Assembly (NCBI RefSeq): GCF_035594765.1
Contig: NC_085841.1
Coordinates: 258,064,689-258,128,688 of the forward strand
Source of the DNA: Anolis carolinensis
Taxonomy: Eukaryota
Length of the DNA stretch: 64,000 nucleotides
Reading direction: 5' to 3'
Part shown: positions 1 through 64,000 of the stretch, piece after piece
Numbering within the stretch: position 1 is the stretch's first letter
Layout: every line of letters begins with the position of its first letter
The notes under the pieces: model-generated
Database searches by the model: none
What the model was told of the DNA's origin: nothing
What the model saw: only the letters and a program-made list of their open reading frames with translations
Made by a program: the position numbers and the translations under genes

Positions 1-339
1 AACTAGAAATCCCAGGAGTCCATAGCTTGGAGCCAGGACAGTCAAAACGGGGTCAAAGCACACCAATTCTTGGATGCATCCAGAGGTATAATAATGGTCA
101 ATCTAGAAAGACTTCCTATCTCCTCCCTTCTCTCCAGGATTTTGTACCAACATGCTTCATGGAAGAACTCGCACTATCTTTGCACCACTTTTGTAAAAAT
201 TTAATGGGCTTCATAAAAGATATTATACTTACTCTGAATTTTGTTTGTGAAAGTGAATCATATGGCTACTTTTTAGAGTACCCCCCCCCCAACATTATAT
301 AATTCCAAGCAATGCAATTCTGTATCGGGAAATGAATGC

Positions 340-955
340 ATTTCCCAACACCTCCCAACAAAAGATTCCCCTAGGCAGGAATCAGCCAGGCTTTGAAGCT
401 GCAAGGCTTTTCAATGCTAATTAAGGTGATTAATTGCAACATTCACACTTGCCTTCAACAGAGAAGAGTTCTTTCTCCCACTCTGGACCTTACACAGATA
501 CAGTAGAGTCTTACTTATCCAAGATAAATGGGCCAGCAGAACGTTGGATAAGCGAAAATCTTGGATAATAAGGAGGGATTAAGAAAAAAGCCTATTAAAC
601 ATAAAATTACATTATGATTTTACAAATTAAGCACCAAAACATCATGTTTTACAGGAAATATATAGAAAAAGCAGTTCAATACACAGTAATGTTATGTAGT
701 AATTACTGTATTTATGAATTTAGCACCAAAACATTGCAACATTTACTACAAAAACAATGACTACTAAAAGGCAGACTGCCTTGGATAATACAGAACCTTG
801 GATAAGTGAGACTCTACTGTATATAAACTTCCCTTGCTTAGTTTTCCAATATACCTTACAACTTCTGAGGATGCCTGCCATTGATGTGGACAAAACATCA
901 GGAGAGAATGCTTCTGGAACATGGCCACACAGCCCGGAAAACTCACAGCAACCCA
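340..955 (+). mobile_element. Penelope terminal fragment interrupted by a MITE
   Basis: Matches the 16320-16600 Penelope end; the hammerhead at about 862-902 is degenerate. Confidence 0.75.
501..819. mobile_element. Tc1/mariner-type MITE
   Basis: TIR CAGTAGAGTCTYACTTATCCAAG with TA duplication. Confidence 0.85.
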
Positions 956-985
956 ATGAATGCATAGTTTATCGATTGGATAAAT

Positions 986-1229
986 GGAGCAGTGGTGGCA
1001 CAATGGGTTAAACCCTTCTGCTGGCTGAATTGCTGATCTGAACGTGTTTGGATCCGCAAGACGGGGTGAGCTCCCATCTGTCAGTTCTAGCTTGCAGAGA
1101 CATGAGAGAAGCCTCCCAACTAGCACATCAAGGTGTCCCCTGGGCAATATTTCTGTAGACGGACAATTCTCTCACACCAGAAGTAACTTGTAGTATGTTC
1201 TCAAATTGCTTCTGACACAAAAGAAAAAA
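986..1229 (+). mobile_element. tRNA-head SINE, second family with poly-A tail
   Basis: Similar to the copies at 2370-2647, 44097-44342 and 63453-63708; ends CTGACAC followed by an A-tract. Confidence 0.75.
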
Positions 1230-1614
1230 TCCCTTGAGCGCATCCACACTGGAAATAACACAGCTTGACACCACTTTAATTGCTGTGCTGGGAGTTGAGA
1301 GTCTGGTGAGAACCCAGAACACTTTGGCAGATAATATATAAAACGACCACTCACTGGATTCCATAGTATTGAGCCATGGCAGTTAAAGTGGTATCGAACT
1401 GCATTAATTCTACAGTCCAGAGGCACCCTTAGCTCCTACAAGAGCACCAAACCAGGAAACAGCCCTCAAGGAAGTTCGAGAGAAGAATCTCCTTGTCAGC
1501 AAATCACTCAAATTCTATTTTCTAAAATATAGCTGCAAAGGCAATGTTTTAGAATCCTTCGCTGGAAACATTAAGCATGAAACTAAGCATTCGCAATGTG
1601 GTTTGCTCAGAACC

Positions 1615-1811
1615 CAGGTATGGGCCAACTTGGGCCTTGCAGGTGTTTTGGACTTCAACTCCCACCATTCCTCACAGCCTCAGGCCCCTTTCTTTTCCCC
1701 CTCAGCCGCTTAAGCGGCTGAGGGGGAAAAGGAAGGGGCCTGAGGCTGTGAGGAATGGTGGGAGTTGAAGTCCAAAACACTTGGAGGAAGGCCCAAGTTG
1801 GCCCATACTTG
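1615..1811. mobile_element. Palindromic (foldback) hAT-type MITE
   Basis: Near-perfect palindrome centred on GCTT|AAGC (1711/1712); same family as 14883-15075. Confidence 0.8.
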
Positions 1812-1859
1812 GGTTAAACCCACTGCCGTTCCCATGCTTGCTGGAGCAAGCCCAGCCGC

Positions 1860-2060
1860 GTCGCCCACCTTCTGCCTTCTGCCTGCGCCGTGGGGGATGC
1901 CGGGAAACGTAGTTCCGCAGCTCGACGGACTCGCTGACGCCGGCGCTCATCGCGCCCAAGCTCTTAAGACCCCGCTTCGCCGCTCGGCCCCGCCCACCCG
2001 GCCTGCCCGTGGAGGAGGCGCCGGGAAGCGTAGTTCTCAAAGCTCGCCGATCAGGTAGAT
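1860..2060 (-). promoter_or_regulatory. Small CpG island with two ZNF143/SBS-like motifs; possible promoter and first exon of a leftward gene (CYB561A3 by synteny)
   Basis: On the - strand: ACTACGTTTCCCGGCATCC (1913-1895) and ACTACGCTTCCCGGCGC (2034-2018), a GC box, and a candidate donor AG|GTGGGC at 1869/1868. Gene identity is inferred only from the human gene order. Confidence 0.5.
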
Positions 2061-2334
2061 TCTTCAAGGGCAGCTTGGAAAGGGTTCGGCTCCTTTGTTT
2101 TGTCTCTCTGCGTCAAAGCCTCGGAGAGGCCTGCGAGCTTACTCACTCTTTCCGTGACTAGACCTCGATTCAAGGCAACCCCATCTACACTTGAACTGCC
2201 ATATGGCTCAATGTTAGGAAAGTTGTAGGTTTATGAGGTCTTTAAGCTTCTCTGCCAAATAAAAGGGCAGAATAAAAACTACAATAATAAATAAATAATA
2301 ATAAAAATAATAAAAATAAAAACTACAGACCCCC

Positions 2335-2868
2335 ATGTGTTGTCGCAGGCTTTCATGAGTTGCTGTGAGCCCCCCGATGGCGTAGTGGATTAAAGCCTTG
2401 TGACTTGAAGGTTGGGTTGCTGATCTGAAATTCAGCTGCCAGGTTCGAATCCCACCCGGGGAGAGCATGGATGAGCTCCCTCTATCAGCTCCAGTTCCAT
2501 GCGGGGACATGAGAGAAGCCTCCCACAAGGATGATAAAAACATCAAAACACCCGGGCGTCCCCTGGGTAACGTCCTTGCAGACGGCCAATTCTCATACAC
2601 CAGAAGTGACTTGCAGTTTCTCAAGTCGCTCCTGACACGAAAAAAAATGGGTTGCTGTGAGTGTTCTGAGCTGTATGGCCATGTTTCGGAAGCATTCTCT
2701 CCTGACGTTTCGCCAACCTGGACTTTCCACAGATATATAAACCCCTCTTGTCTAGTTTTCAACAGACCTCACAACCTCTGAGGCGGCCTGCCATAGATGC
2801 AGGCGAAACGTCAGGAGAGAATGCTTCTGGAACATAGCCATACAGGCCGGAAAGCTCACAGAACCCAT
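2335..2868. mobile_element. Inverted-repeat Penelope fragment
   Basis: 2648-2715 is the reverse complement of about 2800-2868; contains a nested SINE. Confidence 0.7.
2370..2647 (+). mobile_element. tRNA-head SINE (second family) nested in a Penelope fragment
   Basis: A/B boxes (TGGCGTAGTGG, GGTTCGAATCC), poly-A tail, flanking near-duplicate ATG(A/G)GTTGCTGTGAG. Confidence 0.8.
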
Positions 2869-2899
2869 CATTCCATAAAGCCATGGCAGTCAATGCTCA

Positions 2900-3330
2900 A
2901 CAGCCGCCTTGGGAAAAACCGGAAACCGCCTGCCCAGGCTATGTACGCGGAGTCAGGCCCCGCTCTGCTTCCGGTCCCACTCCCTCCTACGACGCGTCCC
3001 TTTCGCCCCGCCCCCTTGGCTGCGTCGTCTCCATGGAGACCGTCGGCGGCGCGAGGCGAGTGTGGGCGGCGCGGGGCGTCTTGTCCTGAACTGAGGAGAT
3101 GAGCGTGAGGTAGAAGCTGCGCCTGGCTGAGGCAGACCCACTTTCGGGCTCGAAGCGCCCGTCCACACGACAAGCGGGCCCTTGACGGGTCTGGACCCTT
3201 TACAGACACCTCTCGGGGATTCCGTGACCGCTCAGCCTCCGCCGCCGCCATTCTTCCTCCCGCTGAGCCTGCTGGCGGCAGATTTAGAGGGCGATTTGTG
3301 TTCAGGATGTCGCGCACAGGCCGCGGTAAG
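2900..3330 (+). promoter_or_regulatory. TMEM138 CpG-island promoter and exon 1, with palindromic RFX X-box-like site GTCTCCATGGAGAC (3027-3040)
   Basis: CpG-rich, with ETS cores (CCGGAA, CTTCCGG), a GC box near 3005-3013, a perfect 14-bp palindrome and a splice donor at 3326. Confidence 0.75.
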
Positions 3331-3594
3331 TGCAGCACGAAGGGAAAGGGGGGGGGGGGGAGAGAGACAAGAGAGCTACGTTTAAGTATCTGAAAGGATG
3401 TCACATGAGGAGGGGCGAGCTTGTTTTCTGCTGCTCTGAAGGCCAGGACACAACGAAGCAATGGATTCAAATTGTAGAACGAGGCATCCCACCTAAACAT
3501 GAGGAAGAACTTCCTGACTGTAAGAGCTATTTAACAGAGGAACTTTCTGCCTCGGAGTGTGGCGGAGTCCCATTCTCATAGGGGTTTGAATATA

Positions 3595-3902
3595 CAGTAG
3601 AGTCCCACTTATCCAAGCTAAACGATCCGGCAGAAGCTTGGATAAGCGAATATCTTGGATAATAAGGAGGGATTAAGGAAAAGCCTATTAAACATCAAAT
3701 TGGGTTATGATTTTACAAATTAAGCACCAAAACATCATGTTATACAACAAATTTGACAGAAAAAGTAGTTTAATACGCAGTAATGTTATGTTGTAATTAC
3801 TGTATTTACAAATTTAGCACCAAAATATCATGATATATTGAAAACATTGACTACAAAAATGGCTTGGATAATCCAGAAGCTTGGATAAGTGAGACTCTAC
3901 TG
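3595..3902. mobile_element. Tc1/mariner-type MITE (same family as 501-819)
   Basis: Same TIRs, TA duplication and homologous interior. Confidence 0.85.
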
Positions 3903-5003
3903 TAATAACAATAATAACAATAATAATATTTATATCCCACTTTTTCACCCTAAACGGGCCCCAAAGCGGTTTACAACTTTATATAAAAGAAAATACAAAA
4001 CAATATACATATATAAAGCAATAACCAATAAGAACAAATTTACAATAAATAAATAAACATATTTAAAAACATATGTCTAATACAATTATTGCAGGCAACT
4101 CAACAAGACAGATGGTAAAGTTAGCATGACTCAATAAAAGCTGAATGGCCATCTGTTGGGGGTGCTCCGATTGTGTACTTCTGCCTGGCAGAATGGGCTT
4201 GGACTGGATGGCCCTTGAGGGGTCACTGTGGTTCTATGGCTTGGGTGGTGGTTGCTGTACTTACAGAGAAACAAAAACGCACATTGATTTTTGCTGCCAC
4301 TATTACCATTTCCCTTATTTCCTCTTTGACATCCAGGGTTTGTGGAATACAGTCAGTCTTCCTCTTTGTTGACTGATTCTTCATCCACAGATTTAACTAC
4401 CCACAGCTTGAAAATGTTCCACACACAATAATAATAATAATTTTAAAAATACCCCCACAGGCTACAGCACAGTTAAAATACACAAAATAAAGGACCATAA
4501 AATACATATATTAAAAAAGATCAAAGATTAAAATACCGATACTAATAAAATGTAAATTACAAAATCATGGTTTAATATTGACTGGGTAGGCCTGCCGGAC
4601 AAACCTTGATTATGCTATTCTATGTAAGAGATTACATTTTGCCACTATATATAATGGGATGAACATCCATGGATTTTGGTATCCACAGTTAATTATAGTT
4701 ATGAATTAGCAAGAAAAATCATTTTATGGTTGGGGGTCACCACAACTTGAGGAACTGTATTAAGGGATCGTGGCATTATGTTGAGAACCACTGTTCTAAG
4801 CCAATGAATCTTCTTTTTACAATATTGCTTCTCTCACTTTCTCCCTCTCCACATGTTTTTCTGCAGATTTGAGATCTTTGTCTGAAGGACTTATGAGTGA
4901 CTGGGTTGGTGGAAACGCTTTGTACCCCGGTATGTTATGAGAATGAGCTGGTGCTCTTGTCTGGGATGCAGGCATTGAGATTCCACAACTCTCGGCCAGG
5001 AAA

Positions 5004-8000
5004 ATGCTCCAAACCAGCAACTACAGCCTGGTGCTCTCTTTGCAGTTCTTACTGCTATCCTTTGACCTCTTTGTCAACTCTTTCTCTGAACTGCTGCGCA
5101 TGGCCCCTGTTATCCAGCTTGTGCTCTTCATGTGAGTATGGCTCGGCAGTGCATGTGCATCAGTGTCTACGTTTAGAATGTATTTGCCTCACTAAAAAGG
5201 TTAACATGATAAAAAGGAACACTTACTATTCTATAGTTATAAAATCCATAGACAGACACACACATATACAGTTGGCTCTCCATATCCTTGGATTCTGTAC
5301 CTGCAGACTCAGCCGTCTACAAATTGAAACTATTTTTAAAATCATTACAAAAACCTTGTTTTTACTGTTTAAATGAGATTGTTTTTCTACACCATTGTCT
5401 ATAATGGGACTTGAGCATCCTTAGATTTTAGTATCCACGCCAGGAGCTTTGATACAAACCCCCAGCAGATACTAAGGGCCTATTGTACTACTGCAGAGTG
5501 GTGTTTTGAATAAGTGACTTGGAATAGAGATTGGTACAGTGTATGTGCTTTCTGAAATCTAAGTGGTTCATATCTAAATAGTGTTTTGAAGAAGCTATTG
5601 CTAAATAAACCACTGATGTTATATATTTTTCCTATGGCTGCAAGTTCAGTGCTCACTATATGTATATGTGTTTTCTAAACTATGACTACCAGTGAGTGGC
5701 AGGAGGGAAAATGAGTGAATTGTAAATAGGTGTCATTACATGGCATTCTTCTGTCAAAAGATTTGGATATTTTTTCTATCATTGTTGGGAGTAATGGCCA
5801 GAGGAAATGAATAGTTAGGTTAATATACTTCGTAGGTTTATGTTTTTCTAGTAGCAGGTGACTGCTTTCTACAGTATGTAAGGCATCCATCAATCTCTGT
5901 CTCATTGAACTGTCTGTTTGTTTTACAGCATTCAGGATATTGCAATCCTCTTCAATATTATTATCATCTTCCTCATGTTCTTCAATACCTTCGTCTTCCA
6001 GGCTGGCCTGGTTAATCTTCTGTTCCACAAATTTAAGGGAACAATCGTCCTTTCAGGAACATACCTTGCTTTGAGTGTATCCTTCCACATCTGGATCATG
6101 GTAGGTCTTTATTTGAGTCATACAAATAATTGTTTGTAATTCATATTGTAAAAGCCCATGTAGAACACAGAGTAATTAAGGTAGCAAATAAAACAGTTAA
6201 ACATTAGTTTTATATGTTTTCCTTCCCCATGCCTCAGAGTGAATTCAGTACTATGTACGAAGTCGTAGCTTTAGTTAATATGGGTAAAATGCAGTTTTGT
6301 TTTGGTGTACTCAACAAAAAGGTACTGTGATAACAGAAGAAGTAGTGAGCACAAGTGCAGGTTAATAGAACATTTTCTGCCTAAGGCTTCAAAAAACAGT
6401 TATGCATGAATATAAATCTCTTTGAAAACGTATTTGGTGAAAAGTAACAAAATCGATAAATTGGAAACTTTAGAGAAGAAGGTAGCCATGCAGGCACTAT
6501 CACTGAAACGCAAGAAATCCCTTGCAGAGATTTTCTTAAGATTTCTCAACTTTTTTTCGCACTCCTGCCTAAATACCCTAAAGGCTCCAGGCCCTGTCTG
6601 ATCCTGAAAGCAAAGCAATTCTGGTTAGTGCTTGGATGGGAGGCTACTAACAAATACCGGGTACTGTAGGCTATATTACAGAGGAAGGGACTGGAAAAAC
6701 CACATTTGAGTATTCTTTGCCGTAAGAACACTCTATAAGATTCTTGTAGTTGTCATAAGTCAACAAGTAACTTGGAGGTGCACATACACAATTAAAATCA
6801 ATATAAACAGCTTCTAGTACAGGTGTACAGTATTTCTAGGACAGAAGCTGCCTTTTGGGAGGGATGGAGAGTTCCATTTATAGATATTTTTAAAATAGAT
6901 ATCAACCCAGTTATTATTCCCTCTGTGCATCTGCAGGTACTACTAGATCACAAAATATGTCATTCATTTGTTCTTTCTATACCGTACAATTGTAAATACT
7001 CTCCTGCAGCTGTCTTATTTGTGAGTGTCTCCATGATGGTGATATTCAAAGAATTGGACCCCGGGGATGAGCCAAAGTGCCCTCTTAACATAAAAAAATG
7101 GTATCATTGAAACAAGCTTAGCAGAAAGGATCCATTATTATAATTTGTCTCAAAACCTAACTACCACCATGGATTATAGTACTGTGTATCCTTATAGCTT
7201 GATAGCTCTTTGTTCTGCATACACTTGGGTACTAAATCAGCTTCAAACATTTCATAATTTTGACAGTGTTAAGATAGAATTTCCTATTACCATGATTAGC
7301 TCATCTCAGGAGACCATTCAGTTGCTTTTTAATCTTCCCTTACCAAAGTTTGACACGTTTCTGCTTTGTTCTGCTTTTGACAGTTCCAGTTTGTTATAGT
7401 TCCTCTTTAAATCTTCAGTGAGAGAATGAGTCCAAATGCACAGGTCACTACTTTTATTTAAATCTTTTTTTACTTTTCAAATAAGCAGACATTTGTTTGT
7501 TCCTTGTTGGTATAGTTCATTATGTGACCTAATTCTCAGTATGGCCTGTCTCAATGATATAAGCTGACCTAATTTTACTTTTTTTAGTTATCTGCATCTG
7601 AGATCTATGCAAAATGAATGGCCTTGCATATGTTGTCATTTAAATGAGCTTTTAGACGTGTCAGTTTGGATTTGCATTATAGTCTGCAGTACACTAAGGA
7701 CTAATGTGCCTACCACAGTCTATATATTACATTTTTTTCAGAAGATGATCTTGTATGTATCTGTGATTGTGTGTCATCTCTTAGCTGAGATGGTTAGTTT
7801 TTGATTTGCAGTTTCTGTAGTTTGGAAGATCTATAGGAAGCAACTCTTCTGATATGGATTGTACCCTAATTATTTTATTGCAACTCTAACTATAAACAGA
7901 AATGGAGAGTTTTGGTTATGACTATATCAAAGAGCATTATTGGCTCACAATTTGTTTTATTATATTTACAGTAAAGTCCAGTAGTATGCTAGATGTTTGA

Positions 8001-11000
8001 TACTACTCATTATTATTGGAGAACTGAAAATGTTTCACTTGTTGATCAAACTTTTGACTGAAGCATTGTTTATATTCCTTTATTCCATTGGATTATGGTC
8101 CAGTATTAGGGGTCAGTTTGGATCACTCAAATCTTCCAGGATAGGTACTGACTGTATTTGTGGCACCCTGCAGTTAGATTTAAATTTTGACTTGTTTGGG
8201 TAGCAGTTTTGCTATCTCATATATATTGTATAACACATGACTTGAGTTTTAGGAACTGTTAACTCACAGAATTTATTTCCTAAACAGATTTGAGAATTCC
8301 ACAGAAACACCATCATTTGAACTAATTAAAAGATTTGCCTTTGGACCTACTGGTCTATAGAAACTGATATCTATAAGTGGCAAGAAATTATGTAGTAGTT
8401 GTGTTCAAACAGTGATCAAGAAGCAAATTTGGTTTTGGAGCTTTGTAACTTGGGGTAGGCATCATGTGGCCTATTGTTGTTGGACAGCACCTCCCAGTAC
8501 TCCAAACCACGAACTATGTTGACTAAGACTAATGGGAATTGCAGTGCAGCAGCATTTGGAGAGCCATACGATTGTAGCAGATGAAATTCTGTATTTTCCA
8601 TTTTGCTACAATTGATTATATTTGTGACTTACTTTTTCAATGCCAACAGAAGCTGGGATTCAAGAATAAATTAGACAGAAGGTAGACCAGAACCCTCTAA
8701 TACATGTCTAAGTGATCTGTAGTAGATTGGCAATGATTCCTGACTTTAGAATGCTGAACTATTACAACAACATTACTACCCCCATACAGAATTTTAAATG
8801 CTTGTGCTGAAGAGTCTGACTTCATTTTTAATATTCATAACAAATTCCTAGGCCCAGAATTCTTTAATTGCATGTGCCTTTTGTCTAACACTCTTATAAG
8901 TAGATCTTTGGAGTTTATTCAAAATTTAAATAGATCAGATTCTTCAAGTTTGAAGACTGACCATCCCTGATTGTTTACATCCGTTGCTGTTCAGAGATAC
9001 TTTGCCAAAGAATTGATACAGCCCATCTCATTTAGGCTGTTGAAACTGAAACGTAATTTTGAAAGGTTTGTTCCTATGAAATAGTGTAACAGAGATGATG
9101 AAGTTTTAATGTAATATCTGATTGCAGTTGGTCTTCCATATCCATGAAATCTGCCAGTTCTGGCTTGAAAATATTTTTTTAAACCATTCAGAAAGCAAAC
9201 CTTGATTTTGCCATTATACAAGAGACACCATTTTGCTATGCTACTGTGCATAATGAGACCCGAACATCCACAGATTTAGAGATCCATGGGGGGTCCTTGA
9301 ACCAAACCAATGGATACTAAGGGCCCACTGTATTTTGCTGAAACAGCTGTAAGTAACAAAAAATGCATGGTATAGCTTTTTTTCTACTAGGAGAAAAGTA
9401 TTTCATTCCCAAAGCAATCACTGTATTAGATATATTCGTGGCAACAAATACACCTACGTCATGAACCTATGGGAGCTAAATTGGCTTATTTTCCTCTCTA
9501 CTTCTCAACATATTTTTCTGTTGTATCTTCTCTGTTACATTTTGTGCTGTTATTTTAAACAATAACCTTGTGTGTGTGACTTGGTAGAAGAGACATTACA
9601 TATATGATAGCTAATTAATAATCATGTGATAATTGGTGACTCATTAGAGATCAGTGACCCATTATATTACATGCATTAATTTACTACCACATCTTTGATT
9701 CATTTAATTTATCCAGAGTAACGCTTCAGTCTGACTAGTTTCCTGGACTTTGCTCTATCAGGCAGGAGGCTTTAAGAGGATTTTCTGGGATCTGTTGTTA
9801 GGAGCTAGAATAGGTCTGGGCATTCTTTATAAATCTGCTGATCCGATTAACCTTTCTGTGCTCCCTGAGTTGTTCCCCAGCACTTGCACCCATCCCATGT
9901 GGTGTCTAGATGCTCAATCATTAGGGTAGATTGGAAGGAGAGAGATCTGCTTTGGTTCAAAACACGAGTTTGAGGAGATCTCAAGTAGAATGAGCTTGTG
10001 AAAGTGCTCATGTAGCCTTAGTGTTGTTAATGTTGCTTGAAGTCTTATGGAAAGTCATGTCAACTTTTAATGTGAGCCATTTTATAGGTTTCATTTTATC
10101 AGTGGATGTGTTCTACTGAATAAATGGAGTAGGGAATATATGTGCAGTGACAATTCAGCGAAGTTGTGTGTCAATTTTAACTCTGGTGTTTCTTCTGAAA
10201 ATATCTGAGCTTTTAAAGAACACAGGACTCGTGTGAGTGTTTTTAAAATATTCATTTGGACAAGAATAACTAGGAAGCAGTATTTAAAATAAATGAACTT
10301 GAGTCCCAAATGTGTCCTGGCAGTAATGAAAGCATACAACAATATTCCAGTGTCAAAATCTATATTAGCCCTGTACACTCAAGCAAAATCCACAGAGTGA
10401 AACTTGCCCCTCATTGAGAGGTATATAGACTTGAAGCTTTAATATCCGATTTCCTTGGAAACAAAACAGTTGGCCTTCCTTCTATCGCAGAGATTTGGGT
10501 GGTTGAAAGATGGGAATGTATGGTCTTCCAGATATTACTGGATTGTGGTTCTATCAACCCAATGGGAGATGATTCAACTGAAATAATTTTAAAACAAAGG
10601 CCTCATTTGTTCTAGATTGTTGAATTTATTTTTAAAGGTTTTTTAATTACTATATTCAAAGTTGTAGAAATTACTGTATCTAATTGTAGAAGCAGTGTCT
10701 CTGGTCTAGAGAAGCTTGATAGAAGAGTAATTTTTTTAAAAGACTGGATGGGAAGTTGGTGAGCTTTATGTTGCAGGAGGAACAATTTTTCATGTTGAAT
10801 TTGTTTTCTTGTTAAAGGATTGCTTTTTAACACTTTATAATGTATTTCCTACAGAACCTCCGCTGGAGAAGTTCCAATTATTTTGTTTGGACTGATGGAC
10901 TGCAGACCCTCTTTGTTTTCCAAAGACTGGGTAAGTGCTAGAATGTATCACTTTGTCCTCTGTATCATGAGTTGTAGGCAGAGCTATAGAAGCTGTCATG

Positions 11001-12222
11001 AAGTGGCTCCAGGGAGAGTTGTCACGCAGAATGCAGCTGGGAGAAAAAGGAAGGGAAGGACTTTTAGAAGGTTTCTGATACAGAGCTATTGAATCCTTTT
11101 GTTCAGTAATGAATGCATCATGTGGCTGCATTGCTTCTTGTTTGAGGTGAAATTCTTTTCTACCTCTGTCTGGAGACTTGTTGAGGTTTTAATCTAGGAT
11201 CTTCTACCTACAAAGCTTGCAGTCCACCCAGGTTAGGCAGGTATTGAAAATGCTTTGCTTGCTGGGTACATTAGTACCTTTCTTGATCATGACTGACTCC
11301 CTTCCCCAAGAACAATGGAAAGGTTTCCATAAAGCTAGTTGTAACAGAAAACCCAACTATAATGGGGATTTTTGTTTATGTTATTAATGTTGGCTTATGG
11401 CAAAGGTAAGCAGGAGTTAGCTACTTCTGATTGGTTGTGCGTCGCCATGGTAACGTAGCTACTGCTGTAGAAATGTAACTTTGGAGAGGCTAGCAAGAAA
11501 GGGGCAGAGCTAACTGAAAGGAAAAAGGAGGGAACATTTAAAAAGTGATCTCAGTTCTAGCTAGGGAGCTAGAAGGAAGACATCTGTATTTCAGTTTCTA
11601 GCTATAGAGCTAGAAGGAAGACGTCTGTATTTGAGTTTTCTAGCTGGTGAGCTAGAAGGAAGACGTCTGTATTTGAGTTTTCTAGCTGGTGAGCTAGAAG
11701 GAAGATGTATGTGTTCAAATTGTAGCTTCCAATGTTATATTGAAGAAATAAGAGATTAATTTAGGTCTGCGTTCTCAGTTTGGTAGGAGCCCCGGTGGCG
11801 AAGTGTGTTAAAGCACTGAGCTGCTGAACTTTTCAGATCGAAAGGTCCCAGGTTCAAATCCCGGTAGCGGAGTGAGCTCCCACTGTTGCTTCAGCTTCTG
11901 CCAACCTAGCAGTTTGAAAACATGCCAATGTGAGTAGATCAATAGGTACCGCTCCGGCGGGAAGGTAACGGTGCTCCATGCAGTCATGCCGGCCACATGA
12001 CCTTGGAGGTGTCTACGGACAACGCCGGCTCTTCGGCTTAGAAATGGAGATGAGCACCAACCCCCAGAGTCAGACATGACTGGACTTAACATCAGGGGAA
12101 ACCTTTACCTTTACCTCTCAGTTTGGTAGAACTGAGAGGAATAGGGAGTCTTAGGTTTCAGTCAGTTTGACTATAGTGAAGAGTAATTTTGAGATTAAAG
12201 TACCCAGTCAGAAAGGCGGAGG

Positions 12223-12262
<40 letters not shown>

Positions 12263-12987
12263 TAGATAGATAGATATGAAGGAAAAGATAGTGCATCAAC
12301 AAGTTAAACTAAGTTTAAGTGTTTGGAAAGTTATTTATCAACAGCTTTGTGTAACCAAGTGAGTGCAAGACAATATCTATTATAACCAAGTGGAACTGAA
12401 GTAAAAACAACGTTGTAACAAGATACGCTTATGTGCCAAAGAATTCATAATAAACATTTCTTTGTTTTCAATAAAAGATAGTCTTCGAGTTGTGAACTGC
12501 ACTACACAAGAGTCAGCAAAGATTCTTCCATCACTCTCCCCCTCAATACCACATCACCTCATACGCACACACGCATATGTGTATATTATTGGCAATGGTT
12601 GGGATATTGAAAAAGAGATTTCCCTTTGCCTGATCGTGAAGTGCTTCTTACATATTTATTGGTTGCAGCGGTGGGATATCAACGCAAAGATTCCCCCTGC
12701 CTGAAAGAGCCTTGCTCTTACATTTTAATGGTGGCAGTGGTGGGATATTAAGAAAAAGGTCCCCGTCCCCCCCCCCCCCCCCGTCTGAAAGAGCCTTTTC
12801 TTTTACACTAGTCAAATCAATAATGCAGAAAGTGATGAAGACCTTTCTGACTCTAACCTTTTTATTGGTTGCAGCGGCTGTGCTTTATTACTATTTCTAT
12901 AAGAGGACAGCTGTGCATTTGGGAGACCCTCGTTTCTACCAGGACTCTCTCTGGCTTCGGAAGGAGTTTGCTCAAGTCCGCAGCTGA
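5004..12987 (+). CDS. TMEM138: Transmembrane protein 138 (ciliary transition-zone / Joubert syndrome gene), 162 aa; coding exons 5004-5131, 5929-6100, 10855-10930, 12875-12987
   Basis: The spliced translation [31 protein letters not shown]...[37 protein letters not shown]...[25 protein letters not shown]...[37 protein letters not shown] matches TMEM138. All junctions are GT-AG with consistent phases, total 489 nt. Probable non-coding exon 1 ends at 3325 (GTAAGT), the exon 2 acceptor gives a start at 4867, and AATAAA lies at 13563-13568. Confidence 0.97.
11787..12115 (+). mobile_element. Sauria SINE nested in the LTR
   Basis: tRNA-like head (GGTGGCG...GGTTCAAATCC), (ACCTTT)n tail, and 14-bp TSD TCTCAGTTTGGTAG (11773-11786 / 12116-12129). 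Confidence 0.9.
12223..12276. repeat. (GATA)n microsatellite
   Basis: Read directly from the sequence. Confidence 0.95.
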
Positions 12988-13699
12988 CAGCAATTACTGG
13001 GCTGCCTGAACTGAAATCACTCTGCTGCAATATCAAGGAGACTTCATCAGTATCTTTCAGGATGTCATCCCTTCCTAGCTATTCGCAGTCACCTGTTTCT
13101 ATTGTTCTGGTTCTAAAACTTACATGATCACATGACATCATCCACATCCTAAATTCAATGCACTTCAGATTACTTATCAATGAAGCTTCTCTTTTGTGGA
13201 TTCTCTGCTTTGTGCTACATGCTTTCGATCCTCCAGGCACTCTGTATCCTCCATCCAGATCTTCAGACTGTATTTTTTTCCTGGATGTGGCTGCAGCCTT
13301 ACTGAGGAACAATCTGAAGTGCCAAATGGGATTGGCAAGAACTCAACAAGTAGCAGTTTCCTCCTTGAGGAATATTCCCTCATCATGTATTCCACACCAT
13401 CTGTCAAAAAGGCCTCTTGCCTTCATTAATACCACTGGCAATGCAACTAAGCATAAAAGGACAATTCTCTAGCTTTGCAATATTGCTTTTCTCTGGGAAA
13501 ACTTATTCTCAAGGAGTTATTAGACTTGTCTTTTGTACTTGTATTTTTATTAACTACGAGAAAATAAATATGGGGTTTTTTTTTCAGAAACCATGTGATT
13601 ATTTTGCATTAATCCTTTCTTTCACTATCCTGATATAAAGAATGTCTCCCTACTTACCTAATGATCAGTCTAGTATTCATCTTAAAACTAAATTGTTTA

Positions 13700-14112
13700 A
13701 TGGGTTGCTGTGAGTTTTCTGGGCTGTACAGCCATGTTCCAGAAGCATTCTTTCCTGACATTTCACCCACATTTATGGCAGGCATCTTCAGAGGTTGTGA
13801 GGTCTGTTGGAAATTAGGCAAGTGTGGTTTATATATCTGTGGAATGATGTCCAGGATGGGAGAAAAAAAAACTCTTGTCTGTTTGAGGTATGTGTGAATA
13901 TTGCAATTGGCCGCCTTGATTAGCACTGAATGGCCTTGCAGCTTCAAAGCCTGGCCAATTCCTGCCTGGGGAATCCTTTATTGGTAGATGTTAGCTGGCC
14001 CTGATTGTTTCTTGTCTGGAATTCCCGTCTTCTGGGTGTTGTTCTTTATTTACTGTCCGGATTTTAGAGTTTTTAAAATACTGGTAGCCAGATTTTGTTC
14101 ATTTTTGTGGTT
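13700..14112 (-). mobile_element. Penelope terminal fragment
   Basis: Reverse complement of the Penelope 3' region at about 16210-16600. Confidence 0.78.
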
Positions 14113-14882
14113 TCTATTGTTTAATAAAGTTCCATTATAGAAGAAGCATGAAAAAGAAAAAGACACAGGTTGAGTATCCCTTATCTGGAATCCCAAAATA
14201 ATCAGAAATACTAAATTGTCCACATTGGTGGTTTAGAGGGGGACACCTTTGCTCTCTGATGGTTCATTGTACATAAACTTTTTTACATGCACCAAATTAA
14301 TAAAATATTGTGTATAAAATTCTTTCCAGGGTATAAGGTATATAAGAAAGAATGAACTTGGGTGTTTAAACATGGCTCCCTCTTCAAGACATGCCATCAT
14401 GTGTATGTGCAAGGCCAATCCGTAAAAATCCAAACATTTTTGATCCCAAGCATTTCTGACAAGAGACTCTCAACCTGTACTTCTATTGCCCAGGGTTAAG
14501 GCAGAAATAAGGGGCAAAAACATGGTTTTGAAACAGAGCAACCACCAAATCCAGTATGTACTCAAAGCCTAGGGTATAGAAGCCAAGACAGGCTGTAGCA
14601 ATGGAAAAATTGCTTCATATACTCACTGAAAAGGGAGGAAGGATAAATGGGCGGAAAGTCTTCGGCATAGATGTTTTCAAGCAGGATCTTAGGGGTCACC
14701 CACACTATAGAATGAATTCCACTTTAACTGCTATGGTTTAGTTAGTGCAATGGAATAGTGGGAGCTGTAGTTTTATAAGGTCTTGAGCCTTCTCTGCCAG
14801 AGTGTCACTACAAACCCTAGGATTGCATCGCATTGAGCTAAGGCAGTTAAAGGGGTCAATGCATCAATTCTACAGTGTAGGC

Positions 14883-15075
14883 CAGGCATGAGCAAAGTTG
14901 GGCCCAGCAGGTGATTGGACTTCAACTCCCACCATTCCTAACAGCCTCAGGCCCTTTCCTTTTCCCCCTCAGCCGCTTAAGCGGCTGAGGGGGAAAAGGA
15001 AAGGGCCTGAGGCTGTTAGGAATGGTGGGAGTTGAAGTCCAAATCACCTGCAGGGCCTAACTTTGCCCATTCCTG
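14883..15075. mobile_element. Palindromic (foldback) hAT-type MITE
   Basis: CAGG...CCTG termini, 8-bp TSD GTGTAG(G/A)C, centre at 14978/14979; nested in the end of another MITE. Confidence 0.85.
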
Positions 15076-15139
15076 GTGTAGACGCATCCGAAGGCCTGGT
15101 TAATCCTTGGTTCTTAGCTCTGCATAGTTGCAATGCAAG

Positions 15140-15432
15140 GCCCCTCTCCGCCCCCCTGATTGGGCGGGGCCAAGGAGTAACTATGGAAACGGAGGCGACC
15201 CCTGTCGGGCGCTTGTGAGGACGAAGCGCCACCCTGAGCTGTGCCTACGTTTGCAGCCTAAAGAGGAGGCTACGGGTAGAGCGGCTCCGACCCCATAGCG
15301 GAAGTGACGTCTTCATCCCTAAGTCAAGCCCTTCTCTATGGAGCACAGGTCCCGCTCCGCTTGACATCCGGGCGAGGATCGCTAGGCTTTCTGCGTAGTG
15401 GTGTCCATGGAGATGGAAGATGGCGCCTCGCA
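15140..15432 (+). promoter_or_regulatory. TMEM216 promoter: GC boxes, inverted CCAAT, X-box GTAACTATGGAAAC (15177-15190), ETS-CRE composite CGGAAGTGACGTC (15299-15311)
   Basis: Motifs read directly from the sequence in a CpG-rich stretch just upstream of coding exon 1. Confidence 0.75.
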
Positions 15433-18133
15433 GTAAGTGGTGCCAGGGACTGGGGAGGTCATACTGCATTAATTCTACGATATAGATGCACCCAGGGTCA
15501 CGTTGGGACGAGCTGTGACCCTGGAAGGAAGTGGGGAAAGGAAAGGAGAACTGAGGGAGGAGAAAGGGGAAACCTCTCTTCAGTCAGTAGTCCGAATATA
15601 TGGAAGATCCAGACTCAGCAGTATGGATACTGTGTTCTTGAAGGCTTTCATGGCCGGAATCACTGGGTTGCTGTGAGTTTTACGGGCTGTATGGCCATGT
15701 TCCAGAAGCATTATCTCCTGGCATTTCTCTCACATCTATGACAGGCTTCCTCAGAGGTTGTGAGGTATATTGGAAACTAAGCAAGTGGGGTTTATATTTC
15801 TGTGGAATGCTCCGAGTGTGAGAAAGAACTCTTGTCTGTTGGAGACAAGTGTGAATGTTGCAATTAATCACCTTGCTTATCATTGACAAGTCTTGCAGCA
15901 AAGGACAAGGGGATCCTCTCCCCTCTGCAGGAGTCTACCATATACCATGCAGCTGTGGACAAGTCTACATAGGGACCACCAAATGCAGCATTGCCCAAAC
16001 ACAAATCAAGGAACATGAGAAGCACTGCAGACTAATCCAACTAGAAAAGTCAGCCATAGCAGAGCACTTGATGAACCAACCTGGACACAGCCTATTATTT
16101 GAGGACACAGAAATGCTGGACTACTCCAACAACTACCATGTCAGACTTCGCGTAGAAGCCACTGAAATCCACAAGCATGTGGACAATTTCAACAGAAAGG
16201 AGGAAACCATAAAAATGAACAAAATGGCTATCAGTATTTAAAAACCTCTAAAATCGGGACAGTAAATAAAGAACAACACTCAGAAGACAGGGGAATTGAA
16301 GGCATGAACAATCAGGGCCAGCTAACACCTCCCAACAAAGGATTCCCCCAGACAGTAAGCAGCTAGACCTTGAAGCCTATAGGTTATTCATTGCTAATCA
16401 AGGTGGCCATTTGCAACATTCACACCTGCCACAGGAAGACAAGTGTTCTTTCTTCCACTCTGAACATTCCACAGATATATAAACCCCACTCGTCTAGTTT
16501 CCAACACCTCACAACCTCTGAGGAGGCCTGCCATAGATGTGGGTTCAATGTCAGGAGAGAATGCTTCTAGAACATGGCCATACAGCCCAGAAACTCACAG
16601 CACCCCAGTGGTTCCGGCTATGAAAGCCTTTGACAACAGTATAGATGGGTTGGCAAATCCTGAGGTCCCCTTCATACCACGTCGTTAAAGTGCTATGATC
16701 CCACTTTAAATGGGATCTTGTGGGATCCTGTGGCATTGTTACATGTATGTATAGCTCGCCTTTTCTCTTTTAAGAGTGACTCGAAGCAGCTAACAATGCT
16801 AAAAACAATACAACTCACAATTTGAAATCTAACACATATAAACACTAAAATAGAATTAAACATTAAATATTAAAATAGCTAAAACAATCAAAACCTATTA
16901 AAATAATTAATTTGTTCAGAGGCACCAGAGGAGCTCTCTGGCTAACCATGCCTCTTCCTAAGCTTCCAGTTCTAGGATTCCAGGGCATGTTGCCATGGCA
17001 GCCAAAGTTGGATATAGTGCTTCAGTGTGTGGTATGAGAGGATCCTTCCACTCTGTTACCTTGCCTACAACTCTTGGCCAGTCATGGGGTGCATCTTCAC
17101 TGTGAAATTAATGCAGTTTGACACCACTTTAACTGCCATGTCTCAATATGGAATCATGGAGATGTAGTTTTACACAGCCTTTATTTTTCTTTGCCAAAGA
17201 TTGTTGGGGCCTCAGGATCTAATAGAATTTTGCTGTGGCAAAGTGGCAACAAACTGCACTAATTCCTCTGTGCAGCTGCACACATGGTCCAGATACTATT
17301 TCTGCTCCCCCTTGCAAATTCTCTGCAGTGAGTCTTAGTTTTACCTTGGACAACTATAACCTAGCCATAATCTTATTGTGCAAGTTTTGCAAGTGCCATA
17401 ACTGCATCAAGACTGATTTTTTGCCATTTGGGGCTCATTGTTATGAAATGGTGATGTATTGTTCTGATCCTCTTTGAGAGAAAATGTGGGTGGAACAATG
17501 AAAGGCCTGTTCCATAAATATTCTTGTTCTGGTTGTACCCGCAGATCGGCAACTGTCCTCTACCCCTCTGGAGATTCTGCTGTTCCTTAATGGCTGGTAT
17601 TATGCCACGTATTTTCTGCTGGAGATTTTCATGTTTGTCTATAAAGGTGAGCATTAACATCTAACGGATGGGGAGGAAGCATGGAAGAGCATGGCTTGGT
17701 TTCCCTTCTGCAAAATGAATCACTTGGGGCAAATCTCCTTTATGATAAGTGAATGTTGTATTGTCTGGTTCATTCCCCATTTTAGTTACTAATTGTTTGA
17801 GAGTTCAAGGTTTTTGCAGACCCAATTTGTCACATTTCCTATTTTTTAAGTCTGTCTACTGCCTTAGATAAGAAATAAACTTGTTCAAAAACACAGGGTA
17901 GATCTAAATAATAATAATATTAATAATAATAATACCAACAATAATAACAAGTTGACAATTTGACTTTTTGAGTAGCTTGCAATAATTGTATTAGATGTTT
18001 TTAAATATGTTTATTACTGATCGTAAATTTGTTATATAGGTTATTTTTTTACATGTGTACATTGTTTTGTATTTAACATAATGTTAACCACTTTGGGTCT
18101 CGTTTAGGGAGAAAAATTGGATACAAATAAACA

Positions 18134-18193
<60 letters not shown>

Positions 18194-21100
18194 GGCTAGA
18201 TCTACATTGTACAATTAATGCAGTTTGACCTCACTTTAACTGCTATGGTTGAATGTGGAATCATGGGACTTGTAGTTTTGCAAGGCCTTTAGCCTTCTCT
18301 GCCAAAGAATTCTGATGCTCATCAGGATTCTATAGCTTTGAGCCATTAAAGTTAAAGTGGGGTAAAACTGCGTTAATTCTACAGTGTAAATGTGCCCACA
18401 GTGGCTGGTATCTGTTAGTTATGGTTAATATTGATTAGAGTAGCCCTATTTAGTACATTGCTGGATGATGAGTCACACAGAGATAACTAATTAATTCAAT
18501 GGATACACTCTAGGTAGGACTAAAAGATTTAACCCAGTGTGTTGCGAGAGGTATCGGCTATTCTTTCTCTCCCTCTTTTTTAATTAATATAGCAATTTGT
18601 GTATGTCCACAGGACTCCTATTGCCCTATCCTTCTGCTAATCTGGCTTTGGATCTGGTTATGCTCTTCCTCTACCTTGGAATTGAAGTTACAAGGATATT
18701 TTTTGGTGAGTTTCAAACAATGGATCCTGATATCAAAAAACAGCACATTCATCTTACAGTGACAAGAACACATTCTGCAGTCTGTTTGCATTGGTCAAAG
18801 TAGCATATTTTAAGGAGAATGTGTGACTGCCATAGACATTGTCATTTTAATCCTTTCTACTGTGCTGTACCAGAAAAGAGGTCTTGAGGTGAAACAGAAA
18901 GGGGCAATTCCTATTCCATCCTCTCAGAACAGTCTTTTTTACATTCTCATTCAGAAGTAGATAAGGACCATAGCAGCACAAGATAAGGTGGAATAGTAAT
19001 TTAAGGTTTCTCCAGTCAAGCAGGACTAACTAGAACTATTGTAGGTGAATAATAATAATAATAATAATAATTTTATTCTTATATCCCGCCCCATCTCCCC
19101 GGAGGGACTGTAAAATCCAAAGTGTCATTCTTGAATCTGAATTGGGATTCAGTTCTTCAGTTTTAGTGGTTCTTAATAGCAGACTGGAAGTGTGCTTCAG
19201 GTAGAATGCATAGGAGAGCAGTCCTACCATTAACCAGAGTGGGGCTTTTGTTTCTGGCCGTATTGAAGCATTTGATCCAACAAGCCAGAACTTGACTGGC
19301 ATTTGTTACCCCAAAGACCTTTTTATTGGCTGCCACAAGACTAGAATGATCTGCAGAAGAGATCCATCAGTTAAAGAGCTGTTGGAATTTAAGGCACAAC
19401 TGAAGACCTATCTCTCCTGGCAGGCCTACTCAAGGCCCTTCTACACAGCCATATAAACCAGATTATCAAGGCAGATAATCCACAATACCTGCTTTGAACC
19501 AGATTATCGGAGCCAAAGATCAATCACCCCAAAACCCTACCTGTATGCACAGTTCGGCATGATAGGGCTGTGTGCCAAGTTTGGTCCAGATCCGAAGTTG
19601 GCTGGGTTTAGTGCTAACTATATAAGGGTGAACTACAACTCCCAGAGCCGAAGGAGAATCACCCCTAAACCCTGCCTGTATGCTCAGTTGGGCATGATGA
19701 GGCAGTGTGCCAAGTTTGGTCCAGATCCGAAGTCGGCTGGGTTCAGTGCTAACTATATAAGGGTGAACTACAACTCCCAGAGCCAAAGGAGAATCACCCC
19801 AAAACCCTGCCTATATGCTCAGTTGGACATGATGAGGCAGATAATCCAGTTCAATGTGGATTTTATACAGCTGTGTGGAAGGGGCCTCAGTCAATTTTAA
19901 CATGTGAATTTTTTTCTGCATTTTATTGATGTGGTCTTGTGTCATATCTAATAGTGTTGTGTTTTATTGTTCTTCTTTAGCCATGTTGTACCCTGCCTTG
20001 AGCCTCAAGGAAAAGCGAGTTATTATTACTATTACTATTTATTTTCTGCCCATCAAGAAAGGGCGGTAAGCAGATACGTTATTATATTTTTCCTGCCAGA
20101 GCTGGAGAGAACTGCTTGTGAATTTTAGTTTTATTTGTTGATCTTGCATACCAAAAGACTTTGACTGTGTACCTTGATGTGAGCTCTTTGTTACTGTTCC
20201 TCAGGCATCAGAAGGTTTTTAGGTTAACCCTGACCTGACATCCTGTTCAACCTCCTGTAGGTTTATACTAAATCTAAGTCCTTCACCCGTCTTATTTTGT
20301 GTATGGTAGGCTCAAAAGGGAACCTATGCCAGCGGAAAGTACCACTTGCCATCAGTCTGGCACTAACCTTTCCTGCAGCAGTGATGGCAGCCTATTACCT
20401 GCTACTACAAACCTATGCCCTGCGGCTGGAAGCCATCCTCAATGCGATCCTGCTTCTCTTCTATGCTGTTGAACTGTTGCTGGGCATTCTTACTCTGGCC
20501 GCCTTTTCCAGGTACCCTCTTGTGAACGTTTTTGCTATTTCAGGGAAAAAGCCATGTGTGTTCTTGGTTGACTTCTCTACTCCATGGTTTGAGAAGTTTG
20601 AGGATACATCCATAGTTAAGATCTCAGAGAGACTGTGTGCTTCATTAAAAAGAGGAACTAAGATCAGAATTATGTAATAGCAGGCTTCTCGATATGTGGA
20701 AATAAGGAAAAACAGTTGAGGAGAAGAGATGGTCAATTTTACAACACTCAGGCCCCCTCTACACTGCCATATAAAATCCAGATTATCTGCTTTGATAATC
20801 TGGATTATATGGAAATGTAGTCTTGTATAATCCAGTTCAAAGAAGATACTGGGAATTTTCTGCTTTAATAATCTGGATTATCTGGATAATCTGGCAGTGT
20901 AGAAGGGGCCTAAAACAGCATGAATAGATGGAATATAGGATAGTGTCTTATATTTAGATGGATTTGGGTCCATTTAGCGCTTAGCTGTACTGAAGTAGGA
21001 ATTATGTAGCCCTTCAGGTGGTTCAATGATAATTACCAAGAATTCTCATCATTGGCCATATTGAAAGTTGCAATACAACTGATTATGGAAAGATGCTTGA

Positions 21101-21635
21101 TTGCCTATTCTGCACTGATTGGCAAGAGCAGATCAGGGTTTGAAAAAGGATTCCCCCCAAAACCCTTTTTCCAATTATAATGGCAAAGATTTAACTGAAT
21201 AACTTTTTAAAGCAAAGCATGGGGCCCTTCTCCAAATAATATAAATGGAAAACATGCTATGATAAATAAGGACTTCTGAGCATTATTCCTAACTTTTCTG
21301 TAAATGCTCTTGGGTTAAGTTCTTTTTTAATCAAAATATTTGCTACATAATTCTCTCATTTGTTGTGTCTGTTGGGTTTGTTTCCTCAAGAAGATAATCA
21401 GTGGAACATCCAATACACTCCTGCCTGTTTTGGCTAAGGGCCCTTCCACACAGTCCTATATCCCAGAATATCAAGGCAGAAAATCCCACAATATCTGCTT
21501 TAAACTGGGTTATCTGAGTCCATACTGCCATAGATTCCAGTTCAAAGCAGATAATGTGGGATTTCATGGGGAACTTCAGTTGCTGATATCTTTCTGTTAT
21601 GTCTTTTTATTTTCTGAAGTTTGGATTCATACTGA
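15420..21635 (+). CDS. TMEM216: Transmembrane protein 216 (MKS2/JBTS2 transition-zone protein), 141 aa; coding exons 15420-15432, 17545-17646, 18613-18705, 20310-20511, 21620-21635
   Basis: Spliced translation MAPRNRQLSSTPLEILLFLNGWYYATYFLLEIFMFVYKGLLLPYPSANLALDLVMLFLYLGIEVTRIFFGSKGNLCQRKVPLAISLALTFPAAVMAAYYLLLQTYALRLEAILNAILLLFYAVELLLGILTLAAFSSLDSY*. GT-AG junctions, 426 nt, AATAAA at 22170-22175. The short first and last coding exons are slightly less certain. Confidence 0.95.
15629..16636 (+). mobile_element. Truncated Penelope-like element with GIY-YIG endonuclease fragment and inverted terminal copy
   Basis: ORF 15855-16241 contains GVYHIPCSCGQVYIGTT...EH...SAIAEH (Penelope GIY-YIG). 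Segment 15630-15880 is an inverted copy of about 16390-16636. Confidence 0.85.
18134..18192. repeat. (ATT)n microsatellite
   Basis: Read directly from the sequence. Confidence 0.95.
19433..19888. mobile_element. PIF/Harbinger-like MITE containing a 135-bp tandem repeat
   Basis: TIRs GGCCCCTTCTACACAGC / GCTGTGTGGAAGGGGCC; related copies at 20751-20910 and about 51920-52037. Confidence 0.65.
19522..19838. repeat. Tandem repeat, 135-bp unit, about 2.3 copies
   Basis: AATCACCC unit starts at 19522, 19657 and 19792. Confidence 0.9.
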
Positions 21636-22240
21636 GTGGCTACCTGGGCTCCATTGTGTGGAGATCGAAGTGTAAGGCTGGAGGAACCCTTCATTTCTAC
21701 GGCTGGGCCAAGATGAGGTTTGGGGTTCAGCTCCATGTGCAAGCCAAAAGAAGATGCTGTAGGTACCTCTTTTCCTCCAGACATGTCCGGACAAGGGGCA
21801 GCAATTATCTGTAACAGGACCACCATCATCCTAGCATTCCTTTTGGAAGGTGGCAGTTTTTCTAGACCAATTCTACAGTTTGGACCATTCAGCTCTGCCT
21901 GATCTATAGATGGTGGCACCCTTCAAGTGCAGTGTACTTCAACTCCTTCAGAAGGAGGCATTCTGACATGGGGTCAATAATCTAGCATGTGTGCAGCGAC
22001 TCCCATTGTGGCATTTTTGTCAAATCCTCCCTAATTCTGTAACCACCTGTGTCCTATCCCTGCGAGGGCACAGGGTTTTGTGGGCAGTGGATCATGGACT
22101 CTTTCCCTCACTCAGTATTGTGATGTGTATTGACAATTTGTGATACTTGGTTTTTTACTGTAGCTGTGGAATAAATATTTATTTTTCAACTTCTGGAGCC
22201 AGATGGAGTTCTTCTTTCTTTTTTTTTTTTCAAGAAACAC

Positions 22241-22465
22241 AGGGTGCATCTACACTGCAGAATGAATACAGTTTGATCCCAGTTTAACTGCCATGGCTCA
22301 ATACTATGGAATTATGGGATTTGTAGTTTTAGAAGACTTTCAGCCTTCTTTGCCCAAGAGTGCTGATGCCTCCCCAAACAGCAACTTCACAGATTCCAAA
22401 GCATTAAGCCATGGCAGTTAAAGTGGGGTCAAACTGTATTAATTCTACAGTGTAGATGTGTCCAC
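22241..22465. mobile_element. MITE with GGGTGCATCTACACTG-type TIRs (abundant; relatives near 1240, 14690, 17090, 18200, 33550, 57190)
   Basis: Terminal inverted repeats and a shared interior (GCAGTTTGACACCACTTTAACTGCCATGG). Confidence 0.7.
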
Positions 22466-23027
22466 AGTGGCTGGTATGTGTTGGTTAGTACCAATAAGAG
22501 TAGTCCATTTAATACATTGCTGGATGATGATAACTCTAATTAACAGCAGCAAAAAAGAAAGGTAGATCTCAAGTGATGCACATCCTCGAATGCCAAACTT
22601 GGAAATTTATGAGCTTCCGGTAAAGCCTTTATATTCTGAGCCAAAGTGAGTTTAAGTTTGGGATTGACCTAGTTTAGTAAATCATTTCAACAAAGGAAGA
22701 AGTCATGAGAAGAAGAAGCACAAGGATTTCAAGTCTGCATTAGCACTGATGATAAAAAAACCCCCAAAACTTGGGACTAGAGCAAAATGAGGACTCGGTA
22801 CACTGAAGTCATGTCAAAGCAACTCTGCATCCAATTTGTAGCAAGAGTCCAAATGCATACTCTCTATTTCATATGTAAGCAAAAGCTGGTTATATTATCC
22901 TTGAGAAAGAATAGTAGTTTCCTAGAAACTGGGGACAGGGTTGTTCCTGGACATCTATATTAAGAAGTGGTATTCACTGAGCCCACACTGCAGACATTTA
23001 TTAATGGACATGGCAGGCCAAAAGCCT

Positions 23028-23227
23028 TCAGTAGTGGAACAGAGTTGCATTAGATGGGTCTGAAGCTCCAGCCCACAATCGGCCTCCTTGTTCAGCCACC
23101 AAAAACTTGTTGTTGGATGCTCTGATTACAAGGCAGGTTGAGGATGCAAATTGGATTGTGAAATTTGAGGGATGGTCACTGGTGATGGAGATCTGTCCAT
23201 CTTTTTCCAAGGCCCAGCACTTGTTTT
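23028..23227 (-). CDS. Fascin-like exon 7 (ENKCWALEKDGQ...DPSNATLFHY*)
   Basis: CTGCAG acceptor; the C-terminal LFHY corresponds to fascin LWEY; TGA at 23030-23028. Confidence 0.9.
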
Positions 23228-26200
23228 CTGCAGATAAGTGGAATGAAAGTAGGGAAGTCAGGGAAGATGCAAGCAGAAGAATCTACACTTTTGGATTTCC
23301 CTGACTTCTAGCTGATTGAAGGAAAATTATATACAGGCAGTCCTCAAGTTACGAACAAGATGGGTTCTGTAGGTTAGGGAAGGATTAACACCCCTCTGGT
23401 GTTTGTTTTGCTGCCTGCCCCTGTTCAGAGGATTTCATGTCATTTTCTGTCCCAGTGACTGGATTTTGAAAAAATTGGCTTGTTATGGAAGCAAGGAGTG
23501 GTGATAAAACTTCAGCTGAGACACCTTTCCCCCATAACTTTCAGGAGTGAATTTCCCTTCCTAGGAGTCGATTTTGCTCACTTACTGTTGTCNNNNNNNN
23601 NNNNNNNNNNNNNNNNNNNNNNNNNNNNNNNNNNNNNNNNNNNNNNNNNNNNNNNNNNNNNNNNNNNNNNNNNNNNNNNNNNNNNNNNNNNNNNNNNNNN
23701 NNNNNNNNNNNNNNNNNNNNNNNNCAGGGCAGATTACAGGCAAAAGATTGCAAACATTCAATGCCAGATCCAATACATAAATTAAAAAAAGTAAAGTGAT
23801 CACTTGATCTACATCTAACATAGGAAACATTAAGCACAAATTATATAAACAACATGTAACATTAATTTAAATCATTATTAAAATATAATACAGCCAATGA
23901 AGCCATCGGGGTCAAAGGAATCAACTAAGCCAAAACCAGCTAAGTCAGTATGGTGACAAATTTGGAACAGGTCTAGTGAGTGAATGTAAACTTCTAGTCA
24001 TCCTATCCATTTACCAGTGTACAGAAATAAGTTTTTAACTGTTTCATGAAGGAGAGGAAGGTGGGGGCAGTTTTTATTTCTTTAGGGAGGAAGTTCCAGA
24101 GGTGGGGGGTGACCACAGAGAAGGCCCTCTCTCTCGTTCCCATCAGCAATGCTTGAGATGGAGGTGGGACCGAGAGTAGGGCTTCCTCCACTGACCGCAG
24201 TGTCTGAGTTGGTATATAAGAGGAGATGCGGTTTGACAAAAAAGCTTGGACCTGAGCCATTTAGGGCTTTAAAGATAATGACCAGCACTTTGCATCTAGC
24301 CTGGAGCTGCCGCAACATGGGAATGGTTCTCTCCCTGTGGGGTGTTCCTGTTAGTAACCTGGTCGCCGATTTTTGTACTAATTGAAGTTTCCAAACTGTC
24401 TTCAAAGGCAGCCCCATCCAGAGAGTTGCAGTAGTCCAGACGGGATGTGACTAAGGCGTGGACTATCATGGCCATGAGTTGTTTGTAAGTCAGGTGTTTG
24501 TAACTCGGGGACTCCATATAATTAGAATGTGTTAGTAATAGAAAGTATTACTACCAAGTGTGACTTGCAGCATTCATTGTTAATCTGGTGCTTTTCAGAT
24601 CTCAAAATCCTAAAGTTGGAACAGCCCACCCTCATTCAAGCACTCCTGACAAATGGCCATCCAGCCATTGCTTAAAAGCCTCCAGAGAAGGAGACTTTAC
24701 CACACTCCGTGGCCACATATTCCACTGTTGAACAGCTCTTATTGTCAGGAAGTTTTTTTTTTATAATCCCACGAATCCCTTGCCAGTGTGGCAAGTGGTC
24801 AGAAATTCTGATATTCCACAATACTTGCAGGACCTTGGGTTGGGGAATACATTGATAAAAAATACAGTAGGAATGTGAATAATGACATTTGAACAGTAAT
24901 TTGTCCTCAACTACACCAGAAAGGCTAGATGCCATGTGTGAGTGGGAAAACCTATTAGGCAGGAGAACAGTGTAGTTTCTTAGGGACCTAATTACACTGC
25001 CTCAGTCTCCTGCCTCCCTTTAATTTGGGATGAAAAAGATGGTAATTAATTATGCCTTTGGTTCTAATCAAGTTATAAACTAGAGCAGTGGTGCCTGAAC
25101 CTTGGTCCTCCATGTGCTTTGTACTTCAATCAGAATTCCTGACAATTGGCCAAGCTGGCTGGGGCTTGTGAGAACTGAAACCCAAACCCCCTGGAGGACC
25201 AACAGTTGGGAACTACTGAATTAATGTTCTTTTCTTTAAACTTTAACAATGATTACCAATGCAAGCAGGACATACCAATTTGGAAATTGTAGTAGCCTTC
25301 CTCAGTGAGTGACAGGCTGCTGGGAACATAGCTGACACAGTTCCCTTCCAACCGTCTCACGTCGGAGCCCAATCCTACATAGCCGGCATCACTGTGCAGG
25401 ACTAGCAGTGGCCGGTTCACCAGTACCAGCAAGAAATCTTCAATTTTTCCTGGAAATGCAAAAGAAAATATTTGACAGTATCTCTCTCACAGTGGACGGG
25501 TGGTGTTCGAATAGAATCATAGAACAATAGGCTTGGAGGAGACCACATGTGCCATCTAGTTCAACCCCCTGCCATGCAGGAAAAGCACCATCAAAGCAAA
25601 AGCACAATCAAGCAAAAAAGAATTAAACTTCCATTTCCTCACTTAACAAAGACTGTAAAGCAAGAGAGAAAAGTCTCTGGATCCCCTTCAGACACACAGA
25701 ACTATTCAAAACTTGCAGTCTGTGTCCACCAACCCACTCATGTTCACTTGTCAATACAAAAGCCTCCTGCAAGTTAGATAACTTCTCAGTTGATGTGTAC
25801 CTGCAGCTTTGGGAATGGCCAGCAGTTGTCCATTTGGTCGCATGGACACATATTTGTCCCCTATGCGAAGCATCACCTTCTGGTCCTGATAGTGAAGATC
25901 AAACCAGACGTTCTTGTCTTGTTTACTGCTGCTGATAATACAATCATTGGGGCCCTGTGAAAGTGGAAAATTTAGCTGGAAATTATTCAGCGCTTCTACT
26001 TTTCATATTTATATTTTATTGCTGGCTGTTTCGTCTTGCTTCAAGGCTGAGAATGAATGCTGTTGGGGTGAGTGACACAATCAGAGTACACTAATGCATA
26101 ATCTTAGGAGGAAATGGAATAGCCACGGTGATGTTCTCAGAGATGGTGAACATTACAATGTGGAGTAGTAGCACTCTGCTGCCATCTCAGGCAGCTGGCT

Positions 26201-29200
26201 CTGCCACTTTTAAGCCAGCCTGTTGCTCACAGGTAGTGGTGGAGGATGAGCTGCCACTGAAGTCAGACTTAGCTGCAAGTCAGCTGTAGGTGAGATGGGA
26301 TACCACCTTGACCTTCACCTTGGGCAATAAAATGGCTTCTGCAAAACCTACAAAGCAACACTCTGCCTGAGAGTAGTCAAACATATACTGGAAAAAGGTG
26401 GCAAGAGCTCTTACTAGCATTCAGGAGCAATGGGTATCTTGCGTCCTTCTATATACCAATTTCATTCTTGCTATATTCGTCTTTCATTTGTGCCCCCATC
26501 ATTCTATATTAAAAATTACATTCAATATAGGTGCATTTTCTTTCTCAGACTGGATTTAGGTCCCTTTCCCCCAGTGTAATGCTCTAGACTTCAGCTCCTC
26601 ATTGATCCCAATCAGCATGGCCAATGTTAAAAAATACTGGAGCTTGTATTCAAAATAAGCCATTTCCGTTGACAAACAGCTTTTATCATCAGGTTGTTCC
26701 CAATGTTAAATGGAATCATCTTTCTTGTAATTTGAATATACCAATTTGGGTCTTCTTTGGAGAAATAGAAAAAAAAGGTTGCTCAGTCTTCTGGATGATT
26801 AACCTATTAGATAATTAAAGAAGCCTGTCATATTAGATTTCAGTCTTCTCCAAGCTAAATATACCTATCTCCCTCAATTATTCCTTACAGTGCTTGGTTT
26901 CAGTGCCAGGTTAGCATCCTGTTTAGTGGCCTCTGTCAGTGTAACCCTGGTGTTTCCCTTTGTTGTTGCAGAGTAGAGATTCTCAAACATTTTCAAGTTG
27001 CAACCCCATTTTATACAGGCAATGTGACCCACAATCCCGATACATTAAAATAGGTGAGCCACGTCCCCAATACATTAAAAGTTAGAGCTGTTGGTGCTGC
27101 TACAGTGACAACTATGGTGTCTGGTCCTTACAGCACTGCTCAGCTTGTGGTTAATTTTTAGCTGGCTGCTTGGCTGGCTAAAGAAAGGAAATAACATGAT
27201 GTGCTGGGTGTCAAATTTCTGGAAGCATGATCATTTGATTCATTTCGACAGGATTTAGGCTTGTGCATGGATTTAAATTGGTTAGTTCTCTTTGGCCAAT
27301 TCAGCTTGTTCGCCTTGGTTAGCTGGCCGTTGTGGTAAGGGCTTAGCCACCATGGTTTTTTTGCCTGAAACATCCCATGTGGCTGCCAGGCATGGCTTCT
27401 TCCCTTCTATTTGGGAGTATGCTGCACGTGGTTCCTCAATCCAGTTCCTCAAACCCAGACTCCCTGGCAAGGAAGAAAGGAAAGGGTTCCGGGAGGGGTG
27501 TTTTCTTAACCTCGTTGCTCAAACTTGGGCTCCCTTGAAAGGGAGAAAGGATCCCAAGAATGGAAAGGGGAGCCTCCTAAGTCCCCCATTCCTGCCAATG
27601 GGCCGGATCTTCCCAGATCTTTTGGCTGCTTAGCTAAAAACAGTTTTCTCCATTAGCTGATTTTTGGGAGGCTGCTGAAAACGGATCTGGGTAACCAACG
27701 AAATTCAGATACCAAAAACAGATTGCCCTCCAGCAAAATTGCACAAGCCTAATAGGATTTATTGTATTGTGCAGAATTCTCCAGTATTGAAGAAAAAATG
27801 TTGCCACTTTCAAGAAACAAAACTAGGCACTCAGCACACATGGATCACTAAGAATTGAACAAGCACAAGCCGAGCAGAGCCTGCATTCCATAGAGCCAAT
27901 CACTGAACTTCGCATGAACCTGAACCTCATAACAAGCTAACCCACTGAACAAACGATTGTTACATGTTTACGCAAACAAATCTCTGTGTACGACACAATG
28001 AGATGATTTTTTGTTTTCCCTTTTTAACATTTTCATAGCTCACCACTGCCCGGTGACCCCACAAAAAACCTTTCACGACCCTATGGTTTGGAAACCACTG
28101 TTGTAGAGGAAGCAGTTCAATTCATACAGTGATACCCATTTCCCTCAAAATCATCTGTCCCCTGCTGCTCCCCTTCAGGACATGACACTGTGGTGACTAG
28201 TGGCAGACAAGAAGCATTTGGCTGTGTCACTATAGCAGGATGTGTGACGTTGAAGGAATTCTTTGGGATCTCATAGGACTTAAGGTGTCAACAGCAGCTC
28301 CTGGAGGATGATGTTATTGTTATGCACCTGGCACTAGGGATATGAACAGCTGCTTCTCATTTCCCCCCACTCTCCACTACATAGCCATATGGGTAGGCCA
28401 GCAAGAAACCAGCTTGAAGGAAGAAGAATGAGGGAGATGGATGTAGTTCAACTTTCAGGCATTTTCTCCTGACACAGGTGGTTTTGGTCCCAGACTCACC
28501 AAGGACATGTATGTGCCACAGTAGCCACGGAAGCAGATTTTCTTTGTGGCATCATCGAATAGCAGCTGGAAGATCTCTGTGTTGCCAACAGCCATAGCAT
28601 TGGCATAGAGGTCAGCTCCTGTCGGAACATAGAAGCAGAGAGCCCAGTGACTACACCTTATAATGTAAAGCACACTGATCTCACTCTGACATAAAACTAT
28701 TTCAAATACCATTGCTGGCTGAGGTGAGGCTTGAGTGCAATACAATGGAAAGTCTATAGTACTTGTATGTAAAACTGATATTTGTAAGAAGACCCCAATG
28801 ATATATGATATTCCCTTTAGAAACTTGATTAAGGGTGCACTTAGTATTAAGTGTATACCTGGATTCTCATCCCCATTTACATCTAGATTTCTTGAGTCCA
28901 ATGACAGATAGTTCTCCACATACAATGGTGTTACTATGGTGCTGCTCGGAGTATGCACTGCAAAGGATTTGCATGCAAGATACTGCCACATGCTTAAAGT
29001 AATCTATATTGAAGGCGGGAAGATCTTGGGAAAGGTAAAAGGTAAAGGTTTTCCCCTGACATTAAGTCTAGTCATGTCTGACTCTGGAGGTTGGTGCTCA
29101 TCTCCATTTCTAAGCTGAAGAGCCGGCATTGTCCATAGACACCTCCAAGGTCATGTGGCCGGCATGACTGCATGGAGAGCTGTTACCTTCCTGCCGGAGG

Positions 29201-32200
29201 CAGTATCTATTGACATACTCACCTTTGCATGTTTTCAAACTGTTAGGTTAGCAGAAGCTGGTGCTAATAGTGGGAGCTCACCCTGCTTCCTGGATTCAAA
29301 CCACTGACCTTTTGGTCAGCAAGTTCAGCAGCTCAGCGATTTAACCCAAAGTGCCACCGGGGGCCCTAATCTTGAGAAATGTCTCATATTTTCTACAACT
29401 TACACTATTCAACACTTCAAGTTCTTGCTTTTCAGCTTAATTTGTCCCACTTCTATTAGCCATCTTTTCTGACTCACTGGCACTTTTTTTGGCCATCTAC
29501 CCATCACAAATGCATCCACCCCTTATATGTTCATTTAATTTACCCCAATAACCACTTTCCCCTCAAAACGTCTCCAGATCAGCTTCCATGGAGTTCTTCC
29601 TTCTCAGTCTACAACTTATTCTGCACTGTTCTTCAACTTTCTTGCCTTTGAGATTCTTGAACCATTCATAGAATCACGGAGTTGGAAGAGATCCCAAAGG
29701 CCATCCAGCCCACCCACCCACCCGCCATGCAAGAACACAAAATCAAAGCACCTTCGAAAGATGCCCATCCAGCCTCTTCTTAAAACTCTCCAGGGAAGGA
29801 GACTCCACTACACTTCCAGACAGCATATTCCACTGCCAAATAGCTCTTAACCACTAGAAAGTTCTTTCTAATGTTTAGGTGGAATCTCTTTTCCTACCAT
29901 TGGAATCTATTGCTCCCTGTGTTCTAGTCTCCAGAGCAATAGAAAAAAGGTTTGCCCTCTCTTCAATGCGACATCCTTTCAAATATTTAATCATGGCTAT
30001 CCCATCTTCTGTATTTGCTACAATTTCCTTCCATTCTTTCTTTGGCCTCACAAGTGAGCCTCCTTTCTAGATTTCAGCCAAACAAATCATTTCTCCAGGA
30101 ACAGAACTACAAACATTCCTTTCCTCTTGAGCAGGAGAAATGTTTATGGAATGTCCCTGGTCATCAGACCAGATCGGTAAAATCAGTGCCAGGGAAGTTT
30201 TACCCCCCATGAGTGGCATCCTATATTGATAATGCTGCCTGCCCTCAACCTACCTGGTCTGCAGCAGATGAACTTGTTAGTAGAAAAGGAACGCAGCGAA
30301 ACCTGGGCAGGGCTGGATTCCATACTGAAGAGCTCATCTCGTCCAGGTTTGTCCATCTTTACAGTTTTTATGCCACCTTCTCGCGCGCTCAAGTACTTCC
30401 CTTCATCATCCCGCAGGGCAACCAAGCCACCATTCACTTCCAGGGAGTACAAGGTTTCAGGGCCGATATCTGATACCAGTGAGCCATTGGCCGCCAACAT
30501 TTTGCCAGTCCCATTCCTTAAGCCATACTTTTTCACTGAAGAGCAGAAGGAAAAAAGAGGAGAAGTTATTAGGGACTTATGTTTTACTCACCAAAAACAG
30601 CCTCCACCTGAAATAATGTCTGCAGAGCAGTATCACAATCGGTGCTTTTCTCTCTTTGCAGAATTGCTGAAGGAACAGATCCTGCAGCATCAAGTAATTT
30701 CCAACACACTTGCCCTCCTCACTCTTGATCTTTCCCATGGTATTTCCCACCCCAGTCCAACGGGTTTTCTTTCTACATCAATGCTGCAGATCCTTGTCAC
30801 TTCTTTAATATATTGTTTGAGGTTAATTGTCTCTTACTTTTATATTTATTTGGTGCTACCATTACACCTGCTTTTCTTATATTTATTTCATTGCTATATT
30901 GGGGAGAATTTATGTATGTTCCTCCTTGAAATAGCTAGGCAACATGCCCTCGCATCCAGTTAAAATGCATCAATGTACACACAAAGATCTTAACCGGGTC
31001 TGATCTCAACACTTTGCTATAATTAGGAGGAGTTGTCACAGTTACCCAAGCCAGTGGCCATGCTGGCTGGGGGATTCTGGGAGTCCAAAAAAGTAACTTT
31101 CCCATGCTATGCCCCAGTTAATGAATGCTGTTAAAGAAATCAAGATTTCTGCCATCCATAGTGACTTGCTGGGTAAACAGAATTTGAATTCACCTGGTGC
31201 ATATGGGGACAATTGCCTTCTGTCAGCATTGTGTGCCACGGACTCCCGACCTATTGAGGAGATGCAAATGACTCAGGCTTAACTTCTTCACACATTAAAA
31301 GAAACGCAGAGAACTAATTTAGAAGTTGCTTGGGGCAGCTAACTGCACTTAATGTGGGTTTGGGATTTTAGCAGACACCTGGTTTATAAGCCCCACTCAA
31401 TAAATTACCAAGTTGCATGTTATCACAGAAAAGCAAGCTACACCACCATATACTTCCAAGACAGAGAATCTACAAAAGAAAGACATGGGCATTCCCATGG
31501 ATAGTTTACACAACAAAGTGGAGTGAGGAAGCTGCTTCGGGAAGCAGATGCTAGGGGAAGGCAGCAGTAACAACCCTACATGTTTTCTTCTTGAGTGTTT
31601 TTGGATATTTCCTTATGTTAGAGGACAAGAGTTGTGTTTGCCTTGTGATCAGATTTTTATCTTTTAAACCAGTGGTTCTCAGCCTGTGGATCCCCAGTGT
31701 TTTGACCTTCAACTCCTAGAAATCCTAATACGTAGCTGGTAAACTGACTGGGATTTCTGGGAGTTGTAGGCCAAAACACCTGGGGACCCACAAGTTGAGA
31801 ACCACTGCTTTAAACTACCCACTCTGCTTTACAGTGATGGAAGATTTTGTTTCATTCCAACTCTTGGAGTAAGATTAAATTGCTAGTCCAGTTAATTCTG
31901 TACTTATTCCACAGACAAGAGGGAAAGGGGGGGGGGGGCGGGCGGCAGAGGAAAGCAGGAAATGCATCCTACCCCAGCAAGATCCGTCTTCAGGGATGGA
32001 CAGCCACCCCATGACATTTCCCCGCTTTCCTCCGCTTCTGTGTGCTATCTTCTATTGGACTCCAGACGGACTCCAAAGACTGTCTTCACAGGCTGGGGAG
32101 ATGGATTTCAATGCACAGCTGTGCGTCATGGGAAGAACTCTGAGGGACTCCGTTACATCAGCATGACAAGATGGTCAGAAAATTGGGAAAATTTAGTGTG

Positions 32201-35200
32201 GGATAAGGTCCCTAGAAGAGGGAACACCATTCTGTCATTTGCCTCAAGGAGCAAAGTATCTTGGGCTTGCTTTGATTTCTCTGATTTTTTTTAATGTATG
32301 TAGGTGCTAAGTGTTGTGTCATTCCTCCACTTGGATTGTCACCAATAACTGTTGTTTTTTGCACATGTAAAAACATGCCTACTTATTTGAGCAGCACTGA
32401 TTTATTCCAATGGCTATTTACAGGATTTCTAAACAATTTTAACCATTTAAACCTGTTTTAGCTTGATGATATGTATAATTTGTATTTAGTCTATTTAAAA
32501 TAATCTTATTGTTTGGTATTATTTTCACCTGTCAGTATTGATTTTACCTGTGTGCCACCTTGAGATCATTTGATGTTGGGGAGAACAGATATATATTTAA
32601 AAGACTAAATAAGAGGATTTTCTGCAATACACATTCAAACATACTTCAACTGCATATTTCATATTTCTATGGGATGCTTTTCAACAATAATTTAATAGAC
32701 TGTTTGTAAGAAATTTGTAGCCAGACTATCCAGGACAGGGCAGGAGAGGAAAAAATACCTCCCACCATAAGACCGTAATTCAATTGAAGAATAACAAAAT
32801 CATGAATCATTTTTGCAAAGGAGGGTGTGGTAGAGAGTCTTGTTCTTTTCACAAGCCTTGCTCAATAAAAAAGTCATTCTAAATGAGCACTCCTATACCA
32901 CAAAAATGCTATCTTTATGGTTCACATAATTATATAGCCAAGTTGCAGGTATGCATGGCAGGGGATATATTACTTTGAGCGGCTCATGCAATGAGGACAG
33001 GTATGTGTGTACCTCACCCCAGCGTCTTCGGGTCAAATACCATGCAGCTGGACCCACAAATAGACATTAGACCCTGCAAAGCACACTAATTATACCATAA
33101 ATAATATTCAGTCATGTTCTGCATATACTGTAGTGCCTGGTAGATTGAACAGAACTGTTGTATGCAGCAATAGGGGATTAGAATTATTGCATTTTCTCCA
33201 GGTACAAAAATTGTGTGTATGTGTGGAGGTGAGATACTCCTCTTCCACAACAGAAATGAGGGGCACAAGGGAGACTTTGCAAAATAATACATAGAGTGAA
33301 CAAAGTGTATCTAAGGTACAATTAACTGCACAGAAGAAATCGACTCTACACCCATTCCTTTCCACCAGATCAGAGATAGTTGAGAGTACTAAGCAATGAC
33401 CCTGATCTAGCTCAAGTTCGTCACAATTAATGCAAGCCTAGTGCTTTCAATTGTACTTACAGTGCTTTCCTATGTCAAGAAAGCAAATATTTCAGAAGTG
33501 AACATTGCCATATTTAATGGAGTTTCCTTTACACTTAGGATCAAAGGGTGCAGCTACATTGTAAAAGTTTGACACCACTTTAACTCCCAAACAGAATGGG
33601 ATTTGTGGCTTGGTGAGACACTCTTTGGCAGACTTGTAAAATTACAACTTCCATGATTCCGTAGCATTCAGCCATTCAAGTTCAAGTGATGTCAAACTGA
33701 AATAATTCTATAGTGCAGATGCACCCACAGTCTAAATCATGATTAGCTTATAACCGAATTGGAAGCTTTATTGTTTAATGTTGTGGGCTTTGCTCATTCT
33801 AAACAGTAGGTAAAGGTTCTCCCCTGACATTAAGTCTAGTCGTATCCGACTCTGCGGGTTGGTGCTCATCTCCATTTCTAAGTTGGAGAGCTGGCATTGT
33901 GCATAGACACCTCCAAGGTTATGTGGTTGGCATGACTGCATGGAGCACTGTTACTTTCCCACCAGAGAGGTACCTATTGATCAACTCACATTTGCATGTT
34001 TTTGAACTGCTAGGTTGGCAGAAGCTGGGGCTAACAGTGAGAACTCACCCCACTCCCTGGATTTGATCAACCGACCTTTTGGTCGCAAGTTCAGCAGCTC
34101 AGCGGTTTAATCCATTGTGCCACCTGGGGCAAAATATCTTTCTTAAATGTAATTTGTTGCCAAGGGATTAAAGGGTATACCTCACTTCTTGACTGTCTAG
34201 CTTTTATGATTTCAAGCTCAAATTTTGGGGGACAATTTAAAGCCAAGAATTTTACATTGGAAAAACTGTTTTCTTATCCTCTTAACATTTCACAGATGAA
34301 AACTTCTATCATATGTGGTCAAGATGGCAAATGTTATTAATTAGGAACAACAGGAAAACTATAAGAGGCTGGAGACGTTTGTCATAGCCTGACAAATCCT
34401 GAGTTAACTGAGTGTAAATTATATTGAGGTTTGAACTCAATTTGCAGCAACTGAAGTATGCTGAGGACAAAGAGGAAAAATCACAAGGGGAGACATTTTA
34501 AAAGCAGTGGGATAACAGAGGATTAAGCAGGACCATCCCTACCAAATCAAGAGTGGGAGAGTGTGAGTTTCTGTCTGTAACTTCATTCTACCTAGCTACT
34601 GCATAATTCCTCATTTTTCATCACCCAGGTTTTCTGTGTGATAGATTGCCGTCTTTAAGTTCATAATTAATTAAGACCTTAGACAGAAAACATTTTTCGA
34701 CCACAAACCCCATAACTGGTCTGTTTGATTCTGTGAGCTGTAATCCAAAAAGGTCCAAGCTTTTGTTTACATGATATCAGAATGGACTTTAACCTCAAGG
34801 CTGAAACCTTATGAAAGGGAAGACAATTCATTTGAGAACATGTTTCTACCCACTTCTGAAATCATAGTAGACTGTGATGACGGATTCCGCTCCCCAAGGC
34901 ATGTCGCGATCACAGCGCAGCACCCCAGCTTTCTCATCACAGCGCACGTAACGCTTTTTGTTGGGGTTGAACATTGCAACATTGGGGTGCACTGCCAGGT
35001 GTAAGGTCCATTTTTCAGTTTCGGTGGCAACCTGGGCGAAGCAAGTGACATTCTCCTCTGCGCCACCCAGGTAGCGCTTGGACTGTTCATTCTGGAAAGA
35101 GACCTGTCATGAAGGAGGGAGAAATGGGAACTTCATCACCTGAGATAGGAAGAAGAGGAATATTCCCATTGACATTGAAGGTGGTATCAGAACAGAACAG

Positions 35201-37016
35201 CTAAGGCCATGTGATCGTGCAGAATTTTGAATTTTTTTTTCTGGGACTACATTGGGAGATTCTGAGAACTGTAGTCAAAAAAGATTTTTTTTAAGCTGTG
35301 TTGCTGCAATTATGATGTCTTGTGATCATGTTGTGGTCAAGTTGTCCTACTTGCTCAGTTATTTCTAGGCCTCCTGAAAGAGGTTAAATACTTTTGGTTC
35401 TCAATTTTTGGCCTCCCAAATGCTTTTGGATATTACCGTAGTCCCCATAATCCTTCAGTGCTGGCTATGCCAGATAAGGCTTCTCTGGGAGATCAAGTCC
35501 AAAGGCTGTGAAAGTAGGGCATTATTTTAAGGTACCCTTGACTGAAGCAGTTCTGCCATGGGTTTTTTTTTTATAAAGTATTCTAATGCATCTTTCCCTC
35601 TCAACCTCCAGACTCACTATCACTCTTGTGACCAACAGTGACAAGCATTGATTGGTTTTGGTCCACATGGCTGATTTCACAGGAAAAAAATCAGAATGTC
35701 CGGAGAGGAAAATATCTTCGACCAATTCCAGGACACATGGCATTCTCAGTTTTCAGACCCACCCTGAGATATTTCATTGTCTGAAGATGGAACAATCAGA
35801 TGGTGTCCCTTTTCTAGTCTAAATGAAGATGTGCCATACCCAAAGTTGGAAAAGCTATTGTGACACCCAGGACAGAAATTCTCACTAGTTCCTCTTCCTG
35901 ACACTAAAACACATTAATAATCATGCAAATAATAAACACTTTGCTTTTCTTTGCCTAATAGGAGTGCTGGCCCCAACAAGTAGATATACATGTTAGTATT
36001 ACACTGGCAGTGCAGGGAACAGCCATCTATCTATTTGCCCTTGAAATACAGATGCCAGCATGATGAGAAAAGCACATTCCCCATCACCAGCAACTGGTGT
36101 TTTCCCTCCTGCATTTGCTTCTTCTGCCTTTTATAGGGAAAATAACATCAATAGATTCACTTGCTGCCATAAAGAGAGAGCCCTGTTGCTGAAGACTGAG
36201 CAAAAATACTTTAAATAAAATATAACAAAATATTAAATAAATAACACTATGTAACAAAATTTGGAAAAAAATTCTGTTCCTGTTTTAAAAGTGTTATTTT
36301 CTGTATAATTGTTCAGCATTTACTTTCGAAGTAGTTCTTATACTCCAGAAACTTCTTTTTTGTGGCTGCCACAAAATATGTTGAATTGGTCGAGACTATC
36401 AGATATTCATTGAAATCCATAGCAAAATGTGTTGCAAGATGTCCTGCACAAAGTTTTCACAGTTTAATAAACTTTTCCATGTTTTTATGATAGAATTAGG
36501 AAATGACATTTATAACCCAGGAACAAAAAACGTGCTACATAGGGTAACAGATATTAAATACCCACACTTTGGGACAGCATGGAATAACTTGGGAGAGCTT
36601 ATTAATATAGCTTATTGTTCTAATATCCTCCCTAACCCCACTCCTTCTAAGCAGAATCCCAGTTTGAGAATGGAGATTAACAGTTTATGAATGTGTCTGC
36701 ACAATGTCACCTTGCCATCTGGATACTGATGGAGCAGAAAGAAGGTCTGTGGTCCTGGCTTATCCTGGTCACAGGTGATTTTGCCATTTGCGTCAGCTGC
36801 CAAGTAACGTTTCAGGGCACTGACCAGGTGAAGCTTCTGGCCAGCCCCTTCTCCAGGGCCGGCTGCCCCAGCGCCATGAGGGCTCACGAACTTAAGCACC
36901 CAGACCTGGCGAGGCTTCAGCTGCTTGCCAGTGGCCGACACCTGGAAGCGGAAGGGCTCAGCAGTCAGGTATCGGTTGGCTGCATTAACCAGGCCAAATT
37001 CTAGGGAGACAGTCAT
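23028..37016 (-). CDS. Fascin-family actin-bundling protein (four beta-trefoils), 494 aa, 7 coding exons; divergent paralogue not assignable to FSCN1/2/3
   Basis: Exons 37016-36711, 35103-34854, 30535-30254, 28618-28500, 25954-25801, 25449-25276 and 23227-23028 sum to 1485 nt with no internal stop. Start context is CCACCATG. Fascin motifs: FGLVNAANRYLTAE, RYLAAD, RYLGG..CFAQ..EKWTLHLAVHP, DRDMPWG, VALRDDEGKYL, GRDELF, VNRPLLVL. AATAAA on the - strand at 23002-22997. Confidence 0.93.
23593..23724. other. Assembly gap (N run) in fascin-like intron 6
   Basis: Run of N. Exons 6 and 7 join in frame without it, so no coding exon needs to lie in the gap. Confidence 0.99.
24000..24480 (-). mobile_element. 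L2-clade LINE 3' fragment
   Basis: Degenerate ORF2 peptides IVHALVTSRLDYCNSL, KLQLVQ..A.RLLTG and RAFSVV.P.LWN.LP. Confidence 0.75.
25276..25449 (-). CDS. Fascin-like exon 6 (GKIEDFLLVLVNRPLLVLHSDAGYVG...GYYNFQI)
   Basis: TTCCAG acceptor, G|GTATGT donor; contains the fascin NRP motif. Confidence 0.9.
25801..25954 (-). CDS. Fascin-like exon 5 (GPNDCIISSSKQDKNVWFDLHYQDQKVMLRIGDKYVSMRPNGQLLAIPKAA)
   Basis: TCACAG acceptor, G|GTACAC donor; phases fit the neighbouring exons. Confidence 0.88.
28500..28618 (-). CDS. Fascin-like exon 4 (GADLYANAMAVGNTEIFQLLFDDATKKICFRGYCGTYMSL)
   Basis: ACAG acceptor, GTGAGT donor; homologous to the fascin segment GMDLSAN...FQLE..TKKCAFR. Confidence 0.9.
29031..29366 (-). 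mobile_element. Sauria SINE
   Basis: Reverse complement of the 11787-12115 copy, with an (AAAGGT)n tail. Confidence 0.88.
29665..30000 (-). mobile_element. CR1 LINE 3' fragment (relatives at about 3380-3590, 24560-24760, 55790-56220)
   Basis: FKYLKGC-type coding remnant and a TTCTATGA-type 3' tail on the - strand. Confidence 0.7.
30254..30535 (-). CDS. Fascin-like exon 3 (MKKYGLRNGTGK...KFICCRP)
   Basis: TTCAG acceptor, G|GTAGGT donor; matches ORF 30183..30536. Confidence 0.9.
33808..34130 (-). mobile_element. Sauria SINE
   Basis: Same family as the other Sauria copies, on the - strand. Confidence 0.85.
34854..35103 (-). CDS. Fascin-like exon 2 (VSFQNEQSKRYLGGAEENVTCFAQ...DRDMPWGAESVITVYYDFR)
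   Basis: Polypyrimidine tract plus ACAG acceptor, donor A|GTGGGT, phase 1. The ORF track does not show this frame. Confidence 0.9.
36711..37016 (-). CDS. Fascin-like exon 1 (MTVSLEFGLVNAANRYLTAEPFRFQ...HQYPDGK)
   Basis: ATG at 37016, donor AAG|GTGACA, phase 0; aligns to fascin beta-trefoil 1. Confidence 0.9.
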
Positions 37017-37095
37017 GGTGGGACTAACCAAGGCTGGAATGGCACCAGCTCTGCAGAGTAGCCAGCTGGGACTATTTGAGATTCCTCCTGGGCTA

Positions 37096-37121
37096 TGAGG
37101 TCACAATGGGTGCCTAGCAAC
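37096..37121 (-). promoter_or_regulatory. Candidate RFX X-box (GTTGCTAGGCACC on -, 37121-37109) and CRE/nuclear-receptor-like TGAGGTCA (37096-37103) upstream of the fascin-like ATG
   Basis: One mismatch to the 13-bp X-box form GTTGCTAGGCAAC; lies 80-105 bp upstream of the start codon. Confidence 0.5.
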
Positions 37122-37466
37122 CAGGCAAACCCATCAAGTCCCACCCAAGAGATCAATCATCCAGCCTACAATAACAAAGTACTAGATTCATTTGGACCAC
37201 ACAATCCACCAGTGACACATAAGCAAGGCCACAAGATCCATTTACAACGAAGTAGAGTGCAAAGTAATGCGATCCTCAGGACTCAAAGCATTTAGAATCT
37301 GGAATGGACTAAACTCTTACCTTCTGCCACTCTACTCAGAAAAAGGTACGGTTCCTTTTTCAAAATAAGAATAAAGTTACAGTATTCACATTGACTTGCG
37401 GATAAGACAATCCAGGTTTTTTGGATTTATTTCCCTGAAATTTCTACTTATACACGAGTATATAGC

Positions 37467-38053
37467 AGTGGTTCCCAACCTTTTTGTGACCAGGGACCAT
37501 TTGACCAGGGACCATTCTCCAACATTAGTACCAAAAGAGTTATGAATCAGGTTTTGGTCAATTTTAGATATGGTTTGGTTATTTGAGGTGCTGATTCAGA
37601 AAACTGCACTGGATAGATCACATCAGCTTTAGTTTCTAATACAGAACATATGCCACCCAGTAATCGCCATCTACTCGCACACAGAAAATTGTATTTAATA
37701 ATCTAGAACTGATATGGTCTATCCAAAGCAATTTTCTGAATAAGCACCCCAAATAACCCCAGGAACAGGCCTAAAAACGAAGACACAAAGGTGCCCCTGC
37801 TTCCAGGCGCCACATGGAATGGCTCTGCTTGGGGAGGGGGGAGGAGGAGAAGCAGCAGTCAGGAGACTTATTGTCGTGCCTTTTGTGGGTAGTCAGCCTC
37901 TCCCCTCCCAACATCCCCATTGCCTCAAAACTATAAGAGGGTTTTACAAGACCAGTCACTCTCGTTGCAACGGTGTAGTAATGGTGAGGCCGCGGATCAT
38001 ATTTTAGTTCTTGGGACCAATGGTGGTCCACGGAACACAGGTTGGGAATCAAT
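37467..38053. mobile_element. Non-autonomous hAT-type element; related copy at 60653-61042
   Basis: CAGTGGTTCCCAACC terminus; the first ~270 bp are shared between the two copies. Confidence 0.7.
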
Positions 38054-41000
38054 GATATATAGGGTACTCATTTGTGTTCAAGGGCTGCATGTAACTACTA
38101 TGATGTACTCTGACACTGAAGGATATAGGCACTTTGACCTTTGGATGTGCTGGATACAGTTTCAAATTTAAGCACCAAAGAGTATGGCCAGAGATTATGG
38201 AAATACTCATGCAAAATATTTGATGGGGACCTGACTTTCTTAGTCGGTGAAAGCAGCTGGATCTTTGCAGGCCCTTTCACACACTTCTTTTGCAGCCACC
38301 TGTTTCGTCCAATAAGTAAAGGGGAGGATTATGACAAGGATATCAACTGATAGGCAGATTGAGCTCAGAAAAATCTTATCATAACTGTATTATACTGTAT
38401 CATATAATAGATTATTTCACCAACATTATAAAGATGGGTTACTATTACAATAAGAGCAAGCTTTGTTGGCTGACTGACTTTCAAGTGCAAGGCTATAAAT
38501 AAGAATGACAAATTAACTACATTTGAAAATTAACACGAGAAAATTACCCATATCAAGGTTTTGCAAATCTTTTAATAGATGCACCTCTCATTTAGTTTAC
38601 ATTTCCTCTTTCTGCTATTGACATTGTTCTATATGGAAGTCATTCAAATTCCTTCCAATTCATCTTCCCTGAAAATTGCATCAATTTTTATCAGAACCCC
38701 AATTTCCCCATCTCTACTCAATCTAACACCCATTTCACAAAGAAAAAATTACCAGTTTTAATAATTTCTAGGCCATTACCTATTCTCAGACCTTTGTTCA
38801 GCATTATGTGGGCAGAAGTTCTAAAGGCAATCACATATTTCCTTAGCTTGCAATGAAGGTCTGCTCAAGTGGACAACCAATAGTAGTTCTGTCTTTGCTC
38901 CAAGTTCATGGCAATTCTATCTTAAGGGTTTTCTTTGCAAAATTTATTCAGGGTTTCCATGGCTGAACAAGAATTTACTAGAGAACAAATTGTACTAGAT
39001 GGCTACCTGAAAATGATTTCAAAAGCCCTCAAAAGTCACCAGTTCTGAGATACGTCTCTTCTCTTGACAAGTGGAAGCAAGGGACAATGGCTTTGACTGT
39101 ACACCTCAAATGAATGGGGCCTTTTAACAGAAACATTCCTTCACCTCTGCTTAAAGAATGTCAAGATATTATATATGACCAAGAATTAGTGATTCCAGCC
39201 ACCTCTCGGTTTCATATTGTTTTGCAATAACTACAATTATTTTTATACCACTTGCTCTTATAATAAAACTAGAAATGTTCCAAATAATCTAAAGAGAAGG
39301 GTCATAATGGAACTTCAAATGTCTCTCCTCAAAATTCACATTAACCTACAAATGAGTTAGGGCTCTTTATTTTAGTTCCACAGAAATGCCATCTTCTCAG
39401 AGACGCAACTTATGTTCAGATACATAAGTTCAGAGGCACAAAGTGCAGAGACAGCCTGAAGTGTGTCTTAGGTGTAATGATGAGAAAGATTTTTAAGCTT
39501 TTAAAAAGGCATTTTAATTTCTGTACATAAAGTGGTTTTTAAACTAGTTTAGCATTACATAAAGCCATGGTTGTACAAGGGCTACACACCCAACCAAAAT
39601 CTCTTATTTATTCAATGCCAATTTTAAGTCACAATACCCACGCACCCGAACATCTTATTCTAGGGACCTCATCACACTAGAGCTTGGATCCACTTTAAAT
39701 CCATGTTTGGGAGGAGCCTTTAAACAGATTAGCCAAATAGCTCCTGGTCTCACCAAACAACAAACTCCAGAATTCTGCAGGAGGCAGAAACCGGATTTGA
39801 AGTCGATCCATGCTCTGGTGAGATGAGGCACTATAAAACAACTCACCATACCCCCATTTAAATCACAAAAAGAAAAAAAAATAAGCCATACAATGCAGTA
39901 TAAAAGATTGACAATATCATCAAGTTTATTACACAGTTTGCAACCTATCAGAAAAAGACAAACAAATTAAATCACAAAGAACAGGGGTGGAAGAGTCAAA
40001 GGGAAAACAAGGCTATGTTTCTGTCATTCGTTTCTTTTCTTTTTTTACTTCCATTATTTCAAAACAAACTAAAAAAGTCCCATTTTGTAAAAAGCAACAT
40101 TTCCAATCCAAATCTTATCCTTTACAGTTTAAGTTGCCACTCCATTTTTCTACATTTACTTTTTTCCTTTAAAAAATTGAGCTGAATACCTCTCAAAAGT
40201 ACAAAAGGAGGTATTGCATTACATTGTGACATCCTTTGATTGACACCATCCATCCTTATTTAGGCCACACAACCTCTGTGACACAAGACAGGATCCTTTT
40301 ATGAGGGGGTTTCACCATGCAGCTGGACAATCATGAATGTAATAGTTGTGTGGCCATGTCAGCAATCCAGGTGCTGGAAGCTACTTATTCCAGGATACAG
40401 TGTGTTATCGTAAGCTACTCAGTCTAGGATGGAGCACGGAAAACAACCCCATCCTCAAGGGTTTCATTTCAGAGATGAATTTGACCAAAACTCTGTAGCC
40501 ATTTCTTTTCCATAATACTCCTTATGTAGATGTTGATGGCACTGGCCTGAAGATGTTGCTGACTCAAAAGCCCTAGCAATGCCTCTGTCAGTTACACAAA
40601 GGTGATGTGAACTGAGGCTTTTCACTGTCTCAAACTGTAGACTGGGATGCCAGAAATCAGTGAGGTATGCTGCTGCCTGAAGCAAATTCATGGATGAACC
40701 CCCTCCATAGTGAATTAAATGTAAAATGAGGATGGTGTGTGAGGAAACTTCTGGACCTTAAATCAACACATACATCACACTGAATTTAAAACTGCTCAGG
40801 GTGTACTGTAAGGGAGAACTTCAAGAAAACCCCTCAGTTTGACTTAGACCCCATTCCACGCTACTGCGTTGGTCAGGTCTCAATTCACAGCACTTCCTTT
40901 GGAACAAGGAAGGTGACACTCTGGGAGGGGTGGTGCCTGGAAACAAGAGGGTTAAGGGAGAAGTTGCAACCAGAGCAGCTACAGTATAAAACAAAATAAG

Positions 41001-42333
41001 GAATCTATTAGCAAATCATCTGTGGATAGTGAGTGGACCTGCATTAGCCAGAGTTCAATCTATCTCTTAAGGGAAACTCCACACTGTGAGCAGTTTGACT
41101 AACACAGGCCCCTCTACAGGCAGCTAGGTGCCTTGGTTCAGGGACTAAGTGGGGAAAGGAGGCAAGAGAGGTGACTAGAAGCAGCAACCAGCCCACCCTC
41201 CATCCCAGAAGAAAGAGAGGGAGGAAATACTATTGTGTCTAAGCTGTAGACAATGGTGCTAGGGGACAAGACTGAAAGCTGTTTTGGGAAAAAGTTGAGA
41301 CTTTAGGAGGACTGGATGCCTTGGTGCCTGAGAAGACAACACAGTGCGGACTGTGGACACAAGCCCCAGTGAGACAATGGGCATACATCTTGTGCTGTGC
41401 AGAAGCACCACATTCTTCCTATAGAAGATAAGCCGGATGGATTCCTCCTCAACTGCTCTGAGAGAAGATATGGTAAGGGAAGAGGCAGGAGACCTCTGTG
41501 GGAAGCACCATTCTTCTTAGGTCCAAGAATCCATGGACTGAAGTGGCCCCCTGGTCACAGTGGCTCAGGCAAACTCCCCTCTCAAAGTCCCAAGTCATTT
41601 GAGTTTCTCCATCAAGCAGCAGCACAGAGAGGGAGGGCTTGGTGCCACAAGATGGAGTTCTACAGGCGAAGTCACTTCCAAGGGGTCCAGAAAGAGCAGA
41701 GGGCAGTGGGGAGGAGTGGGTGGAGAAGCCGCCACCCTTTAAGTCTTGATTAAGGAGAGGAGATAACGAGTCCATAAAAACACCGAATGCTTCCGAAGCT
41801 CCTAAAAAGACAACACAAAGTAGGAAAAAAGAGTAACTTCTATTGCCCAGTTAAAGACCATTATTTAGAAAGGACAAAAGTCTTGGCTAAACCTCGGGAC
41901 GTCAGCTGATATTTCTAAAGGAAAGAAGAGGCATTCTTTTGTTCGTGGTTAGGGTTCAAATCCAGGCTCAATCATTCAAGCATACTAAATATTAAAATAT
42001 TGCTTTCCCTCAACTGAGCACTCGCCTTTAGCATATAGTGGGGGGGGGGAAGTATTTAGTCAGATACCACCACCATAATTTGCAAATAAATTCATGAAAA
42101 ATCAAACAATGTGATTTTCTGGATGTGTTTTCTCATGTTGTCTCTCATAGTTGAGGTCTACCTATGTTAATCACAGGCCTCTCTAATCTTGTTAAGTGGG
42201 AGAACTTGTACAATTGGTATCTGAATACTACCCCCCCCCCCCCCCCGCACTGTATATCACAACATCTGTTTCCAACCTACAGAATAAACCTATTTGTCAC
42301 AATAACAAAGGCGAACAAACAAATTATGGTGAA

Positions 42334-43475
42334 TGTTATGATTGAGCCTCATGGCTCTGTTACTGACAGACGTGGGCGTAAGACTCCTCGAGAGTCAGAT
42401 ACTCTCGAGGAGCGAGAAAGAAAAAGACTGCGAGACATTTTTGCAGCACCATCTGACGAAGAGTCTTTTGAGGGGTTTACGGAGAGAATGGAGGAGGGGC
42501 TGGTTAGCTCGGAGGAGGATGAGATGGATTGGACTCGGGTAAGGGAGGAATTGGGTGCCACTGGTCATGATGGGATAGAAGATGAATGGGGACCTTCAGG
42601 ATTAGACCCATGGCTTAGCTGGAGGGATGGGACGGGATCCACAGCTGGAGATGCTGTGGGGCGTAGTCAGAGGTGTTCCAGCTCTGATGAGGAAAGTGAT
42701 GAGGAAACGCCCGGGTTAAGGAGGACAGCTGACAGTGATGAGGATTTGTAACTGGCATAAAATGGGGCTTGGGAGCAATTGCAAATTGCGTTGGGCAAGG
42801 TAATCTGGACGAACGCTTGGGATCTGTGTGGGACGCTTTCCTGAAGACTGGTGTGTTTTCCTGTGCTGAGACGTAAGTTGTTTTGGAATTCAGGGTCAGA
42901 CGGCGGGAGGAATTGTGTGGGCATTTGTTTGTGCAAACCTGTGCTTACTCTTATTAGCTTGACCTTCCGTCGTCTTCTTGACGAACGCCATCTCCTGTTT
43001 TGAAAACTCGGACTGAACTGACCACGGCTTGTCTTCCCCCCTTCTTGGACTTGGAATCTACAAACGTCTGCTTCTGGCTTTGAACTACGGAAAGGAACTG
43101 GGTCTACTCTACTGCTACAATCCTTGGCTGATCTGTTCGTGTTGGAAATCCTGTCTGCTGTGTGTGTGGGAGCGACGCAAGTTACTCTAAGCACAGTGTT
43201 GGCAGCAGAGAGGAATCTGCTGCCAATTAGTTGCATTCTTTTGTATCTTTTGTTCCTCGGCTTTTGTTTTGTTTATCCCCAGGCTGAAGCAAGCAGTTTG
43301 TTTTTACCCGGATTAAACTCCGGTTTAATCCGGTTTATCTTTTGAACGTTTTTCCTTGCCCCTTTTTGCTCCTAAAGGCTAATACTGCCTGGCCCTTGTA
43401 TTTTACGGGCATTTTTGAGTTCTGTAATCCAATAAACTCTGTTATCTTGAACCTTGTGGCGTTCTGTCCTTGACA
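42334..43475 (+). mobile_element. Solo LTR (probably Gypsy-type) in the 3'UTR intron of CPSF7, antisense to the gene
   Basis: Termini TGTTA...TGACA; 5-bp TSD GTGAA (42329-42333 / 43476-43480); TATA-like CATAAAA near 42756; AATAAA at 43431-43436. Confidence 0.88.
42338..42751 (+). CDS. LTR U3-encoded acidic ORF (137 aa from ATG) with a JPO2-like FxGF motif; possibly the C-terminal tail of the parent element's pol/integrase
   Basis: The frame is open from the first LTR base and stops just before the TATA-like box. Contains RERKRLRDIFAAPSDEESFEGF and several S-D/E clusters. Confidence 0.5.
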   Translation: MIEPHGSVTDRRGRKTPRESDTLEERERKRLRDIFAAPSDEESFEGFTERMEEGLVSSEEDEMDWTRVREELGATGHDGIEDEWGPSGLDPWLSWRDGTGSTAGDAVGRSQRCSSSDEESDEETPGLRRTADSDEDL

Positions 43476-43817
43476 GTGAATGTGCACTGGATCAGTTAAT
43501 CTCAGCGGAACAACTATACAGATTGTAGGTAAATCGAAACAAAAAAAAATTATTTTATGGGGAGTAACATCCCCTCCACTTGAAATTTCTTAACTCTCAG
43601 AAAATTCTGCAAAGAGAACACAAGAATATATTATGTATTTGTTCATAGTAGATAAAGATGCATGAACTTTCTGCAATATAAAGTCTTGCAGAATATGGGG
43701 AAAACTGACCGTATCTAGTAAGAATATACACAATGTGGTGATACAGTGTGGGTTTGTTTGGAAAAGGTAAAAGTACTGGAGAGGAAGTAGCACCCTGGAA
43801 AGATCACCTCACTTCTC

Positions 43818-46800
43818 TCAGTGATGCCGGTCTCTTTCTCTTTCCCGGTCTCTGTGTCTCTCATGTTCCCGGCCTCTTTCCTGGAAATATTCCTCGTGCC
43901 AATCTTCATCATGGATCATATCTCGGTGCCTCCTACTGCTGTCACGGGAACGGCTGGGGGACCTCTCCCGAGACCGGTGTCTTTTCCTGGAAAATAAAAC
44001 CAAACATGTATGCTTCTGAGAAAGTGCTTCCACCTCTAGAAAAGGCACATTAAAAATAATCCCAAGTTTTAAAATACATATTAGTTACATTACATTTTTT
44101 TGGTGTCAGGAGCTACTTGAGAAACTGCAAGTCACTTCTGGTGTGAGAGAATTAGCTGTCTGTAAGGACGTTGCCCAGTGGATGCCCAGATGTTTGATGT
44201 TTTACCACCCTTGGCTTCTCTCATGTCCCCGAATGGGGAGCTGGAGCTGACAGAGGGAGCTCACCCAATTTGAACCTCTGACCTGTTGGTCAGCAGTCTT
44301 GCTGGCACAAGGGTTTAGCCCATTGCGCCACCAGGGGTTCCTGTTACATTACATTAAACACAGGAAATGAAATGCAATTATTTTCTTGGGAAGGCCAAGC
44401 AAACCACATCAATATGAGCTTTACGGAACAAAACTGTTGTAATAATGACATCAATATGAAAACCTCAATACAATTTATTTCTAAACCATGATAAATGTGA
44501 GAAAACACCTTATTCTTGTTTAAAACTGTAACTTCTTTTAGGAAAATGATGAAAAATGTTTTTATACTAATATCTAAAAAAATCTAAAATTTAACATTTT
44601 GAAACACCTTCCCTTTTACTACCATAGTTCTATTTATAACTCTTGTGTTTATTCTTGAGGTTGCAGCAGTATTGTGGCGGCATTGGAATTTACAAATGGA
44701 GTGTATGTGCATGAATTTACATAGTCTCAATTTTAAAACTTCAAATCAACTAAAACTCAGTTTGAATCCATAAATTACCCACTTTCAAAAAGCGAATGAG
44801 CCTCTTCATGAGAAAATCATATCAACACATATAGAATCATTTTACTTTGGTTTACTGTTCACCATAATACTTCATATTATGTGAGTGTGCCATTATCTTC
44901 CACCTGTATCATGCTACTTCTCTACTTCAACTACCACATGCTCTTCTTAGAGCATGATTCAGCTGAGATGATTTTATGAGATTATCTTATACCTCTCCGA
45001 ATTTTGGCCAGCACCCCTTCCTTTCCCTAATTTTCATTTCTGTGAATTTACAGAAAATGGCAAGCAGCTATCAGGCTGTAAGGAAGGGGATCAGTAGACA
45101 TGTGAAGCTGAATTCTCAACAAGAATAACAAGTACAACACAACTGTCATATCTGCAGAGGATATATTCCAGGACTTCACGCTGATATGCAAAACTACGAG
45201 TATTACCTTATTGAAATAACAACACCCGGAAACTCATCTGATGTGTATCTCCATCATCCCTACAAAGCAGAAGCTGCACTGGAGGAAAAATGCTTAGTAA
45301 GAATCTCTTATAGGCATTGCTAGGACTCTAGAGAAAAACATCACCAAACTGCTTGGTGGGCCTAAACAGGACATATTTTGTCAGACATAGGAAAACGAAA
45401 CCAGCATGTACCGACTCCAAAAACATGGCAGTCATACTGTGTATTTGTTGAAACATACCTGGAGGAACTACCACCGCTGCCACTTGCGCCCATACTGTAA
45501 GACTTGGCTTCAATACCATGGAGACAATCCTTGAGGGAAGAGATAAGGACTCGACACCGCTCATCGTTTGAGACTCGTGACTGTTTAATTACAGCAATGG
45601 CTGTAAGCAGGGTCTCAATGGCATCACTATAATCCCCTGGGATGCAACAATAAAGACAATGTCAAGATGGAGGCCAAGAGGTAAGAGTAAAAGAAAGTAA
45701 CAGCAGCCTCTATGTCAGTGGTTCTCAACCTGTGGGTCCCCAGGTATTTTGGCCTACACCTCCCAGAAATCCCAGCCATTTTATTAGCGGTTAGGATTTC
45801 TGGGAGTTGAAGGACAAAACATCTGGGGAACCACAGGTTGAGAACCACTACTCTATGCCACTTACCTGCACTGGCACCAGACACAGCTTTGGAAATGGCA
45901 CTGCTGGAAATTGCTCGGTTCCGGTTCATAATATCTTCAAATTCAGCTTCGGTGATAGGAGGCTGCAATGGGATCAACTCCCGGCTGTGGTACACAAATA
46001 TACACCCATCACTCAGTAGTCAGTACCATATAACCAATTCAAGCAGAACAGTGATAAAGCTCCTTATCTACATGCCTGATGAAAAATATTTAATGCCTCA
46101 CTTGGTGTGTATCTTATCTCCTCCATCCCCACAAAGCAGAGAATAAAATCATCGGCAACTTATGTTTTCTGCCATTCTGCAAGGAAAAAAGCTAATAAAG
46201 CGACTATACTAGTATGTCAAGAGGTGGTTTTGGAATCAAAATAATGGATTTTGATGATGCATGGATACATTGAGAGTCATTCTGCAGAACACAGAAAGCA
46301 CTAATTCCATCTCAGTGAGAATAGCTGCCTTTGGCCACCATTATTTCCCTGCGTAGACATACAAAGGCCAGAAACTGTGCCATGGTGCAGAGAATACAGG
46401 AAGTTAGTGGTCCTCTTAAATTGTCCCAGGACTGACAAAAGCTCTTTCAATTCTTCATTCTATTCAGAGAAAGATATGGTTTCATTTTGATAAAAGGTAA
46501 GGTACAGTACTAACACTCGCCCATAGAAAAGTCATCACAAATGTTTTGGATTATTTTTTAGATTAAAATGTCTATAATTATACATAGGTATACAGAGTAA
46601 CACAATCAATAATGGAGCATCTCTTTCATGCTGAGCCAAAACATTGGTTTTAGTATATTTATGTGTTGACAAAGATCGTTTGAGAATTATGTTTTCTGGT
46701 CTTGCTAAACAAGAGGATAAGATACTGCGGATTTTCAAGTCTTCTCAAATTTCTCACCTGTTGTGGTTATATGGTGCAGAGGCCTTGCTATAGGGGTCTG

Positions 46801-49800
46801 GTGGAGGACCCATTGCTGCATTTGGTGGTGGGAAGAAGGCTGGGTTGAGGTGCAGTGCAGGGGGTATGGCCCCAGGAGGAGGCACAGCGAGATGCGGGGG
46901 AAGTCGAGGGGGAGGGGGCATTAGATGTTGGTAGTGGATTCCTGGTGGGGGAGGAGGGACTCCAAAACTGGAGGAAAGTGGTGGAGGGGGTGGGATCGGT
47001 GGCGGCGGCAACCCCATGAGCGGAAGCGCAGAAGGAGGGCGATTGAAGAAAGGCAAAACAGAAGGAGGCTTCTCAATGCGCGGGGGAGGCACAGTATTCT
47101 CTGTTGGAGTGGCTCGGCCGTCGATTGAGTCTGCGGAATCCCTTGAGTGCGTCCTCGGTGGCACCCCTGCGTGACATCACAGAACAGGGAAAGCTATGAG
47201 ACTTATGGTGTTATCTCAACTATAACACAGCAGCTTCAAGCGTGAGAGTTAATTTAGTTTAAAGGAGGATGAACAATAACTATTACAATACCTTCACATT
47301 ATATCAACTGGAAGGGGATCCTAATATCCTACTTACTCAGAAGTCATGGGGGTGGGCAGGAATAAGTATGCATATACTATTCAACTGTGACTTTGTTTTA
47401 CCCCACCTTTCTCCCCATGGGCACTCAAGGCGGATTACAATAACATGACACAACACAATACATCTTAAAATATGGCAAATACAAAAATTAAAAATAATTT
47501 AAAACAATTAAATATTTGTGTCATAGATACAAGTTACAATTAAGTTAAGATACAATAAAATACTTATACAACATTCATCCCATCAAACTTACGTTTTCGA
47601 GCCTGTGCCTCAAACAGTGCAAGATTCTGTCGGGTAGCCAACTTTACATCCATCTTATCTCCATTGAGAAACTTCCCTGGCAGCAACTCCAGAAGTTTGT
47701 GGACAGAGTTCTCAGAGGCCACCACCACTTCTGCATACCTATTCACAGAGCCATAGGAAAATTAATTTAAGACTAACAGGAATCTCTGGGGAAACAGGCT
47801 CAGGAAAGTCCTAGCAAAAGCAACACATCTTTATACATGCATAGCCTGAACAACAGGAGAGAATATCAGCTCCTTGCGCCTTACTCCCAAACACTCCTAC
47901 TAGAGTGTGTGTGTGTTGCTGGAGGTGGAAACTGACACAGTCCACCACTTTCCTGGATCACTTACAACAAGTACACATTTATTTTGCAGGTGGTGACTTC
48001 CAAACTGGACAGGTGGTGACTTCCAAACAGAAAGATTTCTTCAGTACTTTAAAAATTAGGAGGAAAACCAGTCTCATGACTGCCTATGTCACAGAACCAT
48101 CAGGCACCATGTTCATTAGGTTGTACTTTCCAACATCCATCTACCCTTCATGATGGACCCTTTTAGGTAGACTTCTAGCAGCACTCACCCTTTGGACTGG
48201 CCATTTGCTCTGTTCTCAGCAAACTTGAGCTCCACCACATCATAAACACCCACAGAGCGGATAATACGGATCAGCTGCTGGTCAGTCGTCCACTGCATAT
48301 GAAGAAGCAGAAAGTTAAAGATAGAAACAAAAACATTTTGTAGGATACCCACCTCCTTTTATTAGTAACACTGTTTAGGTATGATTAAGAACTCCTCAAA
48401 TTTTGTTTTTCCACAAATTCTAAGGAAGGAGCACTGGATCCAGCCTTTGCTGTAATGTAAAATGGATTACTGGAGGCTTTGAATGGGCCTTGTCAGGAGC
48501 TGAAGACTGGCTTGATCTCTGTGAATTAATTATTTTGAATTGCTGAAAGGCTCTACCTATTTATATATGTGAGGAAAAGGGATTGATTGCTCCTACTTCT
48601 TTTTTTGCAGTCATTTGGACAAATTTAATTTGAGTTACTTGACTTAAATTTGTAGCTTCTAAACTTGAGATCTGTGTTGTCAGCCATCCTGCAACCACAA
48701 TCAGAAAGGTTTGGTGAGCAAAGACTGGATCCAGCACAGACTCTGAACTTTGGGATTTCAAACATCTTGTTTCATAAACATTCCCAGAGGATGGTCTTCC
48801 TTTTAAAATTATCTCAGGTCACATCCTGAACCTTTTTGAGCCCAAATTAGCCTGAAAATGGTGCAGCTCACCCTTGCCTCAAAATTGTATTACAGTACAA
48901 CCACATATTAGTGAGGGATACATTCCCAAATGTACTGTGAAAACAGGAAACCATAAATAGGTATCTTCTCTAGCAATATGCTATGTCCTCCAGAATGACT
49001 CTATGATAACTTCCAATAGAAAAGCATACCATAGAATTGCTTGAAGAACCTCGAAAATTCATAGAGGGGATTTTTTTTTTGGTCAGATTGGTACTATAGG
49101 TCTTGCAAATACAGGAGTTGTGCTGTACTATCAAGAACACTACATTCTGCTCTTTGCTTCATAGGAAATAATGAAAAGTTTCTCTCAGTGCATGTATAAA
49201 CACCAGCGTTTACTTATTGAAAGTTTGGAGTTTTTGAGAAAACAAAGGTTCAATCATCAGCAGACACCTCTGGCTCTGCCAGTTTAAAAATACTTCCAGT
49301 ATTCCTAATTACCTTACATGCTAGGTAACATCAAAACATTGTGAACAACATTTGGAGATCCACAGGTTGCCCATCATTTTGCTACTTTTTTGCTTAGGGC
49401 TTTTTAAACTGTGGCCCCGAGCTCAAATGGGGTCCTTAGGTCAATGTTGGGGTCACAAACAATCTGACAACAGTAAAGGTTTTCTGAATGCCACCCATTT
49501 ATATGAATCTGTTAGGAAAAACAAGCAGTGCTTATAGTGGATTGCATAAAATGCTTCAGCTGTACTCCACAAAAAGGAAAATTAGCCTGTTGAGCAAGCC
49601 TTGCAGATACTGATTTATTATCAGTAAATGTTTGATGTTTATACCTATATACCTGGGGGCACATTAAAATTTCTTGGGTAGAAAGGAGTCACAAGTGGAA
49701 AAGTTTAAGTCCCATTCTACAGCATAATGAAATGTTTCTATTTAAATTCTTCAGTCTTCTTATAATTTCTAAAAACTCTGACTTGCAGCAAACTACTTAC

Positions 49801-52800
49801 CTTTACACGTTACATAGTGATGCTACACTATAAAGAACTATTGGTCCACAGCAGGACTGGATAATCAAAGGGGTCGGGGAAATTTGCATCCCTGTTCCCC
49901 AACTCTGGGTGAAGTATATTTCTGGACAAGAATATGAAAATGTGACAGATAAGGAGTTATGCTGATTTCTTGCTAGCTTTGTTCTGCCTTTTTCACCTAC
50001 CTTCCACTGGCATCAGCTTTTTTTGAAAGAGGAGGGAATATTGAAAGTCAGAATACAGACCCTAATAGTATTTGATGGGAAGGTTGGATTTAAAAAAATA
50101 TTGTAGTCTAGGGACTTATGGTGTGGCTGTAAAAAGGAGGATTGACAGCCCCATGGCCTGCACTTTGCTCAACACTGGCCTACAGTAAGAATGAAATATA
50201 ACAACACTTTCCCACAAGACTGGAGATTCTTCTGTAAAACACAGATTAAATTATGTCTTTCACTTTCTGCTCCTATTGTGGCATATTCACTTACCCAAGA
50301 GAAGCTGCCCACATAAACAGCAGCTCTCTTATTGCGGAGTCCACTGTAAGTATACAGGATAGCGGGTGATTTGTTATTTGACTTGGGAGACTGTTCTTGC
50401 CGGTTTTCAGAGGGTGGCTCTGAGCTGCTAGGGCAACTTTCAGAAGGTTGCGAACTGGCAGCTAGCACGTCGTCATACAAATCCATCTGGTCAGCATTAC
50501 TAAACTCAGAGTCCTGGAAGACAGGAAGGTATCACTGAACATTTGCAAATGGAAAGCATGGTCAATATCCCATCTTACCTATTTTGCTACAGATCTAACA
50601 TATAATGCAGTTATATGAGATCATCAATCTCCCTAATCATAAGAAGCAACACTAGTTTATTTAAAAAGCAGACAGTTGTTTTCCTTAGCGGCAAGGAGTA
50701 GAAGACCAATGGTTTCACAAAACATTCCAGCATCCTCTTTTTGAGATGAAGAATGTGCCTGTTTTATTGCTATAATTCATTGCATAATTATGTCTATCTC
50801 TCCCCTTCTCATAAAATGAGTTTTGGCACTATGCTTTTGCCTCAAGTTAACAATATAAGCTTAGTACTGGTGCATCAGAATCTTAGTTTTTCACTGTCCC
50901 AGAAAGGTAATTCTTTGATTGCCTACAGAATATTTCCTTCATAATTTCTTATATAGTTAAGTTACCTAAAGATGACACAACCACATGACATGAAAAGAAG
51001 ATAAATGTTCCAATGGAAGTCATGTACATGATGGAGCAAGCTTGTTTCTCCTGCTTCAGAAACACGAACAAATGAATTTAAATTTGAAGATATTTCATCA
51101 AAACATTAGGAAGTACATTTTGCTGTAAGTGTTCTACAGTGGAATATATTACCTTGGGTGGTGGTTACTCCAAACTAGAGTACACTCATTGAACAGACAA
51201 AGTTTGAGTCAGCACACGGGTAAATCACATTGATTTATTGGGTCTACTATAGTTAGGACTAAAGATGAGATTTACTCCAGTAATTCTGAAATCGTCCAGA
51301 GACTAATCACACCACTGTGCTATGAAGTCGTAATCCGTAAACTTTACTTGCTTTTGACACTTTGGGAGAAACATGGAACAAACTGTAAGTTAGATGCAGA
51401 GCCATCCTTCAAGCACAAGCATTAAATGAGTGGAATTCAAAATAAATCAAGACCAATATACCCTAATTTTCAATATGTCTACTCTAAGTATTGCTGAATC
51501 TGGATCTAATAGGAAGTGTCTAGTTTGGAATCTTTTGATACTATCAAGCTAAAGACTGATTGCATAAACTATCAGGTTATGTCAAGATTTATACTGAACT
51601 TCACTGGCACCTTCAGGAAATTTTCCATATTTTATTTAATTGTGTGATATATATAAAATCATAAGATCAGCATGGCCTCAAGCAGCTCATGTTGCAAACC
51701 TATGTAATGAGGGGTGGGGCTGGAGTCATTTTAAAAAGAATTAATCAATGAATGAAAAATGCAAGGCCAATCTAAAGGAAGTGCCAAGAAGCTAAAAATG
51801 TTAGAATAATCCAGTATTAAACTGAAACATTTTGCTATTCGACCACTAGTACTTTTATCTGCTCTCAATGAGCAGCACTTATCATGGTAGTAGTGTTTTC
51901 TAGGATTGCTCATTTCTAAGACTCCTTCTACACCGCCATGTAATCCAGAATATCAAACCCACATTATCTGCTTTGAACTGGATTATGCGTCTACACTGCC
52001 ATATAATCCAGTTTATATGGCAGTGTAAAAGGGGCCTAATTCTCACGATATATACAATGTGGATTTATAGTGTTTCCTGACTGTATAACAGCTCTCTTCC
52101 TTTTCCTAGTCATTCTTCTGTCTGAGAATAATTAAGGGAATGTGAAAAGTGGAGTAGGATCCATTGACAAATGATGCAAGTGTGAGCTACCCTACATTTT
52201 AATGTTCAGAATGAGCTGGGGTGTGTCATTTTGTTGCTTCAAGTCACAGCAGCAAATGACACATTCACAGACATCCAGAGAGAAAATAAAATAAAACACC
52301 AAGGATATGCAGCCTTGTCTGAAGGGAGGTCCATATGCTACAATTCAGCTAGGCTCCTAACATGTATGTTGTAAGAAATAAGGAGTAAAAACAAAACAAA
52401 AACAAAGCAAACACACACACACTAAAGTCCGTGGTTCTTCTTTGTTGACATAATCCAAGCACATTCAAAGATCAAGAGTAACTGAAGGAAGAATCCAAAG
52501 TAATATATATCAACTTAATAAAAACTGCTTCCAATCCCACTTAAAAAGTATAATCACGACCTAGCCATCTCCTGGGAAGCAGAAATATATAAGCCCTTTG
52601 GAATGTGTAAAAAAATGCCTTAATTGGAGGGTCAAATCCTAGGTATATCTTATGTTTTCCTTTCATCATAATCCCAACTAGGAATTCTAGGAAAATACTA
52701 TAACAGTAGCATAACAGAAAAGGCTTTCAAAATGAAGAAACTGAAGACACCTGTCCATTCATCAACATTCATAACAGCAGAATTTTGTATTTTCCTTTTT

Positions 52801-55254
52801 GTTCTTTTGATAAAGAACATTTTGAAAGGAGATAGCATACAAACAGAACACTTCACATATTCGCTCTTTGACCATATATACCACTATAAACAAGAACACA
52901 GAGATTTCTGCAGCTATCCTTTTTTCTACAGGCAAAGGAGTATCCATGGCCAAAAGGCAAGATAGAGCAAATACCTAGGGCCACTGAGGCAGAAAAAAAT
53001 GGTCTGTACAGCAAATTCACATTGCACTAGAGGGCCACATGTGATACTGCAGGAAGTTGGGTCAGCACTCACACATTCAAAATTATAGTAACGACCTGAT
53101 GTTTTTTAGTAGACAGGGCCTGGATAGGGAGGCATCTGCTTTGGGAACCCAACTTCAGTAACCCAGGAGATGATCTGCAGAAATTCCCACCAAAGAGATA
53201 GAGAAGCCATTATCTGATGACTTATCTTACCATATATGATGCTGATGGCTGCAAGTTCAACAACACTGGAATCCTTAAGAGACACATACCAGAAATCATT
53301 AGGTATGAGTTAGATATTGGCCGTTGCGATCTCCCCCAACTCTATGATTCCTTGATTCATGTTCTATCTATCAACTGGACTTGAGTGCAGGGCTAATACT
53401 ACTGGACAAAGGAGCAGCTGTGTAAAGCAAGCTGAGTGGGCCACAGGAATAGAGAAGTCTGACAGACTGAGCCAGGGTTCTGTTCATCCCAATCTTAAGT
53501 CATACTCACAAGGGGAAAAACACTCCAGAAATCTTTCTCACCCCGATTAGATCACAAAATTAAATACTGAATCCAGTGTACATGTACTCTGGCATCACTT
53601 AACATATGTAGGCACTGTTAAAAATTAATATGCACATACAATAATATTTTCTGGCACAAAAGTATCAAGAAATTATACTCTGTAAATTTGATACCAGTCC
53701 CAGATAACTGAACATTCATAACCATACACATTAGAGTATGGAGTGAAAACAGAGTCTGATTATAAATTCAGACTATTTCTTAAACGTTCTCTATGTCCTG
53801 TCATTTTTCAATTATTTTCTCTTAATTGGATGCCCACTGATAACACAAGAGGGTTTATTCCTAGGAAACTTTGTATAGACTACAGCCCTAATGTATCAGT
53901 AGTAGTTAGATATGCACAAGCATTGAAGTAGAAAGCCAAATTTGCATTGTGGTACTCTTACCTGCTACTCTAAGGCATGAAAGCTAAATGCTGTAAAAGA
54001 AAACAGAGTGGTGTTGTAGTTCTGTCAATGTGTTGTCGAAGGCTTTCATGGCCAGGATCACAGGGTTGTTGTATGTCTTTCGGGCTGTGTGGCCATGTTC
54101 CAGAAGCATTCTCTCCTGACGTTTCGCCCACATCTATGGCAGGCATCCTCAGAGGTTGTGAGGTACCTCACAACCTCTGAGGATGCCTGCCATAGATGTG
54201 GGCGAAACGTCAGGAGAGAATGCTTCTGGAACATGGCCACACAGCCCGAAAGACATACAACAACCCTGTAGTTCTGTCACTTTGTCAGTGTGGTACTATT
54301 GACAGGACAGGCTACAGCCCAACTTTATACAAACAAGAACTCATGTGAAAGCTGGCCTATTATCATAGAATAAGCCTTCAAATCAATTTATGAAGCTGCA
54401 TCCCCAAATACAAACTGAACAAAGTTCCAAGAAAAACTTCTGCTGACATGAAATTATGAAGTAGACTGTAGTTTCACTTTCTTCTCAGCCCACATCTACA
54501 AAACCTGCATTCTTCCCTTTGACTGAGAAGGGGTATCTTCAGTCCCATCTAGTACATTAAAATGACTCACCAAAAATAGCAAAATCAAAACATTTATTAC
54601 AAGTTGACATAACATACCATTTACCTTTCACTCAACACACTTTTACACTAACAGTAGGAGAAACCCCTCTGGAGCATCAAACCCACTGTGTAAGAAAACC
54701 AACTCTTTTGAAATGTGGTGCTTGAGAAGTCTTCTACTGATACCAAGGACTGCTAAAAAGATAAATCACTGGGTCCCAGAATAAATCAAGCTTGAACTTA
54801 CCCTAGAACCAATTAACTACTTTTATGCTCTTAGGCAAATCTAGCCAATTTCGGGGTGAATCTCAGGCCCCATCTGCAATGATAATCTAATGCAGTTTCA
54901 AACTGGTATTGACAAAAGTTGTTTTCACTGTAAAAATGATTAAATAGGAACTCATGAAACCAATTTGAGGCCCAGATGGCAATTACACAAACCACAGAGC
55001 ACTGATGCACAGTAAGGTTTTGCTTTTGTGCGCTTTTGTGGGTGTCTGATCAATAGTTTGAAGCTACAGCTTTGAACTGCATTAAATAGTTACTGTAGAT
55101 GAATCCTCAGTATTGGTCGAAATTTCAGTTGATTCTGAATATGGTAAGTTTTTCTTCTTTCCTTCCTTCTTTCCCGTGCTCCCACTTGGCAGGGGCTCAC
55201 CTGGTTGAACTCCTCGTCGGCGTAGATATCTATGAGGTCCACTCCTTCCGACAT
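43818..55254 (-). CDS. CPSF7: Cleavage and polyadenylation specificity factor 7 (CFIm59), 465 aa; coding exons 55254-55201, 50513-50295, 48292-48189, 47738-47593, 47166-46758, 45984-45866, 45636-45459, 43986-43818
   Basis: N-terminus [21 protein letters not shown] ([16 protein letters not shown]...NGQSKGYAEV), Pro-rich region, [29 protein letters not shown], and an RS/RD tail ending RDRHH*. Total 1398 nt, all GT-AG. Non-coding exon 1 donor at about 56370; 3'UTR exon from 41801 to about 39905, with AATAAA on - at 39930-39925. Confidence 0.97.
44097..44342 (-). mobile_element. tRNA-head SINE (second family)
   Basis: Reverse-complement copy with TSD GTTACATTACATT on both sides. Confidence 0.8.
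45716..45849. mobile_element. Short hAT-type MITE (CAGTGGTTCTCAACC TIR); second copy at 31670-31807
   Basis: Foldback structure with TIRs. Confidence 0.75.
54028..54266. mobile_element. Short Penelope-derived insertion forming a perfect palindrome
   Basis: 13-bp TSD TGTAGTTCTGTCA (54015-54027 / 54267-54279); the sequence matches the Penelope terminal repeat seen elsewhere in the window. Confidence 0.85.
54174..54214 (+). ncRNA. Minimal type I hammerhead ribozyme motif of Penelope (mirror copy on - at 54155-54115)
   Basis: CCT-CTGAGGA-T-GCCTGC(catagat)GTGGGC-GAAA-CG-TC-AGG: intact CUGANGA and GAAA cores, stem II, a palindromic ACGT mini stem III and a GUC cleavage triplet. Confidence 0.7.
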
Positions 55255-56219
55255 ATTTTCAGGAGTGCGTCTGAGGAGAACAGGGGAGACAGAGCAGCAC
55301 ACTGTGCAGGGGAGAAGAGGAGGGGAGTTAGTGCTCAAAAAACCAATGTAATTCTAGGCTGCATCAATAGGAGCATAGTACCCCGTTTCCCCGAAAATAA
55401 GACATACCCATAAAATAAGCTGTAGCAGGATTTCTAAGAATTTGTGCAATATGAGACATAATGATAGGCATGGCTATGCAGCGTACTGGCACAGAGTGGT
55501 AAAAACTGGCAGGCCTTCTCATCTGCCCCATCGTGACAACCATCTTGGAGGTGACCAGAAAGGTGCAGGCAGCCCCATCAACAAGGAATAAAATCAGACA
55601 GTGTTGTTGCCAATGCACTCTGAGCATATGGGTAAGAGTTGCTCATTTAATGAGAGCTCTATTACTCGACATGAAACAACCCGGTAAAATAAGCAATAGT
55701 GTGTCTTCTTCAGAAAAAAATATAAGGCAGTGCCTTATTTTTGGGGAAACACGGTATCTAAATTGAGAACCAAGAGTAACACGCATCACCACCTCCACCA
55801 AATAGATAGTCCCACACTATTCTGCTTTGGTCAGATCTCACCTGGAATGATACTTCCAGTTCTGGACACAATTCGACATGTTTTTATTAAGTATGGTACA
55901 GGGCCCTGAGAGGAAACAAATTGCCACGTTCAAATATTTGAAAGGATGCCACATTGAGGAGGGACTAAGTTTGCTTTCTGCTGCCCTGGAGACCAGGAAA
56001 CAATGGAGCAAGGGATTCAACTTGCAGAAAAAGGAACCCCACCAAATAAACAGTAAGAACAACTTCCTGGCGGGAAAAGTGGATTACGGGGCTGTGCTGC
56101 CACAGGATGTGGTGCAGGCTTAAGCAGAGGCTGGATGGCCATCTGTCGGGGATGCTTTGATTGTGTGTTCCTGCTTGGCAGCACGAGGCTGGAATGGATG
56201 GCCCTTGCTCTCTTCTAGT

Positions 56220-57260
56220 TCCGGAATGAAGGCGGCCTCGGGAGGCTCAGGGCCTAGCTCCAGCCCCGCCCCCTCCGCTCAGCTCAACCGCGCGGCCCTG
56301 AGAGGAATATGCAGGGAAAGGGCGAAGGGGCCGAGGAGGAACTCCTCCTCCTCGCCCCGCTACTCCCACCTCCGGGCCGCCGCCGCCGCCATAGCTGCGC
56401 GCGCACTCCCGCTCCCTCCAGTCATGGCCTCCTTTTTTCCCGCGCTTCCAGAGAAACCTCCCACCACCGCCACCGCCTCCGACCCCTCGGCCCCGGCACC
56501 TCATCCCCTCCCGCCCGGCAGCTTCCTATTCCGCCTCCTCCTCCTCCGTGCCCGTTACGCAAGGCCCAGGATGCCAGGCAGGCCCGAGGCCAAGCGGCCG
56601 TGTGCGCGAACCTCACTCTGGCTCCCTCTCTCCGCCAGCGCCTCCTGCCGCCACAGCCCCGCCCCTTCCGCTCTCCCTCTCTTCCAGGAAGACCCGCCTT
56701 TTCCTGTCCGTCACTGCCGGCGTGCGCAATCAAATAACCCCAACCTCTTCCCCCTCGGCCACCCACCCAGCTTTTCGCCTCTTTATGCTCAGGAGGGAAG
56801 CCTAGAGCGGTAGGGGAAGGCCCAAGATGGCGGCGCTGTCCGCTGGGGTGAGTAAGCCGGGCCCAAACCGGGTGTTTGTGTAGGGAGAGCGGCGACTGTC
56901 GGGCCTTCACGTAAAGTTCTCCCTCCCTCTCTTGCAGCGGCTCTCCTTCCTCCTCCGGGGCCGCCACCGCCTCTTTCTCTGCGCCCCGAGATGCGGCTAC
57001 CGTGGGGACGCGCCCTCGGACTCCGGGCGGGACATGTTGGAGATCCCGCTGCCGCCCTGGCAAGCCCGGCCTCAGGAGGACCCCGGCACCAAGCGGGCCA
57101 GGCTCCTCTACGAGAGCCGGAAGAGGGGCATGCTGGAGAACTGCCTCCTCCTCAGGTAGGAGCACCCTCTCCTGTCCGCCTTTCAGTTTTGCGCATCTAC
57201 ACGGTGGAATTAACGCAGATTGGCCCCGCGCGAACTGCCCTGGCTCAATGCTACTGAATT
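56220..57260. promoter_or_regulatory. CpG island / bidirectional promoter of CPSF7 (-) and SDHAF2 (+)
   Basis: Strongly GC/CpG-rich, with GC boxes and a YY1-type AAGATGGCGG over the SDHAF2 ATG; the two genes are head to head. Confidence 0.85.
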
Positions 57261-57580
57261 TTGGGATCTGTAGTTTGGTGGGGCACCTTCTCATTGGCAG
57301 AGAAGGCTCTAGGTCAGGTATGGGCAAGCTGCGGCCTTCCCTCTAGGTGTTTGGACCTCAATTCCCACCATTCCTAATAGCCTGCCGGCTTTTAGGAATT
57401 ATGGGAGTTGAAATCCAAAACACCTGGAGGGAAGGCTGAAGTTTGCCCCTGGCTACTTTAGACTTTGCAAGACTACAGTTTCCATGATTTCATAGGATTG
57501 AACAATAGCGGTTAATGTGGTGTCACACTGCATTAATACTATAGTGTAGATGCACTGGTTGCTGACTGTCTTCAAGTTGA

Positions 57581-57622
<42 letters not shown>

Positions 57623-60600
57623 CTTTATTCTTTTACTACGAAGGGACTTGGGGCAAGTGCCTAAAATAGAGCATAAAATAAACACACAATACAATACAGT
57701 AAAGTAAAACATATAGCAAATAAAATAGTTAAAACTCATAGCAATGCCCAAAACCCATGTGTCAGAACCTGGAAACTCTTGGTATAAAAGCACACTCACA
57801 AAGGCAAATCCTTGGATACAACTTTATTTCCGGCTTACCATTGATAATAGAAAGACAGCTCTGAAGACTTCCCATCAACTCCAGTGTATTTCATTCTACT
57901 AACCCCTGTCCCCTCCCACTAGCTAAATTCCATTCCCACCAGCACTATCCTACAGTTTCGTTTCTTCCCAGTCCAGATGGTCCTTACTTTATCGCATATG
58001 TGGTCACATCCATTCTCTCAGCCTCCCCCTCTTCATAACCATGTCACAGGGAGCAGCTCGTTTTAACCTGGTACGGACATCCTGACACTATGGTAACAAC
58101 TATCATAGGACATGGCCAGACTGTAGGCAAGATAAGGGAATGGGATAGTGCAAATTGTAGCTACAGGGACAAGGGCATGGAATGAAAGTGCAGTGCTGTG
58201 TCATTGATTGCGGACCATTGGGGCTAGACATTCTCAAAGGCTTGTTTAAACATCCAAGTCTTCAAATCTCTATGGAAGGAGGACAGTGTGGGAGCCTGCC
58301 TAATCTCCCAGGGGAGGGTGTTCCAAAGCTGGGAGGGCACCACCAAGAAAGCCCTCCCCCTCGTCTCCACCAACCATGCTTGTGATGGTGGCAGGACCAA
58401 GAGGAGGGCCTCCCTGGGAGTTCTTAATGCTCATGCAGGTACATAGAGGGGGATGGAGTCATGAAGATAGGTGGGAACGAACCGTTTAGGTCTTTATTGG
58501 CCAATGACAACCTGAACGACCTCCAAGGGAAGCTACCATCAAGACCCACATCATCTGGCATCACTGTGTCCCCCTGTCCCCGCCCCCAAATCCCTGCCTT
58601 TGGACCATATGGATAAAGTGTGCCAGGAGTTCACTCATCCCCAGCCCTGTTTCCCTGTGGAAGCAGCACCACCAAAGTCTTGAAGAAACCCATCCTTCTT
58701 CAAGTGGGGATTCATCTTCATAGCCCTTCTGACATACACCAAAATGACAAAAGGTTATTAAGAGGCTCAGTTTCTACGGTTCTTTCCTGTCGCTTCACCT
58801 ACACATACACACACAACTTTTGCTCACCCCCTCCCCCATTTATGATAAAACACTTTGCTGTGCCTTCATTTTCTCTCCCTGCTTTTTAAAAATTGGTTTC
58901 TTTTGATTTCCCTCAAAAGTCCAGGAATCTGAGGCTATATTTCAAAGGGAGGAATTGACAAAGCCACCTCTGAATATTCTTTGCCTAAGAAAGCCCTATG
59001 AAATCCATAGGATCGCCTTATGCCTTTGAGTTTTCTGGTGGAGAGAAAAAGCAGGATATAAATAAACAAAATAAATAAAGTGACATACACACAATTGGAT
59101 ATTTATTGATCACTGCTTAGCAAATACATTGTTAACAAAATGGTACTAATGCTTTAGTTAAAACTGTTTTTTAAAAAGAGCATTATAATCTAGTCCTGTC
59201 TGTAACCCAAAACGTCTTAAACTTTCCCAATAGTGACCACTTTCAGCCTTAGAAATTTTTATAAAATAAGTATAAAATCAGACGCTTACTGATGACAAAT
59301 CGGCACTTGCAAGGCTTGCTAAACAGGAACCCTCCGTTTAAGAAGCACTAAAGTAGAGCACTTTGTTGCTGAAAATACCTGGCTATTTTCATGGAAAAGA
59401 CCTTGTTTTTCTCAAGCAAAGTCTCTGAAAATACAGCTAGTATTGTCTTAATTTTGTATTGGTCCTCTTTTTTTGTGCATCAGGTGCTGTTTTTTGCTCT
59501 TATTCCTTTTATACAAAATATTCCTGTTCTGTTCTTGAGCTTCAGCATATCTCCAACAAATGAGGTCAATTTTACAATCACTTTGCAAATTTGGTTCTTA
59601 ATGGCATATTAGAATGTAGAGATTAGGCTTTATTAGGTATGTTGTTTGTCTGTAGTTTGATCAGTTTCCTGGCTGTAGGCATATGTTTATCAATTTCATT
59701 TATTTTGGTTCTTATTGTGTTCCCCAGTCTTTTTGCTAAAGAGAATCTGAATCAAATGAGTGAGAAGCAGCTGGATCTTTATGATCGCCTGATTAATGAG
59801 CCCAGCAATGACTGGGATATCTACTACTGGGCAACAGGTAAGGCGGAATGGTACTTTTTCTGATCATTAGATTCTTGTGATATTTCCTATCTCATGAAGT
59901 ATTATTTTTCATAATACAGTACTTCAGTTGTAGCTGTCAGTACATACAATACTTTTGTCTCTATTTCTTATTTGTAAACATGTTTTGAGGGTTGGGGATA
60001 AAAGGTAGGAAAGTCCATACGTTTTTATCCATATGGTGTTGGTAGTGGCAATTAATTGTGCCCTTTAATTGTCAGTAAGTTCAGACTTTGAATTGTAGTA
60101 AACTCTCAGTGTTCAAGGGTTTCTTCAGGTTTCTTCAGACTTCAAGCAGATTAACTGAAATAAAAAAAGAACTGAAGTCAGTGATGACTAATTTGACCTA
60201 TTGATTTGAGTAGATATACTACTGAAGCCTAATGGAGTTTACATTTAGTTTTACAAAAAGGTGTAAGCAGGCCCCATTCCGTTTAGTGATACTTCCTCAT
60301 AAACATACATAAGAAAGGTTGGTAACTATAGTTAGTGTTGATGATAACCAACAGTATCTTCCAAGAAACATTCCCGAATGGTTAAAGACCTGCTGTTATT
60401 TGACCTGTGTAATGTTAACTGTTAATGATGTTTTTATTGTGAATGTATTTTTATTTTGTTTATTGGGGAAATTTGGGCTTGGCCCCATGTTAATCACCCC
60501 GAGTCCCTGTGGGGAGATGGAGGCGGGGTATAAAAATAAAGTTGTTGTTGTTATTATTATTTATTAATTTAGTACCCTCCCTTTTTCTATGTGCAACCTC

Positions 60601-61255
60601 ACAGAACTGGTATTATCTAAAAGAGTATTTGAAATATTAATATTCTTTAGCACAGTGGTTCCCAACCTTTTTTTGATTAGGGCCCACTTTGACCAGGGAT
60701 CACTCTCCAACATTAGTACTAAAAGTTACGAATCAGGTTTTGGTCTACTTTGAATTTTGTTTGGTTATTTGGTGTGATGATTCAGGAAATTGCATTGGAT
60801 AGGCCACATCTGTTCTAGTTTCTGATACAGAACATATGCCATCCAGTAGTCACTATCTGCTTGCCCACAGAAAACCATATTTAATAATCTAGATCTTATG
60901 TGGTCTATCCAATGCAATGGTCAGCTCTGTGGAAAGGAGTGGAAACAAAATAAAATAAATAAAGAGGAAGGAGGTTCACAGACCGGATTTTCCTTCTTGC
61001 TGCCCACTGCTGGGCCGTGGCCTACAGGTTGAAAGCCACTGCTTTAGTAAAATAAATAGAGAATCTACAATAACTGGTAACAGAGCTGACAATGTTGTGT
61101 GTTTGTTTTCCTTTCTTCCCACAGAAGCAAAGCCTGCTCCAAAAGTCTTTGAGAATGAAGTGATGGAGATGCTTATAGAATTTACCAAAAACAAGAACAG
61201 AGAGAAGAGATTGCGACAGCCAGATCTAGAGTACCTTGTTGAAACCCCGCCCTGA
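56827..61255 (+). CDS. SDHAF2: Succinate dehydrogenase assembly factor 2 (SDH5 family), 159 aa; coding exons 56827-56847, 56938-57155, 59728-59837, 61125-61255
   Basis: [27 protein letters not shown]...[25 protein letters not shown]...[10 protein letters not shown], with the RGxxE motif. Total 480 nt, GT-AG junctions, AATAAA at 61399-61404. Confidence 0.97.
57582..57622. repeat. (ATT)n microsatellite
   Basis: Read directly from the sequence. Confidence 0.95.
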
Positions 61256-63452
61256 TCTTGGGTGTTTTTCTCTAGAAGGGCAATTCTGGACTTCTTTGAC
61301 ACCAAGAAGCTCAAAACATTAGTACTTGCACCTCTCTTAGTGCTCTGCCTCCTGTGGATTGTTTTATTTAGCAATTGTTCTCCATGTTTTGCTTCCCTAA
61401 TAAAATTTCAGTTTTTTCTCCTAAAAATTTAGAATACCTCTCAGCAGAAACATTACTGATAAGGGAGTCTTGCTTTTGATTCATAATACATTTGAAGAAT
61501 GACATCTGTAACTACAGGTTAATTAATATGATCAGATTAGTTTAGAAATGCTTGTGTTATGAAAATTATAGTTGGCCCTCCACATTTGCGAGTGTAACTT
61601 TTCCGAATTTGGTTATTTGTGGATTTGATTAATACGTTATATCTATAAATTTCTAGGTCCTCCAGCACAATTCTGTGAATTACTTGTAGCATGCTAGAAG
61701 ACTTAGAGATTCATAGAGAGGTGTTACATCAGGTAAAATAGCCTTTTAAAAAATTTAAAGCTTTCCCATTTTAATGGGGGTCCTGTTCCCCTAACCGTAG
61801 CAGATGTGGGTAGCCCACTTACAGCATACCAAATTCCAGTTTTCCTTGGTTAATTTAATACTGTATCAAGAAGGTGTTTTCCCAAAAAGTAGCAACAAAT
61901 GCGAATTATGTGTTTCTGGAAGTCTTGTGAATCTTTCTAGTTTAAATATATTTTAAATTATGAGACATGATTTGTTCAATTAAGAGGAGACCAAGGCTCT
62001 CCTGCTTTTAAGTGCCTTTCAGAATGTCAGGCCATATTGAAAAAAGGTGTTTGAATATTTCTTAATATGAAACTCTTCAATAACTTCTCTCCTAATTATA
62101 TTCTAAATTGGTTTCTGTGGTATATTATATTGTATATCATACAAAATTGATATAACATTACTTGGGGTAAGCTGCAATTAACTCATTTGCAATTCTTTTG
62201 TGTGATACTCATATGGTACCAAGTTCTTGAATAATAAACTATTCCCTTTCACCCAAATTATTTCCCATTTTTTTCCTCTTGGGTTGGTTCTCCTTTTCCT
62301 CTTTCTATTCTGATTTTTGCCCATCCATTCTTCAATGGATTTGGTCACACACTTTGAGAGGTTTACCAAATTTGAACAAAAAGGTAAAGCTACCAAAATG
62401 TATGTCCTACTCTCTATATTTCTGATAAACCCTTTCCCCACGTGGTCAGACAGAGAAATCTTGTCAATCTCTAAAATATATTCCTTTTTTGTATACGTCA
62501 GTGAGTTTAGTTAGAGCTACGATTCATTCAAGATGAGTGCTAATATCACTTTTCCTTTTAATGCAAGTTTAAAAGGCATGGCCTCGTATCAAGGTAACAT
62601 GACTGTAGAACATAGTGGAGTAGTTAGAAGTGTGATCTTTTAAATTAGCGATGCTATGAATTAAAATTGGGACTCCAGGCTCCTGTGTGCAAAACCCATG
62701 CTCTACCACTAACCTTTGAAGTGCACACATCTTACTTGGGGTTGTGGAAGCAGAAAATATTTGGGTTCACAGAAAAGTTTTCTGGTGTACACATGAGTTG
62801 GGTTCCAAACATTTGTGGCTAAGAATTTTCTACTCTGAATTCACCAAGTAATTTTTATAGCTTTCCATTTATTTACTGTGTATCATTGCCGTCTAATTCA
62901 GCACTTCCCAGTCTGCTTAAAGTTTAAGGCCAGCATTTTTTTTCTCTTTAAAATTCTGGGGACTCTGACCATATTTCTTCCCATTGGCTTCAGCTGTTTT
63001 CCCTTTTCTGAATACAGTACTTGTGTTCAGCATCTGTCCAGGAACCACCACAGTGAGTTACACGGCTCTAACTAAAATACTTCTTATTAAAATTTAACAA
63101 GATTTTTGCAGAGTGAGTAGTGTATGTTGATGGTATGGAAAGAAACAAGATGCAGGTGTATGCCAATTTGAATGGAGGAGTTGAGAGATAAAATCCCATG
63201 CTTTTGACCATCTTTCCCAGTCTTATTGACACATGTTGACTATCTACCGTTCCTATGCAACAATCATATGAGTTATGTAGTCCATGAGAGTGCAGGGGAA
63301 TTTTTTTCAACCAAAGACTTTAAAAGAATTAAAAGAGCTCTTAAAAGAACCAGTAACCAAATGTGCTTTTTAAGGTGAGCTGCAAGAACTTCCCTGTTAT
63401 CCTCAGTAAATCCCATAGTCTTGCTGCATACTTATGGCTTCATCAGTAACTT

Positions 63453-63708
63453 GGAGTCCCTGGTGGCACAGTGGGTTAAACCCTTGTGCCGGCAGGACGG
63501 CTAACTGATAGGTTGGCGGTTCGAATCTGGGGAGTGTGGGTGAGCTCCCTCTGTCAACTCCAGCTCCCCATGCAGGGACATGAGAGAAGCCTCCCACAAG
63601 GATGGTAAAACTTCTGGACGTCCCTTGGGCAATGTCCTTGCAGATGGCCAATTCTCTTACACCAGAAGCGACTTGCAGTTTCTCAAATTGCTCCTGACAC
63701 ACACAAAA
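63453..63708 (+). mobile_element. tRNA-head SINE (second family)
   Basis: GGTGGCACAGTGG / GGTTCGAATC boxes and the same body and tail as 2370-2647. Confidence 0.8.
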
Positions 63709-64000
63709 GATCAATAACTTAAACACCAGTAACCAATTTAATGATTTAAATTATTCATGTTCATGATAGTAAATTAATTTTTAAATTTCCAATGAGCGAC
63801 ATCACATTTTAAAAAAAATACACATTTTACTGTTGCAATCTAAATTTCATATTCCAAAGACTATGAAGACAAACTCAACTTACTATATAAATCTTATAGT
63901 CTAAAACTAAAATTCATTCCTGTATAACAAAAAATAAGAAATATAAGTTAACCTCTCATCTTTCACCCAAAAGATGTAGAGTTATTATCTTGCTATCATC

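Follow-up and report, generated by a model that had tools for sequence, protein, structure and literature searches.

In a review of the literature, vertebrates are counted with three fascins (PMC7698196), and a fascin gene lying between TMEM216 and CPSF7 in the lizard Anolis carolinensis raises the question of whether a fourth one exists and what its product does. The gene occupies the minus strand at 37016-23028 of the window, i.e., the whole stretch of 64,000 nucleotides analysed here (Table 1). Its seven exons, separated by introns that are all GT-AG, splice into 1,485 nt encoding 494 amino acids and a stop, and the product is 100% identical to the A. carolinensis RefSeq protein XP_016851051.1 ('PREDICTED: fascin isoform X2'). 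Pfam PF06268 matches it in four stretches (E 4.8e-49 for the whole protein), and five exons match the Fascin domain on their own with E 0.02 or better, the sixth match being weak. The stop-free, four-trefoil fascin of the original prediction was thus found as described, including all seven exons, although an eighth exon of 57 nt (31250-31194) had been missed. Added to the seven-exon model, this cassette gives the 513-aa isoform XP_008114097.1; it is also found in Sceloporus, and its 19 residues insert in a hairpin loop of trefoil 2. The Kozak context, which had been called strong, has the favourable A at -3 but A rather than G at +4, and the proposed polyadenylation signal is present 25 nt beyond the stop, together with a second AATAAA at 22183, both being candidates.

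Table 1. Features of the fascin locus and its neighbours in the window.
Feature	Position	Strand	Remark
TMEM216 (approximate span of matched exons)	15400..20520	+	tail to tail with fascin
Candidate polyadenylation signal AATAAA	22997..23002	-	25 nt past the stop; second AATAAA at 22183
Exon 7, coding part, 200 nt including TGA	23028..23227	-	
Assembly gap, 132 N, inside intron 6	23593..23724	.	flanks collinear with Sceloporus
Exon 6, 174 nt, phase 1 to 1	25276..25449	-	
Exon 5, 154 nt, phase 0 to 1	25801..25954	-	
Exon 4, 119 nt, phase 1 to 0	28500..28618	-	3' intron (codon 319, phase 0) diagnostic of the clade
Exon 3, 282 nt, phase 1 to 1	30254..30535	-	
Cassette exon, 57 nt, in frame, 19 aa	31194..31250	-	found in squamates only
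Exon 2, 250 nt, phase 0 to 1	34854..35103	-	equal size in turtle, alligator, frog and Sceloporus
Exon 1, coding part (aa 1-102)	36711..37016	-	first β-trefoil, actin-binding site 1 segment
Non-coding block directly 5' of ATG	37017..37230	-	79% identity to Sceloporus
CPSF7 (approximate)	39831..55360	-	upstream of fascin, same strand

The gene is real, intact, transcribed and spliced in the anole, as seen by comparing the exon junctions with sequencing runs from two studies, a check suggested along with the original prediction. Runs X7 and X12 were taken as RNA on the basis of their splicing pattern, because the introns are skipped exactly and are otherwise empty; runs X4 and X5, with thin unspliced cover, were excluded from the RNA evidence. 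A 3,525-nt contig of X7 (depth 697) joins exons 3, 4, 5 and 6 exactly, and X12 (depth 1,332) does the same for junctions 4-5 and 5-6, so these two junctions are exact in both runs and junction 3-4 in X7 alone. In both, contigs pass from the end of exon 6 (25276) directly to the first letters of exon 7, bridging the assembly gap. Lying wholly within intron 6, the N run cannot shift the fascin reading frame, and the corresponding Sceloporus intron, which is gap-free and shorter, is collinear with both of its sides. A loose contig end at 30535, present in X7 and X12, matches exon 2 ending at 34854, a fit that confirms the weak-looking donor at this position. Junction 1-2, outside the contig stretch aligned, is supported by comparison, as lizard, turtle, alligator and frog all have this intron; the cassette exon is skipped in the main contigs. 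Selection is purifying, as another of the suggested checks indicates: dN/dS (Nei-Gojobori) is 0.12 against Sceloporus and 0.21 against turtle, where dS is near saturation, and it reaches 0.32 between turtle and alligator.

Two other splicing candidates were rejected. A mini-exon near 33073-33018 has stops in the required frames, the true cassette being the one given above, and an exon 2 donor four bases further on breaks the frame, while the RNA supports 34854. On the 5' side, about 2,050 nt of the 3,525-nt X7 contig (contig 23) are unaccounted for by exons 1-7; this part might represent further exons upstream, an extended 5' UTR or read-through transcription out of CPSF7. Several non-coding blocks of the window between 37017 and 39700 are conserved with Sceloporus, and the one at 37017-37230 is a candidate 5' UTR or proximal promoter. 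The introns also hold two copies of a high-copy short repeat (29030-29345 and ~33805-34130), presumably Sauria SINE, which draw very high contig depth; an A>G at 29128 likely comes from other repeat copies.

The position of the gene between TMEM216 and CPSF7 was verified, as both flanking genes were matched in the window, CPSF7 with a conserved 3' block at 42021-39831 and a last coding exon near 43821-44000. TMEM138 and SDHAF2 flank this block (window 4900-13000 and 57000-61250), the latter recognised from translations only, in an order matching that of human 11q12. The order CPSF7-fascin-TMEM216-TMEM138 is kept in the olive ridley turtle and Sceloporus, the alligator has fascin-TMEM216-TMEM138, and in the tailed frog Ascaphus fascin is followed by TMEM216. 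Two annotation peculiarities were noticed in these loci: an unannotated 275-aa gene call lies between fascin and TMEM216 in Ascaphus (L003:16357-23998), and in Sceloporus (L010:26912-35931) the gene call fuses TMEM138 with TMEM216 into a single 262-aa product, by read-through or annotation merge. The gene immediately upstream of fascin in sawfish and white shark, on the same strand, belongs to the CPSF6/7 family and is, from its sequence, probably CPSF7. The last exon of this neighbour (L008:1440-1661 and L011:1-220) has the reptile CPSF7 spacing with a longer tail and looks intermediate; as that tail is presumably CPSF6-like, synteny in sharks is likely rather than proven.

Regarding its distribution, the gene is kept in reptiles as proposed, but it is not limited to them, since orthologues also occur in cartilaginous fishes, coelacanth and two frogs. 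Identity to the anole protein is 82-92% in squamates, falls to 57-61% in turtles and alligators and to 49% in the tailed frog, and is 41-45% in cartilaginous fishes, with further orthologues in Discoglossus and coelacanth. No bird, mammal or ray-finned fish member appeared in three homologue searches, which were word-limited and of restricted sensitivity, and the absence therefore rests mainly on a published search (Hara et al. 2018, BMC Biol 16:40; PMC5901865). In Table S10 of that study, the same gene is listed as 'elusive' (AmnPhylome_0002944_sub_003, fascin-like, LOC102565591) in alligators (Alligator XP_006264658.2), turtles, geckos, anole (XP_008114097.1), snakes and coelacanth, and as absent from Xenopus, gar, zebrafish and stickleback. 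The gene sets of 112 mammals and 68 birds, plus transcriptomes, gave 0 avian and 0 mammalian orthologues (PMC5901865), so the predicted absence in mammals stands and birds too are reported without the gene. Retention in at least two reptiles and an outgroup, without mammals and birds, is what defines an 'elusive' gene, and it is seen here in that listing and in our own searches.

The accessions of Table S10 match the fascin proteins found here, and the existence and loss pattern of the gene are thus already known as a catalogue entry, one row among 469 genes, paired with FSCN2 by BLAST score only, in a paper whose main text does not contain the word fascin (PMC5901865). In the literature searched, no study naming or testing the gene was found, and it is unnamed and unstudied there. 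The expectation that it would exist in databases only as an uncharacterised 'fascin-like' model was accordingly correct for its labels ('fascin' or 'fascin-like') but overlooked this table. Relative to that row, the shark and frog range, the synteny, the intron map, the loss of Ser39 and the cassette exon are added here. Some sharks also carry a second copy of this fascin, intronless in Scyliorhinus canicula (L002:10001-11464) and probably a retrogene; it has an open frame in several species and, unlike the intron-bearing shark copy, a Ser at the Ser39 position.

The intron set, which had been described as different from that of other fascins, is so by half: in anole numbering, the clade has introns 102/0 (tetrapods only), 185/1, 279/1, 319/0, 370/1 and 428/1, three of the six being private and the other three ordinary fascin introns. 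FSCN1 and FSCN2 have 279/1, 370/1 and 427-428/1 in common with the clade, with 329/2 replacing 319/0. Introns 185/1 and 319/0 are clade-specific and present from sawfish to lizard. Intron 329/2 is also present in the amphioxus fascin, and a 157-nt exon of the lamprey gene, running from phase 1 to phase 2, agrees with it, which makes 319/0 a derived character of the clade. Two peculiarities were seen outside the clade: anole FSCN1 (L005:10555-12523) is split into six exons, compared to five in human FSCN1, its additional phase-0 intron at codon 185 nearly coinciding with the 185/1 site, and the sea lamprey fascin (L009:10001-16252) has three introns in its 5' half at sites absent from the other mapped fascins.

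The proposed strong divergence was also found, the protein being 35-38% identical to FSCN1 and FSCN2, which are 60% identical to each other. Two trees, one quick and one careful, were built with amphioxus, a mollusc, an echinoderm and invertebrate-like sequences as outgroups, the careful one without 38 rows; four mammal-type FSCN1 proteins of uncertain origin were used in the all-protein comparisons and left out of the trees, none of which contained FSCN3. In both, the clade is fully supported (100/100), separate from FSCN1 and FSCN2, and its topology tracks the species tree. In the careful tree, it falls within vertebrate fascins (99/97), its stem measuring ~1.1 changes per site, and FSCN2 is monophyletic to its exclusion (100/100). 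It is sister to FSCN1 in the careful tree (91/82) and outside FSCN1, FSCN2 and lamprey in the quick one, while AU tests reject neither FSCN1+FSCN2 (p 0.16) nor the clade with FSCN2 (p 0.10). Such unsettled branching near FSCN1 and FSCN2 would be compatible with a gene that arose in the genome duplications of early vertebrates.

It is very improbable that the gene is a pseudogene, a gap artefact, or a copy of FSCN1 or FSCN2 that was translocated or duplicated in reptiles only. The sister position to FSCN1 in the careful tree, of modest support, and the plain RefSeq label 'fascin' could be read that way, but the canonical anole FSCN1 lies on a different scaffold, and true FSCN1 and FSCN2 occur alongside the orthologues of sharks, coelacanth and frogs; likewise, spliced transcripts cross the gap and dN/dS is far below 1. 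FSCN3 is a different matter because, with this paralogue absent from the trees, the clade could contain it. The gene might then be the non-mammalian orthologue of FSCN3, a copy having moved in an early mammal to the ARF5-PAX4 region and become a fast-evolving sperm protein, with loss of the original beside CPSF7, which would leave three lineages rather than four. This history is considered unlikely. In its favour, 'fascin-3' is the name under which the elephant shark orthologue was submitted (AFK10204.1), although it was probably assigned automatically. Orthology would also be favoured by a 119-nt exon of human FSCN3 that, as exon 4 does here, ends in phase 0, and by short motifs in common with this clade; on the other hand, FSCN3 is not known to have introns 102/0 and 185/1, a difference more in keeping with an early split than with a late relocation. 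The distribution seen so far is complementary, this gene being missing in mammals and FSCN3 being described beside PAX4 in 'human (and mammals)' and not in fish (PMC3563606), and a very divergent FSCN3 (28-29% identity to FSCN1) could escape the 2018 pipeline. Nevertheless, a GCC1-ARF5-FSCN3-PAX4 block has been reported as conserved in 'other vertebrate genomes', with the species unnamed (PMC3759438), and a search seeded with the C-terminal half of the clade gave no FSCN3, a weak point owing to its word filter.

If FSCN3 combines the 119-nt exon with the lack of the two 5' introns, it would form one branch with this gene, likelier as an old sister than as a moved gene. FSCN3 may then be the sister of this fascin, as a separate gene, and there would be two ancient vertebrate fascin branches, FSCN1/FSCN2 and a 319/0-marked one holding this gene and FSCN3; this arrangement is put forward tentatively, at slightly less than even confidence. 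The reading preferred here, on trees that were made without FSCN3, is that the gene probably represents a separate, fourth vertebrate fascin lineage. It would have arisen as an old duplicate, probably from the early-vertebrate genome duplications, stayed beside CPSF7 from roughly the time of the jawed-vertebrate common ancestor onwards, changed rapidly at first, and been lost independently in birds and mammals and probably also in ray-finned fishes and Xenopus.

As for the protein itself, structure prediction gives, with high confidence, a fascin-1-like fold of four tandem β-trefoils. The AlphaFold model has a pLDDT of 92.5, obtained with an input alignment rich in other fascins (single-sequence folding gave pLDDT 33), and Foldseek aligns it to solved fascin-1 chains with TM 0.81-0.90. 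Its sole low-confidence part (48-53) is a Gly/Ala-rich loop at about aa 45-58. Amniote members have a Gly/Ala-rich insertion of 9-11 residues just past the first actin-binding segment (window 36840-36885).

By cryo-EM, E27, F29, K43, R149 and R398 of fascin-1 were described as required for bundling, and S39 as the PKC site whose phosphorylation blocks actin binding (PMC12086090). With fascin-1 numbering taken from a big-cat FSCN1, E27 and F29 are kept in the anole protein, K43 is replaced by Arg and positions 149-151 read K-K-R, although R149 varies in amphibians and coelacanth. R398 is replaced by Gly, as in amphioxus, the residue being His in FSCN2, K471 by Val and K42 by Pro. Ser39 is Gln (Gln32 in the anole protein) and Ser274 is Cys; the Ser39 position is non-Ser in 12 of the 14 clade members and Ser in all six FSCN1, FSCN2 and amphioxus rows. 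Ser39 is a regulatory feature, and membership of the fascin family does not require it.

Since E27, F29, K43 and the basic 149-151 patch are either retained or replaced conservatively, the protein would, on balance, be expected to cross-link F-actin into parallel bundles via two surfaces, as in fascin-1. The substitutions at R398, K471 and K42 suggest that actin-binding site 1 may be weaker. As the Ser39 position holds Gln here and a residue other than Ser in most clade members, and Cys replaces Ser274, we infer an escape from the PKC off-switch, and control would then be exerted mainly by the site of expression and, in squamates, by the cassette exon. The main alternative, considered rather unlikely, is that this genuine old paralogue is an inefficient bundler, binding actin on one side or acting as a scaffold in a specialised cell type, a functional reading compatible with either evolutionary history. 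The long stem and ongoing fast change, K42P, R398G and K471V, the variable R149 of amphibians and coelacanth and the repeated loss in major lineages point in that direction, whereas the four trefoils, their spacing and E27/F29 have been kept for more than 400 million years, dN/dS is 0.12 in lizards and the amphioxus fascin is likewise without R398.

A lineage kept for more than 400 million years would correct the count of three fascins and may explain the origin of FSCN3, and as a natural fascin without Ser39, it offers a test case for the regulation of bundling without PKC. Should the arrangement in two branches hold, this gene would be the conservative, PKC-independent member, sister duplicate or direct progenitor of the mammalian sperm fascin. 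More practically, this gene and the true FSCN1 of the anole bear the same RefSeq name, 'fascin', a possible source of error in RNA-seq studies of reptiles. The impact is confined to one family, in which the existence and loss pattern of the gene had been tabulated before.

Compared to the known members, the protein resembles FSCN1 in its four β-trefoils, in introns 279/1, 370/1 and 428/1, and in E27, F29, K41, a basic residue at 43 and the basic 149-151 patch, but it is only 37% identical to the anole's own FSCN1, lies at another locus, and has 102/0, 185/1 and 319/0 where FSCN1 has 329/2. With FSCN2, it has in common the fold, three introns and the lack of R398, yet identity is 34-36% and FSCN2, which has Ser39 and 329/2, belongs to a separate, fully supported clade. 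FSCN3, the testis fascin, is also fast-evolving, and the ESM Atlas 'fascin-3' cluster matches this protein in features (0.96) and shape (TM 0.90), no better than other fascins do. Unlike FSCN3, whose neighbours are ARF5 and PAX4, this gene adjoins CPSF7 and TMEM216, outside the GCC1-ARF5-PAX4 block.

What the first reader, a model, noticed from the sequence alone, without database searches (positions are those of the whole stretch)
42334..42751. Retroelement LTR encodes a JPO2/CDCA7L-like LEDGF-binding (IBM/TIM) motif: candidate host-tethering module
Seen: the solo LTR (GTGAA TSD) has a frame open from its first base to just before the TATA-like box. It encodes an acidic, probably disordered peptide with RDIFAAPSDEESFEGFTERMEEGLVSSEE (motif at 42434-42478), a basic RERKRLR patch and CK2-type sites (SDEE, SSEEDE, SSSDEESDEE). 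Established: LEDGF/p75 (PSIP1) and HRP2 IBDs, and other TFIIS N-terminal domains, bind acidic helix-linker-FxGF motifs in JPO2/CDCA7L, MLL1, PogZ and IWS1; CK2 phosphorylation strengthens binding; lentiviral integrase uses the same IBD to reach active gene bodies. From memory, human JPO2 reads ADIFNAPSDDEEFVGFRDDVPMETLSSEE, giving about 11/15 identities plus the downstream SSEE. Inference: the parent element's pol/integrase runs into the 3' LTR (or U3 encodes an accessory protein) and carries a captured or convergent IBM that steers integration into transcribed genes. This copy does lie in an intron of a housekeeping gene, but that is a single observation.
Basis: partly seen in the sequence, partly recalled or inferred. 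Interest (0 to 1): 0.9.

Follow-up and report, generated by a model that had tools for sequence, protein, structure and literature searches.

The report
Lizard retrotransposon integrase tail mimics JPO2
This leftover terminal repeat of a young lizard retrotransposon encodes the tail of its integrase, where the usual heterochromatin-reading domain has been replaced by a short motif resembling the one host proteins use to grip LEDGF, the same chromatin protein HIV uses to land in active genes.

Summary
Window 42334-43475 is a solo LTR (5-bp TSD) of a very young Ty3/Gypsy (Tf1/Sushi chromovirus-lineage) family. In full-length copies pol reads in frame through the polypurine tract into the 3' LTR, so the peptide is the integrase C-terminus. 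It sits where related elements carry a chromodomain, which this clade lacks. The tail is under purifying selection (dN/dS about 0.27; helix plus motif 0.08-0.19). Several older families of one clade keep the helix-acidic-FxGF unit, often in tandem. A profile built from element units alone ranks LEDGF-bound JPO2 first in the PDB (E 0.003). A separate chromodomain-bearing clade (Podarcis and two unnamed records) has two similar motifs; a single clade for both is rejected (AU p 0.013). Binding and targeting are not shown. The complex prediction gave only weak support (0.40 against 0.01). A gene-proximity proxy was inconclusive (6/20 against 2/20), and copies are depleted, not enriched, outside the six largest contigs. 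No capture signature from CDCA7L was found. The solo LTR itself probably makes no protein. Likely a new host-mimicking tethering module; function about 55%.

The parts
42329..42333 (+). Left target-site duplication GTGAA
   Evidence: 5-bp TSDs in 10 of 10 family-A solo LTRs whose end was found and 22 of 23 family-B ones
42334..43475 (+). Solo LTR (1142 bp, TG..CA) of a very young Ty3/Gypsy family
   Evidence: best 40 of 1432 candidates are 100% identical over 427 nt; LTR pairs of 8 full-length copies are 99.7-100% identical
42335..42751 (+). U3-encoded last 138 residues of Pol/integrase. Expected to be translated only from the 3' LTR of full-length RNA; a passive copy here
   Evidence: dN/dS 0.26-0.28 between subfamilies
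42368..42382 (+). Basic RRGRK patch, partly conserved across families; possible nuclear localisation signal (inference)
42404..42442 (+). Predicted amphipathic/basic helix ending in the hydrophobic anchor (first half of the TIM-like motif)
   Evidence: most confident segment (pLDDT about 70) of an otherwise poor single-sequence model; 37 of 70 positions identical in 5 junction-selected relatives
42434..42478 (+). TIM/IBM-like motif: helix anchor, acidic CK2-type linker, FxGF
   Evidence: FxGF positions 18 of 20 identical in 5 relatives chosen without the motif
42527..42628 (+). Second conserved block of the tail (DWT-x-V and a Trp-rich stretch). Partly a degenerate further motif unit in some families; role unexplained
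42756..42762 (+). TATA-like box
   Evidence: function inferred
42788..42798 (+). 11-nt stretch complementary to the family's primer-binding site: self-priming site, marking the inferred start of R
   Evidence: self-priming is described for the Tf1/Sushi group (PMC6317226, passages)
43431..43436 (+). AATAAA polyadenylation signal near the LTR 3' end
43476..43480 (+). Right target-site duplication GTGAA
41915..43812 (-). Predicted last (3' UTR) intron of host CPSF7, which holds the LTR antisense
   Evidence: splice consensus read from sequence; gene identity; not confirmed with RNA

Best explanation
The peptide is the C-terminal tail of the integrase of a Tf1/Sushi-type LTR retrotransposon clade in this lizard genome, encoded in U3 of the 3' LTR. 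SHOWN: in-frame fusion to pol; no chromodomain in the clade; purifying selection; the helix-acidic-FxGF unit is the best-conserved part of the tail and is tandemly repeated in several families. INFERRED: the unit binds the TND/IBD of the H3K36me2/3 readers LEDGF (PSIP1) and/or HRP2, the way JPO2 does, with CK2 phosphorylation raising affinity and tandem units adding avidity. This tethers the integration complex to chromatin of transcribed genes and takes over the job of the lost chromodomain. My odds per step: translated, selected tail 0.95; binds a TND, most likely LEDGF/HRP2, 0.7; that binding shapes insertion sites 0.45-0.55. The solo LTR in the window is a recombination remnant and is not expected to express the peptide, because the ORF is upstream of its promoter.
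For: Read-through: the stop-free frame continues from the integrase SH3 region into the LTR tail in 7 of 8 family-A full-length copies fetched (4 of 8 with an unbroken 1214-codon pol). It does so in 6 of 6 family-B copies, which were chosen for long frames, and across the junction in 4 of 6 older-family copies chosen only by polypurine tract plus LTR start. Position: Pfam shows PR, RT, RNase H, IN, SH3_Tf2-1 and no chromodomain; close relatives P0006-P0009 have one here; no chromodomain match in 6 of 6 older-family copies; the chromodomain-less families form one clade, 100/100. Selection: tail dN/dS 0.26-0.28 (Fisher p about 1e-7), helix+motif 0.08-0.19. Depth: a motif pattern whose codons exclude the main A and B forms has 817 matches against 34 for the reversed control; 14 of 14 sampled matches are homologous tails (33-52% identity), most in LTR-like units, several with 2-5 motif units. 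In 5 copies not selected on the motif, FxGF positions are 18/20 identical against 32/110 before and 115/394 after. A profile of 16 element units ranks 6EMO (LEDGF IBD-JPO2 M1) first, E=0.0031. FxGF is described as specific to LEDGF/HRP2 TNDs (PMC9987994). Host PSIP1 has an intact IBD. Complex prediction: weak support, 0.40 against best control 0.01, runs share at least 64% of contacts, partner pLDDT at least 51; at 0.60 or under, 5 of 78 solved complexes and all 4 passing mismatches fall, peptides are untested, and a like complex is solved, so it shows likeness only. A second clade with chromodomain plus two such motifs (P0008, P0155, P0178, P0309) suggests repeated selection for the motif at the integrase C-terminus.
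Against: No binding or integration data. Gene-proximity proxy: a host Pfam exon within a 10-kb flank in 6 of 20 family-A sites (one below the curated cut-off) against 2 of 20 chromodomain-family sites, p=0.24 two-sided; exon-score, GC, CpG, skew and repeat content do not differ (p 0.10-0.97). Only 12 of the 150 best family-B hits lie outside the six largest contigs, against a 15.3% share of the genome (p=0.012); if those smaller contigs are the gene-dense microchromosomes (recalled), that is depletion, not HIV-like enrichment. The 15-codon core alone has dN<dS at p<0.05 in only 2 of 6 comparisons, and the rest of the tail is also constrained (0.26-0.30), so selection is not confined to the motif. 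Tail dS (0.53-0.59) is about half or less of that in RT/IN (1.0-1.8), so DNA-level constraint or recombination also acts on it. The chromodomain-bearing sister family also reads into its LTR, with an acidic stretch ending in GF but lacking the first Phe, so acidic LTR tails occur without a full motif. 4 of 11 units not picked by the pattern have lost FxGF (decayed copies).
Confidence: 0.55

Rival explanations
1. The motif is a real TIM, but its job is not site selection. It holds integrase on chromatin, stabilises it, or (as a protease-released piece) recruits or decoys TND factors (LEDGF, HRP2, IWS1, TFIIS, Elongin A, MED26, PNUTS) to aid the element's transcription or escape from silencing.
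For: Motif conservation and JPO2 likeness without a detectable genic bias. The second clade keeps its chromodomain as well as two motifs, so the motif need not replace targeting.
Against: In this clade it sits at the position of known targeting domains, coincides with chromodomain loss and is fused to integrase; the proxy trend is in the predicted direction.
Confidence: 0.25
2. The tail is a selected acidic module (nuclear import, CK2 substrate, or a ligand for an unrelated host protein), and the likeness to JPO2 is a coincidence of short acidic-aromatic motifs.
For: Single-sequence PDB match not significant (E 1.6); the helix anchor is Leu in most older-family units; a second Trp-rich block is also conserved; Ty1 integrase has a CK2-phosphorylated tail where the sites did not alter mobility (PMC9673352, abstract); the family profile did not hit the other solved IBM peptides.
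Against: All three TIM elements are present with fixed spacing; Leu/Ile anchors are allowed in TIMs; profile E=0.0031; FxGF is the most invariant part; a similar motif occurs in a second clade.
Confidence: 0.15
3. The ORF is a by-product: pol merely lacks a stop before the LTR, and conservation reflects U3 enhancer or attachment-site constraints on the DNA.
For: Read-through into the LTR also occurs in relatives without the motif (P0006, P0007, the chromodomain family); tail dS is lower than in RT/IN.
Against: dN is far below dS; the same residues are kept with different codons across families; unit duplications keep the frame; the non-coding LTR is only about 68-70% identical with many gaps in the four pairs that align end to end.
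Confidence: 0.05

Closest known systems
JPO2/CDCA7L M1 and other TND-interacting motifs (MLL1, PogZ, IWS1)
   Same: Helix anchor, acidic S/T linker and FxGF; 11/15 identical to the JPO2 peptide of 6EMO, 10/15 to the lizard's own CDCA7L; tandem units.
   Different: Carried by a mobile retrotransposon's integrase and coded in an LTR; binding untested; no DNA similarity to the host gene (32/66 nt, 4 of 11 shared residues with the same codon).
Lentiviral integrase-LEDGF/p75 tethering
   Same: Same proposed host domain and proposed outcome (insertion into transcribed genes).
   Different: Lentiviruses bind through folded integrase domains (recalled), not a host-type linear motif. The interaction was reported as limited to Lentivirus among the retroviral genera tested (PMC1802576, abstract). 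This is an env-less Ty3/Gypsy element.
CRM group A centromeric chromoviruses (CR motif)
   Same: [quoted passage not shown]
   Different: Plants, centromeres, partner unidentified in that paper; here vertebrate, with a named candidate partner and euchromatin predicted.
Integrase C-terminal targeting peptides: Ty1 TD1-AC40, Ty5 TD-Sir4, MLV-BET
   Same: A short C-terminal integrase motif tethering to a host chromatin factor (PMC7459421, passages).
   Different: Different partners; none of those is described there as an FxGF TIM or as LTR-encoded.
Vertebrate Tf1/Sushi (V-clade) chromoviruses
   Same: gag + pol with PR-RT-RH-IN order, SH3_Tf2-1, self-priming PBS, 5-bp TSD, nested among chromodomain-bearing relatives.
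   Different: Chromodomain absent in this clade; motif-bearing tail instead.

Membership tests
Ty3/Gypsy LTR retrotransposon | LTRs with TG..CA, TSD, gag then PR-RT-RH-IN order | tested here: met
Tf1/Sushi chromovirus lineage | RT/IN phylogeny among chromodomain-bearing elements | tested here: met
   nested in a 100/99 clade whose other members carry chromodomains; no named reference element (Sushi-ichi, Amn) was in the tree
Tf1/Sushi chromovirus lineage | Self-priming PBS complementary to the 5' end of R | tested here: met
   11-nt complement at 42788-42798; start site inferred, not mapped
Tf1/Sushi chromovirus lineage | Chromodomain at the integrase C-terminus | tested here: not met
   no Pfam Chromo at E<=1; no match in 6 of 6 older-family copies. 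It belongs to the lineage by descent but is not chromodomain-bearing
TIM/IBM (LEDGF/HRP2 ligand) | Short helix with F/V/L/I anchors | tested here: met
   helix predicted at pLDDT about 70 in a poor model; anchors conserved
TIM/IBM (LEDGF/HRP2 ligand) | Acidic S/T-rich linker of 8-16 residues | tested here: met
   8 residues between anchor and first Phe in 14 of 14 units; definition from PMC9987994
TIM/IBM (LEDGF/HRP2 ligand) | D/E-x-E-x-F-x-G-F pattern | tested here: met
   window motif; pattern from PMC8022399. Some families have D at the second acidic position
TIM/IBM (LEDGF/HRP2 ligand) | Lies in a disordered region | tested here: inconclusive
   no Pfam family, 28% acidic; the low pLDDT is uninformative because the known SH3 fold also failed in that model
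TIM/IBM (LEDGF/HRP2 ligand) | Binds the IBD/TND | tested here: inconclusive
   weak support 0.40 against control 0.01; a like complex is solved
TIM/IBM (LEDGF/HRP2 ligand) | CK2 phosphorylation raises affinity | not testable with these tools
   only consensus sites seen
Integrase targeting domain | Determines insertion-site bias | tested here: inconclusive
   6/20 against 2/20, p=0.24; depletion outside the six largest contigs
Captured CDCA7L fragment | DNA-level similarity or homology beyond the motif | tested here: not met
   no blastn match at the motif; 32/66 nt, different Ser codon block. Synonymous sites are near saturation even between subfamilies, so an old capture is not excluded

The most novel reading that the evidence does not exclude
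Squamate Ty3/Gypsy elements have, at least twice, evolved or acquired a host-type LEDGF/HRP2-binding linear motif at the integrase C-terminus. One clade discarded its chromodomain and keeps the motif as an expandable repeat inside the LTR, switching from a heterochromatin reader to an H3K36me3-gene-body tether. That would be a non-lentiviral, natural user of LEDGF for integration, by a mechanism different from HIV's.
Probability: 0.45. Interest if true: 0.92.

Novelty: new variant of a known kind. Interest (0 to 1): 0.8.

Why it matters
LEDGF tethering was reported as confined to lentiviruses among the retroviral genera tested, and the TND review read here names only lentiviral integrases as hijackers. 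A retrotransposon using a JPO2-like motif would show that the same host hub was exploited independently, by motif mimicry rather than a folded surface. The genome holds a natural comparison: young families with the motif and no chromodomain beside young families with a chromodomain and no full motif, each with hundreds of copies. That makes 'what do integrase tails do for site choice in vertebrates' testable with annotation and ChIP data. It also shows an LTR doubling as the coding, repeat-expanding region for a selected protein module.

Tried and rejected
Single-peptide searches: Pfam, no family. ESM Atlas: no usable hit for the tail, only sub-0.9 unnamed clusters for the double-motif region of P0155; no weight given. 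Single-sequence AlphaFold2 of SH3+tail: mean pLDDT 43.5, not used beyond noting the helix. First integrase tree (60 rows) did not finish its careful search and had long-branch warnings; replaced by smaller careful trees, which left out most of the 150 distant hits. First element-versus-CDCA7L DNA comparison was out of register and was redone. Sequencing runs: no RNA holder listed; all 24 listed runs carry one organism code; no read-level check of the intron or of expression was obtained. Genic-bias proxies: composition and exon-score comparisons showed no difference; the exon finder ranked some true exons in two of three control stretches and not in the third, so its sensitivity is modest; no random-site control was obtained; only the top 7 candidates per flank (280 in all) were scanned. 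Junction pattern was mis-specified (1 match) and was redone (13 matches against 1 control). The narrow unit anchor missed many units and was loosened. Rejected: separate U3 accessory gene (ORF is upstream of the inferred start site); ERV origin (no env-length frame between integrase and LTR; Ty3-type domains); recent capture from CDCA7L. Literature: ten full-text searches listed no paper whose title or abstract start reports a TIM/IBM in a retrotransposon integrase; (Anolis + Gypsy + LTR retrotransposon + integrase + LEDGF) returned 0. The library lacks most subscription papers, and Repbase/Dfam could not be checked, so the families themselves may be catalogued. The Passer paper (PMC9976928, passages) has no IBD link. 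The original consensus paper (Tesina 2015) was not held. Three look-ups of earlier scan findings returned nothing.

Full report
1. Observation. The window holds a 1142-bp solo LTR at 42334-43475, TG..CA, flanked by GTGAA. The frame 42335-42751 is open for 138 codons, 39 of them acidic, and carries the stated motif at 42434-42478. Against 177,635 PDB sequences the only match at E<=10 is the LEDGF IBD-JPO2 M1 fusion 6EMO, 11 of 15 identical, but at E=1.6. The downstream SSEE likeness could not be checked against the PDB construct and is absent from the lizard's CDCA7L. The host gene is CPSF7 on the minus strand. The LTR lies antisense in a predicted intron that follows the stop codon; no RNA check was obtained. 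Sources name near-identical proteins as Anolis carolinensis.

2. What the element is. A DNA search of the genome gave 1432 candidates; the best 40 are all 100% identical over 427 nt, and pairs lie about 5.1-5.2 kb apart. Eight full-length copies have LTR pairs 99.7-100% identical, and solo LTRs have 5-bp TSDs. They encode Gag and, in another frame, PR, RT, RNase H, integrase and an SH3_Tf2-1 domain, with no chromodomain. The primer-binding site is complementary to LTR 42788-42798, 32 nt after the start of a TATA-like box, the self-priming layout described for the Tf1/Sushi group (PMC6317226 passages). The whole ORF therefore lies in U3 (inferred). The frame runs from the integrase region through the polypurine tract into the 3' LTR and ends in exactly the window peptide in 7 of 8 copies; 4 of 8 have an unbroken 1214-codon pol, and one is frameshifted after the SH3 region. 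So the peptide is the integrase C-terminus. The solo LTR is a remnant that should not express it from its own promoter.

3. Selection. A second subfamily (B, about 72-75% identical in the tail) has at least 150 copies; 147 of the 150 best have no stop, which is a biased sample. One A copy against six B copies (not independent; B chosen for long frames) gives dN/dS 0.26-0.28 for the tail (p about 1e-7), 0.08-0.19 for helix plus motif, 0.26-0.30 for the part after it, 0.53-0.63 (not significant) for the first 22 codons, and 0.01-0.04 for RT, RNase H and integrase core. The 15-codon core alone reaches p<0.05 in 2 of 6. Tail dS is about half or less of that in RT/IN.

4. Depth of conservation. A pattern for three acidic codons-x-F-x-G-F, with Gly codons that the main A and B forms do not use, has 817 matches against 34 for the reversed control; the first 100 were listed. 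I sampled 14 to cover the codon types. All 14 are homologous tails (33-52% identity) in several further families; 13 show the same LTR-type start and 6 a recognisable TSD; several carry two units and one carries five. These were chosen on the motif, so I also took six copies chosen only by polypurine tract plus LTR start (6 of 13 matches). All six show no chromodomain match; SH3 then short linker then LTR tail is clear in five (one has lost most of pol); four are in frame across the junction and two are broken. In the five that aligned, FxGF positions are 18 of 20 identical to the window, the helix 37 of 70, the linker 17 of 40, and the flanks 32 of 110 and 115 of 394. Of 11 units not matching the selection pattern, 7 keep FxGF against a background of 53 in 11,072 windows; the other four are decayed. 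These families, 71-76% identical in RT to A, form one clade with A and B, 100/100 in both gene regions. A profile of 16 element units puts 6EMO first at E=0.0031, next hit 0.3; other solved IBM peptides were not hit. The helix anchor is Leu in most older units and Phe in A, B and two second units, so the window's 11/15 match is the high end of the clade.

5. Relatives elsewhere. Of 170 proteins examined (20 and the best 150 of 6763 hits), 9 carry a TIM-like motif: six from this family and three (P0008, P0155, P0178) from a clade that keeps the chromodomain and has the motif behind it, twice in two of them. One search added two Podarcis members. In a careful RT-RH-IN tree of 13 rows, the window's family groups with a chromodomain-bearing, motif-less Podarcis element (87/92), P0008 groups with the Anolis chromodomain family (86/84), and one clade of all motif bearers is rejected (p-AU 0.013). 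Neither grouping is starred and P0008 is a longish branch, so two origins are favoured, not proven; loss or tail swapping by recombination remain possible. Against host CDCA7L there is no blastn match at the motif, 32 of 66 nt agree and 4 of 11 shared residues use the same codon. I put old capture at about 0.3 and convergence at about 0.7.

6. Mechanism. TIMs are described as a helix with F/V/L/I anchors, an 8-16-residue acidic linker phosphorylated by CK2, and an FxGF that matters specifically for LEDGF and HRP2 (PMC9987994: abstract, first part of the text and passages); D/ExExFxGF is the IBM consensus (PMC8022399 passages). The tail meets these sequence features, and the host has PSIP1 and a second IBD gene, probably HDGFL2. 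The complex prediction of the host IBD with the tail gave weak support: 0.40 against best control 0.01, at least 64% shared contacts, partner pLDDT at least 51. Passes at 0.60 or under held 5 of 78 solved complexes and all 4 passing mismatches; peptides are untested and a like complex is solved. I infer that integrase carries the tail to LEDGF/HRP2 on H3K36-methylated gene bodies. That last step is untested. A proxy found a host exon within a 10-kb flank at 6 of 20 young A sites (20 of about 31 in hand) against 2 of 20 chromodomain-family sites (p=0.24 two-sided, 0.12 one-sided), with no difference in composition. B copies are under-represented outside the six largest contigs (12 of 150 against 15.3%, p=0.012), less so than the chromodomain family (4 of 150, p=0.07, a list biased by ties). 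Selection after insertion could explain the depletion, but it gives no support to HIV-like gene-dense targeting.

7. Comparison and novelty. Short integrase C-terminal tethers are a known kind: Ty1-AC40, Ty5-Sir4, MLV-BET (PMC7459421 passages). The architecture has a precedent in plant CRM group A, whose CR motif replaces the chromodomain and is encoded in the 3' LTR (PMC3059260 passages). LEDGF binding was found only for lentiviral integrases among the retroviral genera tested (PMC1802576 abstract), and the TND review names only those under viral mimicry and has no occurrence of 'transpos'. PogZ, a domesticated transposase, binds LEDGF (reference title seen). Ten searches listed no report of a TIM in a retrotransposon integrase (listings only, unless cited above); no supplements were read, subscription papers and repeat databases were out of reach, and I recall, without seeing it, a 2009 description of a chromodomain-bearing Gypsy element in this lizard. 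Verdict: a real, selected, apparently undescribed integrase tail; a new variant of a known kind. It looks like a LEDGF-type tether in every sequence feature tested, with binding and targeting still to be shown. Interest 0.8.

Noticed in passing
P0008, P0308, P0309 (named Podarcis muralis), P0155, P0178 (unnamed): A separate chromovirus clade has chromodomain plus two helix-acidic-FxGF-like motifs before the LTR junction (one in P0178); one P0309 motif shares eight consecutive residues with the window motif. The AU test, run with P0008 only, rejects a single clade with the window's family (p=0.013).
   Followed up: partly
L171 (G000:C1:132552577-132555577), L167-L170, L173, L175: LTRs with the roughly 150-bp motif unit repeated in frame two to five times: copy-number variation of a protein motif inside an LTR.
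   Followed up: partly
L083-L112, L119-L123: A young, abundant chromodomain-bearing Gypsy family in the same genome also reads into its 3' LTR, with an acidic stretch ending in GF but lacking the first Phe; possibly a precursor or a decayed motif, and a natural control.
   Followed up: partly
window 42527-42628: A Trp-rich block (DWT-x-V, then W..L..W..WRD) is conserved across families about as well as the helix; no explanation.
   Followed up: no
P0291-P0293, P0142: NCBI gene models clustered with, or containing, this element's tail include an OGFRL1 isoform and uncharacterised loci; possible exonisation of the LTR frame, or annotation artefacts. Only P0142's sequence was read.
   Followed up: no
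L178, about 208-840 on the minus-strand reading: The 5' LTR frame of an older-family element runs into sequence resembling the chromodomain family's LTR frame, probably a nested insertion that happens to be in frame.
   Followed up: no
L039 (G000:C2:143716846-143720148): Intronless PSIP1 retrocopy with an in-frame stop in the IBD.
   Followed up: no
L047:2215 and L051:8134: Host CDCA7L has a second FxGF motif exon, and the CDCA7-like paralogue has one too.
   Followed up: no
L031, L033, L034 and others: Family-A LTRs come in two lengths (about 1142 and 1057 bp); the 85-bp deletion lies downstream of the coding part.
   Followed up: no
window about 28458-37100, minus strand: Exon-like frames that look like a fascin-family gene (recalled likeness, not tested).
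   Followed up: no
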